Source: an archaeon (GTDB taxonomy: Archaea > Nanobdellota > Nanobdellia > Pacearchaeales > GW2011-AR1). From it: DNA of 55,915 nt. The stretch spans positions 80,559-136,473 of the forward strand of contig JABGRV010000006.1 of NCBI GenBank assembly GCA_018648095.1, given 5' to 3'. Position 1 is the stretch's first letter, and every line of letters starts with the position of its first letter. The notes under the pieces were generated by a model. The model had not been told where the DNA came from, did no database searches, and worked only from the letters and a program-made list of their open reading frames with translations. Both the position numbers and the translations under genes were made by a program. Below are positions 1 through 55,915 of the stretch, piece after piece.

Positions 1-586
1 GAACCTTATGTACACCAAACGAAACGAAGAAACTTTCAGTTAATAGATCACAAAGAACATTAATCCATTCTTTTGGAGCAACACCCTTTGGGGGTCTGTT
101 AATATTCATCTTAAAATGATTACTAATTCTGTCATCCCCAACTGTAAAACACATTAAGTTAGGACTTGCGTTTAACAAAGGCCTAAAAGACTTCTTCCAA
201 TCAAAAATCAAAAAAGGTTTCTTCTTATCAATAAAATTCTGAATAATATGAAACGCCAAAGTAGTCTTACCCGAACCACTCATTCCAGTAACACAAACGT
301 GCCTTGGCCAATCCCTATCTCTAAGTGTAAAAGGAAACAATTTCTTCCCAGAATAACTAACTGTAGCAAGCTTATAGTCTCCATCAATAACTTCTTTTCT
401 AGGTGGCTCAAGCAAAACACCCTTATCAAGTAATTTGTTCAAATTCTTCTGATAAAGTGCTCTCAAAAACTGAGCAATCTCATTTTGCTCTTCTCTAGTT
501 TCAGCTACCGAATAACGAAAGTATAATTCGTCAACCTTTTTACCAAGGATCGGTCTAAGTCTATTACATATATCTTCCATGCCCAT
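1..586 (-). CDS. P-loop ATPase, N-terminal part (HerA/VirB4/DUF87-like); gene continues past the window start
   Basis: Reverse-strand translation from the ATG at 586 gives MGMEDICNRLRPILGKK...HVCVTGMSGSGKTTLAFHIIQNF with a clean Walker A (GMSGSGKTT). There is no stop before the window edge. Confidence 0.5.
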   Translation of the reverse strand, partial: MGMEDICNRLRPILGKKVDELYFRYSVAETREEQNEIAQFLRALYQKNLNKLLDKGVLLEPPRKEVIDGDYKLATVSYSGKKLFPFTLRDRDWPRHVCVTGMSGSGKTTLAFHIIQNFIDKKKPFLIFDWKKSFRPLLNASPNLMCFTVGDDRISNHFKMNINRPPKGVAPKEWINVLCDLLTESFFVSFGVHKV

Positions 587-605
587 AGCTTTTTGAAATA
601 CCATT

Positions 606-845
606 TTAATCAAGATCTCCGTCAGGATTCATCCAATCGAATCCATTTTTTAGTCTAGTATTCATATTACGAGTATCCTTAAATGGTTCAAATATCAATT
701 CCTGCCTAAGGGCCCGTGTATTTGCTGCATCAATCGCTCCCAAAGTTCCCTTACTACATCTATGGCCAATTTGATATTCTACGCCACAAATCCCACAATA
801 AGCTTCTGGGGCAAAAGTCGGTTTACTATTTTTTTGTCCTGCCAT
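606..845 (-). CDS. small Cys-containing hypothetical protein (79 aa, CGICG...HRC)
   Basis: ORF track. A CxxC plus H/C cluster suggests a zinc-binding mini-protein. It is tightly spaced with the neighbouring minus-strand genes. Confidence 0.4.
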   Translation of the reverse strand: MAGQKNSKPTFAPEAYCGICGVEYQIGHRCSKGTLGAIDAANTRALRQELIFEPFKDTRNMNTRLKNGFDWMNPDGDLD

Positions 846-846
846 T

Positions 847-1170
847 TTATCTTCTTACCTCCCTTGCCTTCTTTTTTTCTTCAACTACTTTCGTAGAAAT
901 AAATGAATAAATTCTTGCAACTCGTCTACTAAGAGTCTTACCCGGGTCTCCTCGTGGGAGTCTTGCCTTTGCTTCCGGAGAAAGTCCACCATCAAGTGCC
1001 TTCTCCATAGCTGTCTTTAAACCTTCATATTCTCTTAAGGAAAGATGATCCTCCTGCCTTCTAAGAAGAGATAATTGGGGAATAATCCCGCCCTCTATCT
1101 TTCCAAGAATTACTTCATAATTCATATACTGGCCTTTATCTTCTATAATTTCATGTATCATTTTATTCAA
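847..1170 (-). CDS. hypothetical protein (107 aa)
   Basis: ORF track. It fills the gap between flanking genes on the same strand, and its stop is adjacent to the start of the 606..845 ORF. Confidence 0.4.
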   Translation of the reverse strand: MNKMIHEIIEDKGQYMNYEVILGKIEGGIIPQLSLLRRQEDHLSLREYEGLKTAMEKALDGGLSPEAKARLPRGDPGKTLSRRVARIYSFISTKVVEEKKKAREVRR

Positions 1171-1278
1171 AGACCTCCGGCTGCCTTAACTTCCCGTTCA
1201 CTTTCCTGTCTGTTTTTTCTTGTTCCATTTCGTTTTCTCCGTGTATTAATTAAAAAAAATAAAAAATAAAATTTGATT

Positions 1279-1650
1279 TTATTGTAGTTCGTCTAAGTTG
1301 TCTAAGTCACTCGCACGTCCTGCGGAGTGATCATCCAAACGTCCTATAACTTCGTCAGCGCTCATTCCATAAGTCTCTGCGTTTTCAGCAATAGCTTGAA
1401 CATCGCCTTGGTCTCTCTCTGAAAGCTCATTACCAAAGTACTGTCTAACCATTTCTCCGCCAACACTAACCCTTGTTTGATAGCTCTCTTTCCAACGTTT
1501 TGGACCTTTTCCAATTCCGTGGACCCTAAACTTTCCCATTTCTACAACTACCTGAGATCCGTCTGCAGATTCATAATCTGCGAACTTTTCGTGTTTAGCA
1601 GTTGTTTCATCGGAATGATTTCTAACATCTCCTACTCGTTTTCCTTTCAT
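1279..1650 (-). CDS. hypothetical protein (123 aa)
   Basis: ORF track. The composition is non-repetitive and the ORF sits in a co-directional gene array. Confidence 0.45.
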   Translation of the reverse strand: MKGKRVGDVRNHSDETTAKHEKFADYESADGSQVVVEMGKFRVHGIGKGPKRWKESYQTRVSVGGEMVRQYFGNELSERDQGDVQAIAENAETYGMSADEVIGRLDDHSAGRASDLDNLDELQ

Positions 1651-1651
1651 C

Positions 1652-2125
1652 TTAATTAATACCTCCTTTCATACCATCTTCGTCAGTCAAAATCTTATCA
1701 AGAATCTCTGCTCGGCCTTCCTTATCGCTAAGTTCCTTCTGCCTTTCTCGAAGTTCTCTCTTCAATAGTGCAATATCTCTCCAACAGCCAACTCTCTCGT
1801 TTAATTGTAATTCAGAAATATCCATCTGTTTCTTTCGAAGCTCTGCTCGTTCTCTAGTAAATTCAGAATCATCTTCACCCTTTGGAGCATTCTCCAAAAG
1901 AAAATTATTAATTTGAGTCTTCATACTTTCACCTTCCTTGATGAATTCAAGACTAAGAACTCCTCTTTCAGTGATAAGTTCCTCTACCTCGCTGACTGCT
2001 TCTTTCATCGAGTCTACTTTCATGTTTCCTACACTGTTTACGGAGTTTTCAGACGTATTCCAGGTATTTCCCTGGTTTTCCGCTAAATATACTCGACTCA
2101 GCTCCTGTGGAATATCTGTTACCAT
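1652..2125 (-). CDS. coiled-coil hypothetical protein (157 aa)
   Basis: ORF track. There are E/K/R-rich heptad-like stretches (ELRKKQMDISELQLNER...LKRELRERQKELSDKEGR). Its stop is 2 nt from the start of the downstream gene. Confidence 0.45.
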   Translation of the reverse strand: MVTDIPQELSRVYLAENQGNTWNTSENSVNSVGNMKVDSMKEAVSEVEELITERGVLSLEFIKEGESMKTQINNFLLENAPKGEDDSEFTRERAELRKKQMDISELQLNERVGCWRDIALLKRELRERQKELSDKEGRAEILDKILTDEDGMKGGIN

Positions 2126-2219
2126 GGTATAATGGCACCATTTTGACTTTATAAACCTTTCTGTTTTGTTCTTACTCTTTAGTTACAAAGATACAAACAA
2201 AAGAATTCGAGATTTTACC

Positions 2220-3299
2220 CTAAGAGAAGATAACAATATCCCGAGAAATAAACTGATCTTCTCGAAATTCGGAGATTGGTTTGCCTCTAAGCTTTAGGCT
2301 TGCTCGATCAGCAATTTTAGCAGAATCAACTCTAATCCCTCCAACCACCGGAAAGGTAATAGCAATCCTAGCAGAGGGCTTCTTACACTTCTTCAAACGA
2401 GTCAAAATAGGTACAATAAACGCCTCAAAATTCTGAATAATCTTCTTCGCTTCACCAGAACTTGGCTTTTTCCTCAAAATCTTTCCAAGAGGAGTTTCAG
2501 TAGCAATCGCCCCAAATTGCAGATCTGGAGCTTTTCTTGAATCAATATTCTTTAATTTCCACTTAACGTCCAAATCATAATTTTCTGCTAACCACTTCAA
2601 ATTCACATCTGCATCTCGAATTGCACTTTTATCGTGGTCAATTCCATAAACCTTAATATTCTTCAATAAAGCCTCTTGTAATATTCCTCCAACACCACAA
2701 AAAGGATCCAACATCAATTCCCCACGCTTAGCTCGCGAAAGATTAATCAAAATCTTAGCCAATCTCGGAGAAATAGCAAGATGTTCTCTACGAACAGGTT
2801 TACCCATATCTCTTTCTTTCACCTTAAAAGCATCATAACTCTGATCAATAACTCCAAAATAAATCTTCCCATCAAATTCATGAAGAAAGAAGTAAAAATC
2901 CGCATTTGGTAGTTCTACATTTTCGCCACCCTGAAATTTAATCCTCTTCCGACCATGTTTCAACATAGCTTTTCTTTTTTCGCGCTTAAACTTATCCTTC
3001 AATATCTCCGTATCAACATTTCCAAACAAAGCATAAGAAAACTTATCTGATGGAACAAGATCTTTATCGTCGACAAATTGCTCAAAACCCTCTTCACTTC
3101 CTTCAAAGAGAATCTCTCCAAGTTTCATCACCCCACCAAATTCCTGAACATCAAACTTCTCCCCTTCTCCAGTTTCAAGAACAAGAAAATTCTCCTCAAA
3201 TAATACTTCAGAGTATTCCCTGCCCCTCGCATCTAAAAATGCATTAACTTCAGCCCGAGATAGCTCAGGATTCCTTCCTAAAATAAAAAATGTTTTCAT
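2220..3299 (-). CDS. tRNA (guanine10-N2)-methyltransferase, Trm11/Trm-G10-like (THUMP + UPF0020 methylase)
   Basis: SAM-methyltransferase motif I is present (LDPFCGVGGILQEA) and a motif IV-like segment sits downstream. The N-terminus MKTFFILGRNPELSRAEVNAFLD resembles the archaeal Trm-G10 start. The start is moved to the internal Met, so the track ORF 2220..3341 is trimmed. Confidence 0.65.
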   Translation of the reverse strand: MKTFFILGRNPELSRAEVNAFLDARGREYSEVLFEENFLVLETGEGEKFDVQEFGGVMKLGEILFEGSEEGFEQFVDDKDLVPSDKFSYALFGNVDTEILKDKFKREKRKAMLKHGRKRIKFQGGENVELPNADFYFFLHEFDGKIYFGVIDQSYDAFKVKERDMGKPVRREHLAISPRLAKILINLSRAKRGELMLDPFCGVGGILQEALLKNIKVYGIDHDKSAIRDADVNLKWLAENYDLDVKWKLKNIDSRKAPDLQFGAIATETPLGKILRKKPSSGEAKKIIQNFEAFIVPILTRLKKCKKPSARIAITFPVVGGIRVDSAKIADRASLKLRGKPISEFREDQFISRDIVIFS

Positions 3300-3345
3300 A
3301 AAAATATAATGATATTCAAACTTATAAATCATGCCCTCCAAAAAT

Positions 3346-3879
3346 CTAATTCTTCACAGTAACAGTTCCAACCTTACATGGCATTCTAGCCTTAGCAGAC
3401 CGAATCAATTTTCTAGCTTCAATTTCATGCTTTTGAGTCTTAACACCAATACAAAAAATAGCTTGTCCAGGTTTAACAAAAGCAGCTCGACCAATAGTCT
3501 TACCAAAAGCTCGGCTCATACCAGTCTGCATACGATCAGCCCCAGCCCCAGTAAGCATTTTATTTTCTCTTAAAACATGATGCGGATAAACCTTCACTTC
3601 TAAATAAAATTCCTTTCCAACTCTAAGTTGAAGGAAACGATTGAAATACTGTCGAACAGCCTCGATAGAATTGTCTCTAATTTGAATTTGTTCTTTGGAA
3701 ATAACATTTAAAACAATTGGAAATTCTCCCTTATTGAATCCTGAAATATCTCCCATCTTAAACTTTACAATTCTAGAATTCGGAACTGTCTTGATATACG
3801 ACTTAGTTCTTTTCTTAGATTTTCTAGTAAAAGGTCGAGCAAATCTCTTCGAATATGCAGATGCTTTTCTAAGTGCCAT
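3346..3879 (-). CDS. rpl10e: 50S ribosomal protein L10e (uL16)
   Basis: MALRKASAYSKRFARPFTRKSKK...VKVYPHHVLRENKM...GAGADRMQTGMS is the hallmark L10e sequence. Length is 177 aa. Confidence 0.9.
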   Translation of the reverse strand: MALRKASAYSKRFARPFTRKSKKRTKSYIKTVPNSRIVKFKMGDISGFNKGEFPIVLNVISKEQIQIRDNSIEAVRQYFNRFLQLRVGKEFYLEVKVYPHHVLRENKMLTGAGADRMQTGMSRAFGKTIGRAAFVKPGQAIFCIGVKTQKHEIEARKLIRSAKARMPCKVGTVTVKN

Positions 3880-4157
3880 TACTTACTACCTCCAATTTCA
3901 ACATCAGTTCCAATAGCCTGTCCTGGCAAACCCTTCTCAAAGATAGCCCTAACAACACCATTTCCACCATGTGCTGAAGACACCTTACCGACGATAATTG
4001 TAGGTTCTTTTCCCGGAGATTTCCATTCTACTGTTTTACCAACAAACTTGCTAGCAGCTTCACGATCATCAACACCCGGAATCTCGATTAAGAAATGTCT
4101 AGGTTTGAAGGTCTTTCTTCCCCTTCGGAACTGGATTACTTTTGCTGTTACCATCAT
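3879..4157 (-). CDS. rpl35ae: 50S ribosomal protein L35Ae (eL33)
   Basis: 92 aa. FKPRHFLIEIPGVDDREAASKFVGKTV...SAHGGNGVVRAIFEKGLPGQAIGTDVEI matches the L35Ae family. Its stop overlaps the L10e start. Confidence 0.85.
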   Translation of the reverse strand: MMVTAKVIQFRRGRKTFKPRHFLIEIPGVDDREAASKFVGKTVEWKSPGKEPTIIVGKVSSAHGGNGVVRAIFEKGLPGQAIGTDVEIGGSK

Positions 4158-4266
4158 ATATACATCTTAAAAATATACTCACTTCAGGGCATTTCTCCAT
4201 AAAGGTATCTATTAAGAGTAATTATATTGTGGAAATTGGGTATTTAAAGGTTACGTGTTAGTAACT

Positions 4267-6180
4267 TCAATAAACTAATTCAAACTCGCCAAAAATCTTC
4301 CTTAAATTCTCAAGGGCCTTGAAATCAATCTTTGTTTCTTTGTCCTTGTGGGCCATTATCTGGTTCTTCAATTCATCCGGATCCGATCGAACTAACTTTG
4401 CTCCGGAAAGCTTCTCAATCTTAGCTCCCTGAATAACAAATAGATCTTTCAAGAAGAAAGCCTCAGCAGTCATATCTCGACCTTTAATCAAGAATCTAGT
4501 TCTATCCATTGCCATAAAGTCGCATCTCTGAGTATATTCAACCAAAGCATTCACAACTTCTGTAGAAAGTTTTCTAGCCTTATCAACTTCACGTCTCAAC
4601 TTAGCATCCTCTAATCTTCCATCCTTAGCCTTCTTCGTCTTCTTGCCTTTCTTACCCTCTTTTTCAGGTTTAGCAGCAGCCGCTTTCTTCTTAGCTTTCT
4701 CAAAATCTTTCTTAACCTTAGCAACAAACTTCAAACTATCTAAGAATCTTGGAGGGAATTTCCCTTCTTTGATCAAACTCTCGTCGAATTCCTTGATAAT
4801 CGCACTCTCAGTCTTTTTCTTCAACAATGAACCAAGCATTCCGAAAATATCTGTATAAATCTGTTCAATAGATTTTTCCTGAACTCTCTTCTCAATCTGA
4901 GATCTTAATTCCTTTAGTCTTCCATAAAAGTCTATTGCATCCTTAGTCAAACGATCAACATCCTTACCACTAACATCTCCAGGCTTAACTTTTCCATGTT
5001 CATAACCCTTGAAATAGGTTAGAACAATTTCTTCAAGAATATCTCCATATCTCTTCTCAATCATCTTTTCTTTCTCGACAAATGTCTCTCTGAAAGCCTT
5101 AACAGTTCCCTTGTGGTTTCCAGGTGTTTGACCATACAACATTAGCAGACCTTGTGTCGGAGTGATAATTCCCCAGAATATTTCATGAATTACAATATCA
5201 AATAGCCTTCGCTCAATTGTATCCTTCATCTTATCGCCAGAACTCATAAACATATCAATTGCTTCAGGAGATGGCTTAATTCGGCCCATCCTTAGCAAAG
5301 ACTTCCAAGGTAAGAACGCACCACGATCATATAGTGGAACACCGTCCCGGATAAACGTAAACATTACAGGGTGAGCATCCTTTACAGATTCCCAAAAATC
5401 AGTTAGCAAATAAATCTGTGGAGATAACTTATTCTTAACCCCTGCAATTGCTTCTGCTTCTTGTATATAAGAATAAATAATTCCCCTTAACTTTTCCTTA
5501 AGCTCCAATCGGGGCATTCTCTTAACATCCGTATCATCAATAACAACAAAAACATCGACGTCACTAGTCTTAATAGTTTCACCACGAACAACAGATCCAC
5601 CAACAACATAACTAGTTACATACTTCTCGAATTTCTTCAAAACAAGAGTCTTATGGATCTGCGAAACTCGAAGAGCACCAAGTAATCCCTTATCCATTAC
5701 CGGAAAAGACATTGCCAAAGCTTCCATAACATCAAACTTAGAATCAAGACCAAGATTCCAAATGTCAACTGGAGTCACAACATGAACCCAAAGCTTCGCA
5801 TTGATTTTCTTAGCTAAATTAATTGCTTCAAGTCTTACTTTTCCAATTTCCTTAAAGTTTTTCTCAGGGATAACTGTTAAAATATGAATCAGTCCTCTTT
5901 TACAATCTTCTTCTGGAACTTCAAACTCTTCTTCAATCTTTTTAGCTGCCTGAGCCGGAATAATTCCAATAGCCTCGACATATTTGAATTTCTTAGCAAT
6001 TTCATCCTTGAATTCATCAATCTCTTTTCGAGTCTTATCCATCTTCTTCTTAACTTCTTCATCAAGTTGATTAGATACGGGTAAATTACCAAGTTTTGCT
6101 TTAGGAACATAATCTACCGCCAAGTTTTGCTCAACAGATTTTTCTTCCTTAGAATTCTTATGTTCAATACTATCGCCCAT
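4267..6180 (-). CDS. nucleotidyltransferase-domain protein with a Lys-rich linker (637 aa)
   Basis: Pol-beta-type NTase motif: VVGGSVVRGETIKTSDVDVFVVIDD (GS...D.D). It also has a long K/E-rich low-complexity segment. Confidence 0.5.
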   Translation of the reverse strand: MGDSIEHKNSKEEKSVEQNLAVDYVPKAKLGNLPVSNQLDEEVKKKMDKTRKEIDEFKDEIAKKFKYVEAIGIIPAQAAKKIEEEFEVPEEDCKRGLIHILTVIPEKNFKEIGKVRLEAINLAKKINAKLWVHVVTPVDIWNLGLDSKFDVMEALAMSFPVMDKGLLGALRVSQIHKTLVLKKFEKYVTSYVVGGSVVRGETIKTSDVDVFVVIDDTDVKRMPRLELKEKLRGIIYSYIQEAEAIAGVKNKLSPQIYLLTDFWESVKDAHPVMFTFIRDGVPLYDRGAFLPWKSLLRMGRIKPSPEAIDMFMSSGDKMKDTIERRLFDIVIHEIFWGIITPTQGLLMLYGQTPGNHKGTVKAFRETFVEKEKMIEKRYGDILEEIVLTYFKGYEHGKVKPGDVSGKDVDRLTKDAIDFYGRLKELRSQIEKRVQEKSIEQIYTDIFGMLGSLLKKKTESAIIKEFDESLIKEGKFPPRFLDSLKFVAKVKKDFEKAKKKAAAAKPEKEGKKGKKTKKAKDGRLEDAKLRREVDKARKLSTEVVNALVEYTQRCDFMAMDRTRFLIKGRDMTAEAFFLKDLFVIQGAKIEKLSGAKLVRSDPDELKNQIMAHKDKETKIDFKALENLRKIFGEFELVY

Positions 6181-6231
6181 ATCTTAACTTCATAACTTGT
6201 CTATTTAAATGTTATTACTAATTATTGATAG

Positions 6232-6465
6232 TTATTTGTAAAGCTCAAAATATTCCGTTAGCAAGTTACATGCAATCCATCTGTAACCTGTCTGGATGGG
6301 CATTGTTTTCAGATCATGTTCAATAACTTCCAGATTGTCATCTATTAATTTCCCAAAAAGTAATCTGTCCGCAACTCCTGGCTTAAACTCTAAGCTCCTA
6401 TCACGATAGTAATCCGACGCAATATCTGTCATTCTCTTAAGCAAGCTTCTTTTCAAATTTGCCAT
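6232..6465 (-). CDS. hypothetical small protein (77 aa), possibly a HEPN-like partner of the adjacent NTase
   Basis: ORF track. It lies immediately upstream (in the transcription direction) of the NTase-domain gene. No recognisable motif was found. Confidence 0.35.
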   Translation of the reverse strand: MANLKRSLLKRMTDIASDYYRDRSLEFKPGVADRLLFGKLIDDNLEVIEHDLKTMPIQTGYRWIACNLLTEYFELYK

Positions 6466-6497
6466 TATAATTCACTATCAGAACTCTTTTCGAACTA

Positions 6498-6568
6498 TGG
6501 CCCCACCAAGAATCGAACTTGGGCCTGCTCGGTGTAAACGAGACGGTCTACCATTAGCCTATGGGGCC
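6498..6568 (-). tRNA. tRNA-Val (anticodon UAC)
   Basis: The reverse complement folds as a cloverleaf. The acceptor stem GGCCCCA/TGGGGCC is perfect. The T-arm is CCAAG-TTCGATT-CTTGG. The anticodon arm is TCTCG-TTTACAC-CGAGC, with UAC at positions 34-36. The variable loop is 4 nt, the discriminator is A, and no CCA is encoded. Confidence 0.8.
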
Positions 6569-6656
6569 TCCATATGCTTAAGAGATAAAGAAAGATATCG
6601 CTTTTAAAACTTACTACTATAGAAATTTTTATAAAGGAGAAGTTCCATTAATCCAT

Positions 6657-7520
6657 ATGAAAAAGGTGATGAGTATTATATTTTTGGCTTTATTTCTAAT
6701 ATCTTTTAGCAGTGCCTACAAAGCAAACATCACAGTTATGGACGAGATAGATTCTTTTAGTGGAGCAATTATGAAAATTAAGTCGACAGGAACTTCAGAA
6801 TTTAGTAGCGATAAATATTATGCCTCAGAGTACTTTACTGATGTTGGAATTGTTAAGTTTGAAATTGAAACATCTCTCTCAGAAGTAGACATTTACCTAA
6901 GATTTAGTAAAGATGGAAGTATTAGATCGGAAGTAGAACAAGGACCATTCTCCATAAACGGTTCAGATATTTTAATCAATCTTCGAGAGAAGAAAGAAAA
7001 AGAAGCCTTCGTAGAAAACACTACAAATGAAACAGAAGCAAACACCACCGTCGAGAATGTAACTGAAACGCCAGAAGAACCTGAAGAACCAATTGAAAAC
7101 GGACCAAACTTTTTTGTTACAACAGGTAAAGCAATCGTATTCAAAGAAGATGGTTCAATAAACTTAACTTCATCGATCTCCGGAGGAGTAATAATCATGG
7201 TTCTTCTCTTGTTCACGGCCCTTATGATGCGAGGATCCAAATCCCACCGGGAAGATCTTCGTGATGAAAAGGAATTAAGAAAAGCAGAAGCTGAGATCAA
7301 AAAGAAAGAAGGCGAAATCCAAAGAATAAAAGACGGAAAGAATAGGAATGTAAAATTAGAAGAAGCAAGGGAAAAACTTGCAAAAGAAGAAAAAGAACTT
7401 GAAGACTTAAAGAATTCCGAGAAAGAAGAAAACAAGGAAGAAGAGAAAAAAGAGGAAGAGGTAAAAGAAGAAATTAAGGAAGCAAAAGAAGAAGTAGAAG
7501 AAGCTAAGAAAGAAGAATAA
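6657..7520 (+). CDS. secreted/membrane-anchored protein with a C-terminal TM helix and a K/E-rich cytoplasmic tail
   Basis: N-terminal signal peptide MKKVMSIIFLALFLISFSSAYKA. A TM segment GGVIIMVLLLFTALMM follows. After it comes a ~90-aa KEEE repeat tail. Confidence 0.5.
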   Translation: MKKVMSIIFLALFLISFSSAYKANITVMDEIDSFSGAIMKIKSTGTSEFSSDKYYASEYFTDVGIVKFEIETSLSEVDIYLRFSKDGSIRSEVEQGPFSINGSDILINLREKKEKEAFVENTTNETEANTTVENVTETPEEPEEPIENGPNFFVTTGKAIVFKEDGSINLTSSISGGVIIMVLLLFTALMMRGSKSHREDLRDEKELRKAEAEIKKKEGEIQRIKDGKNRNVKLEEAREKLAKEEKELEDLKNSEKEENKEEEKKEEEVKEEIKEAKEEVEEAKKEE

Positions 7521-7521
7521 A

Positions 7522-7650
7522 TCTAATCCTCAACACACATACTATCAATATTTTCTGTAGATTTATTAACAAAACCACACCTAGCACATCTAGAATTCCC
7601 TTCAATATTCTCATATCGAGTACTATTACATGCAGGACATTTCTTTGGCA
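7522..7650 (-). CDS. unannotated 42-aa zinc-ribbon protein (CPxCN...CxRCG)
   Basis: Translated manually: MPKKCPACNSTRYENIEGNSRCARCGFVNKSTENIDSMCVED. It has two CxxC pairs and is below the 60-aa cutoff of the ORF track. It sits in an otherwise empty 220-bp gap. Confidence 0.4.
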
Positions 7651-7741
7651 TATCAAAGAAAAAAGATCAATCAATATAAATCTTCCCCTAAGCTAAATAG
7701 TAATCATTCTATAGTAACTACAGAATAGATAGATTTAAAAG

Positions 7742-8167
7742 ATGAAATTCTTAGAATATATAATGGCAGAAAGAATAACCGATACTACTGATATGAGCTT
7801 TTATGGCGGTGACGCCCCTAAAAAGCCTAGAGGAAACATCGACGCATTTTTTATAACTCCCGAAAGTAAGAAAGAACACCCAATTTATGGAGTTTATATT
7901 GGAAAGCTTTTAGATTATGAGTTTAATGGCGCAAGAACATATGGAAGGGTAGGAGATGTTCTCCAAGGATTTATTGAATTCGATCAGGTAGCAATATTTA
8001 ATCCAAGAACAAATAAGATGGAAGTAAGCGATAAATTCCCCGTAAGAGTTCCCATGTTAGGCATCCCAAGACCCATTAATCAAGATACTCTGGAGGCTTT
8101 CGCAGACGCGTATAATCATGGAAAGGCAGAGGCAGAATCAAAAGACCAAGCAAACCAGCAGCCTTAA
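7742..8167 (+). CDS. hypothetical protein (141 aa)
   Basis: ORF track. Composition is non-repetitive and the ORF has its own upstream AT-rich region. Confidence 0.45.
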   Translation: MKFLEYIMAERITDTTDMSFYGGDAPKKPRGNIDAFFITPESKKEHPIYGVYIGKLLDYEFNGARTYGRVGDVLQGFIEFDQVAIFNPRTNKMEVSDKFPVRVPMLGIPRPINQDTLEAFADAYNHGKAEAESKDQANQQP

Positions 8168-8302
8168 AAACCCTCAAAAACCCTCATAGTTATAATAAAC
8201 ATTTAATTTGAAGCGGAAAACACCGCTTGTTAAAGTCCTTGGACGAAAGTCGTGGGGACTTACGTTCAAGAAAACAATTCTTGACAAATTATTCGAAAAA
8301 CA

Positions 8303-9730
8303 ATGGAAAAGTTCGAAAAATTGGGACTTTGTGAACATGTGTTGAAAACAATTTCAGCAAAAAAGTTTACAGAACCCAGCGAAATACAAGAGAAAACAAT
8401 TCCTCTAATAATGGAAGGAAAAGACGTTATTGCTGGCTCCGCAACCGGATCGGGTAAGACTCTAGCCTTCGGTTCAGGACTAATTAAGTCAACAGAAAAG
8501 GGCGGAGGAATCAAAGGACTTATTCTTACCCCTACAAGAGAGCTTGCAGAGCAAGTGGCAGGAGCAATTAAGGACTTCGCATACCATAAAGATCTAGAAG
8601 TTACACCTGTTTACGGAGGAGTTTCAATTGAAAATCAAATCAAAAGACTTGCATACTCAGATATTGTTGTTGCAACACCTGGAAGATTACTTGATCACTT
8701 ACAAAGAAATTCAATCGATTTATCCAAGGTAAAAACCTTAATTCTTGACGAAGCAGACAGAATGTGGGACATGGGATTCAAAGATGATGTAGCAAAAATT
8801 GTAAGAGAATGCCCAAAAGAGAGACAAACACTATTATTTTCAGCAACAATCACACAAGACCTTGCAAGTTTCGCAGACAAATACATGAATTCACCAACAG
8901 AAATCTCAGTTAAGTCCTATGTAGACACTTCAAAACTAAAGCAAGTTTTCTACGACGTACAAGATAATTTAAAATTCTCACTCTTAGTTCACTTACTAAA
9001 GAATGAAAAGTCATGCTTAGTTATGATCTTCTGTAATACGAGAAGAAACGCAGACTTTGTTACAAAAAATCTTCGGGCACAAAAAATCGATGCACAAGTA
9101 ATTCATGGTGGACTTACACAAGCAAGAAGAAATCAAGTTCTTAAGAAATTCGATTCCTCAAACGTAAGCGTTTTAGTCTGTACAGATGTTGCAGCAAGAG
9201 GTTTAGACATCAGCGGAGTTTCACATGTATACAATTATGATGTAGCAAGCGATGCAAAAGATCACGTTCATAGAATAGGTAGAACTGCACGAGCAGGAGC
9301 AGAAGGTAGCGCAATTAGCATTTTAGGAAGCAGAGATTATGATAACTTCGCAAATCTTCAGAGACGTCATCCAGAAATGAAGATCGAAAGAGCAGAAAAC
9401 CCAAGAATTGAAAGAGTATCATTAATAATTGAACCCCGAAGAGAAGGTGGACGATTCAGCCGAGGAGGCAATAGCCGAGGCGGTGGAAGGTCCAGTGGAG
9501 GATTCGGAAGATCTGGCGGAAGAAGCTTTGGTGGCAGGGGAAGAAGTGATGGTCCACGAAGAAGCTCAAGTGGCGGAAGCTCAGGTCCAAGACGAAGCGA
9601 AGGCGGTAGAAGCTTTGGCGGCCCTAGAAGATCCGACGGCCCACGAAGAAGTTCTTCATCTAATGGCGGCAGATCCGGATTCCATGGAAGCGGTAGAAAT
9701 ACAAGACGAAGTCAATCCAAGAGAGATTAA
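8303..9730 (+). CDS. DEAD-box ATP-dependent RNA helicase with a C-terminal RGG/RS-rich tail
   Basis: Q-motif region. Motif I AGSATGSGKT, motif II LILDEADRM, motif III SAT, motif VI HRIGRTARAG. The ~100-aa C-terminus is made of GGRS/RRSS repeats. Confidence 0.9.
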   Translation: MEKFEKLGLCEHVLKTISAKKFTEPSEIQEKTIPLIMEGKDVIAGSATGSGKTLAFGSGLIKSTEKGGGIKGLILTPTRELAEQVAGAIKDFAYHKDLEVTPVYGGVSIENQIKRLAYSDIVVATPGRLLDHLQRNSIDLSKVKTLILDEADRMWDMGFKDDVAKIVRECPKERQTLLFSATITQDLASFADKYMNSPTEISVKSYVDTSKLKQVFYDVQDNLKFSLLVHLLKNEKSCLVMIFCNTRRNADFVTKNLRAQKIDAQVIHGGLTQARRNQVLKKFDSSNVSVLVCTDVAARGLDISGVSHVYNYDVASDAKDHVHRIGRTARAGAEGSAISILGSRDYDNFANLQRRHPEMKIERAENPRIERVSLIIEPRREGGRFSRGGNSRGGGRSSGGFGRSGGRSFGGRGRSDGPRRSSSGGSSGPRRSEGGRSFGGPRRSDGPRRSSSSNGGRSGFHGSGRNTRRSQSKRD

Positions 9731-9792
9731 TCTGATCAACATATATCCTAAACAACATAAGTACTTATAAACAATTTTGGCCCAACCCCTAT

Positions 9793-11544
9793 ATGAAAAG
9801 AGAGATGATGCAATTTATCTTGGATAATGAACTTTCCCCATTTAGCACTTCAAAATCCTACCTAAAACCCTCTAAAGATTCAATATTCAAAACACGTGAC
9901 GCGAAGGCAATCCATCAAAAAGTCCTCACAAAAATCTCATCTAACTTCAAATTCCCAGAAACCTCAAACATCTGGCACTACTTCCAATTTACAGATCAAA
10001 TACAAGAAATCCTTAGAAGACAATACTTTTTCAAACAACTAACTAAAGGAGACAACACCTTTCTAAGAAACCTCTCAAAACCAAGACAAACTTGGAGTCC
10101 AAAATACGAAATCATAATTGTTACAGAAGATGAATCAACATTTGTCCATCTAAAGAATCTAAGTTGCCCAGTTCAGCTCCTAGTTTCCGAAAGGGACGTT
10201 CAAGATCTAGAAAACTATGATATCGTTCAAGTAATCAACTGTGATGACTACAAACGGACCTTAGAGCAGCTCCCACAAACAGTTTTCATAGATTCTGTAG
10301 ATAATGTTTACCTTGAAAGATATCTCGAACTCTTGTCGGGATGGAAAGACAACTTCAACATAATAAAACAATCCAACCCCTCAGAAGAAGTCCAAACAAT
10401 TCTCAGAGAGCTAGAACCTCTATTCAATCTAATAGATAGCAAAATGGGAAAGATAATCTCAATAGAAGAAGTAGAGAAAGTCTTAGAAGATATAAATGAA
10501 AAAATATCAAACAAGGTAAAAGAACTAACAATCTCTGGAGATTCTCTTCTAAAAATGCTCAGCGAGGGTAAAATGCCTCCAACTTTCCAAAAAATAATCG
10601 AAGATTCAATAGAAGAGACCGGACTATCTCAACATATTTTCAATATAAAGATCCCTGTAGAAATAGATCAAAAGGAACTTGATGATCAAATAAAAAGACA
10701 GAGTGCAAACGAATTCACAAATCTCGCAGAAAACATAAAGCGACACGCAGAAAGCCTAAAGACAATTCCAATCAAGCTAAAAAAACTCTCCACACTTCTA
10801 CTAATCGAAGACTTCTGTCTTGGTGTAGCAAATTTCATCCAAGAAAACACAACCTTCCCAGCACATGCAGAACATCTCACATTCTCAAACGCATCAAACA
10901 TGTTTCTAGATAATGCTCAGCCAGTTAGCTTCAAACTCGACAATTTCCACAAGTGCTCAATACTTACAGGGGCTAATAGCGGTGGAAAGACAACTCTAAT
11001 CGAACATATTCTACAAAATATATCCCTATTCCAACTAGGACTTCCAATAAGGGGAGAAATCCAACTTCCAACCTTCTCAGAAGTATACTATTTCGCAAAG
11101 AACAAAGGCTCGGCAAGTAAGGGAGCATTTGAAACACTTCTAACCCAAATGTCAAAGATTCGCCCAGGAAATCAAACTCTAATCTTAGCCGACGAAATAG
11201 AATCCGTAACCGAACCGGGAGTAGCAGGTAAGATAATCGCTTCCACTGCAGAGTTCTTCATCAAGAAGAACTGTTTTATGGTCCTAGCAACCCATCTCGG
11301 CCATGAAATCAAGAAAACTCTTCCCAAGAACGCAAGAATCGATGGAATCGAAGCAAAAGGCCTCGACAGCAACTACAACCTAATCGTAGATCATAATCCC
11401 GTGTTAGGAAGGCTAGCTCATTCAACCCCCGAGTTAATCGTCGAAAGAATGGCCAACTCTAGTAGTGAAGAATACTTCAAACATTTACATGAGAATCTGA
11501 AGAAAAATGGGGACCAACCGCAGCAACCTCGGACTAATTATTAA
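9793..11544 (+). CDS. MutS2-like (MutS domain V) ABC ATPase protein
   Basis: C-terminal Walker A TGANSGGKTTLIEHI, followed by ILADEIESVTEPGVAGKIIASTAEFF (Walker B/D-loop typical of MutS domain V). The N-terminal ~380 aa could not be assigned. Confidence 0.6.
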   Translation: MKREMMQFILDNELSPFSTSKSYLKPSKDSIFKTRDAKAIHQKVLTKISSNFKFPETSNIWHYFQFTDQIQEILRRQYFFKQLTKGDNTFLRNLSKPRQTWSPKYEIIIVTEDESTFVHLKNLSCPVQLLVSERDVQDLENYDIVQVINCDDYKRTLEQLPQTVFIDSVDNVYLERYLELLSGWKDNFNIIKQSNPSEEVQTILRELEPLFNLIDSKMGKIISIEEVEKVLEDINEKISNKVKELTISGDSLLKMLSEGKMPPTFQKIIEDSIEETGLSQHIFNIKIPVEIDQKELDDQIKRQSANEFTNLAENIKRHAESLKTIPIKLKKLSTLLLIEDFCLGVANFIQENTTFPAHAEHLTFSNASNMFLDNAQPVSFKLDNFHKCSILTGANSGGKTTLIEHILQNISLFQLGLPIRGEIQLPTFSEVYYFAKNKGSASKGAFETLLTQMSKIRPGNQTLILADEIESVTEPGVAGKIIASTAEFFIKKNCFMVLATHLGHEIKKTLPKNARIDGIEAKGLDSNYNLIVDHNPVLGRLAHSTPELIVERMANSSSEEYFKHLHENLKKNGDQPQQPRTNY

Positions 11545-11554
11545 AACGCCTAAG

Positions 11555-12349
11555 TTATTGGTTCTCAGGTCTGACACCAAAAGATACGGGTGTTTTCAAG
11601 GGCTTACATTTTATTCTTGAATAAAAATCTCCATTGGGGTCCAATTCTGCCAAGTATACCTCTAACTGTTTAACATCATAAAGTTCCCCCTCATCATATA
11701 TTCCCCATCCTACATGGGTCTTTTCCCCCCTAATTACTCCAGTACCAACCTCTAGGAGAGGAATATAAATACTTCCGCTTTCTGTATAAAGATTGTTGAT
11801 TATTGCGCTATTAGCTAAAATGGATTTATAGTGGGTTTGCTTTTTAGCAAAATTTCTAATTTTCTCATGTGCTGTTTCCTCAAGTAGATCTTCCAAAAAG
11901 GCTTGCTCCTTATCCCACACATTATCGGTTATATAATGCTGTACGGGGTGTTTCCCCCACCTACCATATTTTAGTTCCCTTGCTTCCGGATTATATCTTA
12001 AAAAATTCCCTCTTTTGCAGTTTTTAGATCTTGGTGTTATATTTGAAGCATCATCCTGGATATATACAAATTCCCCATCCCCATGTTTTTTTCCGCCAGT
12101 AAAATATCTAAGTGCAGAATAACCAAAAATTCTAGAGCCATTTAATTCCTCAATTACTTCTGGAGCTGCAGACATAAGAGAAACAATTTCTTGAAGAGTG
12201 GGCACTCTTAACCAATCTCTTTCGATTTTCTCCTTTACCTCATAGAAATTACCTGTATAAGGTTTCAATGAAAAATCTATCTTTGATCCTTCATGTTCTA
12301 CCGTTACAAATTTTTTATTTTCATGCAGTTTTATTCTTTCCATTGCCAT
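11555..12349 (-). CDS. hypothetical protein (about 264 aa)
   Basis: The track ORF 11555..12487 overlaps the upstream gene by 137 nt. The internal start MAMERIKL at 12349 abuts the upstream stop at 12351, giving translational coupling. No motif was recognised. Confidence 0.45.
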   Translation of the reverse strand: MAMERIKLHENKKFVTVEHEGSKIDFSLKPYTGNFYEVKEKIERDWLRVPTLQEIVSLMSAAPEVIEELNGSRIFGYSALRYFTGGKKHGDGEFVYIQDDASNITPRSKNCKRGNFLRYNPEARELKYGRWGKHPVQHYITDNVWDKEQAFLEDLLEETAHEKIRNFAKKQTHYKSILANSAIINNLYTESGSIYIPLLEVGTGVIRGEKTHVGWGIYDEGELYDVKQLEVYLAELDPNGDFYSRIKCKPLKTPVSFGVRPENQ

Positions 12350-12350
12350 C

Positions 12351-13313
12351 TTATTCCTCCAATTTTCCAGGTTTAATTGTGGCGCTTTCCAAATAATTGC
12401 AAACAGTTTTTGCACACTGAATTCCTTCTCCAACTGATAAAGGTTCAAAACCCTTAGCAGGCATATCATTACAGTCCCCGCAGGCAAAAATTCCTTCCTG
12501 AGAAGTCATATACATTTTTCCTTTTTCCTTGGACAGACTTATTACCAATTCGTTTTGATTGTTTTTCTCAAATTTATTCAGAAAATTAGTCGCAGGACTA
12601 GTTCCTACTGCAACAAATATGCCGTCGATCCCCATTTCTTTTATCTCTCCGCCAACATTTAACCTCGCAAATTTCTGATCATTTATTTCATGAATCTTTT
12701 CCAAATTAGTATTCATAAGTATCTTAACATTCTTGCAATTCTTAATCTCCTCCTGCCGCCTACTGTTCCCACCAAGTTTATTTGTTCTTTCAATCATGAT
12801 TATTTCCTCACAAACATCTTTCAACTCCTCGGCAGTATCCAACCCACAATAACCGCCTCCAACAAGAAGAATCTTCTTTTTATCTTCGAACTTTCTAAAT
12901 GGAAAATCAGTAAAATAATTTACAGTTTTATCCTTAACAGATTCATCAAATGGAAGAGAAATTTTCTTAGGGCCTCTTCCAATTGCAAGAATTATCGTTT
13001 TTGAATAAAAAATTTGATCGTCGTCTGTTTTTATAACATAATACTCATTTTCTTTTGAAATATCAATTACTTTCTGAGAAACAATATTAACATTTTCTTT
13101 ATTTAATGAGTCTTCATATCTCTTTACTAAAACACTTGAGGAAATACCATGTCCTGCGGCAGTATTTGAAAAGATTTTCTTTGTAAAATTCACTTGCCCG
13201 CCAATATTTGGAGAAATCAAGAGAGTGTCTAACCCATATCTTTTTGCATAGCATGCAGCTGAAGTACCTGCAGGACCTGCGCCAATAACTATAGTGTCAT
13301 ATATTCTTTTCAT
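12351..13313 (-). CDS. FAD-dependent pyridine nucleotide-disulfide oxidoreductase (thioredoxin-reductase-like flavoprotein)
   Basis: N-terminal FAD-binding GxGxxG (IVIGAGPAGTSAA), a second dinucleotide site LLVGGGYCGLDTAEEL, and a C-terminal GIFACGDC motif. The canonical CxxC redox pair of TrxB is not obvious. Confidence 0.7.
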   Translation of the reverse strand: MKRIYDTIVIGAGPAGTSAACYAKRYGLDTLLISPNIGGQVNFTKKIFSNTAAGHGISSSVLVKRYEDSLNKENVNIVSQKVIDISKENEYYVIKTDDDQIFYSKTIILAIGRGPKKISLPFDESVKDKTVNYFTDFPFRKFEDKKKILLVGGGYCGLDTAEELKDVCEEIIMIERTNKLGGNSRRQEEIKNCKNVKILMNTNLEKIHEINDQKFARLNVGGEIKEMGIDGIFVAVGTSPATNFLNKFEKNNQNELVISLSKEKGKMYMTSQEGIFACGDCNDMPAKGFEPLSVGEGIQCAKTVCNYLESATIKPGKLEE

Positions 13314-14113
13314 CTTTTTACTCCTCCAGGAAAATTTATTTTACAATAATCTGGAAAAACATCATTTTTATGATCCGCAAACATCACTCGATTAATAATT
13401 TTTGAATAAACATCCTTCTTGATTCCAGATCCTCTAAGGCTCCCTGCTAGCTCATCACCCCTGGAGATTTCATATATCAATAAAATCTTGTCCAAAACTT
13501 CATAAGGAATACCCTTAAACTCGGGTAGTTCTCCACAGCCGGAACAAACTTTCGCAGCATCAGAAGAAATTGTTTCATTCAAATATCCTAGCCCCATATG
13601 ATTCGCCAATTCCCTCTCTTGTTCTTTCAACAATCCCCCGATAGGACAAAAATCTCCAACCAAATCTCCCTTAGGATACCATCCAGTTAACCTTTCAGTC
13701 CCATTAATCGTTCCAAGATATATCCGATTTTCTTTGCTTGCCACGGTCTTGATCATAATATCACAAATCCTTGCATCCAGGGTGGATGATTCAAGAACAT
13801 TCTCTGGATCTATGCCTAAGGCCCCAATAGCCTGTTTAGAAAGAATTTCCGAATTTACTTCATGAATTTCAAGCCCATAACCCTTAGCAAGCTCACGCGC
13901 CATAGCCAATCCTTCAGCAGAATATCGCGAATTTTTCACAGTTAGCACTTTAACTCTTTCTTTCCCAAGAGCCTTAACTGCCAAAGCGCAAACAATGGAA
14001 GAATCAATTCCCCCACTTAATCCAATAATTACGGATTTGTCTTTTGCTACTTTTTTTATCGAATCCAATATTTTGTTTTCAATGTCTTGTATTTGTGTGT
14101 CTTTCATTACCAT
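13310..14113 (-). CDS. nadE: NH3-dependent NAD+ synthetase (PP-loop ATPase)
   Basis: PP-loop SGGIDSS in IIGLSGGIDSSIVCALA. The 267-aa length is typical for NadE. Its stop overlaps the start of the oxidoreductase gene. Confidence 0.75.
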   Translation of the reverse strand: MVMKDTQIQDIENKILDSIKKVAKDKSVIIGLSGGIDSSIVCALAVKALGKERVKVLTVKNSRYSAEGLAMARELAKGYGLEIHEVNSEILSKQAIGALGIDPENVLESSTLDARICDIMIKTVASKENRIYLGTINGTERLTGWYPKGDLVGDFCPIGGLLKEQERELANHMGLGYLNETISSDAAKVCSGCGELPEFKGIPYEVLDKILLIYEISRGDELAGSLRGSGIKKDVYSKIINRVMFADHKNDVFPDYCKINFPGGVKR

Positions 14114-14205
14114 ATAATAGTAACATTACTTTCATATATAAACATTCTCCCCTCCCGGGTGGGGCGAAACAATAAACTTTAAATAACATCAAAACATCTA
14201 ATATC

Positions 14206-14955
14206 ATGGATGCAAAAACACTTGAAAAATTTGGATTAACCGAAGGAGAATCAAGAGTATACCTAACACTACTTAGAATTGGGAAATCTACAATTGGGGA
14301 TATCATCAAGGAAGCACATGTCTCCAATTCTAAAGTTTACAATATCCTAGATAGATTAAACAAAAAAGGCCTTATTGGAGTAGTAATTGAGAATAATCGA
14401 AGAAGCTTTGAGGCAAAATCCCCCGAAATGCTTAAACATAACATCCAAGAGCAAGAAAAAGAGCTTGAAAGCAAAAAGAAAGAGCTCAACAATCTTCTTC
14501 CTTCACTACAGAATATCTTTGAATCTCATGAAGTAAAGCAACAAGCAGAAATCTTACAAGGAATTAAGGGAATCAAGACCTTTACTGAAAGATTATTAAA
14601 AAATTCTAAGAAGGGCCAAACAATCTACACGATGGGTGCCCCCATACAAGGTAACGAAGCTCTAAACCCCTATTACATTGAATGGCATAAAAGAAGAATT
14701 AAAAGAGGAATAAAATACAAAATTCTCTATAATAATGATGCAAGAATGTATGCTCAAGAAAGAACAAAATCCAAGATTACTCAGGTTAAAGTTCTCCCAA
14801 AAGAATTAACAACTCCAGTGGCAATCGATTTCAATGATGAAGAAGTCGGCATATTAGTTTTTGGAAAGAATCCCCTTTGCTTCGCAATAAGAAATGTTGA
14901 TATCGTTAACAATTACAAGAAACACTTTGAACTTCTATGGAAACAAGCTAAGTGA
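14206..14955 (+). CDS. TrmB-family transcriptional regulator
   Basis: N-terminal HTH LEKFGLTEGESRVYLTLLRIGKSTIGDIIKEAHVSNSKVYNILDRLNKKGLI is characteristic of archaeal TrmB. It is divergent from nadE, with a GC-rich imperfect palindrome in the intergenic region. Confidence 0.75.
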   Translation: MDAKTLEKFGLTEGESRVYLTLLRIGKSTIGDIIKEAHVSNSKVYNILDRLNKKGLIGVVIENNRRSFEAKSPEMLKHNIQEQEKELESKKKELNNLLPSLQNIFESHEVKQQAEILQGIKGIKTFTERLLKNSKKGQTIYTMGAPIQGNEALNPYYIEWHKRRIKRGIKYKILYNNDARMYAQERTKSKITQVKVLPKELTTPVAIDFNDEEVGILVFGKNPLCFAIRNVDIVNNYKKHFELLWKQAK

Positions 14956-14988
14956 TCTTCAACCGCAGCAACCTGGGCCTAGTTATCT

Positions 14989-15363
14989 CTAAGCAACACA
15001 CATCATTCTAGAATTTGGAAGGGGTTGCTCAATTTTTTGAACCAAAATCGGACTTTTTTCAACAATTCTATTACGAATAACTAGATTGAAAGATAGTTTA
15101 ACTTGTAAAACGCCATCAATAAGTGAGGCTTCAAAATTCCATTCATTAACTTGTCTTAGGGCTATTTTGGGGATATTAAAGTACCTTGAAGCATCAAATA
15201 TCTGTAAGCCTACTACAAATCCTTCAGTGTCTAAATCAATAACATATCCTAGTAATTCCACAGAATGAGAATACTCTCTCCCATCTACCTTAAAAAAGAG
15301 AATATCATTTACCTGATCATAGTCTATTTTCCCGGATCCCTTTAATTTTCTAATTCCTTTCAT
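14989..15363 (-). CDS. DUF2283-like small protein (putative antitoxin-like partner)
   Basis: 124 aa. It overlaps the upstream ORF by 4 nt. The pairing and size match the DUF4258/DUF2283 two-gene module. Confidence 0.4.
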   Translation of the reverse strand: MKGIRKLKGSGKIDYDQVNDILFFKVDGREYSHSVELLGYVIDLDTEGFVVGLQIFDASRYFNIPKIALRQVNEWNFEASLIDGVLQVKLSFNLVIRNRIVEKSPILVQKIEQPLPNSRMMCVA

Positions 15364-15698
15364 TTTCCAACCTTCTCCTCCTGTTCCCTATTTAATATAT
15401 AGAAAGTAACTATATAAATCTTATTAGAAGATATTCTTATTAGGATCTTTATTTTTCTATTATTCTCAAAAAAATAAATAATTGCCAAATTATCATTCAT
15501 TTGCTTACATATTTCTATAGGCTCTTTCTCTATAATCATCTTCTTCAAAATATCCCCAGAGTATACCTTTCTTTGTTTTTCATTTAACCTAAATAATGCA
15601 TGGTCCGTTACCTCAATATCTTCAATATCAAATTTAGAAATCATAGAAGAGAATTTTTTCTTGCTTATCTTCTCATCTACGGAATGTTCGAAGACCAT
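15360..15698 (-). CDS. DUF4258-like small protein (putative toxin-like partner)
   Basis: 112 aa. GGAGG sits 4 nt before its ATG. Its start is embedded in the palindrome CCTCCAAGGTTGGAGG. Confidence 0.4.
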   Translation of the reverse strand: MVFEHSVDEKISKKKFSSMISKFDIEDIEVTDHALFRLNEKQRKVYSGDILKKMIIEKEPIEICKQMNDNLAIIYFFENNRKIKILIRISSNKIYIVTFYILNREQEEKVGK

Positions 15699-15878
15699 AA
15701 TTCCTCCAAGGTTGGAGGATTTAAGTAGTTTATTAAGAGTTAAGAACCTATCATGGGGTTAGTTTCCTATCCCCACGGACTTAATTAATCTTTTTAGTAA
15801 GTTAATCCTTTTAAATCTTCGTATATATGCCAAGTGATCTTCAATAATTATTTAAACTACTTCCAACATACCTTAAAT

Positions 15879-16427
15879 ATGAAAAAGATTGTGATAATCA
15901 GAGGTAAGAGCGGTGCTGGGAAAACTACCATTTCTTTTGAACTAGCAAAAGTCCTTCCAAACTTTGCCTTCGTAGACATCTGGAAAATAAAAGAGATGTT
16001 TGAACCATTAAATCTTAAAGATCGTCGGCACAACAAGGTAGCAAAATCTGCAACATACCATATTATGCGAGAAGCAATAAAGAAAATTGGTGCAATAAAT
16101 TTCGTATTGCAAGAATCCAAACAATCCACAGTCAAGAAATATCTAAAAGATTATCTAAAGAAACATAATTACAAGATTTACTCTTTCTTCTTAGACGTTA
16201 ATCTAGAAAATGCACTAAAGAGGAATAAAGCAAGAAAAAAAGATACAATGCCAAAGAAACATTTTATTGATCAATCAAAAGAAGGATTAAAAAATCTAGA
16301 TAAAGAAGATATCTTAATTGATACCAGCGACAAATCCCTCAAACAAGTAATCAATGCGATACTAAAAGAAATCAAAGAGAAAAGACAAAAACATTCTGGA
16401 GCTAAAAAAATAAGAAGTTGCGTATGA
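15879..16427 (+). CDS. P-loop kinase/NTPase (AAA_33 / zeta-toxin-like fold)
   Basis: Walker A directly after the start: MKKIVIIRGKSGAGKTTISFELAK. The start is moved to the internal Met of the track ORF 15834..16427. Confidence 0.55.
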   Translation: MKKIVIIRGKSGAGKTTISFELAKVLPNFAFVDIWKIKEMFEPLNLKDRRHNKVAKSATYHIMREAIKKIGAINFVLQESKQSTVKKYLKDYLKKHNYKIYSFFLDVNLENALKRNKARKKDTMPKKHFIDQSKEGLKNLDKEDILIDTSDKSLKQVINAILKEIKEKRQKHSGAKKIRSCV

Positions 16428-16453
16428 AGAAAGATGTCTCGCAACAGCAATTC

Positions 16454-16485
16454 AGGTGACCACAATAACTAAGCAGTGGTCACCT
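16454..16485. repeat. inverted-repeat hairpin AGGTGACCAC-N12-GTGGTCACC (copy 1, downstream of Fic)
   Basis: A perfect 9-10-bp GC-rich inverted repeat. A near-identical copy is at 17426..17458. Confidence 0.7.
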
Positions 16486-17416
16486 ATTTCTTAGAAAGCT
16501 TTTTGATCCTCTTGTATTCTTTTATGATTAAATCTATTGATGGCCTTAAATTATTTTTATTCTCATATTCCTGGAGCGTTTCGTAGTATTCAAATCTATT
16601 TTTCAAACTAATATCTACCGGAGGCAACTTATTTTTTATTAAAATATTATTGAGGAGTAATCTCCCAACCCTTCCATTGCCATCTGCAAATGGGTGAATG
16701 TTTTCAAATTGATTATGAACGACAGTTGCTAAAATAAGTGCAGGATATTTTTTCTTATTTTTGGCATACCATTGAATTAATTTCCTCAAAAGATAAGAAA
16801 CCCTTTCCGGAGGTGCCCCATGATGAACAATCCTCCGATTTCCATCCATTATGACTACATCTTCACCTTCTTTTCTAAAATTACCCGCAAAGCTTTTTGA
16901 TTTCTTAAAAACAATTTTATGTAATTCTTTTATTAAGTCAATTGATAGATGATCTTTAGTTGATCTAATAAATTCTATTGCCTCGTTCACCCCATAAGTT
17001 TCCTCGACATCTTCTTTTGTGGCATCTTTTGGGGCAACATTATCTTCCAATATATTTTCAACTTCTCTTTCTGTTAATTGACTCCCTTCGATCGCATTGG
17101 TATTATAGGTAAATAATTCTGAGAACCTTTCCCATTGTGCCTTGGATAAGTGAACAACTTTTAGATTTTCTTTCTCTTGAAGATTTTTTATAAATTCAAT
17201 TTCTTCCTTACTCAGTTCAACTTTTAGTGGATCCTCTATGATCTTGTATAAATTAATCTCTTCTAAAATTAATCTCTTGGCAATCTCTTCTCTTTTATTA
17301 AGCTCTTTTTTAGAAAGGTTTTTTCCTAAAAATTTTCTAACTTTATTGACTTTGTTTCCTTCTCTAAAAGAATGAACAAGATATTGTTTCCCATCTTTTC
17401 TTTTTTCAATAAACAT
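16484..17416 (-). CDS. Fic/Doc family protein (AMPylase-type)
   Basis: Canonical Fic motif HPFADGNGRVGR (HPFx[DE]GNGR) in a 310-aa protein. Confidence 0.85.
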   Translation of the reverse strand: MFIEKRKDGKQYLVHSFREGNKVNKVRKFLGKNLSKKELNKREEIAKRLILEEINLYKIIEDPLKVELSKEEIEFIKNLQEKENLKVVHLSKAQWERFSELFTYNTNAIEGSQLTEREVENILEDNVAPKDATKEDVEETYGVNEAIEFIRSTKDHLSIDLIKELHKIVFKKSKSFAGNFRKEGEDVVIMDGNRRIVHHGAPPERVSYLLRKLIQWYAKNKKKYPALILATVVHNQFENIHPFADGNGRVGRLLLNNILIKNKLPPVDISLKNRFEYYETLQEYENKNNLRPSIDLIIKEYKRIKKLSKK

Positions 17417-17425
17417 AATATATTT

Positions 17426-17458
17426 AGGTGACCACGCTTTATATTACTTGTGGTCACC
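17426..17458. repeat. inverted-repeat hairpin AGGTGACCAC-N14-GTGGTCACC (copy 2, upstream of Fic / at the GTPase 5' end)
   Basis: Same arms as the copy at 16454..16485. The spacer differs. Confidence 0.7.
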
Positions 17459-17529
17459 CCCAATTTCCCATATTTAAATGTGACCTCCGACTAATACAAG
17501 TTTTTAAACTCCCTTCCCCTCAATACATT

Positions 17530-18549
17530 ATGGTAAGAGTAAGATATTCATTCGGATCCAGGCATACTGGTCGAATTGCCAAAATTAAGAAACAGCGGAG
17601 CAAATATCCCGATGTTATGAAAGACGTAGTTAGAATCTCAGATATAATCCTAGAAGTCCTAGACGCAAGATACATCGAAGAGACCAGAAACATAACTGTA
17701 GAGGAAGATGTCCTAAGGAAGAAAAAACTTCTAATCTATGTCTTTAACAAAGTAGATCTAGTAGATAAAAAAGAGCTAGAAAAACAAATCCCACAGTGGA
17801 TGAAACCCTATGTCTTTACCTCTACAACCAAGGGAACAGGACTTAGAGATATCAAAAGCCGAATAAAGATGGAAGCTAAGAGAATCCTCGCAACAAGAAA
17901 GGATACCAAAGCCCCAAAAGAAGAAAAGAAGGGTAAATTTAGTGTCATTGAAGATAAAAAAGCCCGAGATAGAAAGGCCAAAAGAACAAAAGGTGAAATA
18001 GTCAAAGACCTCGGAGGCAAAAGGCGTATCCATGTTGGAGTAATTGGCTATCCCAATGCAGGTAAGAGCTCCGTAATCAATTTCATCACAAGAAGGGGTG
18101 CTGCCAAGACCGCAAAACAAGCAGGCTTCACCAAAGGTATGCAAAAGATCCGCCTATCAGAGGATATTCTTATTCTAGACACTCCCGGAGTAATCCCTGC
18201 AGATAAATACTCAACAGAAACAAAAAGCTTCGCAGCTGATGTCAAAGTAGGTGGCAGAACATACTCCGACGTAAAAGATCCCGAAGATGTAATTTATTAT
18301 CTAATGAACGCCCCAGCACCTAAAGATCCTAAGAAAATCACAGATAAAGAACAAGCCGTAATCGACGAAGCCGAAAAGAACTCCAAGATTATTGAAGGCT
18401 TCTATGGTATCGACGCTGAGGGAGACCCAGAGGTTTTAATCGAAGAACTCGGCAAAAAGAAAGGGTTCTTAGGTAAGGGCGGAAAGGTTGACATTGATCG
18501 GACTTCTAGGTTAGTGCTTAGGGATTGGCAAGAGGGTCGGATAAGATAA
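17530..18549 (+). CDS. circularly permuted GTPase (YlqF/RbgA/Nug1 family), ribosome-biogenesis type
   Basis: G-motif order G4-G1-G3: NKVDL ... GYPNAGKSSVIN ... DTPG. The start is moved to MVRVRYSF. The track ORF 17428..18549 begins inside the hairpin. Confidence 0.75.
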   Translation: MVRVRYSFGSRHTGRIAKIKKQRSKYPDVMKDVVRISDIILEVLDARYIEETRNITVEEDVLRKKKLLIYVFNKVDLVDKKELEKQIPQWMKPYVFTSTTKGTGLRDIKSRIKMEAKRILATRKDTKAPKEEKKGKFSVIEDKKARDRKAKRTKGEIVKDLGGKRRIHVGVIGYPNAGKSSVINFITRRGAAKTAKQAGFTKGMQKIRLSEDILILDTPGVIPADKYSTETKSFAADVKVGGRTYSDVKDPEDVIYYLMNAPAPKDPKKITDKEQAVIDEAEKNSKIIEGFYGIDAEGDPEVLIEELGKKKGFLGKGGKVDIDRTSRLVLRDWQEGRIR

Positions 18550-18550
18550 G
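18523..18550. repeat. 28-bp direct repeat, copy 1 (3' end of the GTPase gene, encodes ...DWQEGRIR*)
   Basis: GATTGGCAAGAGGGTCGGATAAGATAAG. It matches 19745..19772 at 26 of 28 positions. Confidence 0.75.
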
Positions 18551-18597
18551 AAATAGAGTATAATAATATTTATATATAATGGAATTTCATTAGGTTT

Positions 18598-19059
18598 ATG
18601 GATAAGGACTGGAACGCTGGTGATTCTGCAGAGAGGTTACTTAAAACTCTTGCTAGAGGTTGTGAGAAAAATCCGGTGTTTACAAGTGATAAGATGGAGG
18701 ATATTGCTCGTAGTTCTGGCGCAGGGCATTCTCTTTTGGCCCAGTATTTGTCGCCTAATGAAGAAAATCCTATTCCTTATTTGGGTTTGGGAATTCCAGA
18801 TAGTATTAACCGTGTTGATCCGTATGGTTTTAAATTGGTTGGTGATAGAAAGGTTTTTGATTTTTCACATTGTTCTGAATTAGAGTTAGTTCGGTTGGTT
18901 ACTCCTAATCATGCAATTTTTGAAGGATATCTTGAGAGAGTTAGAATATGGAATGCGTTGGATAAATCTGTCGAGTTTCATCCGGATGAAGTAGAAGCGA
19001 GAGAATATTTGATGGGGCGTTTTGGTGTGCCTAGGAACGATGTTAGGATGATAAGATAA
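18598..19059 (+). CDS. hypothetical protein (153 aa), visibly GC-richer than its surroundings
   Basis: ORF track. It lies within the segment bracketed by the 28-bp direct repeats. Confidence 0.4.
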   Translation: MDKDWNAGDSAERLLKTLARGCEKNPVFTSDKMEDIARSSGAGHSLLAQYLSPNEENPIPYLGLGIPDSINRVDPYGFKLVGDRKVFDFSHCSELELVRLVTPNHAIFEGYLERVRIWNALDKSVEFHPDEVEAREYLMGRFGVPRNDVRMIR

Positions 19060-19124
19060 TAGATATTACGGGTCCCCAGATTAGTGACAGAAAACACTAA
19101 AAACTCTACAACTCTAATAACGTA

Positions 19125-19595
19125 ATGAGGGATAGAAAAGAGTTTGATTATTATATATTTATCGACTTCTCTGAGAACCTTATTGGGTATAACATAATTG
19201 GAAAAGAGAAGGTTAAGGAATTACTTCCTAAGATTATTAAGTTGAAACATTACAGAAGTCTAAAGCATAAGAGGGAATACTTAAGGGCCATGAAGAAGTT
19301 ATTTACTAGAGAAAAAATTGATTCGTTCATATTGAAATCTAAAATAATTTCTATTAGGGATAATGTGGCAATTTTCACTGAAGTTTTGGAATTTGTCAAG
19401 AAAAATAAACATTGCATTATCTTCGTTTCTATTGATGATTTTCAGTTCAAACATTTTAAGAGACTTTTGAATGTTGTGGATGGGGGGAATACAGAGATAA
19501 TTCAAGAGAGCAAATTAAAAAATGGTACCCCCGAATATCAAATGAGTTTGATAATTGATACAATGCTTAATATTGAAAGACGAAAAGAGTATTAG
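19125..19595 (+). CDS. hypothetical protein (156 aa)
   Basis: ORF track. It lies within the repeat-bracketed segment. Confidence 0.4.
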   Translation: MRDRKEFDYYIFIDFSENLIGYNIIGKEKVKELLPKIIKLKHYRSLKHKREYLRAMKKLFTREKIDSFILKSKIISIRDNVAIFTEVLEFVKKNKHCIIFVSIDDFQFKHFKRLLNVVDGGNTEIIQESKLKNGTPEYQMSLIIDTMLNIERRKEY

Positions 19596-19744
19596 GGAGA
19601 ACAACGAATAATAGACTCGGGGACTCGTCAATCCTACTGGCGGCACAAAGACCGTCTTCGTCAGAGTCCTTTCATCTATATGTTTTAATTAGACGAATAG
19701 AATATAAAAATGTTTCGATTTTAGAGGAATTCACTAGGGGCAGA

Positions 19745-19772
19745 GATTGGCAAGAGGGCAGGATAAGATAAG
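19745..19772. repeat. 28-bp direct repeat, copy 2 (orphan duplicate of the GTPase 3' end)
   Basis: GATTGGCAAGAGGGCAGGATAAGATAAG. In frame it still encodes DWQEGRIR* but there is no gene upstream of it. Confidence 0.75.
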
Positions 19773-19803
19773 ATTTTATAAACCGCAATGAGTAACTAAT
19801 CAT

Positions 19804-20553
19804 ATGATTCCAAAGGTTAGAGTTGTTTTAGGTGAAGTAAAGGACTACCTTGGGATTCTTGAGTATTTTGTTCTATCTGATAATATGTTTAGGAAAGGGT
19901 GTTTATCCCAATATCCAAAATTTAAAGAAATTTTAAAGAAATCAAAAAATGAAAAGGAAGATTTGAGATTGTTTTTTGAAAGTTTTAATAAGAAAAATAA
20001 GAAAAAATTGCAGAAATTAGTTGAAAAGACAAAAAAAGCATGGGCCCCATTAAATAATAAAATAATGAAGGCATTCGAAGACTTACACCAAATTAAATGG
20101 ACAAAAAAACATTCAAATTTTACTGCGAGAATTACATTGTGTCCTGTTTGCCCGAGATATTTAGAATACAATGCTTTTGATGTTTATTATAGATTTAATG
20201 AAAAAAGAATCATTGATACATTTTTACATGAGCTTTCTCATTTTATCTTCTTTGAAAAATTAAAGAAAGTTTATCCCAAAATCAATTCTAAGGAATTTGA
20301 ACATCCGCATCTTATCTGGAAGATGAGTGAAGTTATGCCTGGGATAATTTTACAAGATAAAAAAATTCAAGAGATCTATAAGAATAAGGAAATTTCTGTT
20401 TATGATAACATTAAAAAAATAAAAATTGAGGGAAAATTACTTTTGGAGATCTTCCAAAAATTTTATGATGAACGAAATGATTTTGAGAGTTTCATAAAGA
20501 AATCCTATGGATTCATAAAGAAACATAAGAAAGAATTCGAGAGGCAGTTTTAA
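19804..20553 (+). CDS. hypothetical protein with an HExxH-like motif (FLHELSHFIFFE)
   Basis: ORF track (249 aa). A single HELSH motif suggests a possible zinc hydrolase, but this is weak. Confidence 0.4.
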   Translation: MIPKVRVVLGEVKDYLGILEYFVLSDNMFRKGCLSQYPKFKEILKKSKNEKEDLRLFFESFNKKNKKKLQKLVEKTKKAWAPLNNKIMKAFEDLHQIKWTKKHSNFTARITLCPVCPRYLEYNAFDVYYRFNEKRIIDTFLHELSHFIFFEKLKKVYPKINSKEFEHPHLIWKMSEVMPGIILQDKKIQEIYKNKEISVYDNIKKIKIEGKLLLEIFQKFYDERNDFESFIKKSYGFIKKHKKEFERQF

Positions 20554-20584
20554 GGTAAGACTTTATAGTATTTTGATAAGTATA

Positions 20585-20746
20585 ATTATTTTAACTAGGC
20601 AAAGCAGGAGGACTAGGTATCGAGCTTCCACCAATACCACTAGCTCCACCGCCCGCAAATAAGAAATATGCTCCGATGCCAAGTGCAATCAAAATCAAGA
20701 TTATCAAAATCCACATTCCAACTCCGCCCCTTTTTTGTTTTTTCAT
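20585..20746 (-). CDS. unannotated 53-aa single-TM peptide (MKKQKRGGVGMWILIILILIALGIGAYFLFAGGG...)
   Basis: Translated manually. Its TM segment is paralogous to the N-terminal TM of the adjacent 20749..21201 gene (WIWILIVVILIAIGVGSYFLFA). Confidence 0.35.
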
Positions 20747-20748
20747 TT

Positions 20749-21201
20749 TTACACTAATTCCTCAACAATATCACAAGCCCCAGCATCACACCCATTTGGG
20801 CAATATTTTGATTTAAATTGGTAAGAGCCAGGAGAATCACAAACTAATTCGCGTACTATGCATCTGTCTTCATTGCTATTCGGAGCATCATTATTGGTGT
20901 TGGGAGGGCAATCTTCGACATCTGTGTATTCCCACTGTCCAAGATTCTCATTATAGGTACTTAATTGGCAGGAATCTTCTCCCGGCGTTTGACTGGCATT
21001 AGACGGAAGATCAATTGACCCTTTAATTTGATAATTTTCTCCGCCATCACTATCTGTGCAGACATCCGGATTTTTATCGTCCGCAAACAAGAAATATGAT
21101 CCAACTCCTATGGCAATCAGGATTACAACAATTAGAATCCAAATCCAAGTTTTACTCTTTTTCTCTATTGTTTCCGAAGTAGGTTGTGTATATTCTTCCA
21201 T
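20749..21201 (-). CDS. N-terminally TM-anchored Cys-rich extracellular protein (150 aa)
   Basis: TM helix followed by a 10-Cys domain (CTDSDGG...CQLSTY...CPPNTNND...CIVRELVCDSPGSY...CPNGCDAGAC). Its start is 7 nt after the stop of the protease gene. Confidence 0.5.
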   Translation of the reverse strand: MEEYTQPTSETIEKKSKTWIWILIVVILIAIGVGSYFLFADDKNPDVCTDSDGGENYQIKGSIDLPSNASQTPGEDSCQLSTYNENLGQWEYTDVEDCPPNTNNDAPNSNEDRCIVRELVCDSPGSYQFKSKYCPNGCDAGACDIVEELV

Positions 21202-21207
21202 TTTTAT

Positions 21208-22935
21208 TTATTCGCTTAAAGAATTTATTTTATTTAAAATTGCTTCTTTGCTTATAGTATTAAATTCGAAAGGATCTTCGCTAGGATATTTCATTATACT
21301 TCTTTCAGAAGACCTAAAAGCTATTACGCTTTTTGCATTAAAATAACACCCTGTTCCCTCTTGACAATCTTTACCAAGATTACAATTAGTGAGTATATTA
21401 TTATAATTACATTCTTCGCTGTATTCTTCAGTTAGATTGTTTGTAGCATTATATAAACAAGTTCTAAACTCAAGGTACTCGTCATAACAATCAGCCTCTT
21501 CATTTAACTCTCCAGAACACCACTTAGGACAACCTTCCGAATCTATATTTGGTCGTTCGGTATAATCGGCTGCTTGTAAGTCATTTTCATATTCATCTCC
21601 CAAGTTTACAAAGGCATGACCAAATTCATGCACCATGGCCCGAGTGCTCAATTCACCCATACGATATCGAGCAACCATTGCTAAAGAATTTCCCCCAATT
21701 CCTCCCTCAAAATTAGGATAATTGGCATTATCCAAGATTACCATTGTTAAATCGATATCCTCGCATATCTCTTCAGCCATTTCGACTATTGCTGGCCCAT
21801 TATAACCGTGAAATTCAAAATCATAGAATTCATTATCAAGTTTATCAATTCTCCAAACATTAAACTTCTCCTTATTGGATTTCATTGGTTCAACAGAAAA
21901 CAATCCTTCTTGAATTCCTTCAAAATCTAGCATTGAGTCCACGTCCTGAGTCCAAGAATTAATATCCGTATATCTATCTGAAATAAATACTATATCTACC
22001 TTGGAATCACTAGGCCCATTATTCAGAACATTTTCGCAAGTAAAATTTTGCAAGGGATCTATCCCTGCTTCAAATCCCATTGTGCACGCGTCCCCCACCT
22101 TCATCAAAACAGGCTTGAAATAATCTTCAATTTCTATTTTGATATTCATTATGTTTTCTAAAAATGAGGCGGCGTCTTCATCGCCAATTGCATAAACTTG
22201 TGCGGTAGAATCCCAGAAGTTAACTCTTTCTATTATGCAATCTCCTTTTATTTCATTCAGAGTAAAACCCGGAAATAATTGGGGAACTACTTGCCATCCT
22301 TTTTCCAATTTCAACGGACAATACTCTGAAGTGCAAGGAATATTCCCTTCTTTTAGTGCTTGAGAGGTTTCTTCAAGATTTTGCTCGTCAATCCAACGAG
22401 AATAAAATAAAAAATCGCAATCCTCTGGAGAATACACCCAATTAATCGGAAGAGTCATCTGTTTGTTTGGCTCTGAAATACCCCAAATAGAACTTTGATA
22501 ATCGGATAGGGGGGGTGAATCCCATTCTGCAGTTTCTCCCCCAATATAATAACTATCATGATTTTCAGGTAAAATAGACATGTCTGGCTCATGCATGTAA
22601 ACATATTCTAAAATGGTCGCCTGGAGATTCCCCCTTTGGTCATCTTGCTTCCAACAACTTGCTTTTCCAGTCACTTCATCCCTTCCGTTAAGAATAGAAT
22701 AGGGTACGAAATTCCACCCCGCTTTAATATGATAAGTCACCTCATATAATTCTGGTCCAGATAAGGAATATTGTTGCGATATTTCTTCATAATTGGGGTG
22801 AGCAGAAGTAACTTTTTGAACTTCTGTTGGTCCAGGAAAATTATCAAGTCCAGATGCAGAAACAAAAACGGTCAAACAAACTAAAGCTAGTAAGACAATT
22901 GGTGCAATCCTCCTTTTTTTCATGATAATAAGCAA
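21208..22935 (-). CDS. secreted zinc metallopeptidase (HEFGH...DEY, M64/IgA-peptidase-like zincin)
   Basis: Signal peptide MKKRRIAPIVLLALVCLTVFVSASG. Zincin motif AMVHEFGHAFVNLGDEYE. The mature region has many Cys. Confidence 0.6.
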   Translation of the reverse strand: MLIIMKKRRIAPIVLLALVCLTVFVSASGLDNFPGPTEVQKVTSAHPNYEEISQQYSLSGPELYEVTYHIKAGWNFVPYSILNGRDEVTGKASCWKQDDQRGNLQATILEYVYMHEPDMSILPENHDSYYIGGETAEWDSPPLSDYQSSIWGISEPNKQMTLPINWVYSPEDCDFLFYSRWIDEQNLEETSQALKEGNIPCTSEYCPLKLEKGWQVVPQLFPGFTLNEIKGDCIIERVNFWDSTAQVYAIGDEDAASFLENIMNIKIEIEDYFKPVLMKVGDACTMGFEAGIDPLQNFTCENVLNNGPSDSKVDIVFISDRYTDINSWTQDVDSMLDFEGIQEGLFSVEPMKSNKEKFNVWRIDKLDNEFYDFEFHGYNGPAIVEMAEEICEDIDLTMVILDNANYPNFEGGIGGNSLAMVARYRMGELSTRAMVHEFGHAFVNLGDEYENDLQAADYTERPNIDSEGCPKWCSGELNEEADCYDEYLEFRTCLYNATNNLTEEYSEECNYNNILTNCNLGKDCQEGTGCYFNAKSVIAFRSSERSIMKYPSEDPFEFNTISKEAILNKINSLSE

Positions 22936-23029
22936 AGCTTAAACTTCTTTAAAAACATTTCTGAAAATCTTCCAAAAGTTTTATGATGAATAAAAAGAAT
23001 TCGAAGAACAGTTTTAGATAATAATAAAA

Positions 23030-23671
23030 TTAGTCAGAATTTTTAGCTCGATAACTGGAAATTAATTTATCAGCCTCAGTCCGCCATTTGTTAATAATCT
23101 TCTTTCCAGCCGCAGTAGGTTTACCAAGGTTCATAAATTCATCATAATTATCATTAATAAATTTTTCAAATGAACTAAGTTTTTCTTTGTCAGGATTCCA
23201 TTGTAAGTGGTTTAAAGTAAAGCTAGGGTGGTAAAAGGATGCTCTATCCGCTTCCCTGATAACTTGAAGTTCAGGATGTTTTAATAAATAAGCTTCTCCC
23301 TGCTCGTCAAGGGGCCCACTATGATAAACTATGCAGGCAGATATCTTTTCCTCCAGATCTTCATCATTTATGTGTTCTCTAAATTCTTTATTAAAAATAT
23401 CTAAACCACGTCTTTTGTGCTCATCCCGATTATAATTATCCCCTCCTAAGTTTTCCTTATTATCTACGACATAATGTCCTAAGTCATGAATCCACACTGC
23501 AGCATTATATGCATCAATGTTAAAGTCATGACCACTTTTTTTCATTTCCTCTCCGAATTTAAGCATATTCTCATAATGCAAACCATCCTTGTATTGATCC
23601 GGAGTAAACTTACTTCCATAAGATTCAAGTAATTTTTTAGCTCTTTTTGTTAGTGGACCTTCTTTTCCCAT
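23030..23671 (-). CDS. HD-domain phosphohydrolase
   Basis: H...HD signature: ...HYENML...AAVWIHDLGHYVVD. Confidence 0.55.
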   Translation of the reverse strand: MGKEGPLTKRAKKLLESYGSKFTPDQYKDGLHYENMLKFGEEMKKSGHDFNIDAYNAAVWIHDLGHYVVDNKENLGGDNYNRDEHKRRGLDIFNKEFREHINDEDLEEKISACIVYHSGPLDEQGEAYLLKHPELQVIREADRASFYHPSFTLNHLQWNPDKEKLSSFEKFINDNYDEFMNLGKPTAAGKKIINKWRTEADKLISSYRAKNSD

Positions 23672-23756
23672 TTCTTTAATTAATCTTAAATGTTTATAAT
23701 ATTATCTAAAGCAATTCTAAGGTAAGACTTTTATATCCCGAATCTATTAGTTACTT

Positions 23757-24305
23757 ATGGAATTAAAAACTAAAAGATTGATTTTGAGAGAAAAGAAGAA
23801 GTCTGATTTCAAGAGTATTCGGGAAAATATTAATAATATTAATGTATCGAGGTATATGTCTGTGATTCCCCATCCCTATACTGATAAAGATGCTATTTGG
23901 TGGATCGGTCATTCTGCGAAGAAACGAAAAGAAAAGCCGAGGAAGGATTATCAGTTTGGGATTACGATAAAGCCGAGTGATAAGGTTGTAGGGGGTATTG
24001 GGCTCGTTATAACTAATGAGGGGGGTGTAGCGGATATTGGATGTTGGATTGGGGAAGAGTACTGGAGAAAGGGTTATGTTTTTGAAGCTACGGTCCGCGT
24101 TATTAATTATGCTTTTGATGATTTGAAGTTAAAGAAGGTAGTTCTATTTGCGGCTGTTGAGAATGTCGGGTCTAATAAATTGATTAAGAAATTGGGGCTT
24201 AAGTTTGTCAAGAAGAAGAAGAAAGCTTTAGTTGTGGAGTCGACTGGAAAGGTTCATGATACAAATGTTTATGAGATCAGTAGGGATGAGTGGAATATCA
24301 AATGA
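23757..24305 (+). CDS. GNAT family N-acetyltransferase (RimJ/RimL-like)
   Basis: LILREKKKSDFKSIRE...WWIGH...GGIGLV...GYVFEATVRVINYAFDDLKLKKVVLF shows the typical RimL-type GNAT layout. Confidence 0.7.
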   Translation: MELKTKRLILREKKKSDFKSIRENINNINVSRYMSVIPHPYTDKDAIWWIGHSAKKRKEKPRKDYQFGITIKPSDKVVGGIGLVITNEGGVADIGCWIGEEYWRKGYVFEATVRVINYAFDDLKLKKVVLFAAVENVGSNKLIKKLGLKFVKKKKKALVVESTGKVHDTNVYEISRDEWNIK

Positions 24306-25066
24306 AAAACGAATTTTGGAAAGATTGGAAACGGATAACTAAACTCGAAGAAGCTGCGATTAAATCTTTGAAAACTGCTAGGAAAATAATTTTAGATAAT
24401 CTTCCAAAGGAACAAATTGTTGCAATTTATGCAAAGGGAAGTTTTGTTAGGAGGGAGATGAATAAAAAAAGTGATGTGGATACTATAACTATATTAAAAG
24501 AAAGTAGATATTTGAAAAAGTTACAGAAATTAGAAAAAAAATATCGTAATGAATATTCTCCCAAGATACAATTTTCTGGGTATTCTCTTTGGGAATTAAG
24601 AAATAATAAGAGAGTGAAAACGGTTAAGAAATTAAGAGCAAGGCCGAGTAGAGCAGTTAAACACCTGGAACATTACGTATTGATTTATGGTGCCTTGTTA
24701 AAAAAAGAAAATTTTAATCAGGGCCCGCCAAAAGGTCATTTAAGAGGAATGCTTTTTGCATTTAAGAATATTTTTATTCCAGGATATAAGAAAGGAAAAT
24801 TAAGGTTTTCTGAGTTAGCAAAACAGGTCTTTTGGTTAGCTGAAAATGAACAGGTTTTTAGGGGAAAGAATCCGCCACATCATTGGAGAAAGTTATCAAA
24901 ATCGATTAAGGACAAGGATCATATAATTCATGACGCATTAAGAGTTAGGATGAAACCAACTAAGGATAAAAAAGATCGTGCAGAATTTATAAAGAAGTTA
25001 GGAATTTATTTGAAAAAGTTGGAGAAATTAGTTCTGAATTTAACTGAAGAAAAGTTAGCTAAGTAA
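24302..25066 (+). CDS. nucleotidyltransferase-domain protein
   Basis: IVAIYAKGSFVRREMNKKSDVDTITIL (GS...SDVD). The ATG overlaps the GNAT stop as ATGA. The track start at 24290 appears to be a non-ATG start. Confidence 0.55.
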   Translation: MKNEFWKDWKRITKLEEAAIKSLKTARKIILDNLPKEQIVAIYAKGSFVRREMNKKSDVDTITILKESRYLKKLQKLEKKYRNEYSPKIQFSGYSLWELRNNKRVKTVKKLRARPSRAVKHLEHYVLIYGALLKKENFNQGPPKGHLRGMLFAFKNIFIPGYKKGKLRFSELAKQVFWLAENEQVFRGKNPPHHWRKLSKSIKDKDHIIHDALRVRMKPTKDKKDRAEFIKKLGIYLKKLEKLVLNLTEEKLAK

Positions 25067-25084
25067 GAGAAAAATAAAATCTAA

Positions 25085-25696
25085 CTATAACGCGCTCTTC
25101 CACAACTTATCAAGATTTTCCTTCGTCCAAAGTTCATCCGCCATTTTAAAGAAATAATCGATTGCGTCTTCATGAGCCCGGCCCTTATATTTTGCCTTCT
25201 TTTTCCACTTCTTTTTTAAGATTTGTTTTTCCACAACTTCTTTTTTATCAGTTATCTCGAATGGATCTATTAAAACAATCTCATCATCAATCAAACCAAA
25301 ATTTGAATGAAATTTGAACGTTGTTTCATGTATCCCATACTTCCAAAGTTCAAGGTTAAATTCTACTACTTTTCTTATAATCTCTTTCTGATCTACTGCC
25401 CCGCCACTCAAGATCTCCTTTAGTGTTACCGCCCTCTTTTGTTTTATCGTCCCATCACCAAGAAATTCCAAATCTCCAAGAAGTTGGTTAGGAATAATTG
25501 ATTTTTTAAGAATCTCAGTTGATTCCTTTAAGTAATTCAAAACTATCTTAGTTCTTTCTTCAAGCTCTTCTTCCTTTCCAATATGCTTAAGGTATCTCAT
25601 GGCCATTTTCCTCGTTTCTTCCTCAGTCTTAGGGATTTTAATCACATGATCATCAAAGATTTCAACATTAAATTGCCAGCCTTCTGCTTTTTCCAT
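25085..25696 (-). CDS. hypothetical protein (203 aa)
   Basis: ORF track. Confidence 0.4.
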   Translation of the reverse strand: MEKAEGWQFNVEIFDDHVIKIPKTEEETRKMAMRYLKHIGKEEELEERTKIVLNYLKESTEILKKSIIPNQLLGDLEFLGDGTIKQKRAVTLKEILSGGAVDQKEIIRKVVEFNLELWKYGIHETTFKFHSNFGLIDDEIVLIDPFEITDKKEVVEKQILKKKWKKKAKYKGRAHEDAIDYFFKMADELWTKENLDKLWKSAL

Positions 25697-25747
25697 TTTA
25701 TATTTGAAAAATGAGGTGTGAATATTTAAGTGTTTTGAGCGAAGCGA

Positions 25748-26626
25748 TTAGGAATTATGGACATAAACTGGGTTACTTAACTCCTTAACAAACTTCTTCC
25801 GAACAATTTCATTCTCCTCAATTCTACAATTTCCCCAAGTACCCGGACTTCCCCACGTTTTATCCTTAATCCAGTCCCAATTAATATAACAAAAGGCCTT
25901 GATATGCTTATGATCATGAATCCACTTAAAATATGGCTCAAACCAATCTTTCCAACTCTTTTCACCATCTATAACGCCGACCCCAGCCGCAGTAGATTCT
26001 CCAACCATAACCGGTTTCTTGTGCTTCTTTGCTAACTTCAGAAAATCTTCTACTGGTTTGTATTTCCCAGTTATATGCCTTGCAAAAAAGACATCGATCC
26101 CAAACCAATCAACATAATCATCCCCTGGATAAAATTGTTCAACTGGATCTGTTCCGTTAAATGGACAAGCACACCAAACTGTTGCAATATTTTCAATTTT
26201 GGCTTTTCTAATTTTTTCTACAACATATTTCCATGCTTTTACAAAACTTTTAGGATTGTATTTTCCCTTTTTGTCAAACTCATAACCAATTCTAAGGAAT
26301 GTTGGATTTTTTAGTTCTTTAACAGTATTTAGGAAATCATCAATTTCTTTATCATATTTTCCTTCTAAAATCTCTGGAGTTATATCTCCGTCCCCCTCTG
26401 CTAATAATTTGAAACCAATTTGTAACATAATATTTGGGTAATCTTTCAATTCAATCTTTATCTTGTTTATCCAATGCTCAATCTTTTGAATTTTAGCATA
26501 AGTCATGTAAATCGCAGGTTTGTAATCCTCAACTGCCTTCCAATATTTAGAAAAAGCCTCCGGACTCTGCCCCGCCCCATGAATAACTCGATTCCCCTTA
26601 GGCTCATACTTCTGATTGTAATTCAT
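25748..26626 (-). CDS. glycoside hydrolase, GH26/mannanase-like fold
   Basis: FLRIGYEFDKKG...YPGDDYVDWFGIDVF...VMVGESTAAG matches the GH26-type pattern (catalytic E in the FLR.G.E segment, YPGDDYVD, then a second E in GE). This is moderate support only. Confidence 0.5.
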   Translation of the reverse strand: MNYNQKYEPKGNRVIHGAGQSPEAFSKYWKAVEDYKPAIYMTYAKIQKIEHWINKIKIELKDYPNIMLQIGFKLLAEGDGDITPEILEGKYDKEIDDFLNTVKELKNPTFLRIGYEFDKKGKYNPKSFVKAWKYVVEKIRKAKIENIATVWCACPFNGTDPVEQFYPGDDYVDWFGIDVFFARHITGKYKPVEDFLKLAKKHKKPVMVGESTAAGVGVIDGEKSWKDWFEPYFKWIHDHKHIKAFCYINWDWIKDKTWGSPGTWGNCRIEENEIVRKKFVKELSNPVYVHNS

Positions 26627-26709
26627 TGTTTTAATTAGTAAACCAGCTTATTAAGCTTTGTTTTTGGAGGGGGATTGACAAGACAGAAACGAAAAAATTC
26701 CACTATCCT

Positions 26710-27735
26710 TTAACTTTTTCTTTTTATGCTAAAAACCCCAGCACAAATTCCAATAGCCAAGAGTCCAATCCCCAAAAATGAACTACCCTTAGGAGCAATT
26801 CCCGCAATTGCATTACCCGTAATTGAAGGAGATAAAAAAGTAATCCCTCCAAGAACTCCCACAATGGCAATCACCCCAGTTAATCGGGAAGTTAATCTAC
26901 TTTTAGAATTAGCTTTTCTTGTCATTCTCTTGGTCCTTAGAGAATCTCCCTTTCCATCATAAACTTCTGCAAGTAACTTGTGGTTTCCTTCCTTTTTCAA
27001 CATATCAAACGCTTTCTCTCCGTACACCCTTAGGGCATCCCTTGGCTTATTCGCTTTTAAGTAGAGTTCTGCTGCTTCTTTCTGATGTTTTTTGGGATCG
27101 CCATGAAACTGAGGGCCGAACCTAATCCTTCCAGACCCTGTATCCCTCGTATGTTTTTGTCGTTCTTCAATATTTGCAACAGATTCAAAATTTTCCGCAG
27201 CCCTTTCATGTTTTCCCAATTCTTTCCAAAGTTCTCCAGCAAGAAGATAGTGTCCTAGTTTTTCACTTTTTTTTGCAGCCTTGGTTAATTCTCCAGATTT
27301 CCTTAGTAGTGAAATACCATGTTCAATTTGTTCCTTGCTTTGTGGATCCTTTAGGAAGTATGAAGCTGCCTTTGACGGGTTATTCATTTCACTTTCATAG
27401 ATTCTTCCCAGCTCCTCATTATCTTTAAGGACCTTATAATCTTTAATTGCTTTTTTGAAATCTCCTAGCTCCTCCCTTATTGCCGCTGCCTTCCTTAATA
27501 GTTTAGGCCTCTCCGCAGTTAAAGGCCCGTCATGAAACATACCCACAAGTCCACTTCTTTTCTCAAGCCCTTTTGCGAGTAACTCTTTTACAGATTTTTG
27601 TGTTCCTTTAGCAAGAAGTCCCTTTTTGTCCAATACATTAGTCAAATAATCTATCTGAGATTCAGTCCCCAAACCCTTTAAGTGAGCCTTAACATCTCCT
27701 TTTTTCATAAATCCTCTCTTAGTACTCTTTTTCAT
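26710..27735 (-). CDS. alpha-helical (TPR-like) repeat protein with a C-terminal TM-hairpin anchor
   Basis: Repetitive helical repeats. The C-terminus is GVIAIVGVLGGITFLSPSITGNAIAGIAPKGSSFLGIGLLAIGICAGVFSIKRKS. Confidence 0.5.
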   Translation of the reverse strand: MKKSTKRGFMKKGDVKAHLKGLGTESQIDYLTNVLDKKGLLAKGTQKSVKELLAKGLEKRSGLVGMFHDGPLTAERPKLLRKAAAIREELGDFKKAIKDYKVLKDNEELGRIYESEMNNPSKAASYFLKDPQSKEQIEHGISLLRKSGELTKAAKKSEKLGHYLLAGELWKELGKHERAAENFESVANIEERQKHTRDTGSGRIRFGPQFHGDPKKHQKEAAELYLKANKPRDALRVYGEKAFDMLKKEGNHKLLAEVYDGKGDSLRTKRMTRKANSKSRLTSRLTGVIAIVGVLGGITFLSPSITGNAIAGIAPKGSSFLGIGLLAIGICAGVFSIKRKS

Positions 27736-27878
27736 TATTGTTTTATATAAAACAATATTTATAAATCTTTATTATTCAATGCAATTAAATTTAGAAGCAA
27801 TCTTAGGGTAGATTTTTACGAATCAAGTAGAAAATAAATCCCAGTAATCCTTAAAAAGTAGTCCCCCATTTTAATGCT

Positions 27879-28211
27879 ATGACATTGTTAGAAGATATAT
27901 GGGCGAGAGTTGGGGGGAGGTACTATATTCAAAAATATACCGGCTTTGAACTAGTTTATAGAATCGTTGATTTTTTTGTATATGAACGGAATTCCGAAGA
28001 AGGTAAGGATCCGGGTTTAAGGTTCAAAGTGTCTACCCATGATGGAGAAACTGGTTCCCATATAGACAAACCTGTGCTTCATCCTATGGGACATATAGAT
28101 TCTTTTTCGGAAGTTCCTTTTGATGATTATCTCCCCTGGATGGTCGATCAAGTTCATGAGGAAGCAGTTAATGAAGAGAGACAGAAAACACTAAAAACAT
28201 CCCGCACTTAA
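27879..28211 (+). CDS. hypothetical protein (110 aa)
   Basis: ORF track. Confidence 0.35.
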   Translation: MTLLEDIWARVGGRYYIQKYTGFELVYRIVDFFVYERNSEEGKDPGLRFKVSTHDGETGSHIDKPVLHPMGHIDSFSEVPFDDYLPWMVDQVHEEAVNEERQKTLKTSRT

Positions 28212-28218
28212 TACCTCC

Positions 28219-28746
28219 ATGACTACAAAAAAACCCAAACCCACAACCCCAAAACGAATTCTAATCTTCGGAGCCTCCGGAACCGGGAAAAACTGGTTCG
28301 GAGAGAGACTTTCCAAAAAATCCCGCATTAAGTTCTACGATACCGACGACCTGGCCTGGATAAAAAGATTTACCGTTAGAAGAGATTACAAAGAAAAGTG
28401 CGACATGCTAAAGAAGATCTGCAAGAAAGATAAATGGATGATTGCAACAGGAGCAACCACATACGTCAGCTGCGCAGAAAAGCGAGCCGATTTAATCATC
28501 ATTCTCGAGGCAGGTTTCCTCCGTAAATCTTACAGAATCATCAAACGCCATTTCCAGAAGAACGCCAGCGGAGAAGAATATTCCCCCAGTAATCCGCTTA
28601 AGCTTGTCTACGCCAATTATTTAGATTATCGAAAGGGTGGAAAGGGTAGGATTTATTTTGACGGCCTTATGAAGAAATATCCTGGGAAGGTAAGGGTGTT
28701 TGGGCAGGGGGAGAAGAGGAGGTTTCTGGAGGCGTGGGGGAGATGA
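28219..28746 (+). CDS. P-loop NTPase (adenylate-kinase / topology-modulation-protein-like)
   Basis: Walker A ILIFGASGTGKNWFGERL near the N-terminus. Confidence 0.55.
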   Translation: MTTKKPKPTTPKRILIFGASGTGKNWFGERLSKKSRIKFYDTDDLAWIKRFTVRRDYKEKCDMLKKICKKDKWMIATGATTYVSCAEKRADLIIILEAGFLRKSYRIIKRHFQKNASGEEYSPSNPLKLVYANYLDYRKGGKGRIYFDGLMKKYPGKVRVFGQGEKRRFLEAWGR

Positions 28747-28817
28747 AGGTTAAGGTTTTTGGGGGAATACTTGTAATAGAAACATTTATATATAGCAATG
28801 TATAGTAATAATATACA

Positions 28818-29234
28818 ATGGCAGATAAAAAAGAAACCACACAGGTTAATTTCAGGATTGAAAAAGAATTATTAGATTGGATTGATGCCCATTCAAAAAA
28901 ATCCTATAGTGATCGAACAACATTGATTAAGAGATCTATCCACGAATTAAAAATTAGGGTAGAGAAAGAGGAATTGTTTACTCAAAAACAATTAATAATT
29001 GATAAAAAAAGAATTAAAATAGTCAATGATGAAATTAAAAAATTAGGGCCAATAAAACAATTAAATAAGAAAGAAAAGGAAAATCTTTTTGATTTGAGTG
29101 AAGAAAAGGAAATTTTAGAAGAGGCCATTATGCAACGAGAGACTGATGAGCATTCAAGAGAATATTGGGCAAATGAAATTAAAGAATTGGAAGAAGAAAG
29201 GAGGAAAAGAAGAGATAAATTCATCTCTTCGTAA
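28818..29234 (+). CDS. putative ribbon-helix-helix / coiled-coil DNA-binding protein
   Basis: The N-terminus VNFRIEKELLDWIDAHSKKSYSDRTTLIKRSIHELK resembles CopG/RHH. The C-terminal half is coiled-coil. Confidence 0.4.
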   Translation: MADKKETTQVNFRIEKELLDWIDAHSKKSYSDRTTLIKRSIHELKIRVEKEELFTQKQLIIDKKRIKIVNDEIKKLGPIKQLNKKEKENLFDLSEEKEILEEAIMQRETDEHSREYWANEIKELEEERRKRRDKFISS

Positions 29235-29273
29235 ATTATATTCGCTTTAGCGATTGGTTGTTTTACCATCCAT

Positions 29274-29304
29274 CCCGGCAGAAAAATCTGCCGGGTTTAT
29301 ATTT
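29274..29304 (+). terminator. GC-rich hairpin (CCCGGCAGA-AAAAA-TCTGCCGGG) followed by a T-rich run
   Basis: Perfect 9-bp stem with a 5-nt loop, then TTTATATTT. It lies between the RHH-like gene and the HNH gene. Confidence 0.5.
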
Positions 29305-29312
29305 AGGATAAA

Positions 29313-29534
29313 ATGGTTTATTTGAAAAAAAATAAAAAAGGGTATCCCCTTACAAGAAACGGAAAGTTGATGCACAGAAAGGTTGCCGAAAATAAAATTG
29401 GTAGACCTCTGAGAAAACACGAGGTTGTACATCATCAAGATGAAAATAAGAATAATTTTAGAAAAGATAATTTATCCGTTATGAGCCGGTCTTTTCACTC
29501 AAAATTACATGGGAAAATAAAAAGGAGAAAATAA
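29313..29534 (+). CDS. small HNH endonuclease
   Basis: HEVVHHQDENKNNFRKDNLSVMSRSFH is an H-N-H core. Confidence 0.6.
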   Translation: MVYLKKNKKGYPLTRNGKLMHRKVAENKIGRPLRKHEVVHHQDENKNNFRKDNLSVMSRSFHSKLHGKIKRRK

Positions 29535-29537
29535 AAA

Positions 29538-29792
29538 ATGAGTTATGAATCCGAAATAAAAAAATGTTCCCGGTGCTCAAGGAAATTGGAAGAGTCGGAA
29601 AGATTGATGACATTCCCTGGAGAAATTTATTGGGATGTTGATGCTAGGATGTATGGGGGAACAAGCAAAAAAGTTTGTGAAAAATGTTATAAAGAACTAT
29701 CTGGGGAAGGTCTTATATGTATAAAAGATGAAAAAGGAGATTGGGTCTATCCCGAAGAGATTGGGAAAAAAGATGAACAAAAAACAGATTAA
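29538..29792 (+). CDS. zinc-ribbon protein (CSRCSR...CEKCYKEL)
   Basis: Two CxxC pairs, 84 aa. Confidence 0.4.
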   Translation: MSYESEIKKCSRCSRKLEESERLMTFPGEIYWDVDARMYGGTSKKVCEKCYKELSGEGLICIKDEKGDWVYPEEIGKKDEQKTD

Positions 29793-30099
29793 AATAATAA
29801 CTGAAATTGAAAGTCTGTTGCCAAAAAGGATGGGGGCGTTTGTCGAAAAAGAGACGCAGTACCATACAGGCAGATATCAAAAGAGAAAACAGAATGCATT
29901 TGTTCACTGTTATGATAAAAACTTTAGTTCCTTCATATTTCTGTTTCCAGTTTTTTGGACCTATGGCCGAGAAAAACAAACAAGAATTCTTTTTCATGAA
30001 ATCGCACACCTTAGGCTCCACCATAGCAAGAAGAAAAATAATGAGGTCGAGGCAGATAAATTGGCAAAAAGGTGGATGGGTGAAATTTCTAAAAAATAA
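29773..30099 (+). CDS. small HExxH motif protein (FHEIAHLRLHH), putative metallopeptidase-like
   Basis: Track ORF 29728..30099 with the start moved to the internal Met. The motif resembles SprT/ImmA-type HEIAH, but this is weak. Confidence 0.35.
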   Translation: MNKKQIKIITEIESLLPKRMGAFVEKETQYHTGRYQKRKQNAFVHCYDKNFSSFIFLFPVFWTYGREKQTRILFHEIAHLRLHHSKKKNNEVEADKLAKRWMGEISKK

Positions 30100-30144
30100 T
30101 AAACATTCCCAAAATTTTATAAACCCGTATTACATACGTATTAC

Positions 30145-30477
30145 ATGGTAGAACTATCAAAAATTCAAAAACCTGAACCAAAAGACGTGATTATTACTGT
30201 CCGGACCACAAAAGAAAACAAAGAATGGATGGATAAGAATAATATTAGCCCGAGCCTATTCTTTGATGAGGCTATAATTGATTTAAAGGCAAAAATGAAG
30301 GGAAATATTAATCGGAAAAACTGTGTTGTTTGTGGAAAACCTACAAAAGAGATAAAAATGGGAATCGGAATGGAGACTTTTTCTTTTTGTTGTCAGAAAT
30401 GTATTAAGACTTATGTTGCCAACGACCCGAAAGGCGAAGGGCTGGAAGTAAGGGGAACGCGGATTTATGTTAAATGA
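30145..30477 (+). CDS. zinc-ribbon protein (CVVCGKP...CCQKC)
   Basis: ORF track, 110 aa. Confidence 0.4.
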   Translation: MVELSKIQKPEPKDVIITVRTTKENKEWMDKNNISPSLFFDEAIIDLKAKMKGNINRKNCVVCGKPTKEIKMGIGMETFSFCCQKCIKTYVANDPKGEGLEVRGTRIYVK

Positions 30478-30515
30478 TACAAAGCATTTATTAATAATAG
30501 TTATTTGTACATTAT

Positions 30516-30950
30516 ATGGGAATGTTTGACTTTAAGCCAGTGAAAATAAAGAAACCCAAAATTCCTTCTGCACGTAATGTATTGCCAAGAAAAAGAGATA
30601 TCCAACGAATGATTTCTAATAAGCGAATTAGGGAACCCGTTTCCGCAAAAATTAAAACAGCAGTTAAGAAAAGGGCTGGAAATAAATGTGAGGCCAAGGG
30701 ATGCAGGCATTCGACCTATTTAGATTTTCATCATAAAAATATGAAAAATGATGACAATCGGGTTCAGAATATTGTTTTACTATGTCCAATTCACCACAGG
30801 GAAGCCCATGACAAGAAAAAAGTTCTAAAAACAAAAGATTCCTTTGGGAATACGATAAATCATAAAGTGGTGAGCAAAGAAACTAAGAAACGGATTGTGA
30901 AAAAAAGGAAGAAGCAGAATCCATTTGGAATGGGGTTTGGAGGATTCTAA
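30516..30950 (+). CDS. HNH endonuclease
   Basis: CEAKGCRHSTYLDFHHKNMKNDDNRVQNIVLLCPIHHREAH is the HNH core with Zn-binding Cys. Confidence 0.6.
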   Translation: MGMFDFKPVKIKKPKIPSARNVLPRKRDIQRMISNKRIREPVSAKIKTAVKKRAGNKCEAKGCRHSTYLDFHHKNMKNDDNRVQNIVLLCPIHHREAHDKKKVLKTKDSFGNTINHKVVSKETKKRIVKKRKKQNPFGMGFGGF

Positions 30951-30969
30951 AGATTTTTAAGGGAAAGAA

Positions 30970-32484
30970 ATGGCAAATAAACTACTAACAAAATCAAATT
31001 ATCTCCTCGGCCTACAATGCCCAAAACTACTCTGGGTCACTAAGAACAACAAAGAAAGAATTCCAGAGCCAGACTATTCTGCAAAACATAATTTTGAGAT
31101 GGGAGACATTATCGGAGTTCTTGCAACAAAGGTTTTCCCAAAAGGCATAGATTTAGCTAACTTAGATTTCAAAGAGAATATAGAAAAAACTAAGGAAGCC
31201 ATTAAAAGCAGAAAGACCATTTACGAGGCAGGAATTCTAACCGACGACGTATACTCTCGGGCAGACATCCTACTCCCTGTAGGAGAAGATGAATGGGACA
31301 TTATAGAAGTCAAAAATGCCACAAAAGTAAAAGATGTGAATATTCACGATGTTTCATTTCAAAAGCATGTTTATGAAAAAGCGGGACTAAAGATTAGAAA
31401 GTGTTTTTTGATGCACATTAATAACGAATATATCAAAGATGGGGAGATCGAGCCAGAAGAATTATTCATTCAAACAGAAATTAATGATAAGGTAGAAGAA
31501 TATTCCGAAGGAATAGAAGAAAGAATCCAAGAGATGCACAAGATTATCAATTCCAAGAAAGAACCTTCCTGTAAGATCGGAGTTTCATGCAGCGATCCTT
31601 ACGAATGTTCGTTAAAATGTGAATGCTGGAAAGATGTACCAAAAGACAGCGTATTTGATTTTTACAGGATGTTTAAGAAAAAATGTTTTGAATTATACGA
31701 TGGAGGAATTGTCTGCTTAAGTGATGTTCCAGAGAGTACAAAATTGAATGATAAACAACAGATACAGAGAAGATTAGCTTGTGAGGCGGCGTCCCCTAAG
31801 GACATGACACATGAAGGGCCTAAACATATAGATAAAACAGAGATAAATAATTTCCTTAGAAATTTGAAGTATCCGCTTTACTACCTAGATTTTGAAACAA
31901 TTAATCCTGCTATCCCTAAGTTTGATGGAATGAAGCCATATCAAAGAATCCCCTTCCAATTCTCCCTACATATTCAGAAAGAAGAAGGCGGAGAATGCGA
32001 GCATATCTCTTTCCTTGCAGAAGGCACAAGCGACTCAAGACCCAAGTTTATGCAAACCCTAAAAGACAATTTGGGAGACTCTGGGAGCATTTTAGTTTAT
32101 AATCAAGGGTTTGAGAAGGGCGTTATGAAAGAGGGCTGTGAGGCGTTGCCAGAATTTAAGGGATGGTATGGTGATAATATTGAGCCTAGAATCAAGGATC
32201 TTTTAGATGTTTTCAGAAATTTCCATTATTATGATCCGAAGCAATGCGGAAGTGCTTCGATAAAAAAGGTTTTGCCTTGTTTGACTAATTTGAAATATGA
32301 TGATTTGGAGATTGGAGAGGGGATGTTTGCAAGTTTAGAGTATGAACGGGTTACGTTTGGGGATGTTGATGATGCAGAGAGAAAGAAGGTTAGGGATGCG
32401 TTGGAAAAGTATTGTGAGTTGGATACGTTGGCAGAGGTTGAGATTGTGAAAGAATTGTTGGGGGTTGTTGACGATGGGGACTGA
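30970..32484 (+). CDS. Cas4/RecB-like PD-(D/E)xK nuclease domain protein with a Cys cluster (DUF2779-like architecture)
   Basis: D...E-V-K arrangement (DEWDIIEVKNATK) plus a four-plus Cys cluster CKIGVSCSDPYECSLKCECW. There is a large uncharacterised C-terminal domain. Confidence 0.45.
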   Translation: MANKLLTKSNYLLGLQCPKLLWVTKNNKERIPEPDYSAKHNFEMGDIIGVLATKVFPKGIDLANLDFKENIEKTKEAIKSRKTIYEAGILTDDVYSRADILLPVGEDEWDIIEVKNATKVKDVNIHDVSFQKHVYEKAGLKIRKCFLMHINNEYIKDGEIEPEELFIQTEINDKVEEYSEGIEERIQEMHKIINSKKEPSCKIGVSCSDPYECSLKCECWKDVPKDSVFDFYRMFKKKCFELYDGGIVCLSDVPESTKLNDKQQIQRRLACEAASPKDMTHEGPKHIDKTEINNFLRNLKYPLYYLDFETINPAIPKFDGMKPYQRIPFQFSLHIQKEEGGECEHISFLAEGTSDSRPKFMQTLKDNLGDSGSILVYNQGFEKGVMKEGCEALPEFKGWYGDNIEPRIKDLLDVFRNFHYYDPKQCGSASIKKVLPCLTNLKYDDLEIGEGMFASLEYERVTFGDVDDAERKKVRDALEKYCELDTLAEVEIVKELLGVVDDGD

Positions 32485-32601
32485 AGTGGTGGATGAGATT
32501 GATGGAGGGGTTGTGGAGAAGCTAAAAAGACCAGGGTATGACAAATAATAGTATTTATAAATCTGAGAATATTCAAATTATTGGAATGGGTGATTTAAAT
32601 A

Positions 32602-33666
32602 ATGTCAAAAGATAAACCGTATACAGTGGCTTCCTTTTTTAGTGGTTGTGGTGGTTTTGATCACGGTTTTGAGAAAAATGATTTCTCAGTTTTATTTGGG
32701 AATGATTCGTGGGAGGATGCTGCTACGACATTTAGGGCAAATTATCCGCAAGTTAAATTTTTTGAGAAACCAATTCAAGACATTACTGAAGAAGAATTAG
32801 CAGAGGTTACTAATAACATGCAAGTTGATGTATTAATTGGGGGGCCCCCTTGCCAGTGTTTCACGAGATTAAATAATAATCATCTGATTAAGTTATCTGA
32901 ACTAAAAAAAGAAGACAATAGAAGAACGCTGTCTCAAGAGTATATTAAAAAGGTTAAACTTCTAAAACCAAAGATAGTGTTGATGGAAAATGTAAGGGAC
33001 CTTCTACATAGGAAAAATCAGGAGGGGAAATTATATTCTGAAATAATTCGGGAGGCATTCAAGGAAATTGGATATGAAACTTACTGTAAAATTATCTCCA
33101 TGGATAAGTATGATGTTCCTCAAAAAAGAAAAAGAGTGATTTTTCTAGCCACTAATGTAAAAAGGTTAATGGAATTTCTTGATGAAAATGTTGATAATGG
33201 ATTCCCAAAGGAATCGAATAGGATAATCACTTCCGGAGAAGCCCTAGCTAAAATAAAAGATAATGAAAGTTTAAGTAACCACAATTTTACGATTAATGAA
33301 CCAGAAACTCTAGAGAAAATAAGGAATATCCCCCCAGGAGGTTATTACGAAGATTTACCAGACTCATTAAAAACAAAGAAAATTCGTAATGGGAAGGAAG
33401 TGATAGTAAAAAGATATGGCTCTTATTATCGGAGGTTACATCCGGATGAGCCTTCAAGAACAATAACAAATAATTACGTAATCCACCCAATCAAAGATAG
33501 ATATCTTTCAAATAGGGAAATGGCAATTTTACATAGCTTTCCAAAACAGTATAAATTTAAAGGAAACATGGGCTCAGTATCTCAACAAATTGCAAATGCT
33601 GTTCCGCCAAAATTTGCCGAAAAAATGGCAAAAAGAGTCCAATTTTTATTGGATAATTATTGTTAA
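32602..33666 (+). CDS. DNA (cytosine-5)-methyltransferase
   Basis: Motif I ASFFSGCGGFDHGF, motif IV GGPPCQCFT, motif VI ENV. Confidence 0.85.
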   Translation: MSKDKPYTVASFFSGCGGFDHGFEKNDFSVLFGNDSWEDAATTFRANYPQVKFFEKPIQDITEEELAEVTNNMQVDVLIGGPPCQCFTRLNNNHLIKLSELKKEDNRRTLSQEYIKKVKLLKPKIVLMENVRDLLHRKNQEGKLYSEIIREAFKEIGYETYCKIISMDKYDVPQKRKRVIFLATNVKRLMEFLDENVDNGFPKESNRIITSGEALAKIKDNESLSNHNFTINEPETLEKIRNIPPGGYYEDLPDSLKTKKIRNGKEVIVKRYGSYYRRLHPDEPSRTITNNYVIHPIKDRYLSNREMAILHSFPKQYKFKGNMGSVSQQIANAVPPKFAEKMAKRVQFLLDNYC

Positions 33667-33672
33667 CTTCAA

Positions 33673-34815
33673 ATGGTAGAAAAAAGTTACAAACTGGGAA
33701 AAGAATATATAGATAAGGGCAATCCCAAGTTTGATGAAGATCAATTCATGCGTTGGTTAAATATTAAGAATGTAAGTGGAATGATGAATTCTCCAGGAAT
33801 TCGGTGGTTAAATTATGCGAAGAAAAAAGATCTTCCTGCCGCAATAATATTAATTTCAAAAACTGCTAGCAGTTCATATCATAATCCTTGGGAGGATGTA
33901 ATCGATAGATTGGCAGGTAAGGCATATTACTGGGGGGATTCTAAATATGATCTAAAAAAATCTTGTGAAGACTTCATGGGAAATAAATTACTAAAAAAGG
34001 TCCACGTTAATCTTTTGGAGGGTAATCTTGATAAGATTCCGCCAATTTTACTTTTTTCAAAGCCAGTAAGTGGAAAAATCTTTTTTGAGGGATTGTGCGT
34101 GTTAGAAAATCTTGAAAGAACTTGGTTTGAGGATAAGGGTAAACCTGTTAGAAATTATCGTGCAATACTCCGGATATTGGATACTGAAAAGGTAAAAATT
34201 GAGTGGATACATAACAGAATATATGAAAAAGAATCCGATTCTCCAAGTGCTTGGAAGGACTATTCTTCTGGAAAAACACCCAAATATCTGAAGGTATGGA
34301 ATAAACGATTAAGATCCAAAAATGAACAATTACCTCCAATTAATTCCAATGATGATTTAATTCTAAAGAGAATAAATAGTTTATTATCCCGGGAGTTTGA
34401 GTTTTTTACAGTAAGACTTCTGGAATCTATAAAAGATATAAAGCATGAAATTGTAACTACTCGGGCAGTAAGGGATAAGGGGTTTGATTTCTTTGGGAGA
34501 TTTACATTGCCATACCCCCTAAAATATGAAATAAATTTTAAAGGAGAAGCTAAAAAGTTTGCAAGGTCTAGCGGAGTTGGACCTAAGGAATTATCTCGTT
34601 TAGCAGCAAAACTAACTCGTGGAGAATATGGGATATTCATCACCACATCGTATTATACATTACAAGCGCAGGAAGAATTATTTGAAGATGATTATCCAAT
34701 TAAGTTAATTAGCGGCAACGATATTATTAATTTTTTAAAAGAGTCAAGAATGATAAAGAATAATGCCCTATCTGAAAAAGATCTTTTTAAATTTTTGAAC
34801 CTTAAGCAAGAATGA
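33673..34815 (+). CDS. restriction endonuclease with an Mrr-type catalytic domain (cognate REase candidate)
   Basis: The C-terminus ...DKGFDFFGRF...GEAKKF...EYGIFITTSYYTLQAQEEL resembles the Mrr_cat fold. It lies 7 nt downstream of the C5-methyltransferase. Confidence 0.55.
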   Translation: MVEKSYKLGKEYIDKGNPKFDEDQFMRWLNIKNVSGMMNSPGIRWLNYAKKKDLPAAIILISKTASSSYHNPWEDVIDRLAGKAYYWGDSKYDLKKSCEDFMGNKLLKKVHVNLLEGNLDKIPPILLFSKPVSGKIFFEGLCVLENLERTWFEDKGKPVRNYRAILRILDTEKVKIEWIHNRIYEKESDSPSAWKDYSSGKTPKYLKVWNKRLRSKNEQLPPINSNDDLILKRINSLLSREFEFFTVRLLESIKDIKHEIVTTRAVRDKGFDFFGRFTLPYPLKYEINFKGEAKKFARSSGVGPKELSRLAAKLTRGEYGIFITTSYYTLQAQEELFEDDYPIKLISGNDIINFLKESRMIKNNALSEKDLFKFLNLKQE

Positions 34816-34858
34816 TCACACAGTTAACTATAAATATGGCCATATTTATTACCTGATA

Positions 34859-35599
34859 ATGGAAGACTATGTAGATTTTGAAGATATATTTAAGAATTTA
34901 ATAAATACTCACAAAAAAGACGAAGATTTTGAGTTAATCAAAGACTATCCTGCAATTTTTTCTTTAATTTCAAATATTTCTAGTGATAAGAGTGCGGATG
35001 GGATCACAAAAATGCTTATGAATAGTGCTATTTCATATTTTATCCTTCCAGAAGATATTATTTCTGAGAAAGAGTATGGGGTAAAGGGTTATGTTGATGA
35101 TTTTTTTATTTGCTTACATGTCTTATCGGAATTCTTAAAATATGATTCTAAACTTGGAGAATATTTAATAAATAAATATTGGACCTTAAAAGAGGATTAT
35201 CACAATTATATCTCTAATAAGTATTATGAACTCATGAAGTTAATCGAGGACTCTGTAAGATCTAATATCTTGTTACATTCGGGTGTAAAATATATTGAAG
35301 AACTCATTATGAATAAAAAAAATCCAAGAAAATACCTTGAATTAAAGGGAAGAGATTTACAAAGAAAGATACATTATTTATTTTTCTTATTTCTTAATAG
35401 GCCTATTGGAAATAAAGAGGCAAAGAAGGAATTTGAAAAAAATTTCTTTGGAACTTCAGAGTTCATGGAATTTTCAAAGAAATTGGATCTACTTGAAAAA
35501 GAAGATAATTCTTTTAGTAGGGCTAAAAAAAATGTGGATGAAATGTTTAGTTTAGAAGAAAATATGAAAAATATAAGAATTAGGAGACTTCTTGGATGA
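34859..35599 (+). CDS. DUF1232 (YkvA-like) domain protein
   Basis: YFILPEDIISEKEYGVKGYVDDFFICLHV matches the DUF1232 pattern. Its stop overlaps the next start. Confidence 0.4.
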   Translation: MEDYVDFEDIFKNLINTHKKDEDFELIKDYPAIFSLISNISSDKSADGITKMLMNSAISYFILPEDIISEKEYGVKGYVDDFFICLHVLSEFLKYDSKLGEYLINKYWTLKEDYHNYISNKYYELMKLIEDSVRSNILLHSGVKYIEELIMNKKNPRKYLELKGRDLQRKIHYLFFLFLNRPIGNKEAKKEFEKNFFGTSEFMEFSKKLDLLEKEDNSFSRAKKNVDEMFSLEENMKNIRIRRLLG

Positions 35600-37623
35600 C
35601 TGGTTTAAAAGAATTATCTGATTCAATAGAGAAAATTTATGATTCCGATTCTGAAGACATAACTGAAATAATGAATCTTCTTTTGAAACAATCTATTAGA
35701 TATAGTAGGATCGGAAGCTATTTTTCTTCAAAATCTTTTATTTCATTAGCGGAGGGGTTGGAAGAACTCTTCTTAAAAAACGGAAAGATGAAGTTGATTA
35801 TTAATTATGAATTAAGTAAGGAAGACCATCAGGAGCTAAAGAAGACTTGTGACTACCAGAAAATTGGAGATAGAATAGCATTAGATATTAAAAATCTGAA
35901 ATCTGAAATGGAGTTAAATTCCGCTAAAGTTTTAGCATGGTTAATCTATCAGGGGAAACTTGAGATAAAGGTTGTTCTTGGAAAAGGCAATAACTTAATG
36001 CATATCAAACAAGGGATATTTGAAGATGAATATGGTGACAAAGTGGCATTTACTGGATCTGCAAATGAAACATATTCTGCCTATGAAAAAAATATTGAAC
36101 AAGTAACTTTTTTCAAAGACTGGATAAGTGGGCAGGAGGAATATGTAGGGGAGTTTATTTCCAAATTTAACAAGTTTTGGGATAATTGTGGGGTTGTGGC
36201 TAAAACTTATTCTTTATCAAAAGCTTTTGAGAACGAATTAATGAGAATTCGGCCAAGGACCGAGGCAGAATTAAAAGAATCCCTTCAAATTATTTCTTCC
36301 AAGAATATGTCCACTAAGAAGAAAAAATCACTCACTCCCTATCCCCATCAAGATGCCGCATTACAAGCGTGGTTGAAAAATGACAAGAGGGGCATAATTG
36401 AAATGCCTACTGGTTGTGGAAAGACCAAAACTGCCCTATTTGCTTTTAGAAAAGCTATAAAATCTGGAAAGAGCGCTACTTTTATCTTTGCTCCAACAAA
36501 GGCCATTTGTAATCAATGGATAGAGGAATTTGAAGGAGAACCTTGCAAAATTTGCAAAATTTATGATAATCCAAATTGGAAAAGAGATTTAAAGAAAAAT
36601 ATTTTGGATTTAAAACTGGGAGTATTTGAGAATCTTGTTGTAGTCGGAAGCTATGCACTAATAACTTCCAAAGTTCTTATCGAAGAAATTAGAACTTTGA
36701 CAGAATTTAACAAGTTTTTAATTGCAGATGAAGCTCATTCTACCGGGGCACTGAAGACCTCCGGGGGTTTAATAGAAGATTATAATTTTCGCCTGGCCTT
36801 AAGCGCTACTCCCAAAAGATATCTTGATGAGGACGGAACAAATAGAGTTTTTGATTTTTTTGGAGGGGTAGTTTATGACAAAATAGGATTATATGAGGCA
36901 ATTTATTCCTTGGGGGTGCTTTGTGAGTATGAGTATCATTTAATTCAAGTTTTTTTAAATGAAGAAGAAATGGCCCAATATTCCAAGCTGACAAAATTAT
37001 TAATTATGAAGGTTTCTATGAAATCGAAAGATAAGTACAATACAAATCTTGACTCAGAAATTCAAAGGCTTGCAGAAAAAAGGGCAAAGATTATAAAAAA
37101 TTGCTCTGCTAAACTAGACAAGCTTCCAGAGATAGTAGAAGAAATTAAAGAAGATAAGTCTATTATTTTCGTTTCTCCGAAACAACGGGAGGAGGTATTG
37201 AAGATAGTCAGAAATAGAATAAAATACCACCAATATACTTATTCTGAGGATACGGAAGTAAGATCTAGGGCCCTTGAAAATTTTAAAGAAGGAAAAATAC
37301 AGGCCTTAGTTGCAATAAAATGTCTTGATGAAGGTTTAGATGTGCCTGCTGCAAGGGCAGGAGTTATTATGGCAAGTTCTGGAAATCCCCGGGAGTTTAT
37401 TCAAAGGAGGGGCAGGCTTTTAAGAAAACATCCCAATAAAAAATATGCAAAGATTTTTGATTTTTTTGTAACTCCCTCTAAGGAGGCTATTAGCTCTTCG
37501 GAGATGTATAAAAATCAGATATCCAAAGAATTAAAAAGAATAACCGAGTTTGCAAAATCTGCTAGAAATGAAATAAAGGTATCGAAAGAATTAAAAGAGT
37601 TAAAATCTAAATTAGGCCTATGA
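35596..37623 (+). CDS. PLD-family (HKD) nuclease fused to an SF2 DEAH helicase
   Basis: HKD-type motif HIKQGIFEDEYGDKVAFTGSANET. Helicase motifs MPTGCGKT (I), IADEAHS (II), LSATP (III), QRRGRLLR (VI). Confidence 0.7.
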   Translation: MTGLKELSDSIEKIYDSDSEDITEIMNLLLKQSIRYSRIGSYFSSKSFISLAEGLEELFLKNGKMKLIINYELSKEDHQELKKTCDYQKIGDRIALDIKNLKSEMELNSAKVLAWLIYQGKLEIKVVLGKGNNLMHIKQGIFEDEYGDKVAFTGSANETYSAYEKNIEQVTFFKDWISGQEEYVGEFISKFNKFWDNCGVVAKTYSLSKAFENELMRIRPRTEAELKESLQIISSKNMSTKKKKSLTPYPHQDAALQAWLKNDKRGIIEMPTGCGKTKTALFAFRKAIKSGKSATFIFAPTKAICNQWIEEFEGEPCKICKIYDNPNWKRDLKKNILDLKLGVFENLVVVGSYALITSKVLIEEIRTLTEFNKFLIADEAHSTGALKTSGGLIEDYNFRLALSATPKRYLDEDGTNRVFDFFGGVVYDKIGLYEAIYSLGVLCEYEYHLIQVFLNEEEMAQYSKLTKLLIMKVSMKSKDKYNTNLDSEIQRLAEKRAKIIKNCSAKLDKLPEIVEEIKEDKSIIFVSPKQREEVLKIVRNRIKYHQYTYSEDTEVRSRALENFKEGKIQALVAIKCLDEGLDVPAARAGVIMASSGNPREFIQRRGRLLRKHPNKKYAKIFDFFVTPSKEAISSSEMYKNQISKELKRITEFAKSARNEIKVSKELKELKSKLGL

Positions 37624-37790
37624 ACGAGTTAAAAAAATTAGTAAATAAGGCGGTTCTTGAAAAAATACCCCTTTCAGAAGATCGGGAGGCACTTTTAGAA
37701 GCAATAAGTATTGAAGAAACTTTTGGTGGGTTAAAATCTACAGATCTATTAGATAAATATGAAAAAATTATAGAGGGACTTATAAAATGA
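37620..37790 (+). CDS. unannotated 56-aa ORF translationally coupled on both sides (MNELKKLVNKAVLEKIPLSEDREALLEA...)
   Basis: ATGA overlaps at both ends: 37620-37623 with the helicase stop and 37787-37790 with the ATPase start. Confidence 0.35.
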   Translation: MNELKKLVNKAVLEKIPLSEDREALLEAISIEETFGGLKSTDLLDKYEKIIEGLIK

Positions 37791-39781
37791 AGTTAAACAA
37801 AATTATAATTGAGAATTATCGGGGCTATTATGGTAAAAATGAGATCGAGTTTAATAATGGAGAAAAGGGAAAACATATAGATTTGATAATAGCACGTAAT
37901 GATACCGGAAAAACTACTTTTTTAAACGCTATCTATTGGTGTCTTTATGGTAAGGAACAATTCTATAATTCAAAAAATAGCAATCAAAGAGTTATGTCCA
38001 ATAAAAAGATTATTGAGACTCCAATTGGAGAAAAATTGAATTTTTCAGTCACACTAGTATTTAGTGATGATAAGGGTCCAAAGGTGGAGATAACTCGTCA
38101 GCGGATATTTAAGAGGGCCAGGGATGAAGATAACGATCTAAAAATTATTCAGGATGGAGAAGATAGATTTTTTGGAATGGAAATTAATAAGAAAGGAACG
38201 GGTTTTGAAAAGATTAATTACCTTGAGAACTTCATATCTTCCCAAATTCCTGAAGGGATAAGCCCTTTCTTTCTTTTAGATGGTGAACAGCTCAAAGCAA
38301 TATTTACTTCCGATATTAATTATAAAATAAAAGATGCCATTGAAAAAGTAGCTAACATAAAATCGATAAATGGTCTAATCGAAAATTTATCACGCTTAGA
38401 TCGCAATTATTCTAGTATGAAATCAGGTATAGATCCGAATTATGGGGCCATACAGGCAAGGATAGATAAGGCAGATGCCACCATCACAAAGACTAAGGCC
38501 GATTTAGAAGAATGGATGAAAGAAAAAGAATCATTAAAGAAACAAATCTCTGAACTTGATGATTATCTCCAGAACCACAATGAGACAGTAGTGAGGGAAC
38601 TAGGAGCAAGGGAACAAAATTTAAGGGGAACTATAGGGCGGGCAGATGAGGATCGTAAGGAATCCGAGGAAAAATTGAATAATATGGTAATCAAGGCCTA
38701 TATTCTAAAAATTGGGAAAAAGAGCCTTTTAGAAACAAGCGATAAGTTTAATGAGATCATTGAGGGGGGGAATTTTCCTCCTGCGGTAGATCCCTCACAT
38801 GTATTACAACTTATTAAGAGGAGAGAATGTATCTGTGGTACAAAAATATCAAAAAATTCTGAAGAAGAAGAAAAACTTAAGAAACTCGCAGATACCAAGA
38901 GTTTTAAAGAATATGTTAGAATAATCTCCCAAGGAGATGCCCAGCTCCCACAGATGATTGAATCTATAAAATCCCTTGTGGGCGATATATCGGTAGAAAG
39001 AAAGAAAGTGTATGGGCATGAGGCACTAATTAAAGATAGTAAAAAGGAGATAGATGAAATTACCTTAAAGTTAAAATCCTCCGACGTGGAAGAAATCCGT
39101 AATAAGGGAGAAGAAAAAGAAATGTTGGAAAGAGAAATTACTCGTAAGGAGGGAGATATCCATCGCGCAGAGGGAGATTTAGATGTTTTAAATATTTCTA
39201 AAAAAGATGATGCCTCTAAATTGAATAGCATAAAGATAAAAGAACTTAAAGATAAACTTCTCATCCAAAAATCAGAAAAATGTAAACAACTTATAACTTA
39301 CTCTAAGGAAATAAAAGAATCAATAATGAAAACTATAAAGGATAAAATAGAAGAATCTACTGCCAAAAACTTCGTAGATCTTCATTGGAAGGCAGAGGAT
39401 TATGAAAAGGTAAGTATCTTAGATGATTTTTCTCTTTCGGTAAGAGATAAATATCGTGGAGAGTTAATCAATGAACTTTCCCAGGGTGCAGCATTATGTT
39501 TTGGTCTTGCTTTTATGACCGCACTTAGGAATTATTCAGGATATGATGTCCCAGTAATAATCGATTCTCCGGTGGGAAAAATAGATGAGGGAAATAGAGA
39601 AAAGATTGCAAAGAGTTTACCTGAACAATTAAAGGGAAAGCAAGTAATCTTCTTAGTTACTAGCTCCGAATACACCTCAGTATTTAAGAAATTTCTTGAC
39701 GACAAAATTTCGACAAAAATTTCGTTAACTTATAATAAAAAAACTGGAGAAATAGACATAGACAATAATGGCAGCGATTGA
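37787..39781 (+). CDS. SMC-like ABC ATPase (AAA_23/DndD/SbcC-like)
   Basis: N-terminal Walker A ARNDTGKTTFLNAIYWCLYG. A long coiled-coil middle follows. C-terminal signature LSQGAALCFGLAF and D-loop VPVIIDSPVGKIDEGN. Confidence 0.7.
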   Translation: MKLNKIIIENYRGYYGKNEIEFNNGEKGKHIDLIIARNDTGKTTFLNAIYWCLYGKEQFYNSKNSNQRVMSNKKIIETPIGEKLNFSVTLVFSDDKGPKVEITRQRIFKRARDEDNDLKIIQDGEDRFFGMEINKKGTGFEKINYLENFISSQIPEGISPFFLLDGEQLKAIFTSDINYKIKDAIEKVANIKSINGLIENLSRLDRNYSSMKSGIDPNYGAIQARIDKADATITKTKADLEEWMKEKESLKKQISELDDYLQNHNETVVRELGAREQNLRGTIGRADEDRKESEEKLNNMVIKAYILKIGKKSLLETSDKFNEIIEGGNFPPAVDPSHVLQLIKRRECICGTKISKNSEEEEKLKKLADTKSFKEYVRIISQGDAQLPQMIESIKSLVGDISVERKKVYGHEALIKDSKKEIDEITLKLKSSDVEEIRNKGEEKEMLEREITRKEGDIHRAEGDLDVLNISKKDDASKLNSIKIKELKDKLLIQKSEKCKQLITYSKEIKESIMKTIKDKIEESTAKNFVDLHWKAEDYEKVSILDDFSLSVRDKYRGELINELSQGAALCFGLAFMTALRNYSGYDVPVIIDSPVGKIDEGNREKIAKSLPEQLKGKQVIFLVTSSEYTSVFKKFLDDKISTKISLTYNKKTGEIDIDNNGSD

Positions 39782-40181
39782 TGAATTCATAAGCAAATTA
39801 AATTATCTAAATATAGATAAAAAAAACAGAGAGATTTATAATAAGTTGAAAAGTTCTAGTATCTTTAAGGGAACTCGGGGAAATCCGGATCTTTTTTTAC
39901 TGAGTCTCGTTATTGGATTAAAGCATGGAAAAAGGAAAAAACTTCTTAATGGAGGAAATCTTTTTAGAATTAGTGAGCTCCAAGAAGATATTTGGACTCT
40001 TTTATCCATTGGTTTTTCAGAGTTAAAGGATATTGAAGTTTTTGAGACAAAGGAAGGTGCAAAAATGGCATTGAAAGTTTGCGAAGAATATGCTAACTCT
40101 GGAATAGAAATTCTTAATGATTTAGCAAAAAAGCCCTCGGAGTTTATTAATCATTTAATTGAAGAATTGTTAAAGAAATAA
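39768..40181 (+). CDS. hypothetical 137-aa protein, last gene of the five-gene operon
   Basis: It overlaps the ATPase stop by 14 nt. Confidence 0.4.
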   Translation: MAAIDEFISKLNYLNIDKKNREIYNKLKSSSIFKGTRGNPDLFLLSLVIGLKHGKRKKLLNGGNLFRISELQEDIWTLLSIGFSELKDIEVFETKEGAKMALKVCEEYANSGIEILNDLAKKPSEFINHLIEELLKK

Positions 40182-40337
40182 GAGTAAGGAATACTCCAGA
40201 GTTGTTGCGGGATTTGATAAAAAGAGGTAATACCGCTCGGGAGAGAATAGTTGAAAATTTAGGGTATGGAAAGTTCTAGGAAGAGGTAGTTACACATAAA
40301 ACAATCCATCAACCTCTCCATCCCCGACCAGCCTCTC

Positions 40338-40550
40338 TTAACCACTAATCCCTGCAGAAGCCTCCCGTAACCCACTCCCCCACCAATCATAAACTGTACC
40401 AACACTACTTCCACCACCATAACTACAACTATGAATTCCAGACCACCAACTATAATCTGCTGAACAGGCAGTAAAAACCCATATTGCCAACAAAATCACG
40501 ACGAGAAATGCTATCACAAAATATATGATCCAAAATGTACTACTTTTCAT
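40338..40550 (-). CDS. small membrane protein (70 aa)
   Basis: TM segment WIIYFVIAFLVVILLAIWVF, then a G/S/W-rich tail. Confidence 0.35.
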   Translation of the reverse strand: MKSSTFWIIYFVIAFLVVILLAIWVFTACSADYSWWSGIHSCSYGGGSSVGTVYDWWGSGLREASAGISG

Positions 40551-40554
40551 ATCT

Positions 40555-40640
40555 ATTTTAGGTACCTAGTCTATATAAACCTTTTGGTACCTAAGTCTTA
40601 ACTATATAATAGTATAGGTACCAAACTTTAAATATCTCCT
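40555..40640 (+). promoter_or_regulatory. triple GGTACC-plus-TATA-like repeat module upstream of the AbrB-like gene
   Basis: GGTACC at 40562, 40587 and 40618. Each is followed by TATATAA-like text. Confidence 0.35.
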
Positions 40641-40655
40641 AATCTTAATCAAATC

Positions 40656-40817
40656 ATGAAGATCCAGAAGCATTTGGGAAGAAAAATTGGCGATAAAATC
40701 TACTACAAGTACGTCGTAGTCATTCCAGACGAGATTTTAGAGGAATCTGGATTAAAAGCCGGCGATGAATTAGTGGCAGAAGCAGGAAAGAAGGAATTGA
40801 AGTTAAAGAAGAAATGA
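40656..40817 (+). CDS. unannotated 53-aa AbrB/SpoVT/MazE-like swapped-hairpin protein
   Basis: Manual translation MKIQKHLGRKIGDKIYYKYVVVIPDEILEESGLKAGDELVAEAGKKELKLKKK. The pattern (I/V)P.EI.E..GLK.GDEL is characteristic. Confidence 0.5.
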   Translation: MKIQKHLGRKIGDKIYYKYVVVIPDEILEESGLKAGDELVAEAGKKELKLKKK

Positions 40818-41044
40818 ACCTTACAATAGATAGCAGTGAGGGGGTTTAGCTATTTATTATCTTTCATTCTTAAACCACATAAGAAAAACACCAAATAAAA
40901 CAATTATTAATCCTGCCCAGAAGGAGGAGGTCGTTGAAAGCATAAAAACTCCAACAAAAATTAAGATAAGGCCAAAAATTTTAAGTATAAAATGGATTAG
41001 TTGATTCATAAAATAATTACTCAAATCAACTTTAAAAATTTAAC

Positions 41045-41329
41045 TCATCCACATAAATCTTCACAAGGGACACCATCACCATCACCATCCAACCAATGAA
41101 CATCATCCTTACAAGCAGTATAGATATTCATCGCTTCAAAACAGGAATCAAACTCCGCACAATCGTACATATCTACTGAGCAATTGGTATTACTATTATC
41201 ATTTTCAACATAACTCGTAAATAAAACAATCTGATAAGCCATAAAAACGAGAAAAAGAAGAATTAAAGTTGTTAATATTGGATGACTTCGGATCCATTCA
41301 ATCAAATTCCCTTTTCTTACCCCGTGCAA
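41045..41329 (-). CDS. small TM protein with a Cys/Asp-rich ectodomain (94 aa)
   Basis: ORF track. TM LTTLILLFLVFMAYQIVLF. Confidence 0.35.
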   Translation of the reverse strand: MHGVRKGNLIEWIRSHPILTTLILLFLVFMAYQIVLFTSYVENDNSNTNCSVDMYDCAEFDSCFEAMNIYTACKDDVHWLDGDGDGVPCEDLCG

Positions 41330-41356
41330 TTCCTTATGTTTTTCACGAGTAACTAT

Positions 41357-41578
41357 CTACAAATTATCAATTCGATTATTCAACTTATCTCCATCAATGT
41401 GGTGAATATTATATTCTGAGAAAGGCAATGGATATTTTTCCCTATTGGAATGATAAATGCCCTTCTCGGCAATTGTTTTGTGAACATATTTACCAGAATC
41501 TTTCCAAGCGTAATATCCATTCTTTTTGTAAACTTTCTTTATGAAATCTCTTTGTTTTTGGGTTGTTTCTTTATTCAT
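41357..41578 (-). CDS. small HNH-like protein (73 aa)
   Basis: YNIHHIDGDKLNNRIDNL is an HNH core. Confidence 0.4.
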   Translation of the reverse strand: MNKETTQKQRDFIKKVYKKNGYYAWKDSGKYVHKTIAEKGIYHSNREKYPLPFSEYNIHHIDGDKLNNRIDNL

Positions 41579-42018
41579 TTGAATTTTCCTTCTTTCATTT
41601 CTAAGAGAAATTTTTGAGTTAATAAATTAAGACTACTTTCAACTCCATCAACATCAACTCCCAAATCTAATTTATAAATTCCCTTTATATAACTCCCAAT
41701 AGCAAATATCCTCATTTTAGTTTTTTTTATTAGTCTTAATCTCCGCCATGTAGGAATTGCCCATATCATAGTTATTAATGCTCCCGAAATAATAATGGCT
41801 ATTGGATTTCCTTCAGTCCCCCCATATACAAATAATAAAATTGGTAAAAGAATGGCAATAAAAATCGATGAAGAAGTTAATAGTTTAGAAACCGCAATTT
41901 CGATATTTGCTTTTTGATATTCTGCCTTGTTTTTAAGAAACTCAATTTGTCTTAACGCTTCTTTCTCTGGCAGTTTCTCAAATATATTTCTATCTTTTTT
42001 CATAGAAGAACTATCCAA
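41575..42018 (-). CDS. membrane protein (147 aa)
   Basis: Two TM segments. Its stop overlaps the downstream start. Confidence 0.4.
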   Translation of the reverse strand: MDSSSMKKDRNIFEKLPEKEALRQIEFLKNKAEYQKANIEIAVSKLLTSSSIFIAILLPILLFVYGGTEGNPIAIIISGALITMIWAIPTWRRLRLIKKTKMRIFAIGSYIKGIYKLDLGVDVDGVESSLNLLTQKFLLEMKEGKFK

Positions 42019-42096
42019 CCAATACTTAAAAATCTAACCATCCCCGTCAATAATTCTTGAGGGAATCTATATAAGCCACCCAAACCTCATTTTTTC

Positions 42097-42921
42097 ATGA
42101 ACACAAACACCCCAACATCCCCAAATCCCCTAAACACAAACACCCCAACATCCCCAAATCCCCTAAACACAAACACCCCAACATCCCCAAAATCATCCCG
42201 CACAAACAACCCCTTAAACAAAAAAGAACGGGAAAACATCTTCGAGATATTCATAAAAAACAAAAAGATGAAGTTCACCGAGATCGAGAAGATGCTCGAC
42301 ATCAGATCTAACCTTCTGAATTATCATCTTAAGATAATGATTGAGGAAGGCTTGCTAGGAAAAGAAGAAGAAATGTACTGCCTTACGAAAGAAGGAGAGA
42401 AAATCATCCCATTCTATGCTCATTTGACAAACAAAGAGAAAGGTTCCCTAGTTATTTGTGCAGTTGCAATAAGACGTAGGGGAGAAATTTGCCTTCTAAA
42501 AAGAAACAAGAGACCTTATCAAGGATATTGGGGAATGATTGGAGGAAAAGTACGCCTAGAAGAATCAATTGAAGAAACTGCCGTTAGAGAAGCCCTTGAA
42601 GAAACAGGCCTAACATGCAAATTCAAGAAAGTAGCCTCAGTACTGCACGAAAGAGTCAAGGATTCTGGGACAGTTAAGCACAGTTTCATCATTTTTCTCT
42701 GCGAAGTCGAAGCAGAAACTGATGATTTAGTCGAAACTGAGGAAGGAGAAGTAAAATGGTTCCCAATAAACACCCTCCCAGAAAACATTATTCCCTCAGA
42801 TAGACTAATGATCGAAAAACTCCTCAAAACAAGAAAGTCAAATATAGGAAAAGTTATGATTGAAGAGGTAGAAGACGAACTAAAAAACTTGGAGTATGAA
42901 GAATATGGCAAAAGACTCTAA
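42097..42921 (+). CDS. winged-HTH (ArsR-like) plus NUDIX hydrolase fusion, with an N-terminal T/P/N-rich tandem repeat
   Basis: wHTH FTEIEKMLDIRSNLLNYHLKIMIEEGLL. Nudix box GGKVRLEESIEETAVREALEETGL. Confidence 0.65.
   Translation: MNTNTPTSPNPLNTNTPTSPNPLNTNTPTSPKSSRTNNPLNKKERENIFEIFIKNKKMKFTEIEKMLDIRSNLLNYHLKIMIEEGLLGKEEEMYCLTKEGEKIIPFYAHLTNKEKGSLVICAVAIRRRGEICLLKRNKRPYQGYWGMIGGKVRLEESIEETAVREALEETGLTCKFKKVASVLHERVKDSGTVKHSFIIFLCEVEAETDDLVETEEGEVKWFPINTLPENIIPSDRLMIEKLLKTRKSNIGKVMIEEVEDELKNLEYEEYGKRL
42100..42198 (+). repeat. 33-bp tandem repeat x3 (AACACAAACACCCCAACATCCCCAAATCCCCTA), coding NTNTPTSPNPL x3
   Basis: Copies 1 and 2 are identical and copy 3 is degenerate. The repeat lies at the 5' end of the wHTH-NUDIX ORF. 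Confidence 0.8.
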
Positions 42922-43696
42922 AAGACAAGGATATCAGCCAGGAAATACGACTGACAGGATTAAACACGCAGTCCTTTCTAGCCTTGTTAGAAATCTTGCC
43001 AGGCCAAACACAGATTTTGCCTATTGTGAACTACATTCAGGGGCAGGAGGATATAAGATGGAAAAAGACATGACTTATGAAGGTTCTTCAGTTAAAGCAT
43101 ATTCAGAACTAGTTAAATCGGGAGCAACACCCCATTTATTCCTCCACGAGATCAATCCCGCAACAAGAGGAGAGCTAGAAGAAACATGGAGAGGGAATAA
43201 AGCAGTGAAGGTTAGTGGAGATTGGAGAGATGACATAGACTTCTTTATCAAACACTATGCAGACCGAGATGCATTAGTCCTTTCAGATCCAACACATCTT
43301 AAAGATCACGTCCCAGTTCTGAATAAAACTGCAAAGATATTATCTGCCGGTGCATCAATGATGTTTTATCTCCCAGAGGGCGTTGGAGCTTGGTATACAA
43401 AAGACGGACGAGGAGATATAGAGTACAATGGGGGAATGATCGATCCAACCGATTTTGTAAGAGAAACCTGGAATGTAATCGATTCCTCAAAAACTCCTGA
43501 AAAGAAAACCATCGATATGATCTTCTCATCAAAAACAGGTGGAGCTGCAGCAAGATTAGAACATCTAATCCTCGTCACAGATCAAGAAACCCGAGATAGA
43601 GTTAGACAAGAGTTCAAAGATAAAAAAGAGCAATTAATTAATGAAGAACCTAAGGATAATTCCTTTCTGTCTCTGAGCACTTGTGTTTGTTTTTAG
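42905..43696 (+). CDS. RlmJ-like SAM-dependent rRNA methyltransferase (tentative)
   Basis: QPGNTTDRIKHAVLSSLV...ELHSGAGGYKM parallels the RlmJ N-terminus (H.GN.AD..KH..L ... DTHAG.G.Y). There is a D-P-x-H/Y motif LSDPTH. Confidence 0.4.
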   Translation: MAKDSKRQGYQPGNTTDRIKHAVLSSLVRNLARPNTDFAYCELHSGAGGYKMEKDMTYEGSSVKAYSELVKSGATPHLFLHEINPATRGELEETWRGNKAVKVSGDWRDDIDFFIKHYADRDALVLSDPTHLKDHVPVLNKTAKILSAGASMMFYLPEGVGAWYTKDGRGDIEYNGGMIDPTDFVRETWNVIDSSKTPEKKTIDMIFSSKTGGAAARLEHLILVTDQETRDRVRQEFKDKKEQLINEEPKDNSFLSLSTCVCF

Positions 43697-43754
43697 GGTT
43701 GTTTTACACAAGAGTAGATTTTTAAAGTTTGAATCTGTTTGATGTTTTAAGAGG

Positions 43755-44969
43755 TTGAGAATGAAAAAATCCCCATCACTAAACACCACACCCCAATCAC
43801 CAACACAAGCCAACATAAAAAAATTCTACTGGTTTAGTTTTCTTAAGGAATGGATCTTCTGGGTTCCAGTAGTTGTACTATTCTGGCAGGCGAATGGATT
43901 AAGCCTGACCGAAATCATGGTTTTACAATCATTATATGCGATATCTGTAGTTCTATTAGAAGTCCCAACAGGAGTTGTTGCAGATAAAGTTGGACGAAAA
44001 CAAAGTCTAGCTTTAGGAAGTATATTTGTGATATTCGGTTTTATAGCATACTTTTTGGGATATAATTTCTGGCAATTTTTTGGGGCAGAATTTTTACTTG
44101 CAGTCGGTACGGGTTTTATGTCCGGGGCAGATTCAGCATTTGTTTTTGATTCCTTAAAGCAAGATAAGAAAGAAAGTAATTTCAAGAGAGTATGGGGAAG
44201 TGCCAAGTCTTGGGGATATTTTGCCGCAGCAATAACTAGTATCCTTGGAGGATTCATAGCAACTTACAGCTTGAGACTAACCTGGCTACCAACAATTTTC
44301 GGAATGGTAATCTTATTCTTTGTAACTCTAAGCTTCACCGAGCCAAAACACTATAAGAAAGTCGCACAAACTCAATCATATCTTCAACATACTTGGGAAA
44401 GCATAAAGGAATCATTTACTAACAAAAATTTACTATTCCTTCTACTATTCTATTCTATTTTGACGCTTTTTGCTAGAGTAAGCCTATGGTTTTATCAGCC
44501 CTACATGAATGAATCCGGTTTACCTCTTGTTTACTTCGGAATTGTTTGGGCAAGTTTCAATATATTTGCGATCGGAGGAAGTAAATCTGCCAATAGATTA
44601 GAGGGATGGCTTGGCGAAAGAGGAAGTTTATGGTTTATGATAATTGCTATGTTCTTGAGTTTAATATTCATGAGTTATTGGTTTGCAATTTTCGGAATGG
44701 CCTTCATTTTCCTACAGCAATTCGTTAGAGGTTTTTCTCCACCAGTTCTACAAGATTATACTCATAAGCATTTAAGTTCTGAAAAGAGGGCAACACTATT
44801 ATCTGTTCAAAGTATGGTTGCGAACTTGCTCTTCGCAGTTCTCGCACCAGTATATGGTTTCCTTGCAGATAAATTTTCACTGAGCACCGCATTATTAATC
44901 GCAGGAATTAGTTGTCTTGCAGCATTTTCTGTTCTGATGTTATGGGGCCGGATGCGGGGGAGAAATTAA
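43755..44969 (+). CDS. MFS transporter
   Basis: About 12 TM segments. MFS signature GVVADKVGRKQSL between TM2 and TM3. Confidence 0.75.
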   Translation: MRMKKSPSLNTTPQSPTQANIKKFYWFSFLKEWIFWVPVVVLFWQANGLSLTEIMVLQSLYAISVVLLEVPTGVVADKVGRKQSLALGSIFVIFGFIAYFLGYNFWQFFGAEFLLAVGTGFMSGADSAFVFDSLKQDKKESNFKRVWGSAKSWGYFAAAITSILGGFIATYSLRLTWLPTIFGMVILFFVTLSFTEPKHYKKVAQTQSYLQHTWESIKESFTNKNLLFLLLFYSILTLFARVSLWFYQPYMNESGLPLVYFGIVWASFNIFAIGGSKSANRLEGWLGERGSLWFMIIAMFLSLIFMSYWFAIFGMAFIFLQQFVRGFSPPVLQDYTHKHLSSEKRATLLSVQSMVANLLFAVLAPVYGFLADKFSLSTALLIAGISCLAAFSVLMLWGRMRGRN

Positions 44970-45925
44970 TGTTAACTAAAACAGACCTCGCCTCAATCCT
45001 CTCCGCCTACGACCTCGGCACCTTCATCTCCCTAGGAAATATAGTAAAAAACGATCAAGTCTCCCTTGCCCAAATCATCCAAACAACCAAAGGCAAGATC
45101 TTCATGAAAGTATTACGGGAATTCACCACCGCAAACAAACAAGGCCTTGAAGTCATGCACCAATTACGCCAAAAGAACTTCCCCGTATTCTCAGTTCACA
45201 AAACAAAGAAAGGCAAACTTTACACAAAATACAAGGGAATGCCCATAGCCTTCTTCGAATACGTTAAGATCAAGGAAAACATGGAATGGATTCCACTAAA
45301 CAAAAGCAAGATAACAGAATACGCAAAATATCTAGCCAAATTCCACAGGCTAACAAAAAACATGAAACTTAAATCAGTAGATGCTGGAAACTTCAAAAGC
45401 ATCCGGGCACTGATCAAAAAATATTACAAGAAAAGGAGAATGTATTCTCCGAGATATCAAGCTGTTCTCGCATATCTGAATAATGAGATTGATGGACTTA
45501 AATGCCCTAAGAAAGAATACTCCACCGGATACTTCTCAGAGTTCAATCCTGGCCACGTCATCTTCTCAGGAAATAAGTTGAAATGGGTTCTCGATTGGGA
45601 AATCGGACACGATAATGCATTCTATGACTTTGCAAGCTCAATGGTTGCTTGCTTTTCCCTCAATAAACCGGATCTCTCCTATGAAAAGCTTAAGGAGTAC
45701 ATCAAAAGCTATGATAAAGTAAGGAAACTCAGCAAGTGGGAAAAAGATCATATTTACGAGGCACTAAAGTTCGGCTGTTTTAAGTATGGGGTCTGGGAAT
45801 TCGCAGATATTGAAACTGGCGGCATGAAGAAGGAGAAGGATCTTGACTTGGAAGGGATTAGACGAGTGGAGTTCTTTATGAGTATGGGAAGGAAAGAAGA
45901 ATTTTTGAAGGAGTTGAAAAAATGA
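44969..45925 (+). CDS. phosphotransferase-family kinase (APH/ChoK-like)
   Basis: FNPGHVIFSGNKLKWVLDWEIG is a Brenner/APH-like catalytic segment (H.D..N...IDWE). The start ATG overlaps the MFS stop (TAATG). Confidence 0.55.
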   Translation: MLTKTDLASILSAYDLGTFISLGNIVKNDQVSLAQIIQTTKGKIFMKVLREFTTANKQGLEVMHQLRQKNFPVFSVHKTKKGKLYTKYKGMPIAFFEYVKIKENMEWIPLNKSKITEYAKYLAKFHRLTKNMKLKSVDAGNFKSIRALIKKYYKKRRMYSPRYQAVLAYLNNEIDGLKCPKKEYSTGYFSEFNPGHVIFSGNKLKWVLDWEIGHDNAFYDFASSMVACFSLNKPDLSYEKLKEYIKSYDKVRKLSKWEKDHIYEALKFGCFKYGVWEFADIETGGMKKEKDLDLEGIRRVEFFMSMGRKEEFLKELKK

Positions 45926-46920
45926 AAATAAGAAAACTAAAGAATACAAAAAGGGGAACGGAAATTAATTATGCTACCCTCCCCATTGAAGAAGCAAGAG
46001 TCGTTAATGGAACTACATTAAGGGCCGATCTTGAAAGATTTTATGGTCCTTCCGCCAATTATAGTAAATTAGCTGAAGAAATTCGGGAAGTATCCCAACA
46101 TCCTGAAAGAACTCGGAAAAGGGAAGGAGTACCAATAGAGGATTCAAAAAGGAACCCTGAAGAAGATGGGAGAGATTACTTAACAATCAGAGTAATTGGT
46201 AAAAAATCTCCAAGGATAGTTTTAACTCCCACACCTTTTGTTCATGAAATTTGGTTTGGTCGGAAGGATGGTAAAAGTGTGGGTACGTCAAACAGATTTG
46301 GAACGCTTAAAGGGATTCTTAAAAAAGGATTTGATGCTTATGCTGATGATGGTAACGTTATATCAAAAAGAAACAAGGGACATCGTTTTAGTTGGGGTAA
46401 ATTCCTCCCAAACAAAGAAGAAGGAATAACAAATGGGGATTTTTACAGTATTGAGCTTTACTCGGATAAAGGGATTGATTCTGGAGATAAGTTCCTGGGT
46501 GAACCTGCATATTCCCTCCATAAATCAAAACCCGAGAGAATTTTATCTGTGAACATTGCCCTCAATCCAGATTCTACGGAAGCAGATAAAGAAAAAAAGA
46601 TGGAATTTTATAAAAAAGAGATAGCTGAAAATTATAACGTGCCTGCAAGATTTTTTGAATCAAATTGGGGAACAGATAAATTTGGAAGAAAAGTTTCTAG
46701 AATTGAAAAAAGGATTCATCCCAAAGAGATTTCACTAGAACAAAAGCTGACCCCTATTCTCGCTATTGGGGGACTTATTGCCGGAATTATTCTTATTTCT
46801 CCAAATATGACTGGGAATGCAATTGGAAATCTTACAAATTCAACTTCCAATATAATTGGCGGGGCTTTGTTTGTTGCAGGGATTGTGGGAAGTTTCCTTT
46901 GGTTTAAGAAAAGAAATTGA
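45922..46920 (+). CDS. hypothetical surface protein with a C-terminal TM-hairpin anchor (TGNAI module)
   Basis: C-terminus ILAIGGLIAGIILISPNMTGNAIGNLTNSTSNIIGGALFVAGIVGSFLWFKKRN. Confidence 0.45.
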   Translation: MKIRKLKNTKRGTEINYATLPIEEARVVNGTTLRADLERFYGPSANYSKLAEEIREVSQHPERTRKREGVPIEDSKRNPEEDGRDYLTIRVIGKKSPRIVLTPTPFVHEIWFGRKDGKSVGTSNRFGTLKGILKKGFDAYADDGNVISKRNKGHRFSWGKFLPNKEEGITNGDFYSIELYSDKGIDSGDKFLGEPAYSLHKSKPERILSVNIALNPDSTEADKEKKMEFYKKEIAENYNVPARFFESNWGTDKFGRKVSRIEKRIHPKEISLEQKLTPILAIGGLIAGIILISPNMTGNAIGNLTNSTSNIIGGALFVAGIVGSFLWFKKRN

Positions 46921-46977
46921 AAGTTGATGTTGAACAAGTTAAGGAAAGTTTAAAAGAACTTAATCCCATTAATTATA

Positions 46978-47196
46978 ATGGTAAAATGGAGATATGTTTT
47001 GGCGGGGATTATTTTATGGATAGCCATGCCATTCGCTTACAGAAATGATGCCATCAGGGGATTTCTTTATGACATATTCCGAGGATCAACGACTACTGCA
47101 ATGTATCTAATGGGAATAATCGGATTCGCTTTGATAATTGTGGGGTTCTTTATGAGTTCTAAGAAGACTGAAAAAGTTGTGAAAAATGCTAAATAA
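46978..47196 (+). CDS. small two-TM membrane protein (72 aa)
   Basis: ORF track. Confidence 0.35.
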   Translation: MVKWRYVLAGIILWIAMPFAYRNDAIRGFLYDIFRGSTTTAMYLMGIIGFALIIVGFFMSSKKTEKVVKNAK

Positions 47197-48115
47197 ATCC
47201 CAATTCAAAACAATTCTCTCCACCTACCCAATCGGAGAATACAAAGAACACAAATACCTCGAAGATGTATTCGAGAACGACGTTTACATCCTGAAAACGA
47301 CCAAAGGGAAATACATTCTGAAAGTTCTAAGAAATATCAAGGTCGGCGACATGAAGGAACAACTTGAACTGATAGACTTCTTATATTCTAAAGGCTTGCC
47401 TGTTGTGAAGAACATTAAAGATCGGAAGGGAAGGGAAATTTCGAAACATGGCGGGAAATGGTTACTAATTCAGGGTTTTGTCGAAGGAACTTGCGAACAG
47501 GATTTTGATAAGAAGCTTGTTAAGAACATCGCAGGACATGTTGGTAAAATGCACAAGATTTTGTTGAAGTCTAAGTTTGGAGTTCAGAGAAAGAAAGACC
47601 ATGTATACAAGAAAAGAAATCTCAGTTCAATAAAGAAACACGGCTTAGACAAAATCCAAAACGAACTCTTTAAGGAATTGAATGAAAGAATTGATAGATC
47701 TAAATTGAAAAAAGCCAGAATTCACAGCGATCTAACTAATGTGAATCTCTTGATAAAAGATAACAAGTTGAATGCAATTATTGATTGGGATGATTCCGAT
47801 TATGATTATCTAGTTTATGAAATCGCCATATTTCTTGCACATAGTTGCGTGAGGGGTAAGCAGATCCACCGGGGTAAAATAAAGATCTTCATGAAGGAAT
47901 ATCAGAAGCATGTGAAGTTAAACGAGGAAGAGAAAAAGGCGATCTATTTCCTCATGAAGTACAGGCTATTTGGCATCCTTAATTGGTATCTTAAATATAT
48001 TAAGTCTCATTCTGAGAGAAAAGAGATGCTAGAGCGAGGGATAAAAAGGAGTGTTCGAAGAATATTGAAGTTCGAGAAGGTTGGTGTTGAAGATTTTTTA
48101 GAGAAATGTTTTTAA
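47186..48115 (+). CDS. phosphotransferase-family kinase (APH/ChoK-like), second copy
   Basis: IHSDLTNVNLLIKDNKLNAIIDWDDS is an APH catalytic loop (H.D....N ... IDWD). Confidence 0.6.
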   Translation: MLNKSQFKTILSTYPIGEYKEHKYLEDVFENDVYILKTTKGKYILKVLRNIKVGDMKEQLELIDFLYSKGLPVVKNIKDRKGREISKHGGKWLLIQGFVEGTCEQDFDKKLVKNIAGHVGKMHKILLKSKFGVQRKKDHVYKKRNLSSIKKHGLDKIQNELFKELNERIDRSKLKKARIHSDLTNVNLLIKDNKLNAIIDWDDSDYDYLVYEIAIFLAHSCVRGKQIHRGKIKIFMKEYQKHVKLNEEEKKAIYFLMKYRLFGILNWYLKYIKSHSERKEMLERGIKRSVRRILKFEKVGVEDFLEKCF

Positions 48116-48306
48116 ACTTCTTTTTATTTTAACAGATATGGAAGAATATAGAGATCCGGCAGAACCTGGTGCGAGTGGAGTTCGTAACCTGACTTCTGAA
48201 GATTTTAGGAAATGTAACGATTTAACTTTTAAGCACATTAGAGACTTTGATAGACATTACAGCAGTAAAAAAACTGGTAAGTAGTTTTTTCTAATAAAAT
48301 ATCAAC

Positions 48307-49011
48307 ATGGAAGACTATCTAAAGAAAATATTTCAGGAAAGGAAAGACTTATCCGAAGAAGACAAAATCTTAATTGAAAAAGCATACTCTTTTGCAGAAG
48401 AAGCCCATAAAGGCCAAATGAAGGGCAAGAAACCCTTTTTTATTCACCCTGCAACGGTTGGACTCCGCCTAGCAGAATGGGGACAAGATAGCAAGATTAT
48501 CTCTGCAGGACTATTACATGATACTGTTGAAGATACTAAAGTAAAATTATCTGAAATCAAGAAAGAATTCGGAGAAAAAATAGCTTTTTATGTAGATGGA
48601 ATGAGTTGGTCCAAAAAGAAAGTAAATGGAAAGATGATTGAGGACTATGAAGGCCTATTTAAGAAATTTTTAGAACACGTCAAACAAGATCCAACTATTG
48701 CAATAATTAAGGCAGGAGATATGTTTAGAGCAGAACCTAAAGATGTTGAAAAGTTCGTTAATATCCTAAAAGAAAAAGGATTATGGGAAGGATTCCAAAA
48801 AATGATCAACTGGAGATTTAGGGGATTTTGGCTTCCCTTCTTCAGAGAAATTGGTTTTAATAAATTAGTTGAACAAGTAGAAAGAGGCAGAACCAGATTC
48901 GTAGAAGAAAAAAATGTCAAAGTAAAATTATATGATTATATCCCCAAAGAAGATTTAGAAGAAATCAAAACCAAAATTAATGGGATAAAAGGGCTTGAGG
49001 CGTTGAGATAG
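48307..49011 (+). CDS. HD-domain hydrolase of RelA/SpoT (small alarmone hydrolase / Mesh1-like) type
   Basis: FIHPATVGLRLAEWGQDSKIISAGLLHDTVEDT matches the (p)ppGpp-hydrolase HD motif H...HD.VED. Confidence 0.55.
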   Translation: MEDYLKKIFQERKDLSEEDKILIEKAYSFAEEAHKGQMKGKKPFFIHPATVGLRLAEWGQDSKIISAGLLHDTVEDTKVKLSEIKKEFGEKIAFYVDGMSWSKKKVNGKMIEDYEGLFKKFLEHVKQDPTIAIIKAGDMFRAEPKDVEKFVNILKEKGLWEGFQKMINWRFRGFWLPFFREIGFNKLVEQVERGRTRFVEEKNVKVKLYDYIPKEDLEEIKTKINGIKGLEALR

Positions 49012-49058
49012 TTTAGAAAATAATCAACACCAATCATCCGAGAATCCCTCCGATCCAT

Positions 49059-49400
49059 TCAATATTTGAATTTTTTCTCATAGGTTTTATGATCCATCCA
49101 GTCTAAAATAATTGTTATGATTATTGCTTCTCCCCCACGAATAGAGTAAATAAGTCTCCATGCCCCTGGGAGGTTATACTTCCACACATTACTGATGCCA
49201 TGTTTCTTAATATAATCTTTTGGGATTAATCTTTTTGGAATCTGAATTCCGCAGAAAGGATTTTCTTCTATATCGCCTAATGCCTTTTCTAATTGATCTT
49301 TTAGTGGTTTTTCTTCTAGTTCTTCATAGGTTTTTTGCACTTTTTCGTTCACAAATTGGACTTCGCAGGGCTTATTCACTTTTTCTTTCCTCCCCTCCAA
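49059..49400 (-). CDS. RelE/ParE-family toxin-like protein
   Basis: ...LEKALGDIEENPFCG...YNLPGAWRLIYSIRGGEAIIITIILDWMDHKTY follows the RelE/ParE consensus layout. Confidence 0.5.
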   Translation of the reverse strand: MEGRKEKVNKPCEVQFVNEKVQKTYEELEEKPLKDQLEKALGDIEENPFCGIQIPKRLIPKDYIKKHGISNVWKYNLPGAWRLIYSIRGGEAIIITIILDWMDHKTYEKKFKY

Positions 49401-49672
49401 GTCAAATGCGCCTTCTCAAGCCTCTTCTTTGCCTCTTCCGGATAAAATATCCACCCAATTTTTCCTTCACTATCTACAGAGATCTTTCCAGAGATTAATA
49501 GATAATCGATTATGGTACTATACGTTTGATACATCATTTTCTTAGGCAACCTCCCCCATAATTGCTTCTTTTTGTATTCTCCATCTCTTTCTTGTATAAA
49601 TTTTTCCACCATTAAGACCGTATCTAGTCGGGGAGATCTTGCAAGAGTTTTCTTTTCCATCATTAGTTTCAT
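49376..49672 (-). CDS. hypothetical 98-aa protein upstream of and overlapping the RelE-like gene (possible antitoxin)
   Basis: It overlaps the toxin gene by 25 nt in the expected antitoxin position. No fold was recognised. Confidence 0.3.
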   Translation of the reverse strand: MKLMMEKKTLARSPRLDTVLMVEKFIQERDGEYKKKQLWGRLPKKMMYQTYSTIIDYLLISGKISVDSEGKIGWIFYPEEAKKRLEKAHLTWRGGKKK

Positions 49673-49721
49673 AGTTATATCAGATGATATACCCTTATAA
49701 ATGCTTTGATTAGATGCTAAA

Positions 49722-49784
49722 TCAAACCTTCACCAACCCCTTCGGGAAATAAACATACTTATACTCTTCATAAGCAATCAACAT
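49722..49784 (-). pseudogene. orphan 3' fragment of an lrp-like gene (encodes MLIAYEEYKYVYFPKGLVKV*), part of the 48-bp direct repeat
   Basis: Near-identical at the DNA level to the true lrp 3' end at 54187..54234. Nothing lrp-like lies upstream of it. Confidence 0.6.
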
Positions 49785-49805
49785 TAAATAGGCACGAAAA
49801 ACAAT

Positions 49806-50771
49806 CTAATACTTATCCAATATCCCCAATAGATAATCATAAGATTTATTTGTTTGTTTTAACATGAATTGATAATATTTTTTCTTTCGCCCATCTCTTG
49901 CCGAAGCTATTGCATTGAAATATGATTCTTTGTTCTCTTTATGAACGATTATTGGGGGATACCCATTTTGAATCAATATCTTATTTAGGATTAATCTTCC
50001 AGTTCTTCCATTTGCATCTCTGAATGGGTGAATTCTTTCATATTCCAGATGAAAATCATATGCTAATATTAGGGGGTGAATTTTCTTTTTATTTTTCTTA
50101 TACCATTTAATCAATTCTTCCAGTTCTCTTTTGACATCTTTTGGATCGCTCGTTGGAGAGTTACCAACAACTAAATCCACTGTTTTAAATCCTCGGGGAT
50201 AGGGGTTTCTATTATCCATTAGCAATTTTTTAGTTAAAATATAATACAATCTTTTGATTGACTCCAGATTAAAATTAAAATCCTTTAGATATTCAAAGGC
50301 ATCTATTGAATTCAGTGCTTCACGTGCCTCATTTTTGTTTTTATAGCCTAGATTACCGGTTTCTATAATTTTTTTAACTGCCTGTTCAGGGATTTTTGAC
50401 CCCTCAATATTATTAGAATTAAAAATAAATTTAATTGCAAAATCTGTTTCGACAGATTTCGGATGTTTCTTTATCTCCTTTAAATTGTTTATCTTAATTG
50501 CTTTTTCTTCTATTTTTTCGGGAAGATTGCCATCATAAGATAATTCTTTATTAATTGATTTTAAAAAACCTAACTTGAAATTTAATTCTTCTTTTGTAAT
50601 TTTATCCAAATTTTCTAAAAGATGCTTTTCCTTAGTAATTGCTGAGGTCCCCTTTCCGATGTGTTCTTTGTATACAAATTTTTTACCCATAAAAGTAGAT
50701 TTTTTTACAAATTTAAGATAAGTATGCCCCTTAACTTCCACCTTATCAATCGAACTCATATAAATTATCAA
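49806..50771 (-). CDS. Fic/Doc family protein (second paralog)
   Basis: Fic motif HPFRDANGRTGR. It has the same overall layout as the Fic at 16484..17416. Confidence 0.8.
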   Translation of the reverse strand: MIIYMSSIDKVEVKGHTYLKFVKKSTFMGKKFVYKEHIGKGTSAITKEKHLLENLDKITKEELNFKLGFLKSINKELSYDGNLPEKIEEKAIKINNLKEIKKHPKSVETDFAIKFIFNSNNIEGSKIPEQAVKKIIETGNLGYKNKNEAREALNSIDAFEYLKDFNFNLESIKRLYYILTKKLLMDNRNPYPRGFKTVDLVVGNSPTSDPKDVKRELEELIKWYKKNKKKIHPLILAYDFHLEYERIHPFRDANGRTGRLILNKILIQNGYPPIIVHKENKESYFNAIASARDGRKKKYYQFMLKQTNKSYDYLLGILDKY

Positions 50772-50786
50772 TAAAAAGACTTTATA

Positions 50787-50887
50787 TACTTTTCGATCTT
50801 TTGATCCCTAACAATTTTTGCATATAATTGCGTATACATTGGAGCATACAATAGAATTGTCTACTTTTCGATCTTTTGATCCCTAAC
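50787..50887. repeat. two copies of a 26-bp direct repeat TACTTTTCGATCTTTTGATCCCTAAC (50787-50812 and 50862-50887), 75 bp apart
   Basis: Exact identity. It lies in the divergent intergenic region between Fic2 and the deaminase gene. Confidence 0.8.
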
Positions 50888-50971
50888 TTTAAGCTATTTT
50901 TCTACTAATTGGTCCTAACTATACACCACACCCCATAAATCCTTATAAGCAATATCAAACCTCATACAATC

Positions 50972-51541
50972 ATGGAAAAAGGTGATATTCAAGCCATGTC
51001 TCAGAGAGAGCGGGACATTTATTTTTTAAGAGAGGCATTTAAGGCGGCACGAGATTTATCGCAAGATGCAAATCTTCAGACCGGGGCGGTAATCGTCAGC
51101 CCTTCATTAGAAATTATTTCCAGAGGGGCAAATAGAGTACATTTTGGTTTAAATGAGAGATATGATGGGAATGAGGAAAGAGTTATTCTTGAAAGACCTG
51201 AAAAATATTGTGATTTGACTCATGCTGAAAGAGATGCAGCTTATGTGGCAAATAGAAAGGGTATTTCCCTTGTGGGATGTACGCTTTATGCAACGTGGAC
51301 TCCTTGTGAACCTTGTGGAGAGATCGCAATGAATAATGGCATAGCAAGATTTGTTACGCATCAATCAACTACAGATTGGTACAATAAAGATGCAGGGAGT
51401 GTGAAAAATAGAACTGACTGGGCAGATAGCATAGTAAGAGCAATTGAAAAGTTAAGAAGATCCGGAATGGAATATGAATGTATAAGTGATCCAATTGGCG
51501 GAGTAGAATTCATTTTCGAGGATAAGATTAGAGCTCCTTGA
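50972..51541 (+). CDS. CMP/dCMP-deaminase-fold zinc deaminase
   Basis: HAERDAAY...CTLYATWTPCEPCGEIAM is the H(A)E ... PCxxC zinc-deaminase signature. The N-terminus YFLREAFKAARD resembles dCMP deaminases. Confidence 0.6.
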   Translation: MEKGDIQAMSQRERDIYFLREAFKAARDLSQDANLQTGAVIVSPSLEIISRGANRVHFGLNERYDGNEERVILERPEKYCDLTHAERDAAYVANRKGISLVGCTLYATWTPCEPCGEIAMNNGIARFVTHQSTTDWYNKDAGSVKNRTDWADSIVRAIEKLRRSGMEYECISDPIGGVEFIFEDKIRAP

Positions 51542-51645
51542 TCTCCCATCCTTCTAGATGCTTAAATGGTACTCGGAAACCTTAAAAACTCTAAAATCCC
51601 AATAAATGTATCCCAAAGGGAAGAAGAGTTCTGATAAAAAACAAA

Positions 51646-52743
51646 ATGGGATTAACAGCCATTGTGAAACCAACCCACGACTGCAATCTTAGGTGTAAAT
51701 ATTGCTATTTGACTGATGAGGCAGAAAAGGGAATGATGTCTCAAGAAACACTTCAAAATACTATGGCCCAGGTTGCAGAAGCATCGGGGGAAGGGGGAGC
51801 ACATTTTATTTGGCACGGTGGAGAACCACTATTGGCCGGAATGGATTTCTTTAGAGAAGCCGCACAAATTTCACATGCCCTTAAGGCAGATGGACGAAAC
51901 ATCTCTAATGCTATCCAATCAAATGGGACATTAATAACTGAAGAACTTTTAGATTTTATCGAACAAGAAAAAGATTTCTACCTAGGATTTAGCATCGATG
52001 GTCCAAAAGAAGTAAACGACAAAACAAGGGTTCATGCAAGTGGGAAAGGTGCATTTGAAGATATCTTTCGCGGAATAAAAATGGCAAGAGATCGAGAGGC
52101 ATTTGTTGGTAACGGTGCAATAACAGTAGTTAACAAAGAAAATTTGCCTCACCTTGACAAAATATATGATTTCTTTAACGGAGAAAAAATTAGTCTAAAA
52201 CTAAATCATATAATTGATGCAGCAGACCCAACTTTTGGAATCTCTCCTGTTGAGTATGCAACCGCAATGAATAAATTATTCGACAGATGGATCGAAGACT
52301 ACGATGCCATTAGAATAGATCCATTTTCTCAAATTATAGGAAATTTTATGACAAGTAGGCCTTCGGGGTGCAATTATTCGGGCTCTTGCCAAGACAACTT
52401 TGTATCTATAGGTCCCCAGGGAGATATATATCCGTGCGGAAGATTTGACGGACTAAAAGATTACTGGATGGGAAATGTAAACGAACCTAACGGATTAACA
52501 GAGGCACTTGAATCAAGCGTAAGAAAAAGACTTAAAGAAAGAAGACTAGAAAATATGGCAGGATGTAAAAAATGCGACTACGTACCAATTTGTAATGGAG
52601 GATGCCCACATAATGCCCTTGTTGCGGGAGATTTGATGGGCAAAGATCCCTATTGCGCCGGATATAAAATGATGTTCAAACATATTGAAAGGAAAGTACA
52701 TGAAGAATTAGCTAAGACCGAAATGAAAGGAGGTAAACAATAA
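51646..52743 (+). CDS. radical SAM enzyme with a C-terminal SPASM domain (anaerobic-sulfatase-maturase-like peptide-modifying enzyme)
   Basis: CNLRCKYCY (CxxxCxxC) at residues 13-21 with no N-terminal RRE. GGEPLL follows. SPASM cysteines CNYSGSC...C...GCKKCDYVPICNGGCPHN. Confidence 0.8.
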   Translation: MGLTAIVKPTHDCNLRCKYCYLTDEAEKGMMSQETLQNTMAQVAEASGEGGAHFIWHGGEPLLAGMDFFREAAQISHALKADGRNISNAIQSNGTLITEELLDFIEQEKDFYLGFSIDGPKEVNDKTRVHASGKGAFEDIFRGIKMARDREAFVGNGAITVVNKENLPHLDKIYDFFNGEKISLKLNHIIDAADPTFGISPVEYATAMNKLFDRWIEDYDAIRIDPFSQIIGNFMTSRPSGCNYSGSCQDNFVSIGPQGDIYPCGRFDGLKDYWMGNVNEPNGLTEALESSVRKRLKERRLENMAGCKKCDYVPICNGGCPHNALVAGDLMGKDPYCAGYKMMFKHIERKVHEELAKTEMKGGKQ

Positions 52744-52988
52744 TGGCCAAAAAGAAAAAAACCGGTGAAATAATGGGACATGAGATAGATCCTTCAAAAA
52801 TAAAAAATCCACATATCCGAAGAGCAATTAAGCAACGAGGCGGATTTTTATTTTGGTATCGTGAAAATAAAAACTATTGCGAAGGAGGATATCAACCAAC
52901 CCGCTGGCATACAGAACATACGGAAAGTGGAGCATATACTGAACAATATAGACATAATGAACACTGTGATGCAAACGACTACAGGTAG
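52743..52988 (+). CDS. small peptide A (81 aa; candidate precursor/substrate peptide of the radical SAM enzyme)
   Basis: Its ATG overlaps the radical SAM stop (TAATG). The core EIMGHEIDPSKIKNPHIRRAIKQRGGFLF is shared with peptide B. The C-terminus is Y/H/E/C-rich. Confidence 0.5.
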   Translation: MAKKKKTGEIMGHEIDPSKIKNPHIRRAIKQRGGFLFWYRENKNYCEGGYQPTRWHTEHTESGAYTEQYRHNEHCDANDYR

Positions 52989-52999
52989 TTATTAACAAA

Positions 53000-53209
53000 A
53001 TGAAAAACGAAAAAAGATTACCCGATAAATGTGAAATAATGGGACATCAAATAAGTTTAACAGATATCGAAAATCCACATATCCGAAGAGCAATTAAGCA
53101 ACGAGGCGGATTTTTATTTAAATATAAGGAAGTGGAAGACTACGATGATTTACCCCATCCACACTATCAAGCATACGATGATTCAGATGATTATCCGGAC
53201 ATGGATTAA
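53000..53209 (+). CDS. small peptide B (69 aa; paralog of peptide A)
   Basis: EIMGHQISLTDIENPHIRRAIKQRGGFLF, with a 48-nt stretch identical to peptide A. The C-terminus is acidic and Tyr/His-rich: DYDDLPHPHYQAYDDSDDYPDMD. Confidence 0.5.
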   Translation: MKNEKRLPDKCEIMGHQISLTDIENPHIRRAIKQRGGFLFKYKEVEDYDDLPHPHYQAYDDSDDYPDMD

Positions 53210-53256
53210 AGATATAATAAGGGCTCCTTGATTAACTTAATCCCCTGGCCTTTTTC

Positions 53257-54141
53257 TTACAATCCCATACCGCAAGCAACCTTTTGCTCTGCCGTTAAAT
53301 CCTTAATATCTTCCAAATTGAAAACTTGGCTACAGCATCCTGATCTCGCCCAATCCATATTTACTTTCTTACATAGCTCTGGGTCATTTTTTCTTATAGC
53401 AAAATCACTATAACATGAGCTTCGGGCATAACTCCCATCAAGGGGCCCATCATTAAGATATTTATCGCAAAAAGATTCATCCTCCTGTGTACGAGCATAT
53501 GCGAGATAACAGCTTTCACTTATCCACGCTCTTTCACAGATTGTAGGATCTCCTGCAGCAAAAGCCCTCTCGAAGTAGCAGCCTTCATCCCCAGTTAAAC
53601 AAAAACCATTATAGTAAAATTTACCAAAACCAATCAATAATGCTAAGATAATCAGGGCAACAAGAAGTATTGCTGTTCCTTTCCCACGTAAGGAAAAGTA
53701 GACCCAAGAAAATAAGCTAGAAAATATTATTCCAATGACAAAATATGCTGCGATAAAGCCAGTTATCATAAAATATGCCATAGCAGATTCTCCGGAGCAG
53801 ATACCCCTACAAGGAATCATCATAAGCCCATTAAGAAGAACCGCTAGTGCAATTGAGGATATCAATAAAAAATATAAATTTCTCGAAAAGGCTATTTTCC
53901 CTGATTGACGTTCTTTTGATTTTATTGTATTATACGAAGTTATTGAAAATATTATGAATATTGGAATTGGAAACATGAGGGCGGTCCCGAAGAGTCGACT
54001 GACTTCTCTGAATCCACTTACACTAAAAAAACCAACCAAGAGAAATATGCAAAATGTTAAAAGATAAAATCCAGCCCCCCATAAAACTGACTCTAGCAAA
54101 ATCTTCCCCCTACTTTTCACCTGAACTTCTTCTTGATCCAT
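53257..54141 (-). CDS. polytopic membrane protein with a C-terminal Cys-rich domain
   Basis: About 6 TM helices, then a ~110-aa domain with about 10 Cys. It is convergent with the peptide genes. Confidence 0.5.
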   Translation of the reverse strand: MDQEEVQVKSRGKILLESVLWGAGFYLLTFCIFLLVGFFSVSGFREVSRLFGTALMFPIPIFIIFSITSYNTIKSKERQSGKIAFSRNLYFLLISSIALAVLLNGLMMIPCRGICSGESAMAYFMITGFIAAYFVIGIIFSSLFSWVYFSLRGKGTAILLVALIILALLIGFGKFYYNGFCLTGDEGCYFERAFAAGDPTICERAWISESCYLAYARTQEDESFCDKYLNDGPLDGSYARSSCYSDFAIRKNDPELCKKVNMDWARSGCCSQVFNLEDIKDLTAEQKVACGMGL

Positions 54142-54168
54142 CCTTTCAGATAATCGCGTTAGAAGTTT

Positions 54169-55182
54169 TTAAGGGTTTCCAACAAGCCCCTTCGGGAAAT
54201 AAACATACTTATACTCTTCATATGCAATCAGCATTTCATATCTGTTCAACTGCTTAGGAAACAATCCTCTCAACTTCAAGATCGTCTCCTGTAAATCCGC
54301 AACATCCTTGACCAATAGGTAGATCAAAACATTATATCTCCCAATAGTCTTAACTGCCCAAAGCGTATTACGATCTTTATCCAAGAAACTCTTCAACTTA
54401 TTCTCTTTCTCCGCATCGAACCCATCGATATTCAACAAGAAGGTGTATAAACTATAACCAAGCGAGATATAATTAATCGCAGGGATAAACTTGATGATCA
54501 CTCCTGATGCAATCATGTTCTTTATCCTATAACTAACAGCGTCGGCAGAAAGCCCAACTTTCCCCCCGATCTCAAACAAAGGAGTCTGAGCTTCTTCTCC
54601 CAAAATATCCAAGATTTTAATATCAACTCCATCCAACTTACCACGACTACCCCCAACAACATCCTTCTTCATTGGAGCCAACCCAGAAAAATTAGGTGGA
54701 AAAGTCTCCGCAACATAATTCTTTGAGATCGCCAGAACTTCATAATCCTGGATCATCCCATTACAATCTGATAGAACCTTCCCTAAAACATCATCCAAAC
54801 CAGAAACACCCTTAGCCACCAATGCAATCTCCAAATCAAAGTTCCCACTGAACTTCAAGATCGCCCTAATAAATGGCCGCTTCACCAACTTAGCAACAAC
54901 CTTCTTTTCAGCTTCAGAAGATGGATTATTCAACTTAATGAACAGATGATAATTGTCATAGCCAAATTTTCCAATATTCACAATCGTTCTATAACCCTGA
55001 ATAACTCCCTTATCCTCAAACCCCTTAATTCTATAGCTCACAGCATCCCTAGAAAGCCCCACCTTCTTAGAAATCTGGGTGAGTGGCATCCTAGCATCAG
55101 TAGAAAGAAGTGAAACAATCTTCTTATCCTTCACATCAAGCTTAACCTGCTTAACCTTTCCATTCTTCTGTAAGTATCTCAT
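54169..55182 (-). CDS. tandem-duplicated Lrp/AsnC-family transcriptional regulator (two HTH+RAM units)
   Basis: Two repeats of ...KIVSLLSTDARMPLTQISKKVGLSRDAVSYRIK... / ...KILDILGEEAQTPLFEIGGKVGLSADAVSYRIK..., each followed by a RAM-like region. Confidence 0.75.
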   Translation of the reverse strand: MRYLQKNGKVKQVKLDVKDKKIVSLLSTDARMPLTQISKKVGLSRDAVSYRIKGFEDKGVIQGYRTIVNIGKFGYDNYHLFIKLNNPSSEAEKKVVAKLVKRPFIRAILKFSGNFDLEIALVAKGVSGLDDVLGKVLSDCNGMIQDYEVLAISKNYVAETFPPNFSGLAPMKKDVVGGSRGKLDGVDIKILDILGEEAQTPLFEIGGKVGLSADAVSYRIKNMIASGVIIKFIPAINYISLGYSLYTFLLNIDGFDAEKENKLKSFLDKDRNTLWAVKTIGRYNVLIYLLVKDVADLQETILKLRGLFPKQLNRYEMLIAYEEYKYVYFPKGLVGNP

Positions 55183-55241
55183 ATACTGATTAACCTAAGA
55201 TTCATTATAAATCTTTCGGAAAAGGCGTAAATTCCATTCAG

Positions 55242-55859
55242 ATGTTTAATATAAAACGCATCCTTAAGGTTATTATGGAAGGAAAACACGAAGAAATGTT
55301 GGGGGAGGTCATTGAGATAGCAAGAGCAGACTATCCAGAGTTACCTTATCACAACTTTGCACATGGAATGGATGTCTGGAACACCGCAAGACAATACGCT
55401 AAGATGGCAGGCATAGGCGGAGAAGAACGTTTCGCCCTAGAAACCGCCGCAGTCTTACATGATGTCATTGTGATTCCTGAAAGAACAGATAATGAACTAG
55501 AAAGCGCAATGTATGCCGCAGATAGATTACCCGATTTCGGCTATTCAATCGACCAAACAACAAGGGTTGGAGAAATAATCGTAGCTACAGTTATGCCTCA
55601 AGATCCAAAAGACCTTTCAGGAAGAATAATCTGTGATGCAGACCTTGGCCAACTTGGAAGACCTGATTTCCTAAAGAGATCCGAAAATCTAAGGGAAGAA
55701 TGGGACAAACCCCACAATCTAGAATGGCTTGAAGGCCAAGTAGCATTCCTAGAAGGTCACAAATACCATACTGATATAGCTAGAAGGCTAAGGGATCCTG
55801 GAAAGGCAAGGAATGTTGAGTTAGTGAAAGGCTTGATTCGAAACTACAAGAAAAAATAA
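55242..55859 (+). CDS. HD-domain phosphohydrolase
   Basis: YHNFAHGMDVWNTA...AAVLHDV shows the H...HD signature. Confidence 0.55.
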   Translation: MFNIKRILKVIMEGKHEEMLGEVIEIARADYPELPYHNFAHGMDVWNTARQYAKMAGIGGEERFALETAAVLHDVIVIPERTDNELESAMYAADRLPDFGYSIDQTTRVGEIIVATVMPQDPKDLSGRIICDADLGQLGRPDFLKRSENLREEWDKPHNLEWLEGQVAFLEGHKYHTDIARRLRDPGKARNVELVKGLIRNYKKK

Positions 55860-55915
55860 ACTAAAAAAAATTAAATTAATATTCGGTGGCCTTCGCCATA
55901 CCGTTCCCAAACTGC

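Follow-up and report, generated by a model that had tools for sequence, protein, structure and literature searches.

Integrated elements of archaea are known from the tails of genes, including GTPase and AsnC/Lrp genes, where direct repeats of tens of bp flank the element and the gene end is reconstituted. Such elements are multi-kb, carry an integrase or casposase, and have a fixed att site or target duplication. In Campbell-type insertion-duplication, circular DNA that contains a copy of a gene end enters the chromosome by one crossover, which duplicates the segment and leaves one gene intact; this route is known chiefly from the integration of suicide vectors in the laboratory and from elements that depend on an integrase. 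To our knowledge, natural insertion of this type on just 20–70 bp, without a recombinase, has not been shown.

The att repeats of crenarchaeal elements measure 29–69 bp (PMC6563490). In the IS110 family, a DEDD protein of the RNase H/RuvC fold is encoded beside a structured non-coding bridge RNA (PMC11208160). Gene-tail insertion with flanking repeats is a known theme of archaeal elements; in the DNA described here it occurs on a small scale and densely, no recombinase is present, and every site has a repeat of its own. The locus studied lies in a 55,915-nt archaeal stretch, referred to in full as the window, for which an earlier note had proposed that small cassettes are acquired by integration at the 3' ends of housekeeping genes.

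Results

A GTPase gene end is present twice

The gene that ends at the upstream repeat encodes a ribosome-assembly GTPase (Table 1). In its translation the G4 motif (NKVD) precedes G1 (GYPNAGKS) and the MMR_HSR1 domain is present, as in circularly permuted GTPases of the YlqF/RbgA type. The match to NCBIfam TIGR03596 (YlqF; E=4.7e-37) scores 127.9, below the curated cutoff of 208, so the protein is YlqF-like and not an equivalog. A C-terminal LRDWQ motif is kept in nearly all of the 120 GTPase homologues listed.

The segments 18523–18550 (GATTGGCAAGAGGGTCGGATAAGATAAG) and 19745–19772 (GATTGGCAAGAGGGCAGGATAAGATAAG) match at 26 of 28 positions, with two mismatches, exactly as first reported, and the similarity extends 3 nt upstream (AGG/AGA, an Arg codon) and 1 nt downstream, to 29 of 32 positions. 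Read in the frame of the GTPase, none of the three mismatches (AGG/AGA, GGT/GGC, CGG/AGG) changes an amino acid. On either side of the central mismatch pair 13–14 bases match perfectly, which is short for recombination. The upstream copy is the true end of the GTPase (...LRDWQEGRIR*, stop codon at 18547–18549), while the downstream copy reads RDWQEGRIR* in frame with nothing GTPase-like before it; the earlier note was right on both counts.

The 3' part of the repeat (ATAAGATAA) is of low complexity, and 11-mers of this kind arise by chance. However, none of 100 dinucleotide-preserving shuffles gave a second 28-mer with three or fewer mismatches, and the two copies keep the reading frame and differ by synonymous changes alone. 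Both copies, in identical gene order, are found in contigs of at least three independent assemblies (JGI 3300004109, ENA ERZ4200966 and ENA ERZ23491424), which removes the earlier worry about a poorly assembled region. These results refute chance similarity or an assembly artefact as the origin of the repeat, to which we give a practically negligible probability. The possible middle copy reaches p ~0.06 within the insert and is not significant over the whole window; in relatives, a middle copy is clearly present at two cassette loci (L133 and L135), at the place analogous to the ORF1 3' end. ORF3 is presumably the gene that followed the GTPase before the insertion, and its own 3' end is duplicated at 22951–23020 (repeat D9).

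Table 1. Features of the GTPase–ORF3 interval, in window coordinates.
Feature	Position	Strand	Remarks
Circularly permuted YlqF/RbgA-type GTPase gene, 339 aa; insertion target	17530..18549	+	Pfam MMR_HSR1, E=4.7e-18
Direct repeat, copy 1	18520..18551	+	Working GTPase gene, from its last 9 codons to 2 nt past the stop codon
TATA-like box TTTATATATA, putative ORF1 promoter	18569..18578	+	~20 nt upstream of the ORF1 ATG; predicted from sequence
ORF1, 153 aa; orphan cassette gene	18598..19059	+	Only itself found among 5.8 billion clusters
Possible decayed middle repeat copy (TGATAAGATAA), weak	19049..19059	+	10-nt exact match; supplies the ORF1 stop codon
Cassette leader	19086..19124	+	Homologous to the L077 cassette (closest relative); blastn
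ORF2, 156 aa; predicted RNase H-fold nuclease, cassette hallmark gene	19125..19595	+	Candidate DEDD residues D14/E89/D104/D145
Structured small RNA gene, convergent with ORF2; GC-rich patch of 19.6–19.7 kb	19605..19681	-	Covariance model R1
RNA promoter, BRE (CGAAAC) and TATA (ATTTTTATAT)	19702..19717	-	~23 nt upstream of the RNA 5' helix
Direct repeat, copy 2	19742..19773	+	Displaced relic of the GTPase 3' end, RDWQEGRIR*
ORF3, 249 aa; HExxH motif, weak WLM/SprT-like match	19804..20553	+	Pfam WLM, E=0.0043, below cutoff
Sequence directly after the GTPase tail in a hypothetical empty site			TTTTATAAACCGCAATGAG
ORF1-side sequence after the GTPase in a hypothetical relic-free donor			AATAGAGTATAATAATATTTATATATAATGG

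The insert carries an orphan gene and a nuclease–RNA cassette

Against 1.84 billion representatives ORF1 gave only short-motif matches to repeat proteins, it has no match in Pfam, PHROG, PADLOC or NCBIfam, and its single-sequence AlphaFold model has a pLDDT of 41 and is therefore uninformative. The box upstream of it was called on the archaeal TATA consensus. The GC content of ORF1 is 0.39, against a gene mean of 0.357 (SD 0.042), and its A–T skew is 2.4 SD off the gene mean (T>A); ORF2 is slightly AT-rich. The composition and codon usage of both genes fall within the range of the window and are thus not diagnostic of origin, and nothing in the composition marks the insert as alien. The GC-richer patches reported before are real (0.39 in ORF1 and 0.48 at 19.6–19.7 kb), but the second is an RNA gene and not foreign composition. 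Likewise, of the "two unrelated hypothetical ORFs" described there, ORF1 is indeed an orphan, whereas ORF2 is the hallmark of a large, conserved family of cassettes, in which it has a partner RNA. For neither gene was anything found in libraries of mobile elements and defence systems, in collections of phages and plasmids or in viral contigs.

ORF2 has no match in Pfam, NCBIfam, PHROG or PADLOC; ~400 protein clusters from Pacearchaeota, Woesearchaeota and Nanoarchaeota make up its family. ORF2 consists of one 156-aa domain with a predicted RNase H fold, not an integrase fold. It has this fold and the candidate acidic residues, but at this length it is smaller than any transposase known to us. 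Compared with archaeal RNase HII, it shows 12% identity over 119 aligned residues, is ~60 aa shorter and lacks a Pfam RNase HII match; ORF2, in contrast, often occurs in 2–3 copies and always with a partner RNA. By blastn, the window is homologous to the L077 locus over 19086–19721 (85%).

The partner RNA is recognised by the covariance model with 71.8 bits (E=2.5e-17) and has a single copy in the window. In an alignment of 76 distinct sequences the motifs CUGACGAA and AGUAGG are invariant and helices P2 and P3 are 99.7% and 97.9% paired, with compensatory changes; the covariation score was reached by none of 500 shuffles. The invariant loop looks like a tandem G-A plus loop-E motif. We place the RNA on the minus strand on the evidence of a conserved BRE-like CCGAAA motif there, judged by the archaeal BRE consensus, and G-U pairs likewise favour this strand. 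The BRE/TATA pair stands at a fixed distance from the RNA that is conserved in relatives.

An Rfam scan of the window returned tRNA-Val only, and the RNA family matches no Rfam model; the best match in the RNA region was sR44, with 7.5 bits where the gathering score is 45. A C/D-box sRNA was rejected on this low score and on its conflict with the covarying P3 helix, and hammerhead, H/ACA RNA (the ACA box is absent) and K-turn assignments were rejected by eye. A role as a target guide was also discarded, the mean complementarity score being 6.8 for cognate RNA–target pairs and 7.0 for non-cognate pairs.

The cassette recurs in relatives, at some loci between repeats of local gene ends

ORF2 homologues are almost always followed by a convergent structured RNA of ~75–105 nt with its own BRE/TATA promoter, and the RNA motif lies just downstream of the ORF2 homologue in nearly all of ~80 metagenome loci. 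The core of the cassette in the window spans ~19086–19741, and family members measure roughly 0.6–0.7 kb. The cassette family is common in Pacearchaeota, Woesearchaeota and Nanoarchaeota, at ~1–3 copies per genome (two matches in 1.09 Mb), and neither it nor the RNA family has been described until now. The ORF2-type gene has no promoter of its own and usually begins 0–22 nt past a host stop or start codon, or overlaps it; the right edge lies 0–40 nt beyond the RNA promoter. The cassette tightly adjoins many different genes, and in several pairs its left edge is 0–10 nt from the ORF2 ATG, more like a defined mobile unit. It shows no association with viral contigs or plasmids, with one partial RNA match in 0.88 Mb of viral contigs.

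In 16 of 64 loci the cassette is flanked by a repeat that derives from local sequence (score ≥17; null maximum 16), and in ~12 of 64 once tandem arrays are removed. These repeats are the ends of adjoining genes, 20–55 bp long (21, 29, 30, 32, 35, 42, 47, 51, 52 and 53 nt), and include matches of 53/53 (L117), 50/52 (L133), 46/47 (L135), 47/51 (L089), 42/42 (L131) and 29/30 (L091). Perfectly identical pairs such as 53/53 and 42/42 are expected of fresh target duplications. Between loci the repeats are unrelated in sequence, without a shared core, and the termini of ten repeat-defined inserts have no common motif and no terminal inverted repeats. Because repeat sequence and length (about 20–70 bp) differ per locus, they do not represent a fixed att site.

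The cassette changes position between relatives. Three loci (L087, L122 and L086) have the order g97–cassette–g813, and L091 has geneA–cassette–30-bp geneA relic–g204–g97, the fresh repeat being found at the derived site only. In L089, a cassette that shares 92% identity with those of L086 and L087 lies at another location, with a 51-bp repeat; overall, the same cassette is found at 91–98% identity amid different flanks. Between the window and the loci L133, L135 and L077, the cargo ORFs show no homology to one another.

Gene-end repeats bracket other blocks as well

Four blocks in the window are bracketed by gene-end repeats, at 11515/14960, 18520/19742, 20433/22951 and, for the lrp pair, 54182/49732. 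In 1.02 Mb of other DPANN loci we counted 28 direct and 3 inverted repeats (24–150 nt, spacing 0.3–6 kb), an excess that comes partly from intragenic and paralogue repeats; the density is four blocks in the 56 kb of the window and ~27 short direct repeats per Mb in the other loci. Blocks that lack the cassette (lrp, MutS-like, ORF3, PIN, ParE and Fic) are bracketed in the same way. For example, a 53-nt duplication of the tail of this same GTPase surrounds a PIN-toxin cassette in L061, a Fic cassette is bracketed by repeats in L025, and a ParE toxin cassette occurs among the cassette loci (L133). The idea that cassettes are repeatedly acquired at 3' ends of housekeeping genes stands in so far as repeats bracket inserted DNA and the pattern recurs, in four window blocks and in further DPANN loci, but 5' gene ends are targeted too (L117, L131, L025 and L021). 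A motif common to two window repeats, GATTG...AAGAG, was judged to be due to chance.

In the 3' cases one repeat boundary falls at the stop codon (+2 nt in the window; 0 in L091, L061 and L013) and in the 5' cases at the start codon (-1 in L117), the other boundary being variable. Differences between repeat copies affect 37 codons synonymously and 29 non-synonymously, where 14 synonymous would be expected (p ~1e-9), in a total that includes some paralogue repeats. Allelic recombination after the insertion, refreshing either copy, could also give rise to such a bias. The L013 copies are ~35% diverged in DNA, yet both encode ...RDWQEG.IK*, which is what donor and recipient alleles would give.

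Searches for an empty site and for a recombinase

GTPase relatives in 71 species genomes and four further contexts had no neighbours in common with the window save in L007, and so yielded no empty site. The gene order around it differs in every relative available, with synteny lacking at or below 78% identity, and the arrangement of the window is repeated in every contig that encodes identical proteins. The species-level population to which the window belongs occurs in more than 48 sample blocks. The reconstructed empty sites of ten loci gave zero spanning matches, and no circular junction was found for the window locus. Among the window proteins scanned with Pfam, no integrase or transposase was detected in the insert or the 56-kb window, and the insert has no reverse transcriptase domain. 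Integrase-mediated integration is at odds with this result and with repeats that differ at every locus.

Discussion

On balance, we read the two repeat copies as scars of insertion-duplication of cassettes at the GTPase gene end, a judgement that applies to this reading as a whole and not to a specific crossover route. Insertion as such is well supported. In outline, 1,190 bp would have been joined into the last ten GTPase codons, so that the gene end is now present twice, the upstream copy completing the working GTPase and the downstream copy persisting as a relic before ORF3. The inserted DNA would consist of small selfish cassettes, with ORF1 as a second, orphan cassette that entered at the same junction; the partial middle repeats between two cassettes in L133 and L135 fit such repeated entry at one gene end.

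The process was probably driven by homology, without a recombinase. Homology is favoured over staggered cuts because one repeat boundary tracks stop or start codons while the other varies, because repeat copies differ preferentially at synonymous sites, and because terminal inverted repeats, conserved termini and a recombinase are all absent. As the likeliest mechanism, though with slightly less than even confidence, we infer a single Campbell-type crossover. Circular incoming DNA would have borne a short copy of the same gene end, being either a circularised fragment or a cassette that, in a related strain, had looped out at the repeats on its two sides, and would have recombined with the chromosomal gene end with no dedicated enzyme. 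Insertions that retain one intact gene copy would survive, and repeats this short would be stable. How a cassette first arrives beside a new gene cannot be explained by the homology route alone.

An unlikely alternative is transposition with long target-site duplication, in which ORF2 and its RNA, autonomous or mobilised in trans, would enter breaks staggered by 20–70 bp whose fill-in duplicates the target, with ORF1 arriving later in like manner and the synonymous differences produced by subsequent allelic recombination. The RNase H/DEDD fold of ORF2, shared with transposases and resolvases, agrees with this, as do the fairly constant cassette edges (left 0–22 nt before the ORF2 ATG, right 0–40 nt past the RNA promoter), the identical repeats at several loci, the highly similar cassettes in different flanks, and the local hop with loss at the old site seen on comparing L091 with L087, L122 and L086. 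On the other hand, terminal inverted repeats and conserved termini are lacking, repeat length varies about three-fold, unlike in known DDE/DEDD elements, and the RNA has no complementarity to its targets. There are also just ~1–3 cassette copies per genome. Blocks without the cassette are bracketed in the same way, and one repeat boundary follows start or stop codons.

The repeat could also stem from tandem duplication followed by loss, if the cassette had ancestrally been upstream of the GTPase, the cassette–GTPase unit had doubled, and deletion of the first cassette and most of the second GTPase had left the 32-bp relic. L007, the closest species-representative genome (GTPase 75% identical; synteny with window 6.5–9.4 kb), does have an ORF2 homologue and RNA directly upstream of the GTPase start, cassettes tend to keep the same neighbourhood in relatives, and gene order in the group is highly shuffled. 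However, the L007 cassette is of another RNA and protein subtype (47% identity) and so is not the orthologue of the window cassette, and no relic of a deleted first cassette is present upstream of the GTPase. Three events would be needed, with breakpoints 0–2 nt from stop or start codons, and repeatedly (L091, L089, L061), and the PIN, ParE and Fic cassettes and the synonymous divergence of L013 would be left unexplained; we regard this history as improbable. Classical site-specific integration is highly improbable; here the GTPase 3' end would have served as attB for an element with a tyrosine or serine recombinase, or for a remnant mobilised in trans, and the repeats would be attL and attR. 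The window repeat is comparable in length with crenarchaeal att repeats (29–69 bp; PMC6563490), includes the stop codon and reconstitutes the gene. Yet neither the 1.2-kb insert nor the 56-kb window has a recombinase by Pfam, PHROGs, PADLOC and NCBIfam hold no match for the insert ORFs, the fold of ORF2 is that of RNase H and not of an integrase, and the cassette family has another repeat at every locus, without a common core, and no association with viral contigs or plasmids.

If cassettes generally travel by insertion-duplication at gene ends, the preferred reading, this would help to explain why DPANN genomes with ~75% protein identity share almost no gene order, and would account for the spread of toxin-antitoxin, Fic and orphan genes among them. 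Tentatively, we propose that in DPANN archaea ORF2 and its RNA form a selfish ribonucleoprotein cassette of a new kind. It would represent either a new class of toxin-antitoxin system, with a DEDD nuclease of the RNase H fold restrained by a structured RNA, or an autonomous mobile element with long, variable target duplications. It would be one passenger of an insertion-duplication process without a recombinase, which would continually move small cassettes to new gene ends and be the driving force behind the extreme loss of gene order that these reduced genomes show. In any case, the RNA family has a one-to-one partner in an uncharacterised protein family of the RNase H fold, which hundreds of uncultivated archaea possess.

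Comparison with known systems

The locus shares gene-end direct repeats with integrase-mediated elements and lacks their recombinase and common att core. In contrast to archaeal integrated elements, the inserts are 0.3–4 kb and recombinase-free, and the sequence and length of the repeats are specific to the site. With Campbell-type and cis-mobilisable elements that have att-like repeats they would share entry by one crossover and tandem accretion at the same site. The conserved termini and fixed short target duplication of classical IS/DDE transposons are absent, and so is the reverse transcriptase of non-LTR retroelements, although target duplications of variable length, as in the latter, are present. 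The likeness to IS110 lies in a DEDD RNase H-type protein next to a structured RNA with conserved internal loops, and in the lack of terminal inverted repeats (PMC11208160). Unlike IS110 transposases, ORF2 has only 156 aa and no second domain (Tnp, with the catalytic Ser); the RNA here is convergent, on the 3' side, with loops that are invariant and not target-complementary, and the flanking repeats are long and variable.

By its arrangement, the ORF2–RNA pair would most resemble a nuclease-plus-RNA addiction module of the toxin-antitoxin kind. The RNA forms one covarying hairpin with loops, unlike repeat arrays and simple antisense RNAs, and we know of no toxin that belongs to the RNase H-fold family of ORF2. 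RNA-antitoxin modules, both type I with convergent 3' overlap and type III, likewise pair a small nuclease gene with a separately promoted small RNA, a likeness of arrangement only. Like toxin-antitoxin modules, the cassette is low-copy, patchy and mobile between contexts, and PIN and ParE cassettes are found in the same kind of bracketed insert.

The duplicated end of the GTPase gene

The target gene encodes a 339-aa circularly permuted MMR_HSR1/YlqF-like GTPase, whose closest homologues (at most 78% identity) lie in metagenome-assembled Nanoarchaeota, Pacearchaeota and Woesearchaeota genomes and whose C-terminal LRDWQ motif is kept in nearly all of the 120 homologues listed. The direct repeat of 28 bp (26/28 identical) claimed in the earlier note is real: the 28-mer of 18523-18550 is found again at 19745-19772 with two mismatches, a second copy arose in none of 100 shuffles, and in context the similarity extends to 29/32 (18520-18551 versus 19742-19773). 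Copy 1 covers the last nine GTPase codons with their stop and the 2 nt that follow. Copy 2, described as a second gene end with no gene upstream, indeed encodes RDWQEGRIR* in frame, and no GTPase-like sequence precedes it. All three mismatches are synonymous (AGG/AGA, GGT/GGC, CGG/AGG). The doubt about assembly quality was also addressed; an artefact is ruled out because contigs of independent assemblies carry the identical arrangement of repeat and insert. No empty site (GTPase locus without insert) was found in the available data, because the gene order around the GTPase differs in every relative examined.

Duplicated ends of the same GTPase gene occur in three unrelated DPANN lineages. In L061 (10673-11482) a 53-nt tail duplication flanks a PIN-toxin cassette with a small antitoxin-like ORF; in L013 (5802-6190) the tail is duplicated over ~66 nt, the two in-frame copies, 324 nt apart, being ~35% diverged in DNA, yet both encoding ...RDWQEG.IK*; and in L021 (10001-10430) a 5' GTPase fragment lies 309 nt upstream of the gene. 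A NUDIX gene directly adjoins the GTPase in L169 (5478-6041), while an ORF2+RNA cassette lies between the two in L007 (8908-10040) and a methyltransferase gene, which shares its initial ATGGTAAGAG with the GTPase, in L168 (5235-6010). DNA therefore seems to have entered repeatedly at the NUDIX-GTPase junction.

Coordinates of window features and of repeats at related loci
Feature	Position	Strand	Remarks
ORF1	18598-19059		orphan
Small RNA gene	19605-19681	minus	71.8 bits; sole copy in window
Small-RNA promoter	19702-19717	minus	conserved CCGAAA...TTTWWATA motif
Block, MutS-V/AAA-like tail	11515-11541 / 14960-14986		3.4 kb bracketed
Block, ORF3 tail	20433-20556 / 22951-23020		2.5 kb bracketed
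Block, lrp case	54182-54240 / 49732-49790		4.4 kb bracketed
L091 repeat	last 30 nt of 626-aa gene		29/30, single difference synonymous
L089 repeat	last 51 nt of 1308-aa gene		
L117 repeat	first 53 nt of glycosyltransferase-like gene		53/53
L131 repeat	5' end and promoter of minus-strand gene		

Content of the insert

The insert had been said to hold two unrelated hypothetical ORFs. This description suits ORF1, which found only itself among 5.8 billion clusters, gave matches limited to short motifs in repeat proteins among 1.84 billion representatives, matched no family in the libraries searched and has a predicted structure of low model confidence. It does not suit ORF2, a 156-aa protein with an RNase H fold that has homologues: DNA conservation with relatives extends ~125 nt beyond its stop, and the same motif pair lies downstream of the ORF2 homologue in nearly all of ~80 metagenome loci.

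The GC-richer patch noted at 19.6-19.7 kb is present, and pairing, covariation, G-U strand bias and a promoter-like motif identify it as a small RNA gene on the minus strand. In an alignment of 76 sequences the invariant strands CUGACGAA and AGUAGG.U.GA.G are flanked by helices with 98-100% pairing, which show GC/AU/CG exchanges. Their covariation scores 0.54; shuffles give 0.27, with 0/500 reaching the observed value, and slid controls give 0.07-0.15. More than 60 G-U pairs form on the strand opposite ORF2, and these become A-C mismatches if read on the ORF2 strand. The upstream motif, conserved on the RNA strand at a fixed distance of ~23 nt, we take to be a BRE and TATA box by archaeal consensus. 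An Rfam search matched no family. Two RNA subtypes, 5'-AUAGAUGAAAGGACUC... and 5'-AUAGGGGAACGCGACC... (L094, L095, L110, L115, L118, L130, L137, L149), often stand in tandem, and sometimes a solo RNA occurs without ORF2; the P3 helix of some RNAs has a 10-30-nt extension with GAUGAUG.

Flanking repeats and mobility of the cassette

At 64 loci with sufficient flank, we compared the DNA just past the RNA promoter with the stretch that precedes ORF2. Scores of at least 17 were obtained at 16/64 loci (null maximum, 16), ~12 of which have true flanking repeats of 20-55 bp. Each repeat examined is the end of an adjoining host gene; in L117 the TGA of the truncated leader ORF overlaps the ORF2 ATG. 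Neither terminal inverted repeats nor a shared terminal motif were found at the repeat-bracketed loci. Repeat spacing is mostly 613-743 nt, the cassette alone, and three loci carry additional cargo, placed after the left repeat and ahead of ORF2 (ORF1 in the window, a 102-aa orphan in L135, a ParE-type toxin pair in L133). A partial third repeat copy between cargo and cassette is clear in L133 and L135, and the candidate at this boundary in the window is of 10 nt only; such copies fit a gene end that was entered twice in succession.

Cassettes 91-98% identical in nucleotides occur in different flanks, and their homology breaks off close to the ORF2 ATG on one side and ~80-125 nt (mostly 115-125) beyond the stop on the other. 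The order is g97-cassette-g813 in L087, L122 and L086 and geneA-cassette-relic of geneA-g204-g97 in L091, and only the derived site, L091, has a fresh repeat; this synteny shows relocation of the cassette. The cassette is low-copy (2 matches in 1.09 Mb of DPANN loci) and all but missing from viral contigs, phages and plasmids. No complementarity of the RNA to target sites was found.

Other blocks bracketed by gene ends

The proposed recurrence beyond the lrp and GTPase cases is borne out by four bracketed blocks in the window, including the GTPase case, and by more in other DPANN loci. The 3.4-kb block (310-aa ORF, pyridine-nucleotide oxidoreductase, NAD synthase, TrmB) is bracketed by copies of the last 9 codons of a 583-aa ORF (9793-11544), and the second copy, directly after the TrmB gene, matches at 24/27 positions with non-synonymous differences. 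The ORF3-tail copy has a 57-nt internal deletion (...IFQKFYDE...KEFERQF* to ...IFQKFYDE*KEFEEQF*), and its block holds three minus-strand genes (51-aa membrane peptide, 150-aa secreted protein, M64-like peptidase). The lrp copies differ mostly synonymously: the relic encodes MLIAYEEYKYVYFPKGLV, exactly the Lrp/AsnC tail, with all DNA differences there synonymous, and then diverges to reach its own stop codon. The lrp insert encodes a Cys-rich membrane protein, radical SAM/SPASM, dCMP deaminase and Fic.

Directly following the radical SAM/SPASM gene, two paralogous small ORFs (~80 and ~70 aa; 52744-53210) share a perfect 50-nt core repeat (52804-52853 / 53070-53119; ...NPHIRRAIKQRGGFLF...) and have the look of precursor peptides from a modified-peptide cluster. 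Fic-domain paralogues at 16484-17416, adjoining the GTPase, and 49806-50771, within the lrp insert, are ~71% identical over 163 nt. A C5 cytosine methylase adjoining an AspBHI/Mrr-like restriction endonuclease (32602-34815) and a DUF2283 / MJ0788-like gene pair, toxin-antitoxin in appearance (14989-15698), are more defence or selfish content. A C-rich 33-nt unit (AACACAAACACCCCAACATCCCCAAATCCCCTA) is present three times at 42100-42198, at the start of an ORF (42097-42921).

In L025 a Fic cassette (Fic 61% identical in protein) is bracketed by 70-nt repeats. The other DPANN loci (1.02 Mb) hold 28 direct versus 3 inverted repeats of 24-150 nt spaced 0.3-6 kb, some being paralogue or intragenic repeats; the L061, L013, L021 and L025 cases belong to this set. 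Across 24 repeat pairs overlapping long ORFs, 37 differing codons are synonymous versus 29 non-synonymous (14 synonymous expected, p ~1e-9). The insertion-duplication process is not specific to the ORF2+RNA cassette.

Mechanism of insertion

Insertion with gene-end duplication is well supported; its likeliest route, as an inference, is a single crossover of Campbell type, driven by homology. A related strain would be the source of circular DNA with a copy of the gene end, and the crossover would take place between this copy and the chromosomal gene end. We favour this route because one repeat boundary lies at the stop or start codon, the expected end of donor-recipient homology, and the other is variable; because the copies differ like two functional alleles; because cargo can be of any kind, accretion leaving partial copies; and because recombinase and element termini are absent. 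The main rival, transposition-like entry at staggered breaks with allelic refreshment afterwards, is backed by the fairly constant cassette edges and by repeats that match perfectly at some loci, and it gains from the first arrival beside new genes, which needs explaining. L007, with a cassette of the other subtype immediately ahead of its GTPase gene, suggests tandem duplication and subsequent loss, but this model would require codon-precise breakpoints, repeatedly. The earlier integration reading stands in outline, as gene-end duplication around inserted DNA, but not in detail. Classical integrase-mediated integration fails here, as there is no recombinase and no att core in common.

Possible function and relation to known systems

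ORF2 is probably a promoter-less putative nuclease gene coupled to host translation. This predicted nuclease gene is paired with a convergent, separately promoted structured RNA, and by arrangement the cassette most resembles an addiction module whose partner is an RNA; alternatives are an autonomous element or a ribonucleoprotein with a housekeeping role. The chief interest lies in this nuclease-plus-RNA cassette, undescribed so far, and in the genome-wide, recombinase-free insertion-duplication pattern. The cassette shares its manner of movement with the PIN, ParE and Fic cassettes. Archaeal elements are known to integrate into 3'-distal parts of protein genes (PMC6563490); their entry is mediated by an integrase, whereas here there is neither a recombinase nor a shared att core.

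Follow-up and report, generated by a model that had tools for sequence, protein, structure and literature searches.

The proteins encoded at 26710-27735 and 45922-46920 of the window (the whole 55.9-kb stretch of DNA analysed here) end in a common module which, judging from its sequence relatives, is real and widespread and represents a large uncatalogued family of DPANN archaea. We believe that this module, of about 60 residues, is probably a helical hairpin that remains on the mature protein and anchors cytoplasmic proteins at the inner membrane face, and not a cleaved sorting signal.

Two window proteins with a common C-terminal end

The genes and their parts are as follows (TM1 and TM2, first and second transmembrane helix; AF2, structure prediction).

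26710-27735, minus strand: gene 1 (341 aa), an ORF for a conserved N-terminal head, a TPR-like alpha-solenoid and the hairpin module, without a signal peptide
26713-26901, minus strand: hairpin module of protein 1, residues 279-341, including the basic juxtamembrane SRLTSR (module profile and alignments)
26833-26883, minus strand: TM1 of protein 1, L285-L301, LTGVIAIVGVLGGITFL (hydrophobic segment; its register is that of the family consensus)
26779-26832, minus strand: predicted exoplasmic loop of protein 1, S302-S319, SPSITGNAIAGIAPKGSS; the motif SPSITGNAI lies at 26806-26832, and there is no N-x-S/T sequon
26725-26778, minus strand: TM2 of protein 1, F320-I337, FLGIGLLAIGICAGVFSI, with the conserved G322, L325 and G329
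26713-26724, minus strand: basic tail KRKS of protein 1, predicted cytoplasmic; stop codon at 26710-26712
45922-46920, plus strand: gene 2 (332 aa), an ORF for an N-terminal domain without a Pfam match and then the hairpin module, without a signal peptide
46729-46917, plus strand: hairpin module of protein 2, residues 270-332, including the juxtamembrane SLEQK (profile match; AF2)
46747-46797, plus strand: TM1 of protein 2, L276-I292, LTPILAIGGLIAGIILI (hydrophobicity, family register, AF2)
46798-46851, plus strand: predicted exoplasmic loop of protein 2, S293-N310, SPNMTGNAIGNLTNSTSN; the motif lies at 46798-46824
46852-46905, plus strand: TM2 of protein 2, I311-F328, IIGGALFVAGIVGSFLWF (hydrophobicity, family register, AF2)
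46906-46917, plus strand: basic tail KKRN of protein 2, predicted cytoplasmic; stop codon at 46918-46920

Protein 1 ends in ...RLTGVIAIVGVLGGITFLSPSITGNAIAGIAPKGSSFLGIGLLAIGICAGVFSIKRKS and protein 2 in ...LTPILAIGGLIAGIILISPNMTGNAIGNLTNSTSNIIGGALFVAGIVGSFLWFKKRN, and the layout of both C-termini is the same: a Gly-rich TM1, the motif SP[SN][IM]TGNAI, about nine polar residues, a Gly-rich TM2 and a K/R tail. Both ORFs and this tripartite arrangement are as the first-pass annotation had described them, and a six-frame scan of the window (35.6% G+C) for SP.[IM]TGNAI returned only 26806-26832 (minus strand) and 46798-46824 (plus strand). BLASTP of protein 1 against protein 2 gave one HSP of 146 columns with 27% identity (E 5e-11), the identities of which lie mostly within the C-terminal 60 residues or so, and comparison of the two N-terminal domains (N-domains) alone gave nothing significant (best E 2.2). 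The earlier view that a common module is carried by otherwise unrelated proteins is thus upheld. In hmmsearch with the module profile, the module of protein 1 scored 79.5 bits (E 1.4e-23) and that of protein 2 scored 87.3 bits (E 5.6e-26).

The similarity of the two copies at the DNA level, which had been read as a sign of module shuffling, does not bear this interpretation. The copies are 48% identical over 189 nt and 38% identical at third codon positions; their longest common word is 10 nt, and the same codon is used at 8 of the 21 identical residues. The low third-position identity and the short shared word therefore do not speak for a recent shuffling event in this genome, and the likeness of the window copies is only what the conserved peptide imposes.

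The AF2 model of protein 1 (pLDDT 83) is an all-alpha solenoid in which a long helix, 265-301, leads into TM1 and a further modelled helix, 319-340, covers TM2. In a Foldseek search of the PDB, the best matches of this model were almost all TPR proteins at E 3e-4 to 1e-2, with low TM-scores of 0.17-0.37. Among Pfam models, SNAP reached 27.8 bits (cutoff 25), and the individual TPR models stayed under their cutoffs. According to its predicted structure, the N-domain of protein 1 is a TPR-like alpha-solenoid with a helical-repeat fold. The protein belongs to the largest N-domain cluster, whose 36 members are built from a conserved head (consensus M-x-K-K-E-S-A-K-R-G-Y-M-T-x-E-E-V-x-x-H-L), a middle of variable length and the module; its exact sequence is recorded in 38 contig-index blocks, 23 of which were read (for example, ENA ERZ4200966 and JGI 3300003496).

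The start of gene 2 and the stop of an upstream kinase-like gene overlap by 4 nt. For the N-domain of protein 2, clustering gave a group of four members (including P0118, P0164 and P0208), and its use as a search query returned only the protein itself. NCBI labels this protein a "DUF308 domain-containing protein", and this label is unsupported: neither window protein matches the Pfam model (PF03729), which was matched by 1 of 149 full-length module proteins at E 2e-5 and by 4 of 67 module sequences at E>=0.009.

Distribution of the module

A word-indexed search seeded with the two window modules alone produced 45 candidates, none of them significant, and a 12-sequence profile was needed before such searches gave relatives. 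All word-indexed matches were 48-112 aa long, and some were contig-end fragments (P0001, for instance, is locus L018). This bias was mended by an exhaustive HMMER search of 1.84 billion cluster representatives with a profile of 67 sequences (A3), which matched 2,810 protein clusters at E<=1e-3 and 1,579 at E<=1e-10. Among the best 150 of the 2,810 matches, proteins of 67-379 aa, the module always lies at the extreme C-terminus, within about 20 residues of the end, and in the fetched DNA loci it closes the ORF as well. The first-pass annotation had allowed that the motif would be lineage noise if only the two window proteins carried it or if they were paralogs over their full length; with 2,810 clusters carrying the module and two proteins that are not full-length paralogs, neither is the case.

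The loci found in named genomes belong to Candidatus Woesearchaeota (5), Nanoarchaeota (2), "archaeon" (2) and Pacearchaeota, and the genes flanking module loci include the archaeal RadA, eRF1, NAC and RNA polymerase subunit L. The one bacterial attribution, to Staskawiczbacteria (L011), concerns a 2.3-kb contig and is probably a result of mis-binning. Two module genes per locus occur in the window and in L008, L012/L036 and L026. No neighbour gene is conserved across three Pfam-annotated neighbourhoods and the window. The window also encodes an L10e-size ribosomal protein L16/L10e, a TrmB regulator and an AsnC-type regulator. Locus L037 is flanked by glycosyltransferases, which do not recur at other loci.

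Anatomy and conservation

We aligned 241 non-redundant sequences anchored on the T-G dipeptide, with T as position 0. The module core (about -13 to +32) runs in a single ungapped register through all 241 sequences. Its consensus begins with K-K-x-G-L-E-x-K, a basic juxtamembrane stretch which often reads G-L-E-x-K, and continues with TM1 (x-x-x-I-A-I-x-G-L-L-G-G-L-F-F-L), the loop (S-P-N-I-T-G-N-A-I-G-N-L-T-N-S-T-S-N), TM2 (I-I-G-A-V-L-L-V-I-G-L-V-G-G-F-F-W-F) and the tail K-K-K. The median distance from the motif to the C-terminus is 36 residues; TM1 ends about 40 and TM2 about 4 residues from the C-terminus.

Conservation at the most constrained positions (n = 241) is as follows.

End of TM1: F-6 92%, L-5 91%
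Loop: S-4 93%, N-2 88%, T0 98%, G+1 100%, N+2 95%, I+4 86%
TM2: G+16 87%, L+19 80%, G+23 82%

Conservation of Gly and Phe is thus position-specific in both TM helices, which, together with the gap-free core, is what one would expect if the unit is folded and retained, and not if it is a disposable anchor. Small residues occur at -13/-9 in TM1 (i/i+4; G293/G296/G297 in protein 1) and at +16/+23/+26-27 in TM2 (i/i+7), and our reading of the alignment is that this spacing would place them on one helical face. AF2 applied to the module alignment predicts a helix at 3-23, a short turn helix and a helix at 37-62 (mean pLDDT 75), with T-G-N-A-I-G-N-L as coil between the helices.

Membrane topology and the loop

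The 15 residues before TM1 contain on average 4.1 K+R per protein, the 18-residue loop 0.24 and the tail 3.5. Charge is nearly absent from the loop and from both helices, K+R and D+E each amounting to <=0.01 per residue in the TMs. We screened 193 N-domains of at least 19 residues with a 19-residue window (Kyte-Doolittle > 1.6), and their first 35 residues for a signal-peptide-like core; a hydrophobic 19-mer or such a core was found in 0/193, both window proteins likewise being without either. Under the positive-inside rule, the K/R distribution together with the absence of signal peptides indicates that the N-domain and the C-terminal tail are cytoplasmic and that only the loop is outside (N-in/C-in). 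Proteins with such a topology are not surface proteins, as the two window proteins had initially been called.

The loop is rich in N-x-S/T sequons: 1.96 per loop vs 1.08 +/- 0.05 (maximum 1.24) in composition-matched shuffles, or 0.109 per residue vs 0.0042 in the N-domains (26 times). They take fixed offsets, namely -2 in 88% of the sequences, +6 in 54% and +9 in 27%. At least one sequon is present in 93% of the loops (three N-x-T sequons, N295, N303 and N306, in protein 2), while 17/241 members (7%), protein 1 included, have none. It is a reasonable suggestion from these patterns that the loop is probably N-glycosylated by AglB; the sequons lie 2-8 residues from the predicted membrane boundaries, a distance which may be too short for the oligosaccharyltransferase. 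Glycosylation of the loop cannot be essential because protein 1 is without any sequon. Moreover, T0 and G+1 outrank the sequon Asn in conservation, so that the loop is under a further constraint beyond glycosylation. Its near-invariance exceeds the need of a passive anchor and may point to a partner or an enzyme.

Variety of N-domains and stand-alone forms

BLAST clustering (E<=1e-4) of 156 N-domains of at least 50 residues gave 67 clusters, 44 of them singletons; hence, at least 67 unrelated N-domains carry the module. For two of these clusters we followed a resemblance to known enzymes: a JAMM-like H-T-H...P-S-x-x-D pattern in an eight-member cluster and a PRTase-like appearance in another. 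Neither has Pfam support even at E<=0.1, and both are given as leads only.

The module also occurs without cargo, as mini-proteins of 66-80 aa with K-rich ends. Stand-alone genes with stop-to-stop frames of 71 codons (L039) and 80 codons (L041) lie inside long contigs. Locus L026 carries a 1.0-kb tandem duplication (86-93% identity) with its left breakpoint within the module, the products of which are a fusion gene of 224 aa and, at a distance of 1 kb, a gene of 76 aa for the module alone. This partial duplication shows one route to new combinations and to mini-proteins.

Searches against known families

No Pfam-A model covers the module, and 149 full-length members gave only scattered TPR matches. 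PGF-CTERM matched none of the module sequences, PEP-CTERM touched 2/67 at E>=0.38, below its cutoff, and Loki-CTERM (10.8-11 bits, cutoff 19.9) and GG_III-CTERM (11.1 bits, cutoff 22) remained below theirs. This agrees with the initial remark that the motif does not correspond to PGF-CTERM, PEP-CTERM or other curated sorting-signal motifs. The LPXTG_anchor model (TIGR01167) touched 26/67 members (best E 4e-5); for protein 2, the isolated 63-aa module scored 16.9 bits (cutoff 15.9) and the full-length protein 11 bits. These alignments span profile positions 8/9-34, that is, the helix and the basic tail, and never the LPXTG motif.

No match of the module was found among PDB sequences (best E 0.27), PHROG holin families or IMG/VR viral contigs. 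Literature searches with the motif strings returned nothing relevant, and the literature on DPANN and archaeal surfaces that we consulted makes no mention of the module. The 56-kb window and the Pfam-annotated neighbourhoods contain no sortase-like, archaeosortase or rhomboid gene; a 5-TM protein at 53257-54141, checked as a candidate processing enzyme, has no Pfam or NCBIfam match.

Proposed function and alternative explanations

Three observations lead us to prefer the retained anchor: no cargo is exported, conservation is position-specific in both helices, and modules without cargo exist. According to this proposal, the N-terminal domains would be made in the cytoplasm and remain there, and the hairpin would insert in the N-in/C-in orientation, exposing the 18-residue loop alone on the outside. 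Insertion is probably post-translational, in the manner of tail-anchored proteins or via a YidC/Oxa1-type insertase, because the module ends the protein and TM2 leaves the ribosome only after termination. We suppose that the small residues of both helices pack the hairpin, possibly also hairpin against hairpin, and that AglB glycans on the sequons of the loop, not being essential, would lock the topology and display a glycan. The outcome would be dozens of unrelated domains at the inner membrane face of Woese-, Pace- and Nanoarchaeota, among them, in protein 1, a TPR-like scaffold.

It is practically impossible that the likeness is a chance or low-complexity similarity of two Gly-rich TM tails. 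TM segments do draw weak scattered HMM matches, and the 67 module sequences touch 114 Pfam families at E<=1, which is the noise level; however, 1,579 clusters at E<=1e-10 among 1.8 billion proteins, the ungapped register and the near-invariant polar loop refute this explanation. The first-pass annotation had compared the C-terminal ends with sorting signals processed by archaeosortases or exosortases. A sortase-, archaeosortase- or rhomboid-type enzyme would then cut in or near P-N-I-T-G and remove TM2 and the tail, and the new C-terminus would be joined to lipid, glycan or cell wall. The last 36 residues indeed form a tripartite arrangement (T-G motif, spacer, hydrophobic helix, basic tail), the T-G dipeptide is nearly invariant and the TIGR01167 matches, including the isolated module of protein 2 above the cutoff, point in the same direction. 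Nevertheless, we regard such cleavage as very unlikely: the Sec/Tat-exported cargo by which these signals are defined (PMC6098224) is absent in 193/193 cases, the TIGR01167 alignments leave out the LPXTG motif and the local P-x-x-T-G sits directly on TM1, the position-specific conservation of TM2 is unexpected in a discarded segment, cargo-less mini-proteins exist, all CTERM models fall below their cutoffs and a gene for a processing enzyme of these types was found neither in the window nor in the Pfam-annotated neighbourhoods. What is supported of the initial interpretation is a modular C-terminal unit, which proved to be widespread; its surface location, its processing by an archaeosortase or exosortase and its shuffling within the window are unsupported.

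The hairpin could also be a self-assembling unit which oligomerises via its Gly faces into rings, patches or pores, like proteolipids or class II holins; the hairpin would then gather the fused N-domains into clusters, and the mini-proteins without cargo would represent the elementary unit of the assembly. The existence of these 66-80 aa proteins with K-rich ends, the i/i+4 and i/i+7 spacing of small residues, a conservation far above the need of simple anchoring and the possibility of several module genes per locus all speak for such assembly. We nonetheless hold it to be unlikely, as no conserved charged or polar residue lies within the helices, so that nothing points to an ion or pore function, and no PHROG holin, PDB chain or viral contig matches the module. 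Quite unlikely, in our opinion, is a DPANN-specific transmembrane coupling or sorting device of a hitherto undescribed kind, a post-translationally inserted hairpin whose near-invariant outer loop, P-N-I-T-G-N, would serve a dedicated enzyme or partner as substrate. Cytoplasmic scaffold proteins would thereby be linked, covalently or specifically, to the envelope, the S-layer or the site of host contact, and the signal would sort N-in instead of secreted proteins. The loop chemistry of such a device could be transpeptidation between T and G or dense glycan attachment.

Most DPANN genes have no assigned function, and the biology of these archaea is thought to be centred on the cell envelope and host contact. 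With the retained hairpin as an anchor, the module would provide a localisation call for thousands of hypothetical proteins and assign to the inner membrane face dozens of soluble domains that otherwise defy annotation. It is a candidate for a new Pfam/NCBIfam family, by which the misleading "DUF308" label would be corrected. The module also offers a defined system for the study of archaeal C-terminal hairpin insertion and lets N-glycosylation of very short loops be tested. If the loop is an enzyme substrate or a docking site, a new envelope-coupling mechanism would be at hand.

Comparison with known systems

Alone, the module recalls the ATP-synthase c-subunit (proteolipid) and class II holins in its size, hairpin form, Gly-rich packing faces and short polar loop. 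It differs from them in being without a conserved intramembrane carboxylate, in having no sequence or PHROG match to them and in being often fused to large cytoplasmic domains. With DUF308/HdeD it has in common a Gly-rich pair of TM helices of about 60-70 residues, but in DUF308 these are tandem repeats that build polytopic proteins, whereas the module is one C-terminal hairpin on soluble domains.

Tripartite C-terminal sorting signals were defined on Sec substrates, and their C-terminal helix is a temporary anchor only (PMC6098224). Like the module, they combine a motif on the outside, a hydrophobic helix and a basic C-terminal tail, and they occur on many unrelated proteins per genome. The module departs from them in that its cargo is not exported, its motif comes only after TM1, position-by-position conservation extends to the helix behind the motif and cargo-less forms exist. 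Of the features of the LPXTG signal (TIGR01167 / PF00746), it has the C-terminal helix with a basic tail and lacks both the Sec cargo and L-P-x-T-G, the local motif S-P-N-I-T-G being P-x-x-T-G, not P-x-T-G, and adjoining TM1. For the PGF-, PEP-, Loki- and GG_III-CTERM signals, neither an above-cutoff model match nor exported cargo was found.

The closest parallel to our proposal is represented by tail-anchored proteins, the clients of Get3/TRC40- or YidC-type pathways. They too have no N-terminal signal, a cytoplasmic domain and a C-terminal hydrophobic anchor, and in both cases one type of anchor serves many unrelated domains. The anchor of tail-anchored proteins consists of one TM, no more than about 30 residues away from the C-terminus, with few residues on the luminal side and no sequence conservation; in contrast, the module has two TMs, a conserved 18-residue outer loop and a basic cytoplasmic tail, and is a homologous domain and not a physicochemical class. 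By its sequence features, therefore, we classify the module as a hairpin variant of tail anchoring and not as a strict member of that class, and as a new domain family that probably represents a two-helix variant of C-terminal membrane anchoring.

Tandem duplication and distribution of the hairpin module

At the locus L026, which carries the C-terminal hairpin module (two transmembrane segments joined by a TGNAI loop), roughly 1.0 kb has been duplicated in tandem (L026:7656-9995); the copies are 86-93% identical, and the left breakpoint of the duplication falls within the module. In copy 1, a fusion gene of 224 aa precedes a two-TM gene of 185 aa; copy 2 has a module-only gene of 76 aa and, after it, a paralogue of 198 aa. 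This duplication is a visible path to mini-proteins and new fusions.

The sole bacterial attribution of the module is L011 (VGLO01000091.1; the same as L035), a 2.3 kb contig assigned to a Candidatus Staskawiczbacteria MAG, which probably reflects mis-binning rather than a genuine presence of the module in CPR bacteria.

Genes of the window

Genes located around proteins 1 and 2 and elsewhere in the window
25748-26626: glycoside hydrolase family 26 gene (Pfam match), directly downstream of protein 1
33673-34815: AspBHI-N/Mrr-like restriction endonuclease, defence-type run
35596-37623: PLD-nuclease/ResIII-helicase fusion, defence-type run
37787-39781: AAA_23/AAA_15 ATPase, defence-type run
44912-45925: APH/homoserine-kinase-like gene
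46978-47196: small membrane protein, 72 aa, without the TGNAI motif, after protein 2
47186-48115: APH/homoserine-kinase-like gene
53257-54141: 294-aa protein with some five TM segments, its C-terminal domain rich in Cys

In the protein 1 family (26713-27735; alignment A5), an N-terminal head some 45 residues long is strongly conserved, with the consensus K-K-E-S-A-K-R-G-Y-M-T-x-E-E-V-x-x-H-L ... Y-L-x-x-I-L-x-K-x-K-L-L-x-x-x-T; the middle region between this head and the hairpin is TPR-like and varies greatly in length. The neighbouring glycoside hydrolase ORF has no obvious N-terminal signal peptide.

Protein 2 is flanked by the two APH/homoserine-kinase-like genes, with a 4-nt overlap between its start and the stop codon of the first one, and the genes at 44912-48115 may form an operon that includes it. 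In the 72-aa protein, the KD scan flagged one hydrophobic stretch; reading of the sequence suggests two. The exact protein 2 sequence (45922-46920) is named "DUF308 domain-containing protein [archaeon]" at NCBI. The Pfam DUF308 model has no match to protein 2 and touches only 4 of the 67 family members, with E>=0.009; the name seems to be a transmembrane false positive.

The run of defence-type genes occupies 32602-39781. The 294-aa protein has no match in Pfam or NCBIfam.

A possibly JAMM-like cluster of N-terminal domains

One BLAST cluster comprises eight N-terminal domains of module proteins (P0092, P0088, P0125, P0137, P0157, P0161, P0176 and P0205; also L004:3395-4162). Since a Pfam search of this cluster gave no match even at E<=0.1, its possible JAMM/MPN+-like nature is treated as a lead only. 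All eight members share H-T-H ... P-S-x-x-D, the S being replaced by G in one member and by A in one, and this pattern resembles the JAMM/MPN+ metalloprotease signature.

Follow-up and report, generated by a model that had tools for sequence, protein, structure and literature searches.

A PbeABCD anti-virus cassette linked to a cytosine-5 methylase in a small DPANN archaeon

We find that a small DPANN archaeon carries a composite defence island whose five-gene operon is the already described PbeABCD (CxC ABC-ATPase/DndE) anti-virus system together with one extra conserved gene. It is a known system in a modestly new variant, in which the host is a DPANN archaeon and a link to a cytosine methylase replaces the link to phosphorothioation. 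The island occupies positions 30970 to 40181 of the window, that is, the whole stretch of DNA that was analysed (55,915 nucleotides, or 56 kb), and the host is archaeal, with DPANN relatives. An ORF check confirmed eight ORFs there at their annotated coordinates, all on the + strand, and the Pfam domains found over the island are DUF2779, DNA_methylase, Mrr_cat, DUF1232, PLDc_2 with ResIII and Helicase_C, and AAA_23, which confirm the domain calls of the initial annotation. Its picture of a defence island in which a C5 methylase and a Cas4-like nuclease of the PD-(D/E)XK type take part is likewise borne out.

The operon and its Pbe core

Read directly, every junction between 34859 and 40181 is an overlap, of 4 nt between the DUF1232-like gene and pbeA (ATGA), 4 nt between pbeA and pbeB, 4 nt between pbeB and pbeC, and 14 nt between pbeC and pbeD. 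The same gene order, with overlapping or near-abutting junctions, is repeated in more than 15 independent loci in which PbeA identity falls to 27-38%, so the overlaps are not due to chance, and the single operon first proposed, with its HKD-nuclease/SF2-helicase and coiled-coil ABC ATPase, stands. A 43-nt spacer (34816..34858, + strand) separates the operon from the AspBHI-like nuclease gene upstream; it holds a candidate archaeal promoter for the five genes, the element TATAAATA, which lies ~25-30 nt 5' of the DUF1232 start codon.

PbeA (35596..37623, + strand) fuses a single-HKD (PLD-family) nuclease domain to a DEAH SF2 helicase. Beyond its three Pfam domains, the product matches the PADLOC PbeA profile over its full length (2.2e-189) and NCBIfam TIGR04095 dnd_restrict_1 at 379 bits. 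Its residues H136/K138/D144/G154-S155-x-N157 are invariant among 11 sequences that include bacterial and Dnd-linked ones, and the helicase motifs are in place (Walker A from 271, DEAH at 378, QRRGR at 603). PbeB (37620..37790, + strand) is a 56-aa acidic protein recognised by its position between pbeA and pbeC and by its size (53-68 aa), both of which are kept in all loci. It is predicted to be helical and gave no HMM match in Pfam and PADLOC profile searches; it aligns with its counterparts in the DPANN clade at 54-66% identity, and with bacterial PbeB weakly. PbeB is reported to be essential in the Dnd-linked system (PMC6459918).

PbeC (37787..39781, + strand) is a DndD-like coiled-coil ABC ATPase with a CxC (Zn-hook) at the apex of its coil. 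It matches PADLOC PbeC over its full length (1.6e-90) and DndD at 4e-45, while its 149 bits to TIGR03185 DndD lie under the cut-off of 246. The mid-coil ECICG (E347-C348-I349-C350-G351) is invariant among eight archaeal and bacterial sequences, and the ATPase carries a Walker A at 38-43, the signature LSQGAA at 564 and a DndD-type Walker B, IIDSP, at 591. The description of this protein as an SMC/DndD/SbcC-type ATPase was right in that it belongs to the DndD/CxC clade, but it is not an SMC protein. PbeD (39768..40181, + strand), identified by NCBIfam and by fold, is a DndE-fold protein of the dnd_assoc_4 family and presumably the DNA-binding partner of PbeC. The initial annotation had taken the operon as possibly undescribed and set it apart from Dnd; both views fall to the PADLOC matches of PbeA and PbeC, the NCBIfam matches to dnd_restrict_1, DndD and dnd_assoc_4, and the DndE fold of PbeD, which place the operon in the Dnd-related group.

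The methylase, the fifth gene and the accessory nucleases

The C5-cytosine DNA methyltransferase (32602..33666, + strand) is presumably the self-marking component of the island. It matches Pfam DNA_methylase (1.5e-58), PADLOC MTase_II (2e-86) and, above the cut-off, TIGR00675 dcm, and its motifs FSGCGG, GGPPCQ, ENV, QKRKR and NAVPP are intact. Of the related architectures with sufficient flanking sequence, all 14 have a C5 methylase next to the Pbe cassette, in a slot whose position and orientation vary and which is filled by non-orthologous enzymes of either 340-360 or 536-589 aa. Related loci usually also carry Vsr and a PD-(D/E)XK nuclease. Vsr was not found in the window; in eight distinct loci (L004, L005, L009, L014/L021, L015/L024, L017, L022 and L023) it directly follows pbeD at gaps of 1-50 nt, which points to real 5mC in those genomes. 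The proximity of a methylase could also reflect defence-island clustering rather than functional coupling.

The first gene of the operon (34859..35599, + strand) encodes a soluble, all-helical DUF1232-like protein of 246 aa and is translationally coupled to pbeA. It lies directly 5' of pbeA in 16 distinct loci, over the same range of PbeA identity (down to 27-38%), and is missing from six Pbe loci without a C5 methylase. Cassette, C5 methylase and DUF1232-like gene thus co-occur strictly, and the last, as the fifth gene, marks out the methylase-linked Pbe subtype. A reader role is speculative for its product, which is acidic and in which no fold for binding DNA or bases can be recognised. It may correspond to the published "MTaX1" domain.

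Between methylase and operon, 6 nt behind the former and probably co-transcribed with it, lies the gene of an AspBHI/MspJI-family 5mC-dependent restriction endonuclease (33673..34815, + strand) with an SRA-like reader and an Mrr-type PD-(D/E)XK domain. It matches Pfam RE_AspBHI_N (1e-34) and Mrr_cat, PADLOC mREase_II (2e-47) and, over its full length, AspBHI (PDB 4oc8, 2e-32) and MspJI (2e-16); the 5mC-pocket residues D75/Y86/D89 and the catalytic D272-X19-E292-A-K294 are conserved. The Mrr fold assigned earlier is thus present in the Mrr_cat domain, but the N-terminal 5mC-reading domain had been overlooked. With the MspJI/AspBHI family the protein shares the two-domain architecture, the D/Y/D pocket and the D-X(19-20)-EAK motif (PMC2938202, PMC3946040), although its identity to AspBHI is low (115 bits). 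About half of the family adjoins a C5 methylase, as here, and the MspJI locus itself also carries Vsr and a 'putative helicase'; M.MspJI of that analogous locus was inactive in vitro (PMC2938202), which, like the lack of Vsr in the window, weighs against the marking role presumed for the methylase. A further difference from the family is the place of the gene, between a methylase and a Pbe operon. The gene is missing, as an exact indel, from the collinear, 70%-identical relative L004, which has a 63-nt spacer behind its methylase instead, and from every other related locus compared. It is lineage-specific, either inserted here or lost in L004.

Upstream of the methylase, across a 117-nt gap, lies a gene (30970..32484, + strand) for a fusion of a Cas4-like PD-(D/E)XK nuclease (N-terminal ~230 aa) with DUF2779 (residues 304-430). 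The matches are to Pfam DUF2779 (1e-38) and to PADLOC Cas4 (7.5e-7 over residues 15-221), with the motifs C17, D99, E113-x-K115 and Q131xxxY135 and a cysteine cluster at C201/C207/C213/C217/C219. Orthologues adjoin the cassette in L004, L020 and a JGI 3300072015 contig, and unrelated PDDEXK_1 proteins fill the same site in other loci; the protein is thus an accessory enzyme, and its site can be called the island's 'upstream nuclease slot'.

Relation to described systems

PbeABCD was described by Xiong 2019 (PMC6459918) and CxC-DndE by the Aravind lab in 2020 (Krishnan et al.) and 2024 (PMC10853773). Our operon agrees with these accounts gene for gene, optional cytosine-5 methylases included, and both groups had already noted a methylase-linked form. 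The DndCDEA-PbeABCD locus of Haloterrigena jeotgali (PMC6459918) has pbeA to pbeD in identical order, also as a single overlapping operon, which encodes an HKD-SF2 helicase, a small protein of 53-68 aa, a CxC-hook DndD-like ABC ATPase and a DndE-fold protein. Systems of this type are found both in archaea and in bacteria, and on plasmids as well as islands. The archaeon studied here, a DPANN member, differs from H. jeotgali in having no dndCDEA nearby; its linked modification enzyme is a C5-cytosine methylase, which in related loci is usually accompanied by Vsr. It also has one more gene ahead of pbeA and translationally coupled to it, the DUF1232-like one, and a PD-(D/E)XK nuclease gene beside the cassette. 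Equivalents of DndC, DndA and DndE are absent from the ORFs of the 56-kb window and from every DPANN locus, and no archaeal locus has a dnd gene within ~10 kb of the cassette; the bacterial locus L016 exemplifies the Dnd-linked form. Scores here fall under the NCBIfam equivalog cut-offs, which were built on Dnd-linked members.

The methylase-containing CxC-DndE systems with MTaX1 (Krishnan et al. 2020, via PMC10853773) have in common with the island the core, the HKD-SF2 helicase, the small protein and a cytosine-5 methylase, as well as one more conserved protein that is specific to methylase-linked systems. Vsr, the Cas4-like/DUF2779 nuclease, a DPANN host and the AspBHI-like insertion do not appear in the available portion of that description. 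With DndFGH, SspE and other phosphorothioate-sensing modules the island shares the logic of a modification module and an NTPase/nuclease effector that spares marked DNA, but the proteins are unrelated, and PADLOC gave no matches to DndF/G/H or Ssp.

Competing readings and a proposed working

The best-surviving alternative, which we regard as unlikely, is that the parts are independent neighbours, with PbeABCD 'solitary' and either inactive or relying on phosphorothioation from dnd or ssp genes elsewhere, and the methylase, along with Vsr and the AspBHI-like enzyme, a separate module. Xiong 2019 give this as one of two possibilities for 320 solitary PbeAC pairs (PMC6459918), MspJI-family enzymes occur beside C5 methylases and Vsr in their own right (PMC2938202), defence genes gather in islands whether or not they are functionally linked, and the visible part of the genome is 56 kb, so dnd or ssp genes may be located outside it. 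Yet the 14-of-14 methylase linkage has persisted through inversions, upstream-to-downstream moves and non-orthologous replacement, a pattern difficult to account for unless linkage is selected; the close placement of Vsr behind pbeD, the lack of dnd genes near archaeal cassettes and the exact tracking of the methylase-linked form by the DUF1232-like gene also speak against independence.

Abortive infection, as put forward by the Aravind lab (PMC10853773), seems to us improbable. PbeB, and perhaps the DUF1232-like protein, would restrain the PbeC-PbeD scanner and the HKD nuclease until a viral trigger frees the nuclease to attack host DNA, with cell death or arrest, and methylation would be secondary or regulatory. 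This would suit an HKD site that is invariant while viral DNA cleavage was not seen experimentally (PMC6459918), and a PbeB of small size that is conserved less than any other component (within the clade, its identity is 54-66%, that of PbeD 64-95%). However, phosphorothioate-modified virus escapes the characterised system (PMC6459918), a result more in keeping with self/non-self marking than with suicide; the constant presence of a modification enzyme and Vsr argues that marking matters; and PbeB, length-conserved and predicted to be helical, would differ from the disordered, fast-evolving bait of the abortive model.

A classical type II R-M pair beside an undescribed PLD-helicase/SMC-ATPase defence system, as first envisaged, is now highly improbable. 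The domain content is as then described, and NCBI labels the proteins 'DEAD/DEAH box helicase family protein' or hypothetical, so that the system is unnamed in public records; both halves of the proposal are nevertheless refuted, by the full-length PbeA and PbeC matches in PADLOC 2023, the TIGRFAM dnd_restrict_1 and dnd_assoc_4 matches, the DndE fold, the gene-for-gene literature agreement, and a nuclease that is a full-length, methyl-dependent member of the AspBHI family, dispensable in relatives as the L004 indel attests. Housekeeping repair by a Rad50/SbcC-like ATPase and a Hef/XPB-like helicase, which the initial annotation had named as the finding that would weaken a defence role, can be set aside, since the weak NCBIfam similarities (Rad50 48 bits, XPB 53 bits, Hef 43 bits) lie far under curated cut-offs of 610-700 bits, PbeC has a DndD-type Walker B and CxC hook, and the system is patchily distributed, present on 47 plasmids and neighboured by integrases (L011), transposases (L014, L037, L038) and conjugation genes (L032).

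We consider it rather probable, judging from sequence comparison, that the core of the island is a cytosine-methylation-linked Pbe variant that works as follows. The methylase would mark host DNA with 5mC, in place of phosphorothioation, and the PbeC-PbeD pair would load on and scan DNA. On unmarked foreign DNA, this pair would license PbeA to translocate and to nick or cut the DNA or block its replication. The nuclease step is in dispute, because the only experimental study of PbeABCD saw no viral DNA cleavage (PMC6459918). PbeB and the DUF1232-like protein may be regulator or adaptor subunits, and of all the parts the latter is the most plausible link between the machine and the methylase or the methylation state. 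The AspBHI/MspJI-type enzyme would be expected to cut 5mC/5hmC DNA in sequence contexts other than those produced by the resident methylase. If so, invaders would be attacked either way, unmodified DNA by Pbe and foreign-modified DNA by the type IV enzyme.

A Pbe cassette with one additional gene in front

Eight forward-strand genes occupy 30970-40181, exactly where the initial annotation had placed them, and both an ORF listing and a direct reading of the junctions bear out its proposal that the last five form a single overlapping operon (34859-40181), with ATGA-type overlaps of 4, 4 and 4 nt, then 14 nt. Between this operon and the nuclease gene upstream lie 43 nt, which contain TATAAATA. 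Pfam confirms the earlier domain calls (DUF2779, DNA_methylase, Mrr_cat, DUF1232, PLDc_2+ResIII+Helicase_C, and AAA_23), and the reading of the region as a defence island stands together with the operon; two further interpretations, that the operon is an undescribed system and that a type II restriction-modification (R-M) pair precedes it, do not.

The operon is PbeABCD with one additional gene in front, because the HKD signature, the ECICG motif, and the small ORF between pbeA and pbeC are each found; full-length PADLOC matches to PbeA (2.2e-189) and PbeC (1.6e-90) agree with the literature. Pbe is a known kind of system, described since 2019, and the corresponding TIGRFAM models are older still. 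Xiong et al. 2019 defined pbeABCD in haloarchaea, where all four genes are essential and encode a PLD+helicase protein (PbeA), a 66-aa protein (PbeB), an ABC ATPase (PbeC), and a 152-aa protein (PbeD) (PMC6459918); in its Dnd-Pbe form the system is phosphorothioation-dependent, and antiviral activity needs phosphorothioate modification of the host DNA. The Aravind lab (PMC10853773) treats pbeABCD as its own CxC ABC-ATPase/DndE-anchored system, in which PbeA is an HKD-SF2 helicase, PbeB is small and fast-evolving, PbeC is a CxC Zn-hook ATPase, and PbeD is a DndE cognate. Pairing of Pbe with methylases has already been predicted, and the DPANN form seen here, linked to a methylase and including DUF1232, is a variant sketched so far only by computational work in the literature. 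The identification removes the temptation to call a "new system": none of these proteins bears the name Pbe in public annotation, and those of the window stand in GenBank as "[archaeon]" MAG entries labelled only as helicase, hypothetical proteins, methyltransferase, and DUF2779 protein.

The four pbe genes lie in A-B-C-D order, overlap by 4, 4, and 14 nt, and are predicted to form one transcription unit. PbeA (675 aa; 35596-37623) aligns with the PADLOC model over residues 10-664 and carries PLDc_2, ResIII, and Helicase_C domains, that is, an HKD nuclease fused to an SF2 helicase; it scores 379 bits against NCBIfam dnd_restrict_1 (TIGR04095), below the equivalog cut-off, and its HKD signature (H136, K138, D144, and G154-S155-x-N157) is invariant in all 11 sequences compared, drawn from DPANN archaea, gammaproteobacteria, and one Dnd-linked bacterium. 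PbeC (664 aa; 37787-39781) matches the PADLOC PbeC model better than DndD (4e-45) and is a DndD-like coiled-coil ABC ATPase with a CxC Zn-hook and no SMC hinge. Its ECICG motif (347-351) sits at the midpoint of the protein and is invariant in archaeal and bacterial sequences (8/8), and the coil, given the total length, spans ~350-400 residues. The score of PbeC against the DndD equivalog TIGR03185 (149.4 bits, under the curated cut-off of 245.85) is consistent with a sister CxC clade. A housekeeping SMC, Rad50, or SbcC ATPase can be dismissed, every family score lying under its cut-off (Rad50, 47.8 bits against 700; SbcC, 22 against 478; Pfam SMC_N, 24 against 40).

PbeD (137 aa; 39768-40181) matches NCBIfam dnd_assoc_4 (TIGR04062) under the equivalog cut-off, has a precomputed Pfam match to PF27807 (DNA_S_mod_dnd_assoc_4), and is a DndE cognate, as settled by a fold search; an hhalign comparison of its profile with one DndE sequence gave no signal, and PDB sequence searches gave marginal matches or none for PbeD, for the DUF1232-like protein, and for the DUF2779 protein. 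PbeB is a 56-aa ORF (37620-37790) that overlaps both pbeA and pbeC, and in all loci a small ORF of 53-68 aa lies between these two genes. PADLOC has no HMM for PbeB; at E up to 10, neither PbeB nor the DUF1232-like protein had a match in it, and PbeD had only a chance one (Cas4a1).

The gene in front (34859-35599) encodes a protein whose Pfam DUF1232 match is confined to a 36-residue motif (residues 50-85). Its predicted structure is all-helical (14 helices, pLDDT 80), with no meaningful relative in a structural search, and the "YkvA membrane protein" label used by some sources does not fit a protein predicted to be soluble and acidic. It may be the published MTaX1, which, like CxC, is defined in Krishnan 2020; the supplement of the 2024 paper (PMC10853773) mentions neither MTaX1 nor DUF1232, and a literature search on DUF1232 returned nothing on defence.

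The closest relatives come from Nanoarchaeota, Woesearchaeota, and Pacearchaeota MAGs, and the GC content of the window is 36%. No DndC (PAPS reductase), DndA, DndE-type, or second DndD gene is present among the ORFs of the 56-kb window, and none of the DPANN loci has a dnd gene within ~10 kb of its cassette. The Dnd-linked Pbe of L016, a remote bacterial locus that served as a positive control, has its modification genes adjacent (PAPS-reductase DndC, DndD, DndE, and cysteine desulfurase beside PbeABCD), whereas the window cassette has none in 56 kb.

The C5 methylase and its nuclease neighbours

The C5-cytosine methylase gene (32602-33666) is followed after 6 nt by the gene for a 380-aa AspBHI-like protein (33673-34815), the arrangement previously taken for a classical type II R-M pair. 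In such a pair, the endonuclease cuts the unmethylated target, is blocked by the cognate methylase, and is inherited together with it; the nuclease found here instead belongs to the methyl-directed AspBHI/MspJI family, and L004, a related Nanoarchaeota locus, keeps the methylase without it. The protein combines RE_AspBHI_N and Mrr_cat (Pfam), matches the PADLOC methyl-directed mREase_II model (2e-47), and aligns over its full length with AspBHI (PDB 4oc8, 2e-32) and MspJI (2e-16). Its 5mC pocket (D75, Y86, D89) and catalytic motif (D272-X19-E292-A-K294) correspond to D71, Y82, D85, and DX20EAK of AspBHI, which are essential by mutagenesis (PMC3946040), so that an N-terminal SRA-like domain with an Asp/Tyr/Asp pocket precedes a C-terminal D-Xn-EAK nuclease. 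Because of the full-length alignment and the conserved essential residues, the protein is predicted to be an active type IIM/IV enzyme that depends on 5mC, rather than the nuclease cognate to the methylase. Members of the family cleave as tetramers at a fixed distance (N12/N16) from 5mC, and the window protein is assigned to them from its sequence. PDB relatives gave no basis for assigning a specificity to the methylase.

On either side of the AspBHI-like gene, the window and L004 are collinear (~70% identity, BLASTN), and L004 has a 63-nt spacer in place of the gene, reflecting either an insertion in the window lineage or a loss in L004; the gene occurs in no other locus surveyed. About half of the MspJI-family genes adjoin C5 methylases, an association that Zheng et al. 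2010 left unexplained, and MspJI itself is adjoined by Vsr, a methylase, and a "putative helicase", Mjls0821 (PMC2938202). A tblastn search found no Vsr gene or remnant in the window, including 40182-41000 downstream of pbeD. The window lineage thus has no Vsr after pbeD, where eight related loci carry one, and it is the sole lineage with an AspBHI-like gene.

The first gene of the island (30970-32484) encodes a Cas4-like protein (PADLOC Cas4, 7.5e-7). Its N-terminal 230 residues are the nuclease part, and the motifs read there (D99, ExK113-115, QxxxY131-135, and cysteines C17 and C201-C219) point to a PD-(D/E)XK nuclease with a putative four-Cys Fe-S cluster, while DUF2779 makes up the C-terminal part. 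We regard the protein as Cas4-like rather than as Cas4, because the window contains no CRISPR repeat array and the ORFs scanned in it include no cas genes. It occupies a nuclease slot filled elsewhere by different PD-(D/E)XK proteins, a variability that fits the "diverse nucleases" theme of PMC10853773.

Small HNH_3 endonuclease genes lie on both island flanks (29313-29534, forward; 41357-41578, reverse) inside blocks of short unannotated ORFs (27879-30950, forward; 40259-42018, reverse), and a similar gene lies just upstream of a distant cassette in L035/L036. The flanks are not an inverted duplication, since long inverted repeats are lacking and the two HNH proteins share only 37% identity across 51 aa. 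Just 3' of pbeD, a 53-aa ORF (40656-40817, forward) has a weak MazE-antitoxin Pfam match in the identical contigs L002 and L003. The element ATTTATAAATCT is common to 27740-27768, upstream of the left flank's first small ORF, and 32536-32564, upstream of the methylase gene; the two copies may be related archaeal promoters. The longest ORF for a wHTH+NUDIX protein (42097-42921) has at its 5' end a perfect 33-nt tandem repeat (42100-42198, 2.8 copies, AACACAAACACCCCAACATCCCCAAATCCCCTA). The repeat is probably upstream or regulatory and not coding, because gene callers start this gene later in identical contigs (209 aa). The rest of the window includes genes for a UPF0020/N6_N4-type methyltransferase (2220-3341, reverse), a 637-aa nucleotidyltransferase-domain protein (4267-6180, reverse), and a 583-aa protein with a weak MutS domain V match (9793-11544, forward).

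Linkage of the DUF1232-like gene and the methylase across Pbe loci

For the comparison, ORFs were predicted in every locus retrieved; the eight window proteins, Vsr, PDDEXK, and DndC/D/E were located in them by phmmer, and the result was combined with precomputed gene tables. The close DPANN clade comprises 12 distinct architectures with PbeA 62-70% identical; the DUF1232-like gene lies directly 5' of pbeA in all 12, and a C5 methylase lies within ~2 kb in each of the 11 with enough flank. The methylase is upstream on the strand of the cassette in the window, L004, and L017, upstream and divergent in the related contig JGI 3300072015, and downstream on the opposite strand in the remaining architectures. 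Vsr directly follows pbeD in eight loci (L004, L005, L009, L014/L021, L015/L024, L017, L022, and L023). Most architectures also contain a PD-(D/E)XK nuclease gene in one of three forms (489-504 aa fused to DUF2779, 391-412 aa, or 215-240 aa), which are unrelated to each other and were rejected as orthologues.

When the DUF1232-like profile was searched exhaustively with HMMER, the tight clade comprised only three 50%-identity clusters, followed by a gap to E~1e-22 and then ~330 weaker matches. The four full-length distant relatives looked up among these matches (P0097, P0100, P0103, and P0130) all stand directly upstream of PbeA-small ORF-PbeC-PbeD, in cassettes whose PbeA is 27-38% and PbeC 24-29% identical to those of the window. 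Three of the four have a neighbouring C5 methylase, which is of another and larger type (536-589 aa), and the fourth contig stops just past pbeD. Six Pbe loci have no DUF1232-like gene (three gammaproteobacterial loci, the Dnd-linked L016, a Halococcus plasmid, and a Leuconostoc plasmid), and their flanks contain no C5-methylase homologue; in bacteria, pbeA is preceded by genes (HTH, metallophosphatase, another ABC ATPase) that show no relationship to the DUF1232-like one. In total, the DUF1232-like gene is present in 16 loci, with a methylase visible in the 14 that have enough flank, and neither is found in six. The DUF1232-like gene is therefore a marker of a cytosine-methylase-linked Pbe subtype, as the methylase accompanies it wherever the flank is long enough and both are absent from these six loci. 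The profile found no match on plasmids and no relatives in the viral contigs scanned.

Several loci look like decayed or rearranged versions. L012/L013 have PDDEXK_1, a 192-aa AAA_23 fragment, two unannotated ORFs, and a truncated 210-aa DUF1232-like gene without PbeA; L028/L029 have the same truncated gene, and L030 has a truncated 206-aa one beside an 86-aa methylase fragment. In L034, the DUF1232-like module lies inside a 678-aa protein (125-2161; ~residues 227-428) with no other Pfam domain, and the PbeC homologue (4435-6450) lacks the mid-coil CxC motif. Travel of the cassette on integrated mobile elements in DPANN-type genomes is suggested because a TraC/VirB4-like conjugation ATPase, tyrosine integrases, or transposases adjoin related cassettes (L032/L033, 8590-10094; L011, 3402-8114; L014, 1-186 and 18325-18765).

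A proposed model of methylation-linked Pbe defence

The model that we propose builds on the identified components, their arrangement in one operon, the catalytic motifs that they conserve, and the cassette's linkage to the C5 methylase, Vsr, and the DUF1232-like gene. The 5mC laid down by the methylase would mark self DNA, PbeC-PbeD would scan DNA, and PbeA would act on DNA that is unmarked, while PbeB and the DUF1232-like protein may act on this machinery as regulators or as adaptors to the methylation state. The AspBHI-like enzyme would add cover against invaders with 5mC or 5hmC in other sequence contexts. The action of PbeA is disputed, with cleavage favoured by the Aravind lab and a replication block without cleavage by Xiong et al.

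The main rival explanation holds that the methylase module is a mere neighbour of a Pbe system that is inactive or continues to depend on phosphorothioate; against this rival, the methylase linkage has persisted through rearrangements and non-orthologous replacement. An abortive-infection reading is also possible.

Our model of methylase-marked self DNA can be extended, tentatively and with more doubt than confidence, to a DUF1232-like protein that is an unrecognised obligatory fifth subunit re-wiring Pbe from phosphorothioate to 5-methylcytosine sensing. There would then be a distinct 5mC-based system (DUF1232-PbeABCD + C5 methylase + Vsr + PD-(D/E)XK nuclease), widespread in DPANN-type low-GC archaea and in this lineage joined by an operon-level fusion to an MspJI-type enzyme; a single methylase would then serve both methylation-protected and methylation-targeting nucleases. 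If true, this re-wiring could explain the long-standing puzzle of MspJI-family genes beside C5 methylases, an association on which the island bears as a natural case of a 5mC-dependent nuclease directly behind a C5 methylase.

The survey yields a testable rule, namely that the DUF1232-like gene and the C5 methylase accompany the Pbe cassette together or not at all, and this rule makes the hypothesis that methylation replaces phosphorothioation directly testable with one small cassette. The window also provides evidence that DPANN archaea with tiny genomes keep a multi-gene defence island of ~9 kb.

Follow-up and report, generated by a model that had tools for sequence, protein, structure and literature searches.

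In E. coli, phage 21 and e14 integrate in the 3' end of icd. An alternative 3' end, brought by the element, keeps icd functional; the displaced original end stays as a stub, and the two ends differ mostly at synonymous positions. Both are prophages of bacteria, each encoding its own tyrosine integrase beside the att site, and the duplicated segment is ~165 bp. Hackl et al. are said to have described integrase-less cargo islands, in Prochlorococcus, left at att sites by tycheposons. These bacterial islands reportedly have tRNA genes as their targets, and a mobilising element family is said to have been identified. Among Thaumarchaeota, 14 of 68 integrated elements sit 3'-distally in protein-coding genes, including a gene for an AsnC-family regulator, and the element gives a new stop codon (PMC6563490; PMC8371274). 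Specifically, NitGar-E6 is in an AsnC-family regulator gene and NitEve-E2 targets a gene for a Zn-finger protein (Krupovic et al. 2019, PMC6563490; PMC8371274). Insertion into the 3'-distal parts of protein genes is, therefore, known for archaeal elements. Here, the host is a DPANN archaeon and the apparent insertion has no recombinase gene.

The locus is in a 55,915-nucleotide stretch of DNA that, at its full length, we refer to as the window. The insertion point is within the last 60 bases of lrp. The relevant features are as follows:

49059..49720 (-), orf98-RelE/ParE-like toxin-antitoxin cassette, forming the right flank; weak ParE_toxin match
49722..49790 (-), attR-like orphan stub; an imported 5' arm, 36-nt core and ancestral lrp end with stop
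49773..54222 (no strand), inserted DNA, 4450 nt by repeat spacing; its ends are undefined within the 36-nt core and numbering starts just after the core of the stub
49806..50771 (-), Fic2, a Fic-domain protein; Pfam Fic, E = 1.5e-16
50972..51541 (+), dCMP/cytidine deaminase-fold protein, 189 aa; Pfam dCMP_cyt_deam_1, E = 2e-14; PHROG dCMP deaminase
51646..52743 (+), radical SAM/SPASM (rSAM) peptide maturase, 365 aa; Pfam Radical_SAM and SPASM
52743..52988 (+), precursor-like peptide, 81 aa; its start overlaps the rSAM stop
53000..53209 (+), precursor-like peptide, 69 aa; leader in common with the 81-aa peptide
53257..54141 (-), Cys-rich multi-pass membrane protein, 294 aa; starts 27 nt after the new lrp stop
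54169..54186 (-), lrp end assigned as imported by three-way alignment, CTTGTTGGAAACCCTTAA (L V G N P stop), 18 nt
54182..54240 (-), attL-like repeat copy in the lrp 3' end; a native 5' arm, core and start of the imported 3' arm
54169..55182 (-), lrp, tandem Lrp/AsnC regulator, 337 aa; Pfam HTH_AsnC-type (two matches), HTH_24 and AsnC_trans_reg
55242..55859 (+), HD-domain gene, forming the left flank; divergent partner of lrp in a conserved pairing

Ungapped extension defines a 59-nt direct repeat, 90% identical between copies (49732-49790 and 54182-54240), whose starts are separated by 4450 nt. Within it, a perfect core of 36 nt (TATGAAGAGTATAAGTATGTTTATTTCCCGAAGGGG) occupies 49737-49772 and 54187-54222. 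The original prediction, of a 48-bp repeat pair matching at 46 of 48 positions, is correct. The 48-mer matches exactly at 49737-49784 and with 2 mismatches at 54187-54234; a search allowing up to 3 mismatches found no third copy in the window. No match occurred in any of 100 dinucleotide-preserving shuffles. The same two-copy arrangement is spanned by contigs from 12 distinct samples, at 99.6-100% identity. Note that the pipelines behind these contigs differ (MEGAHIT-style k141 names, SPAdes NODE names, and both JGI and NCBI records). Assembly artefact, raised as a way in which the prediction could fail, is thus not the source of the repeat. A 26-nt core had no match in viral and metagenome collections. 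Dyad symmetry of the att region is not above chance, with 252 of 300 shuffles scoring as well.

The copy distal to lrp is, as described originally, an orphan stub with nothing Lrp-like upstream. Its open reading frame has 20 codons (63 nt, 49722-49784 (-)) and encodes MLIAYEEYKYVYFPKGLVKV followed by a stop. The stub begins 21 nt past the Fic2 stop codon, which is in the same frame. Across the 18 codons shared by the stub and lrp, all nucleotide differences are synonymous. Therefore, both copies derive from functional gene ends. Of 263 lrp homologues, most among the best 120 end YFPKxLF, and Lrp proteins ending GLVGNP were found only within the window's own 90% cluster.

A sister lineage settles which end is older. 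Its lrp (P0122/P0125) is uninterrupted, encodes a protein 92% identical to window Lrp, and ends RGLVKV. The final GLVKV is that of the stub, compared with GLVGNP for window lrp. On the 5' side of the core, the sister arm, ATGCTGATTGCA, is identical to that of window lrp (54223-54234); the stub has ATGTTGATTGCT (49773-49784, assigned as imported), which differs at 2 positions. On the 3' side, sister arm TTGGTGAAAGTTTGA matches, at 14 of 15 positions, stub sequence TTGGTGAAGGTTTGA (49722-49736, encoding the LVKV end and stop); window lrp has CTTGTTGGAAACCCTTAA. Three-way alignment also identifies TTGGTGAA(A/G)GTTTGA as common to the sister lrp and the stub, and absent from window lrp. The core itself is conserved at the nucleotide level between window and sister. 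Since the stub matches the sister on the 3' side of the core, and lrp matches it on the 5' side, the copies are reciprocal hybrids (attL/attR). We conclude, from this alignment, that the stub holds the ancestral lrp end, and that the last 18 nt of window lrp arrived with the island. Window lrp is thus a hybrid, with codons 1 to ~332 native and the final five codons, plus stop, imported. In the process, CTTGTTGGAAACCCTTAA took the place of TTGGTGAAGGTTTGA, so that roughly half of the final 18 positions in the functional gene changed. Originally, the lrp copy was taken for the true 3' end and the stub for no more than its duplicate. This is reversed for the distal part, where the outgroup shows the opposite polarity.

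Both flanks of the island have orthologues in the sister, where HD205 and lrp correspond to the left side, and orf99 and RelE131 to the right. Among lrp orthologous loci, most of the closest, together with some more distant ones, have an HD205 homologue upstream of lrp on the opposite strand. In the right flank of the window, orf98 (49376-49672) and RelE (49059-49400), on the (-) strand, fall in the same 90% clusters as the 99-aa and 131-aa sister genes. Homology to the right flank of the sister starts at 49720, 2 nt past the stop of the stub, and is 92-93% (L104 and L105; 49720-49059). The sister right flank has no stub, and all six island genes are absent. Similarly, island genes adjoin lrp at none of 80 GTDB loci, and a second copy of the lrp tail is present at none of 74 other lrp orthologous loci. 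Comparison with an empty site was proposed as a check on the original prediction. The sister has both flanks without the island genes, but a strictly empty site (lrp followed directly by the orf98/RelE module) was not seen, and this nearest relative holds a different, 1.4-kb, cassette at the island position. Note that sister DNA is known from short contigs alone (L088, L104 and L105). Of these, L088 is window-type to lrp nucleotide 613 and sister-type beyond, and is therefore either a chimera or a recombinant.

Profile matches agree with the gene content first proposed for the island (Fic, dCMP-deaminase fold, radical SAM with peptides, and Cys-rich membrane protein). Fic2 orthologues (64-83% identity) occur on 14 metagenome contigs, where neither a stub nor any further island gene is close by. 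The best NCBIfam matches for the rSAM protein are DynA-like and anaerobic-sulfatase-maturase-like, all under cut-offs, and its orthologues (70-78% identity) sit in other contexts. Homologues of the peptides come after rSAM orthologues in L089-L092. The 69-aa and 81-aa peptides are 70% identical over 37 aa, and the DNA beneath them is repeated (52765-52876 and 53031-53142, 79%). The membrane protein matched no Pfam, PHROG or NCBIfam profile, and had no homologue but itself among 5.8 billion proteins. The island gene set was not found together elsewhere. Orthologues in other DPANN-like contigs, 64-83% identical, are limited to those of Fic2 and the rSAM-peptide pair. Since these are in unrelated contexts, the genes were brought together here secondarily. 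The radical SAM and peptide genes had been regarded as acquired cargo, and the sister, with both flanks and none of the island genes, bears this out. Composition is host-like: GC3 is 0.26-0.31, compared with 0.32 +/- 0.06 for the host, and codon-usage z-scores are between -1.3 and +1.9. The compositional comparison proposed alongside the prediction thus found island and host to be indistinguishable.

A 14-nt motif, AACCCTTAAAAACT, is at 54164..54177 (-), across the imported lrp stop and 22 nt ahead of the membrane protein start. The window has just one further copy, at 51577-51590 (+), with the rSAM start 55 nt downstream. None of 100 shuffles gave two matches, for a motif that was chosen after seeing the data. 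It may be a promoter element common to island genes.

As predicted, profile scans of the island detected no integrase. The six intact genes occupy it fully, with no tyrosine or serine recombinase, casposase or transposase, and it has no replication, capsid or conjugation genes as hallmarks of a mobile element. The search for a recombinase elsewhere, proposed with the prediction, found none among 58 window ORFs scanned against Pfam, or in gene tables for 9 kb past the window. No excised circle or attP junction was seen.

These comparisons establish the topology of the locus and its polarity, and that the sister lineage lacks the island. On this sequence evidence, the interval probably results from one reciprocal (Campbell-type) crossover, between the lrp 3' end and a circular DNA of ~4.45 kb. 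The last ~22 codons of an lrp-like gene would have been on this circle, with the Fic2 end to one side and the membrane protein start to the other. Crossover would have occurred within the 36-nt stretch identical in both partners. The resulting lrp would be native to the core and imported after it (ending LVGNP), so the gene would stay intact. The displaced native end (LVKV and stop) would now be the 63-nt stub, 4.45 kb downstream, with the circle's own 5' arm before it and its original neighbour, the orf98-RelE cassette, directly after. The cargo (membrane protein, two RiPP-like precursor peptides, rSAM/SPASM maturase, dCMP-deaminase-fold protein and Fic) is now fixed in the population. The incoming DNA may have been an integrative element, targeting the 3'-distal part of a gene and supplying a replacement end, with a recombinase provided in trans or later lost. 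Recombination without a recombinase, at homologous sequence, has roughly the same chance of being correct. Of the site-specific integration originally proposed, single-crossover insertion stands, as do the reconstituted gene end and attL/attR; the site-specificity is about as likely as not, with no recombinase found in the DNA searched and no significant dyad.

The recombinase-independent route would start with uptake of a linear piece of a related DPANN chromosome, then circularised, and integrated by ordinary homologous recombination over the highly conserved lrp tail, with no mobile element or integrase. In the donor, lrp would natively end GLVGNP, the genes from membrane protein through Fic2 would follow, and 'attP' would be the donor's own lrp 3' end. 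We consider this a tenable explanation, though one with less than an even chance. It fits with failure to find a recombinase anywhere in the data examined, the host-like composition, the lack of dyad symmetry, and an lrp-tail duplication that does not recur in 74 loci. The cargo also resembles ordinary DPANN accessory genes, with Fic2 and the rSAM-peptide pair having chromosomal orthologues elsewhere, and the synonymous differences between copies fit orthologous genes. Furthermore, the core is conserved even between window and sister, so is a plausible substrate for homologous recombination, albeit short for this at 36-59 nt. However, the circle would be accidental, with its joint falling by chance ~66 nt from the donor lrp stop. 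There is also no known donor: the GLVGNP ending is confined to the window's 90% cluster and the membrane protein is without homologue elsewhere. Integrative elements with a replacement gene end, by comparison, are a documented archaeal pattern.

The remaining possibilities are far less likely. That the stub is the remnant of a second lrp (a tandem duplicate or paralogue), with its body deleted or overwritten and the intervening genes being old neighbours, seems very improbable. While the stub retains reading frame and protein sequence, and there is a second tandem Lrp gene 5 kb outside the window, this paralogue is just 23% identical to window lrp. Moreover, nothing Lrp-like precedes the stub, only 21 nt separate it from the Fic2 stop, and the sister has a single lrp without the island genes. 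A decayed second copy is contradicted by the reciprocal hybrid pattern; it leaves unexplained the non-ancestral end on the intact gene, the ancestral end on the stub, and the reciprocal arms. Slightly less probable again is a transposon- or casposon-like insertion, in which the lrp tail underwent a long target-site duplication and the copies later diverged by mutation. This would provide an insert flanked by direct repeats, but duplicates would begin identical, and here the copies differ only at their two ends, in a reciprocal pattern relative to the outgroup. The island ends have no terminal inverted repeats, there is no transposase or Cas1, and we know of no transposase making a 48-59 nt duplication; the reading is disfavoured. 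Finally, it is scarcely conceivable that an assembly artefact or chance accounts for the repeat, or that this is a regulatory element recurring in the genome, and nothing in particular favours any of these. Shuffles gave no match, there are two copies only in 56 kb, contigs of 12 samples from different assemblers have the identical structure, and the repeat is coding sequence from the 3' end of a conserved gene.

Compared with described systems, the single-crossover insertion preferred here has features of each. Like tycheposon islands, it is a small accessory block, flanked by partial copies of the target gene, with no recombinase of its own, and the locus holds different cargo in sister strains. 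Those islands target tRNA genes in bacteria; this one is in an archaeal lrp, with no mobilising element known. Phage 21 and e14 share with it targeting of a protein-gene 3' end, a replacement end, a leftover stub and synonymous differences. Unlike them, the island has no integrase, no phage genes, and a shorter duplicated segment. The Thaumarchaeota elements differ in host, since the island is in a DPANN archaeon, and are defined by an integrase that the island does not have. Their att sites are mostly below 26 bp (median 17 bp), compared with a 59-nt repeat and 36-nt core here. Their median size is 17 kb, the smallest being as low as 2.6 kb, and the island is 4.45 kb. The likeness to NitGar-E6 rests on the target gene family (AsnC/Lrp regulator). 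In common with the Thaumarchaeota elements, the host is archaeal, the target is 3'-distal in a protein gene, and direct repeats flank the insert. In addition, a new stop comes with the insert, which displaces the original end, as verified against a relative without the insert.

The 48-mer named in the original prediction has an exact copy at 49737-49784 and one with two mismatches at 54187-54234. A search that tolerated three mismatches gave no further copies in the window, and 100 dinucleotide-preserving shuffles produced no match. Ungapped extension lengthens the repeat to 59 nucleotides with 90% identity (49732-49790 and 54182-54240, a spacing of 4450 nucleotides), around a perfect core of 36 nucleotides (49737-49772 and 54187-54222). 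The search, the shuffles and the extension thus bear out the predicted pair. Each copy coincides with an open reading frame:

54169-55182, minus strand, lrp, a 337-amino acid tandem Lrp/AsnC gene, the 3' end of which is the distal repeat copy
49722-49784, minus strand, the stub, an orphan ORF of 20 codons (MLIAYEEYKYVYFPKGLVKV*), in the proximal repeat copy

There is no Lrp-like sequence upstream of the stub, and the stop codon of a Fic gene is 21 nucleotides before its start. Annotators should avoid calling a gene in this 63-nucleotide segment. The host is a DPANN archaeon, and homologues of Lrp are annotated as Pacearchaeota, Woesearchaeota or Nanoarchaeota. Contigs of 12 distinct samples, the products of different assemblers, show the same arrangement with 99.6-100% identity. 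Several of the records are labelled SI, apparently for Saanich Inlet; this population also includes GCA_018694715.1 and a 385-kb contig in JGI sample 3300072015. Hence, the repeat arrangement is not an artefact of assembly, a concern raised when the repeats were first noticed.

The genuine gene end had been assigned to lrp. Comparison with related proteins reverses this polarity. Most of the best 120 of 263 Lrp homologues end ...YFPKxLF*. Since their identity to the window Lrp is at most 68%, they are only weakly informative. Two proteins of a sister lineage, P0122 (92% identical to the window Lrp, from a 13.6-kb JGI contig) and P0125 (from contig L088), fall in the 90% cluster of the window Lrp. 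Both end ...FPRGLVKV*. This is the ending of the stub; the window lrp instead ends ...KGLVGNP*. The C-terminal halves of P0125 and P0122 are identical. Hence, L088 DNA can stand for the sister lineage at the end of the gene.

A three-way DNA alignment was made on this basis. To the 5' side of the core, ATGCTGATTGCA is present in both the window lrp and the sister, and the stub has ATGTTGATTGCT. To the 3' side, the stub (TTGGTGAAGGTTTGA) equals the sister (TTGGTGAAAGTTTGA) at 14 of 15 positions, and the window lrp has CTTGTTGGAAACCCTTAA. With the arms polarised by the sister lrp, the two copies take the form of reciprocal-hybrid attL/attR repeats. According to the alignment, the window lrp is native in its 5' arm and foreign in its 3' arm. 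The stub is the opposite, foreign on the 5' side of the core and native on the 3' side, and so holds the ancestral end. The pattern is just what would result from one reciprocal crossover of a chromosomal site with a circular molecule that carries a homologous segment (attB x attP -> attL + attR). Note that, over the 18 codons shared by lrp and the stub, all nucleotide differences are synonymous. Hence, each segment goes back to the end of a functional gene. In the present-day window lrp, the final five codons and the stop codon are imported, giving the regulator a chimeric C-terminus. The L088 contig is itself short (1.5 kb) and of low coverage. Its lrp (535-1545) is identical to the window up to nucleotide 613 and then sister-type, about 17% divergent. 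Either the strain is a recombinant, or two lineages that occur together were joined in the assembly.

The sister locus has the gene order HD gene, lrp (...KV*) on the opposite strand, methyltransferase, PQ-loop protein, 83-amino acid ORF, orf99 and RelE. In cluster look-ups, its genes of 99 and 131 amino acids are orthologues (at least 90% identity) of orf98 and the RelE/ParE-like gene in the window, the toxin-antitoxin cassette to the right of the island. Sister junctions were pieced together from short contigs (L088, L104 and L105). Alignment of the sister-type contigs L104 and L105 with the window begins at 49720 and has 92-93% identity; this position is 2 nucleotides past the stop codon of the stub. 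Upstream of it, neither contig contains the stub, and the end of the 83-amino acid ORF is found instead. L105 runs on into the HD_4 gene, as does the window. Hence, both flanks of the island have orthologues in the sister, whose lrp is intact and ends in the ancestral way; the stub and all six island genes are absent. Yet the junction is occupied by a different cassette, of about 1.4 kb, placed exactly between the lrp stop codon and the toxin-antitoxin cassette (L088 1545-1553; L105 1-143). It encodes a 261-amino acid methyltransferase, an 82-amino acid PQ-loop protein and the 83-amino acid ORF, and is seen in a contig of 13,641 bp in JGI sample 3300072015.

A comparison with related genomes had been proposed, to look for an empty site. 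The sister has the flanks without the island, but no locus with lrp followed directly by orf98 was found. All contigs retrieved by exact look-ups of lrp and orf98 carry the island and belong to the same population. At 80 GTDB loci with lrp orthologues, the divergent HD-lrp pair is the only synteny, and the downstream region differs each time. Because gene content 3' of lrp is shuffled (54-65% identity), this comparison is silent on an empty site. The junction of lrp and the toxin-antitoxin cassette carries different cargo in two close lineages, and the lrp-RelE interval can be flagged as a variable locus. Between strains, the segment by the HD gene varies: L001 has GTPase and HSP20 genes that L002 lacks.

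Between the repeat copies are six intact genes:

49806-50771, minus strand, Fic2
50972-51541, plus strand, dCMP-deaminase-fold protein
51646-52743, plus strand, radical SAM/SPASM enzyme (rSAM)
52743-52988 and 53000-53209, plus strand, two related peptides
53257-54141, minus strand, Cys-rich membrane protein of 294 amino acids

Their products match Fic, deaminase and radical SAM/SPASM families, or nothing. Among 5.8 billion proteins, there were no homologues of the membrane protein. The nearest relatives of rSAM (70-78% identity) have the adjacent peptide gene alone in common with the island, and their surroundings are of another, conserved kind. On 14 metagenome contigs with Fic2 orthologues (64-83% identity), neither the stub nor any other island gene is nearby. 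Homologue searches with the membrane protein, rSAM and Fic2 did not find the island gene set together elsewhere.

The rSAM maturase matches Pfam families Radical_SAM (E = 1e-20) and SPASM (E = 4.5e-6). Its best NCBIfam models, DynA (dynobactin maturase) and anaerobic sulfatase maturase, are all below cut-offs. The two peptides are 70% identical across an N-terminal stretch of 37 amino acids and divergent beyond. They resemble precursors: the leader is conserved (...MGH.I....I.NPHIRRAIKQRGGFLF), and the cores behind it diverge and have many aromatic and acidic residues. The adjacency of rSAM and peptide, with overlapping stop and start codons, is kept in orthologous loci L089-L092. The peptide regions are:

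window 52743-53209
L089 4323-4571
L090 9098-9436
L092 6668-6865

Maturase domains, adjacent short peptides, and a common leader with differing cores mark rSAM and the two peptides as a RiPP-like gene cluster, carried as cargo, with putative chemistry. That this system was acquired, as originally proposed, agrees with the sister locus, where both flanks occur without island genes. None of the cargo is ancestral: the RiPP-like cluster, the Fic protein, the deaminase and the lineage-specific membrane protein were all gained.

Some variation and repetition was evident around Fic2. Direct repeats of 31 nucleotides, 94% identical and 75 nucleotides apart (50782-50812 and 50857-50887), lie between the divergent Fic2 and deaminase genes and are probably an operator or promoter element. 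A 6-kb contig, L101, joins the window at 50559, inside Fic2, and is otherwise 99.97% identical. Its divergent segment (1-329) is unrelated and AT-rich, with a 47-amino acid ORF and an alternative Fic N-terminus. A second contig, L102, begins at window position 50555, nearly the same break point; L106 is of the ordinary window type. The break reflects either structural variation between strains or a chimeric assembly. On one ENA contig of 3,690 bp, Fic2 is called as fragments of 137 and 120 amino acids (P0253 and P0254), as a result of either a frameshift, with a pseudogene forming in some strains, or a sequencing error.

With the imported tail, lrp is followed after 27 nucleotides by the membrane-protein gene, on the same strand. 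A 14-nucleotide motif, AA[A/C]CCTTAAAAACT (AACCCTTAAAAACT), overlaps the imported lrp stop codon (54164-54177, minus strand), 22 nucleotides before the membrane-protein start. The only other copy in the window is at 51577-51590 (plus strand), 55 nucleotides before the rSAM start. Two matches were obtained in none of 100 shuffles, for a motif picked after seeing the data. The motif may be a promoter element common to island genes. It fits with the new lrp end and the island promoters having been brought in together on a single piece of DNA.

None of the six island ORFs encodes a recombinase. Intergenic gaps in the island are at most 200 nucleotides, and so there is no space for an integrase remnant. 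The expectation of an island without an integrase was therefore correct. Pfam searches of 58 window ORFs, and gene tables extending 9 kb beyond, gave no integrase, resolvase, transposase or Cas1. Hence, the tyrosine or serine recombinase that an integrative element usually carries beside its att site is missing from these regions. No terminal inverted repeats were found at the island ends. With a repeat of 59 nucleotides that is non-identical between copies, and neither transposase nor Cas1, the island does not resemble a transposon or casposon. In the 66-nucleotide att region, the best imperfect inverted repeat was equalled or beaten in 252 of 300 shuffles, a weak test of dyad symmetry. Viral and metagenome contig collections contained no match to a core 26-mer, nor to the window's own population, the samples of which are evidently missing there. 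A duplicated gene tail was found at none of 74 orthologous lrp loci. Thus, neither element nor att site recurred in the core search, at the lrp loci or in the island-gene searches. Codon usage, proposed as a further check, and GC3 are host-like and do not distinguish the island from 55 other window genes.

The neighbouring orf98-RelE cassette (about 49061-49711) recurs with about 82% nucleotide identity, and never with the stub, in two DPANN contexts that are unrelated: in one it follows a cyclophilin gene, in the other it is beside a GNAT gene. The antitoxins of these cassettes have at least 90% protein identity. With the upstream region, the cassette spans:

window 49059-49720
L103 7912-8613
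L143 5897-6598
L139 5902-6600

From this distribution, the RelE/ParE-like toxin-antitoxin cassette looks portable in its own right. We could rule out that the stub travels with it: homology in L103/L143 and L139-L142 covers only about 49061-49711, never the stub.

Other features were noted in and near the window. A second tandem Lrp gene (23% identical) is beside a third Fic gene, 3-6 kb past the window end (L001 4344-6862), and Fic1 is inside the window at 16484-17416. A defence-like block (30970-40181) encodes DUF2779, a C5 cytosine methylase, an AspBHI/Mrr-like restriction enzyme, DUF1232, a PLD-helicase fusion and an AAA_23 ATPase. A C-rich repeat array (42100-42198; 33-nucleotide unit AACACAAACACCCCAACATCCCCAAATCCCCTA) is at the 5' end of a wHTH-NUDIX ORF (42097-42921).

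We consider it likely that a single, Campbell-type crossover within the tail of lrp gave rise to the island. The reciprocal arms and the multi-sample support contradict the remaining explanations: a decayed paralogue, target duplication of the transposon type and an artefact of assembly. The stub does not derive from the second Lrp paralogue, which is too dissimilar (23% identity). Of the site-specific integration in the original prediction, the crossover in the 3' end of lrp holds, but site specificity is unproven and no recombinase was found. The crossover could reflect an integrative element of the known archaeal kind, with an integrase that acted in trans or was lost. Homologous recombination is about as likely; its partner would be a segment of a relative's chromosome that had become circular and where the island genes natively followed lrp(...GLVGNP*). 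Such an origin would explain why no integrase was found, why the cargo looks ordinary and why differences between the copies are synonymous, but it has no known donor and calls for a fortuitous circle.

A broader idea is that the lrp/toxin-antitoxin interval is a hot spot for recombinase-free cassette exchange in these DPANN archaea. Gene tails that are short and highly conserved would act as landing pads, with DNA captured by single crossover. The captured DNA would be chromosome pieces from relatives that had formed circles, or non-autonomous cassettes that an unlinked integrase had mobilised in trans. We think this unlikely, although it is hinted at by the different 1.4-kb sister cassette at the same junction and the promiscuous orf98-RelE next door. 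If true, such a hot spot would be a general route to accessory functions, for instance a RiPP cluster, for genome-reduced symbionts without conventional mobile-element machinery. A new mechanistic question arises only if recombinase absence is genome-wide.

Returning to the single crossover in lrp, gene gain in a DPANN archaeon is here dated and polarised at single-nucleotide resolution. The kind of event is known. In Thaumarchaeota, 14 of 68 integrated elements are in the 3'-distal region of protein genes; one such target is an AsnC-family regulator gene, and a new stop codon is supplied by the element (PMC6563490, PMC8371274). The lrp island is an integrase-less DPANN case of the same event, and adds to this archaeal habit of integration at the 3'-distal end of protein genes.
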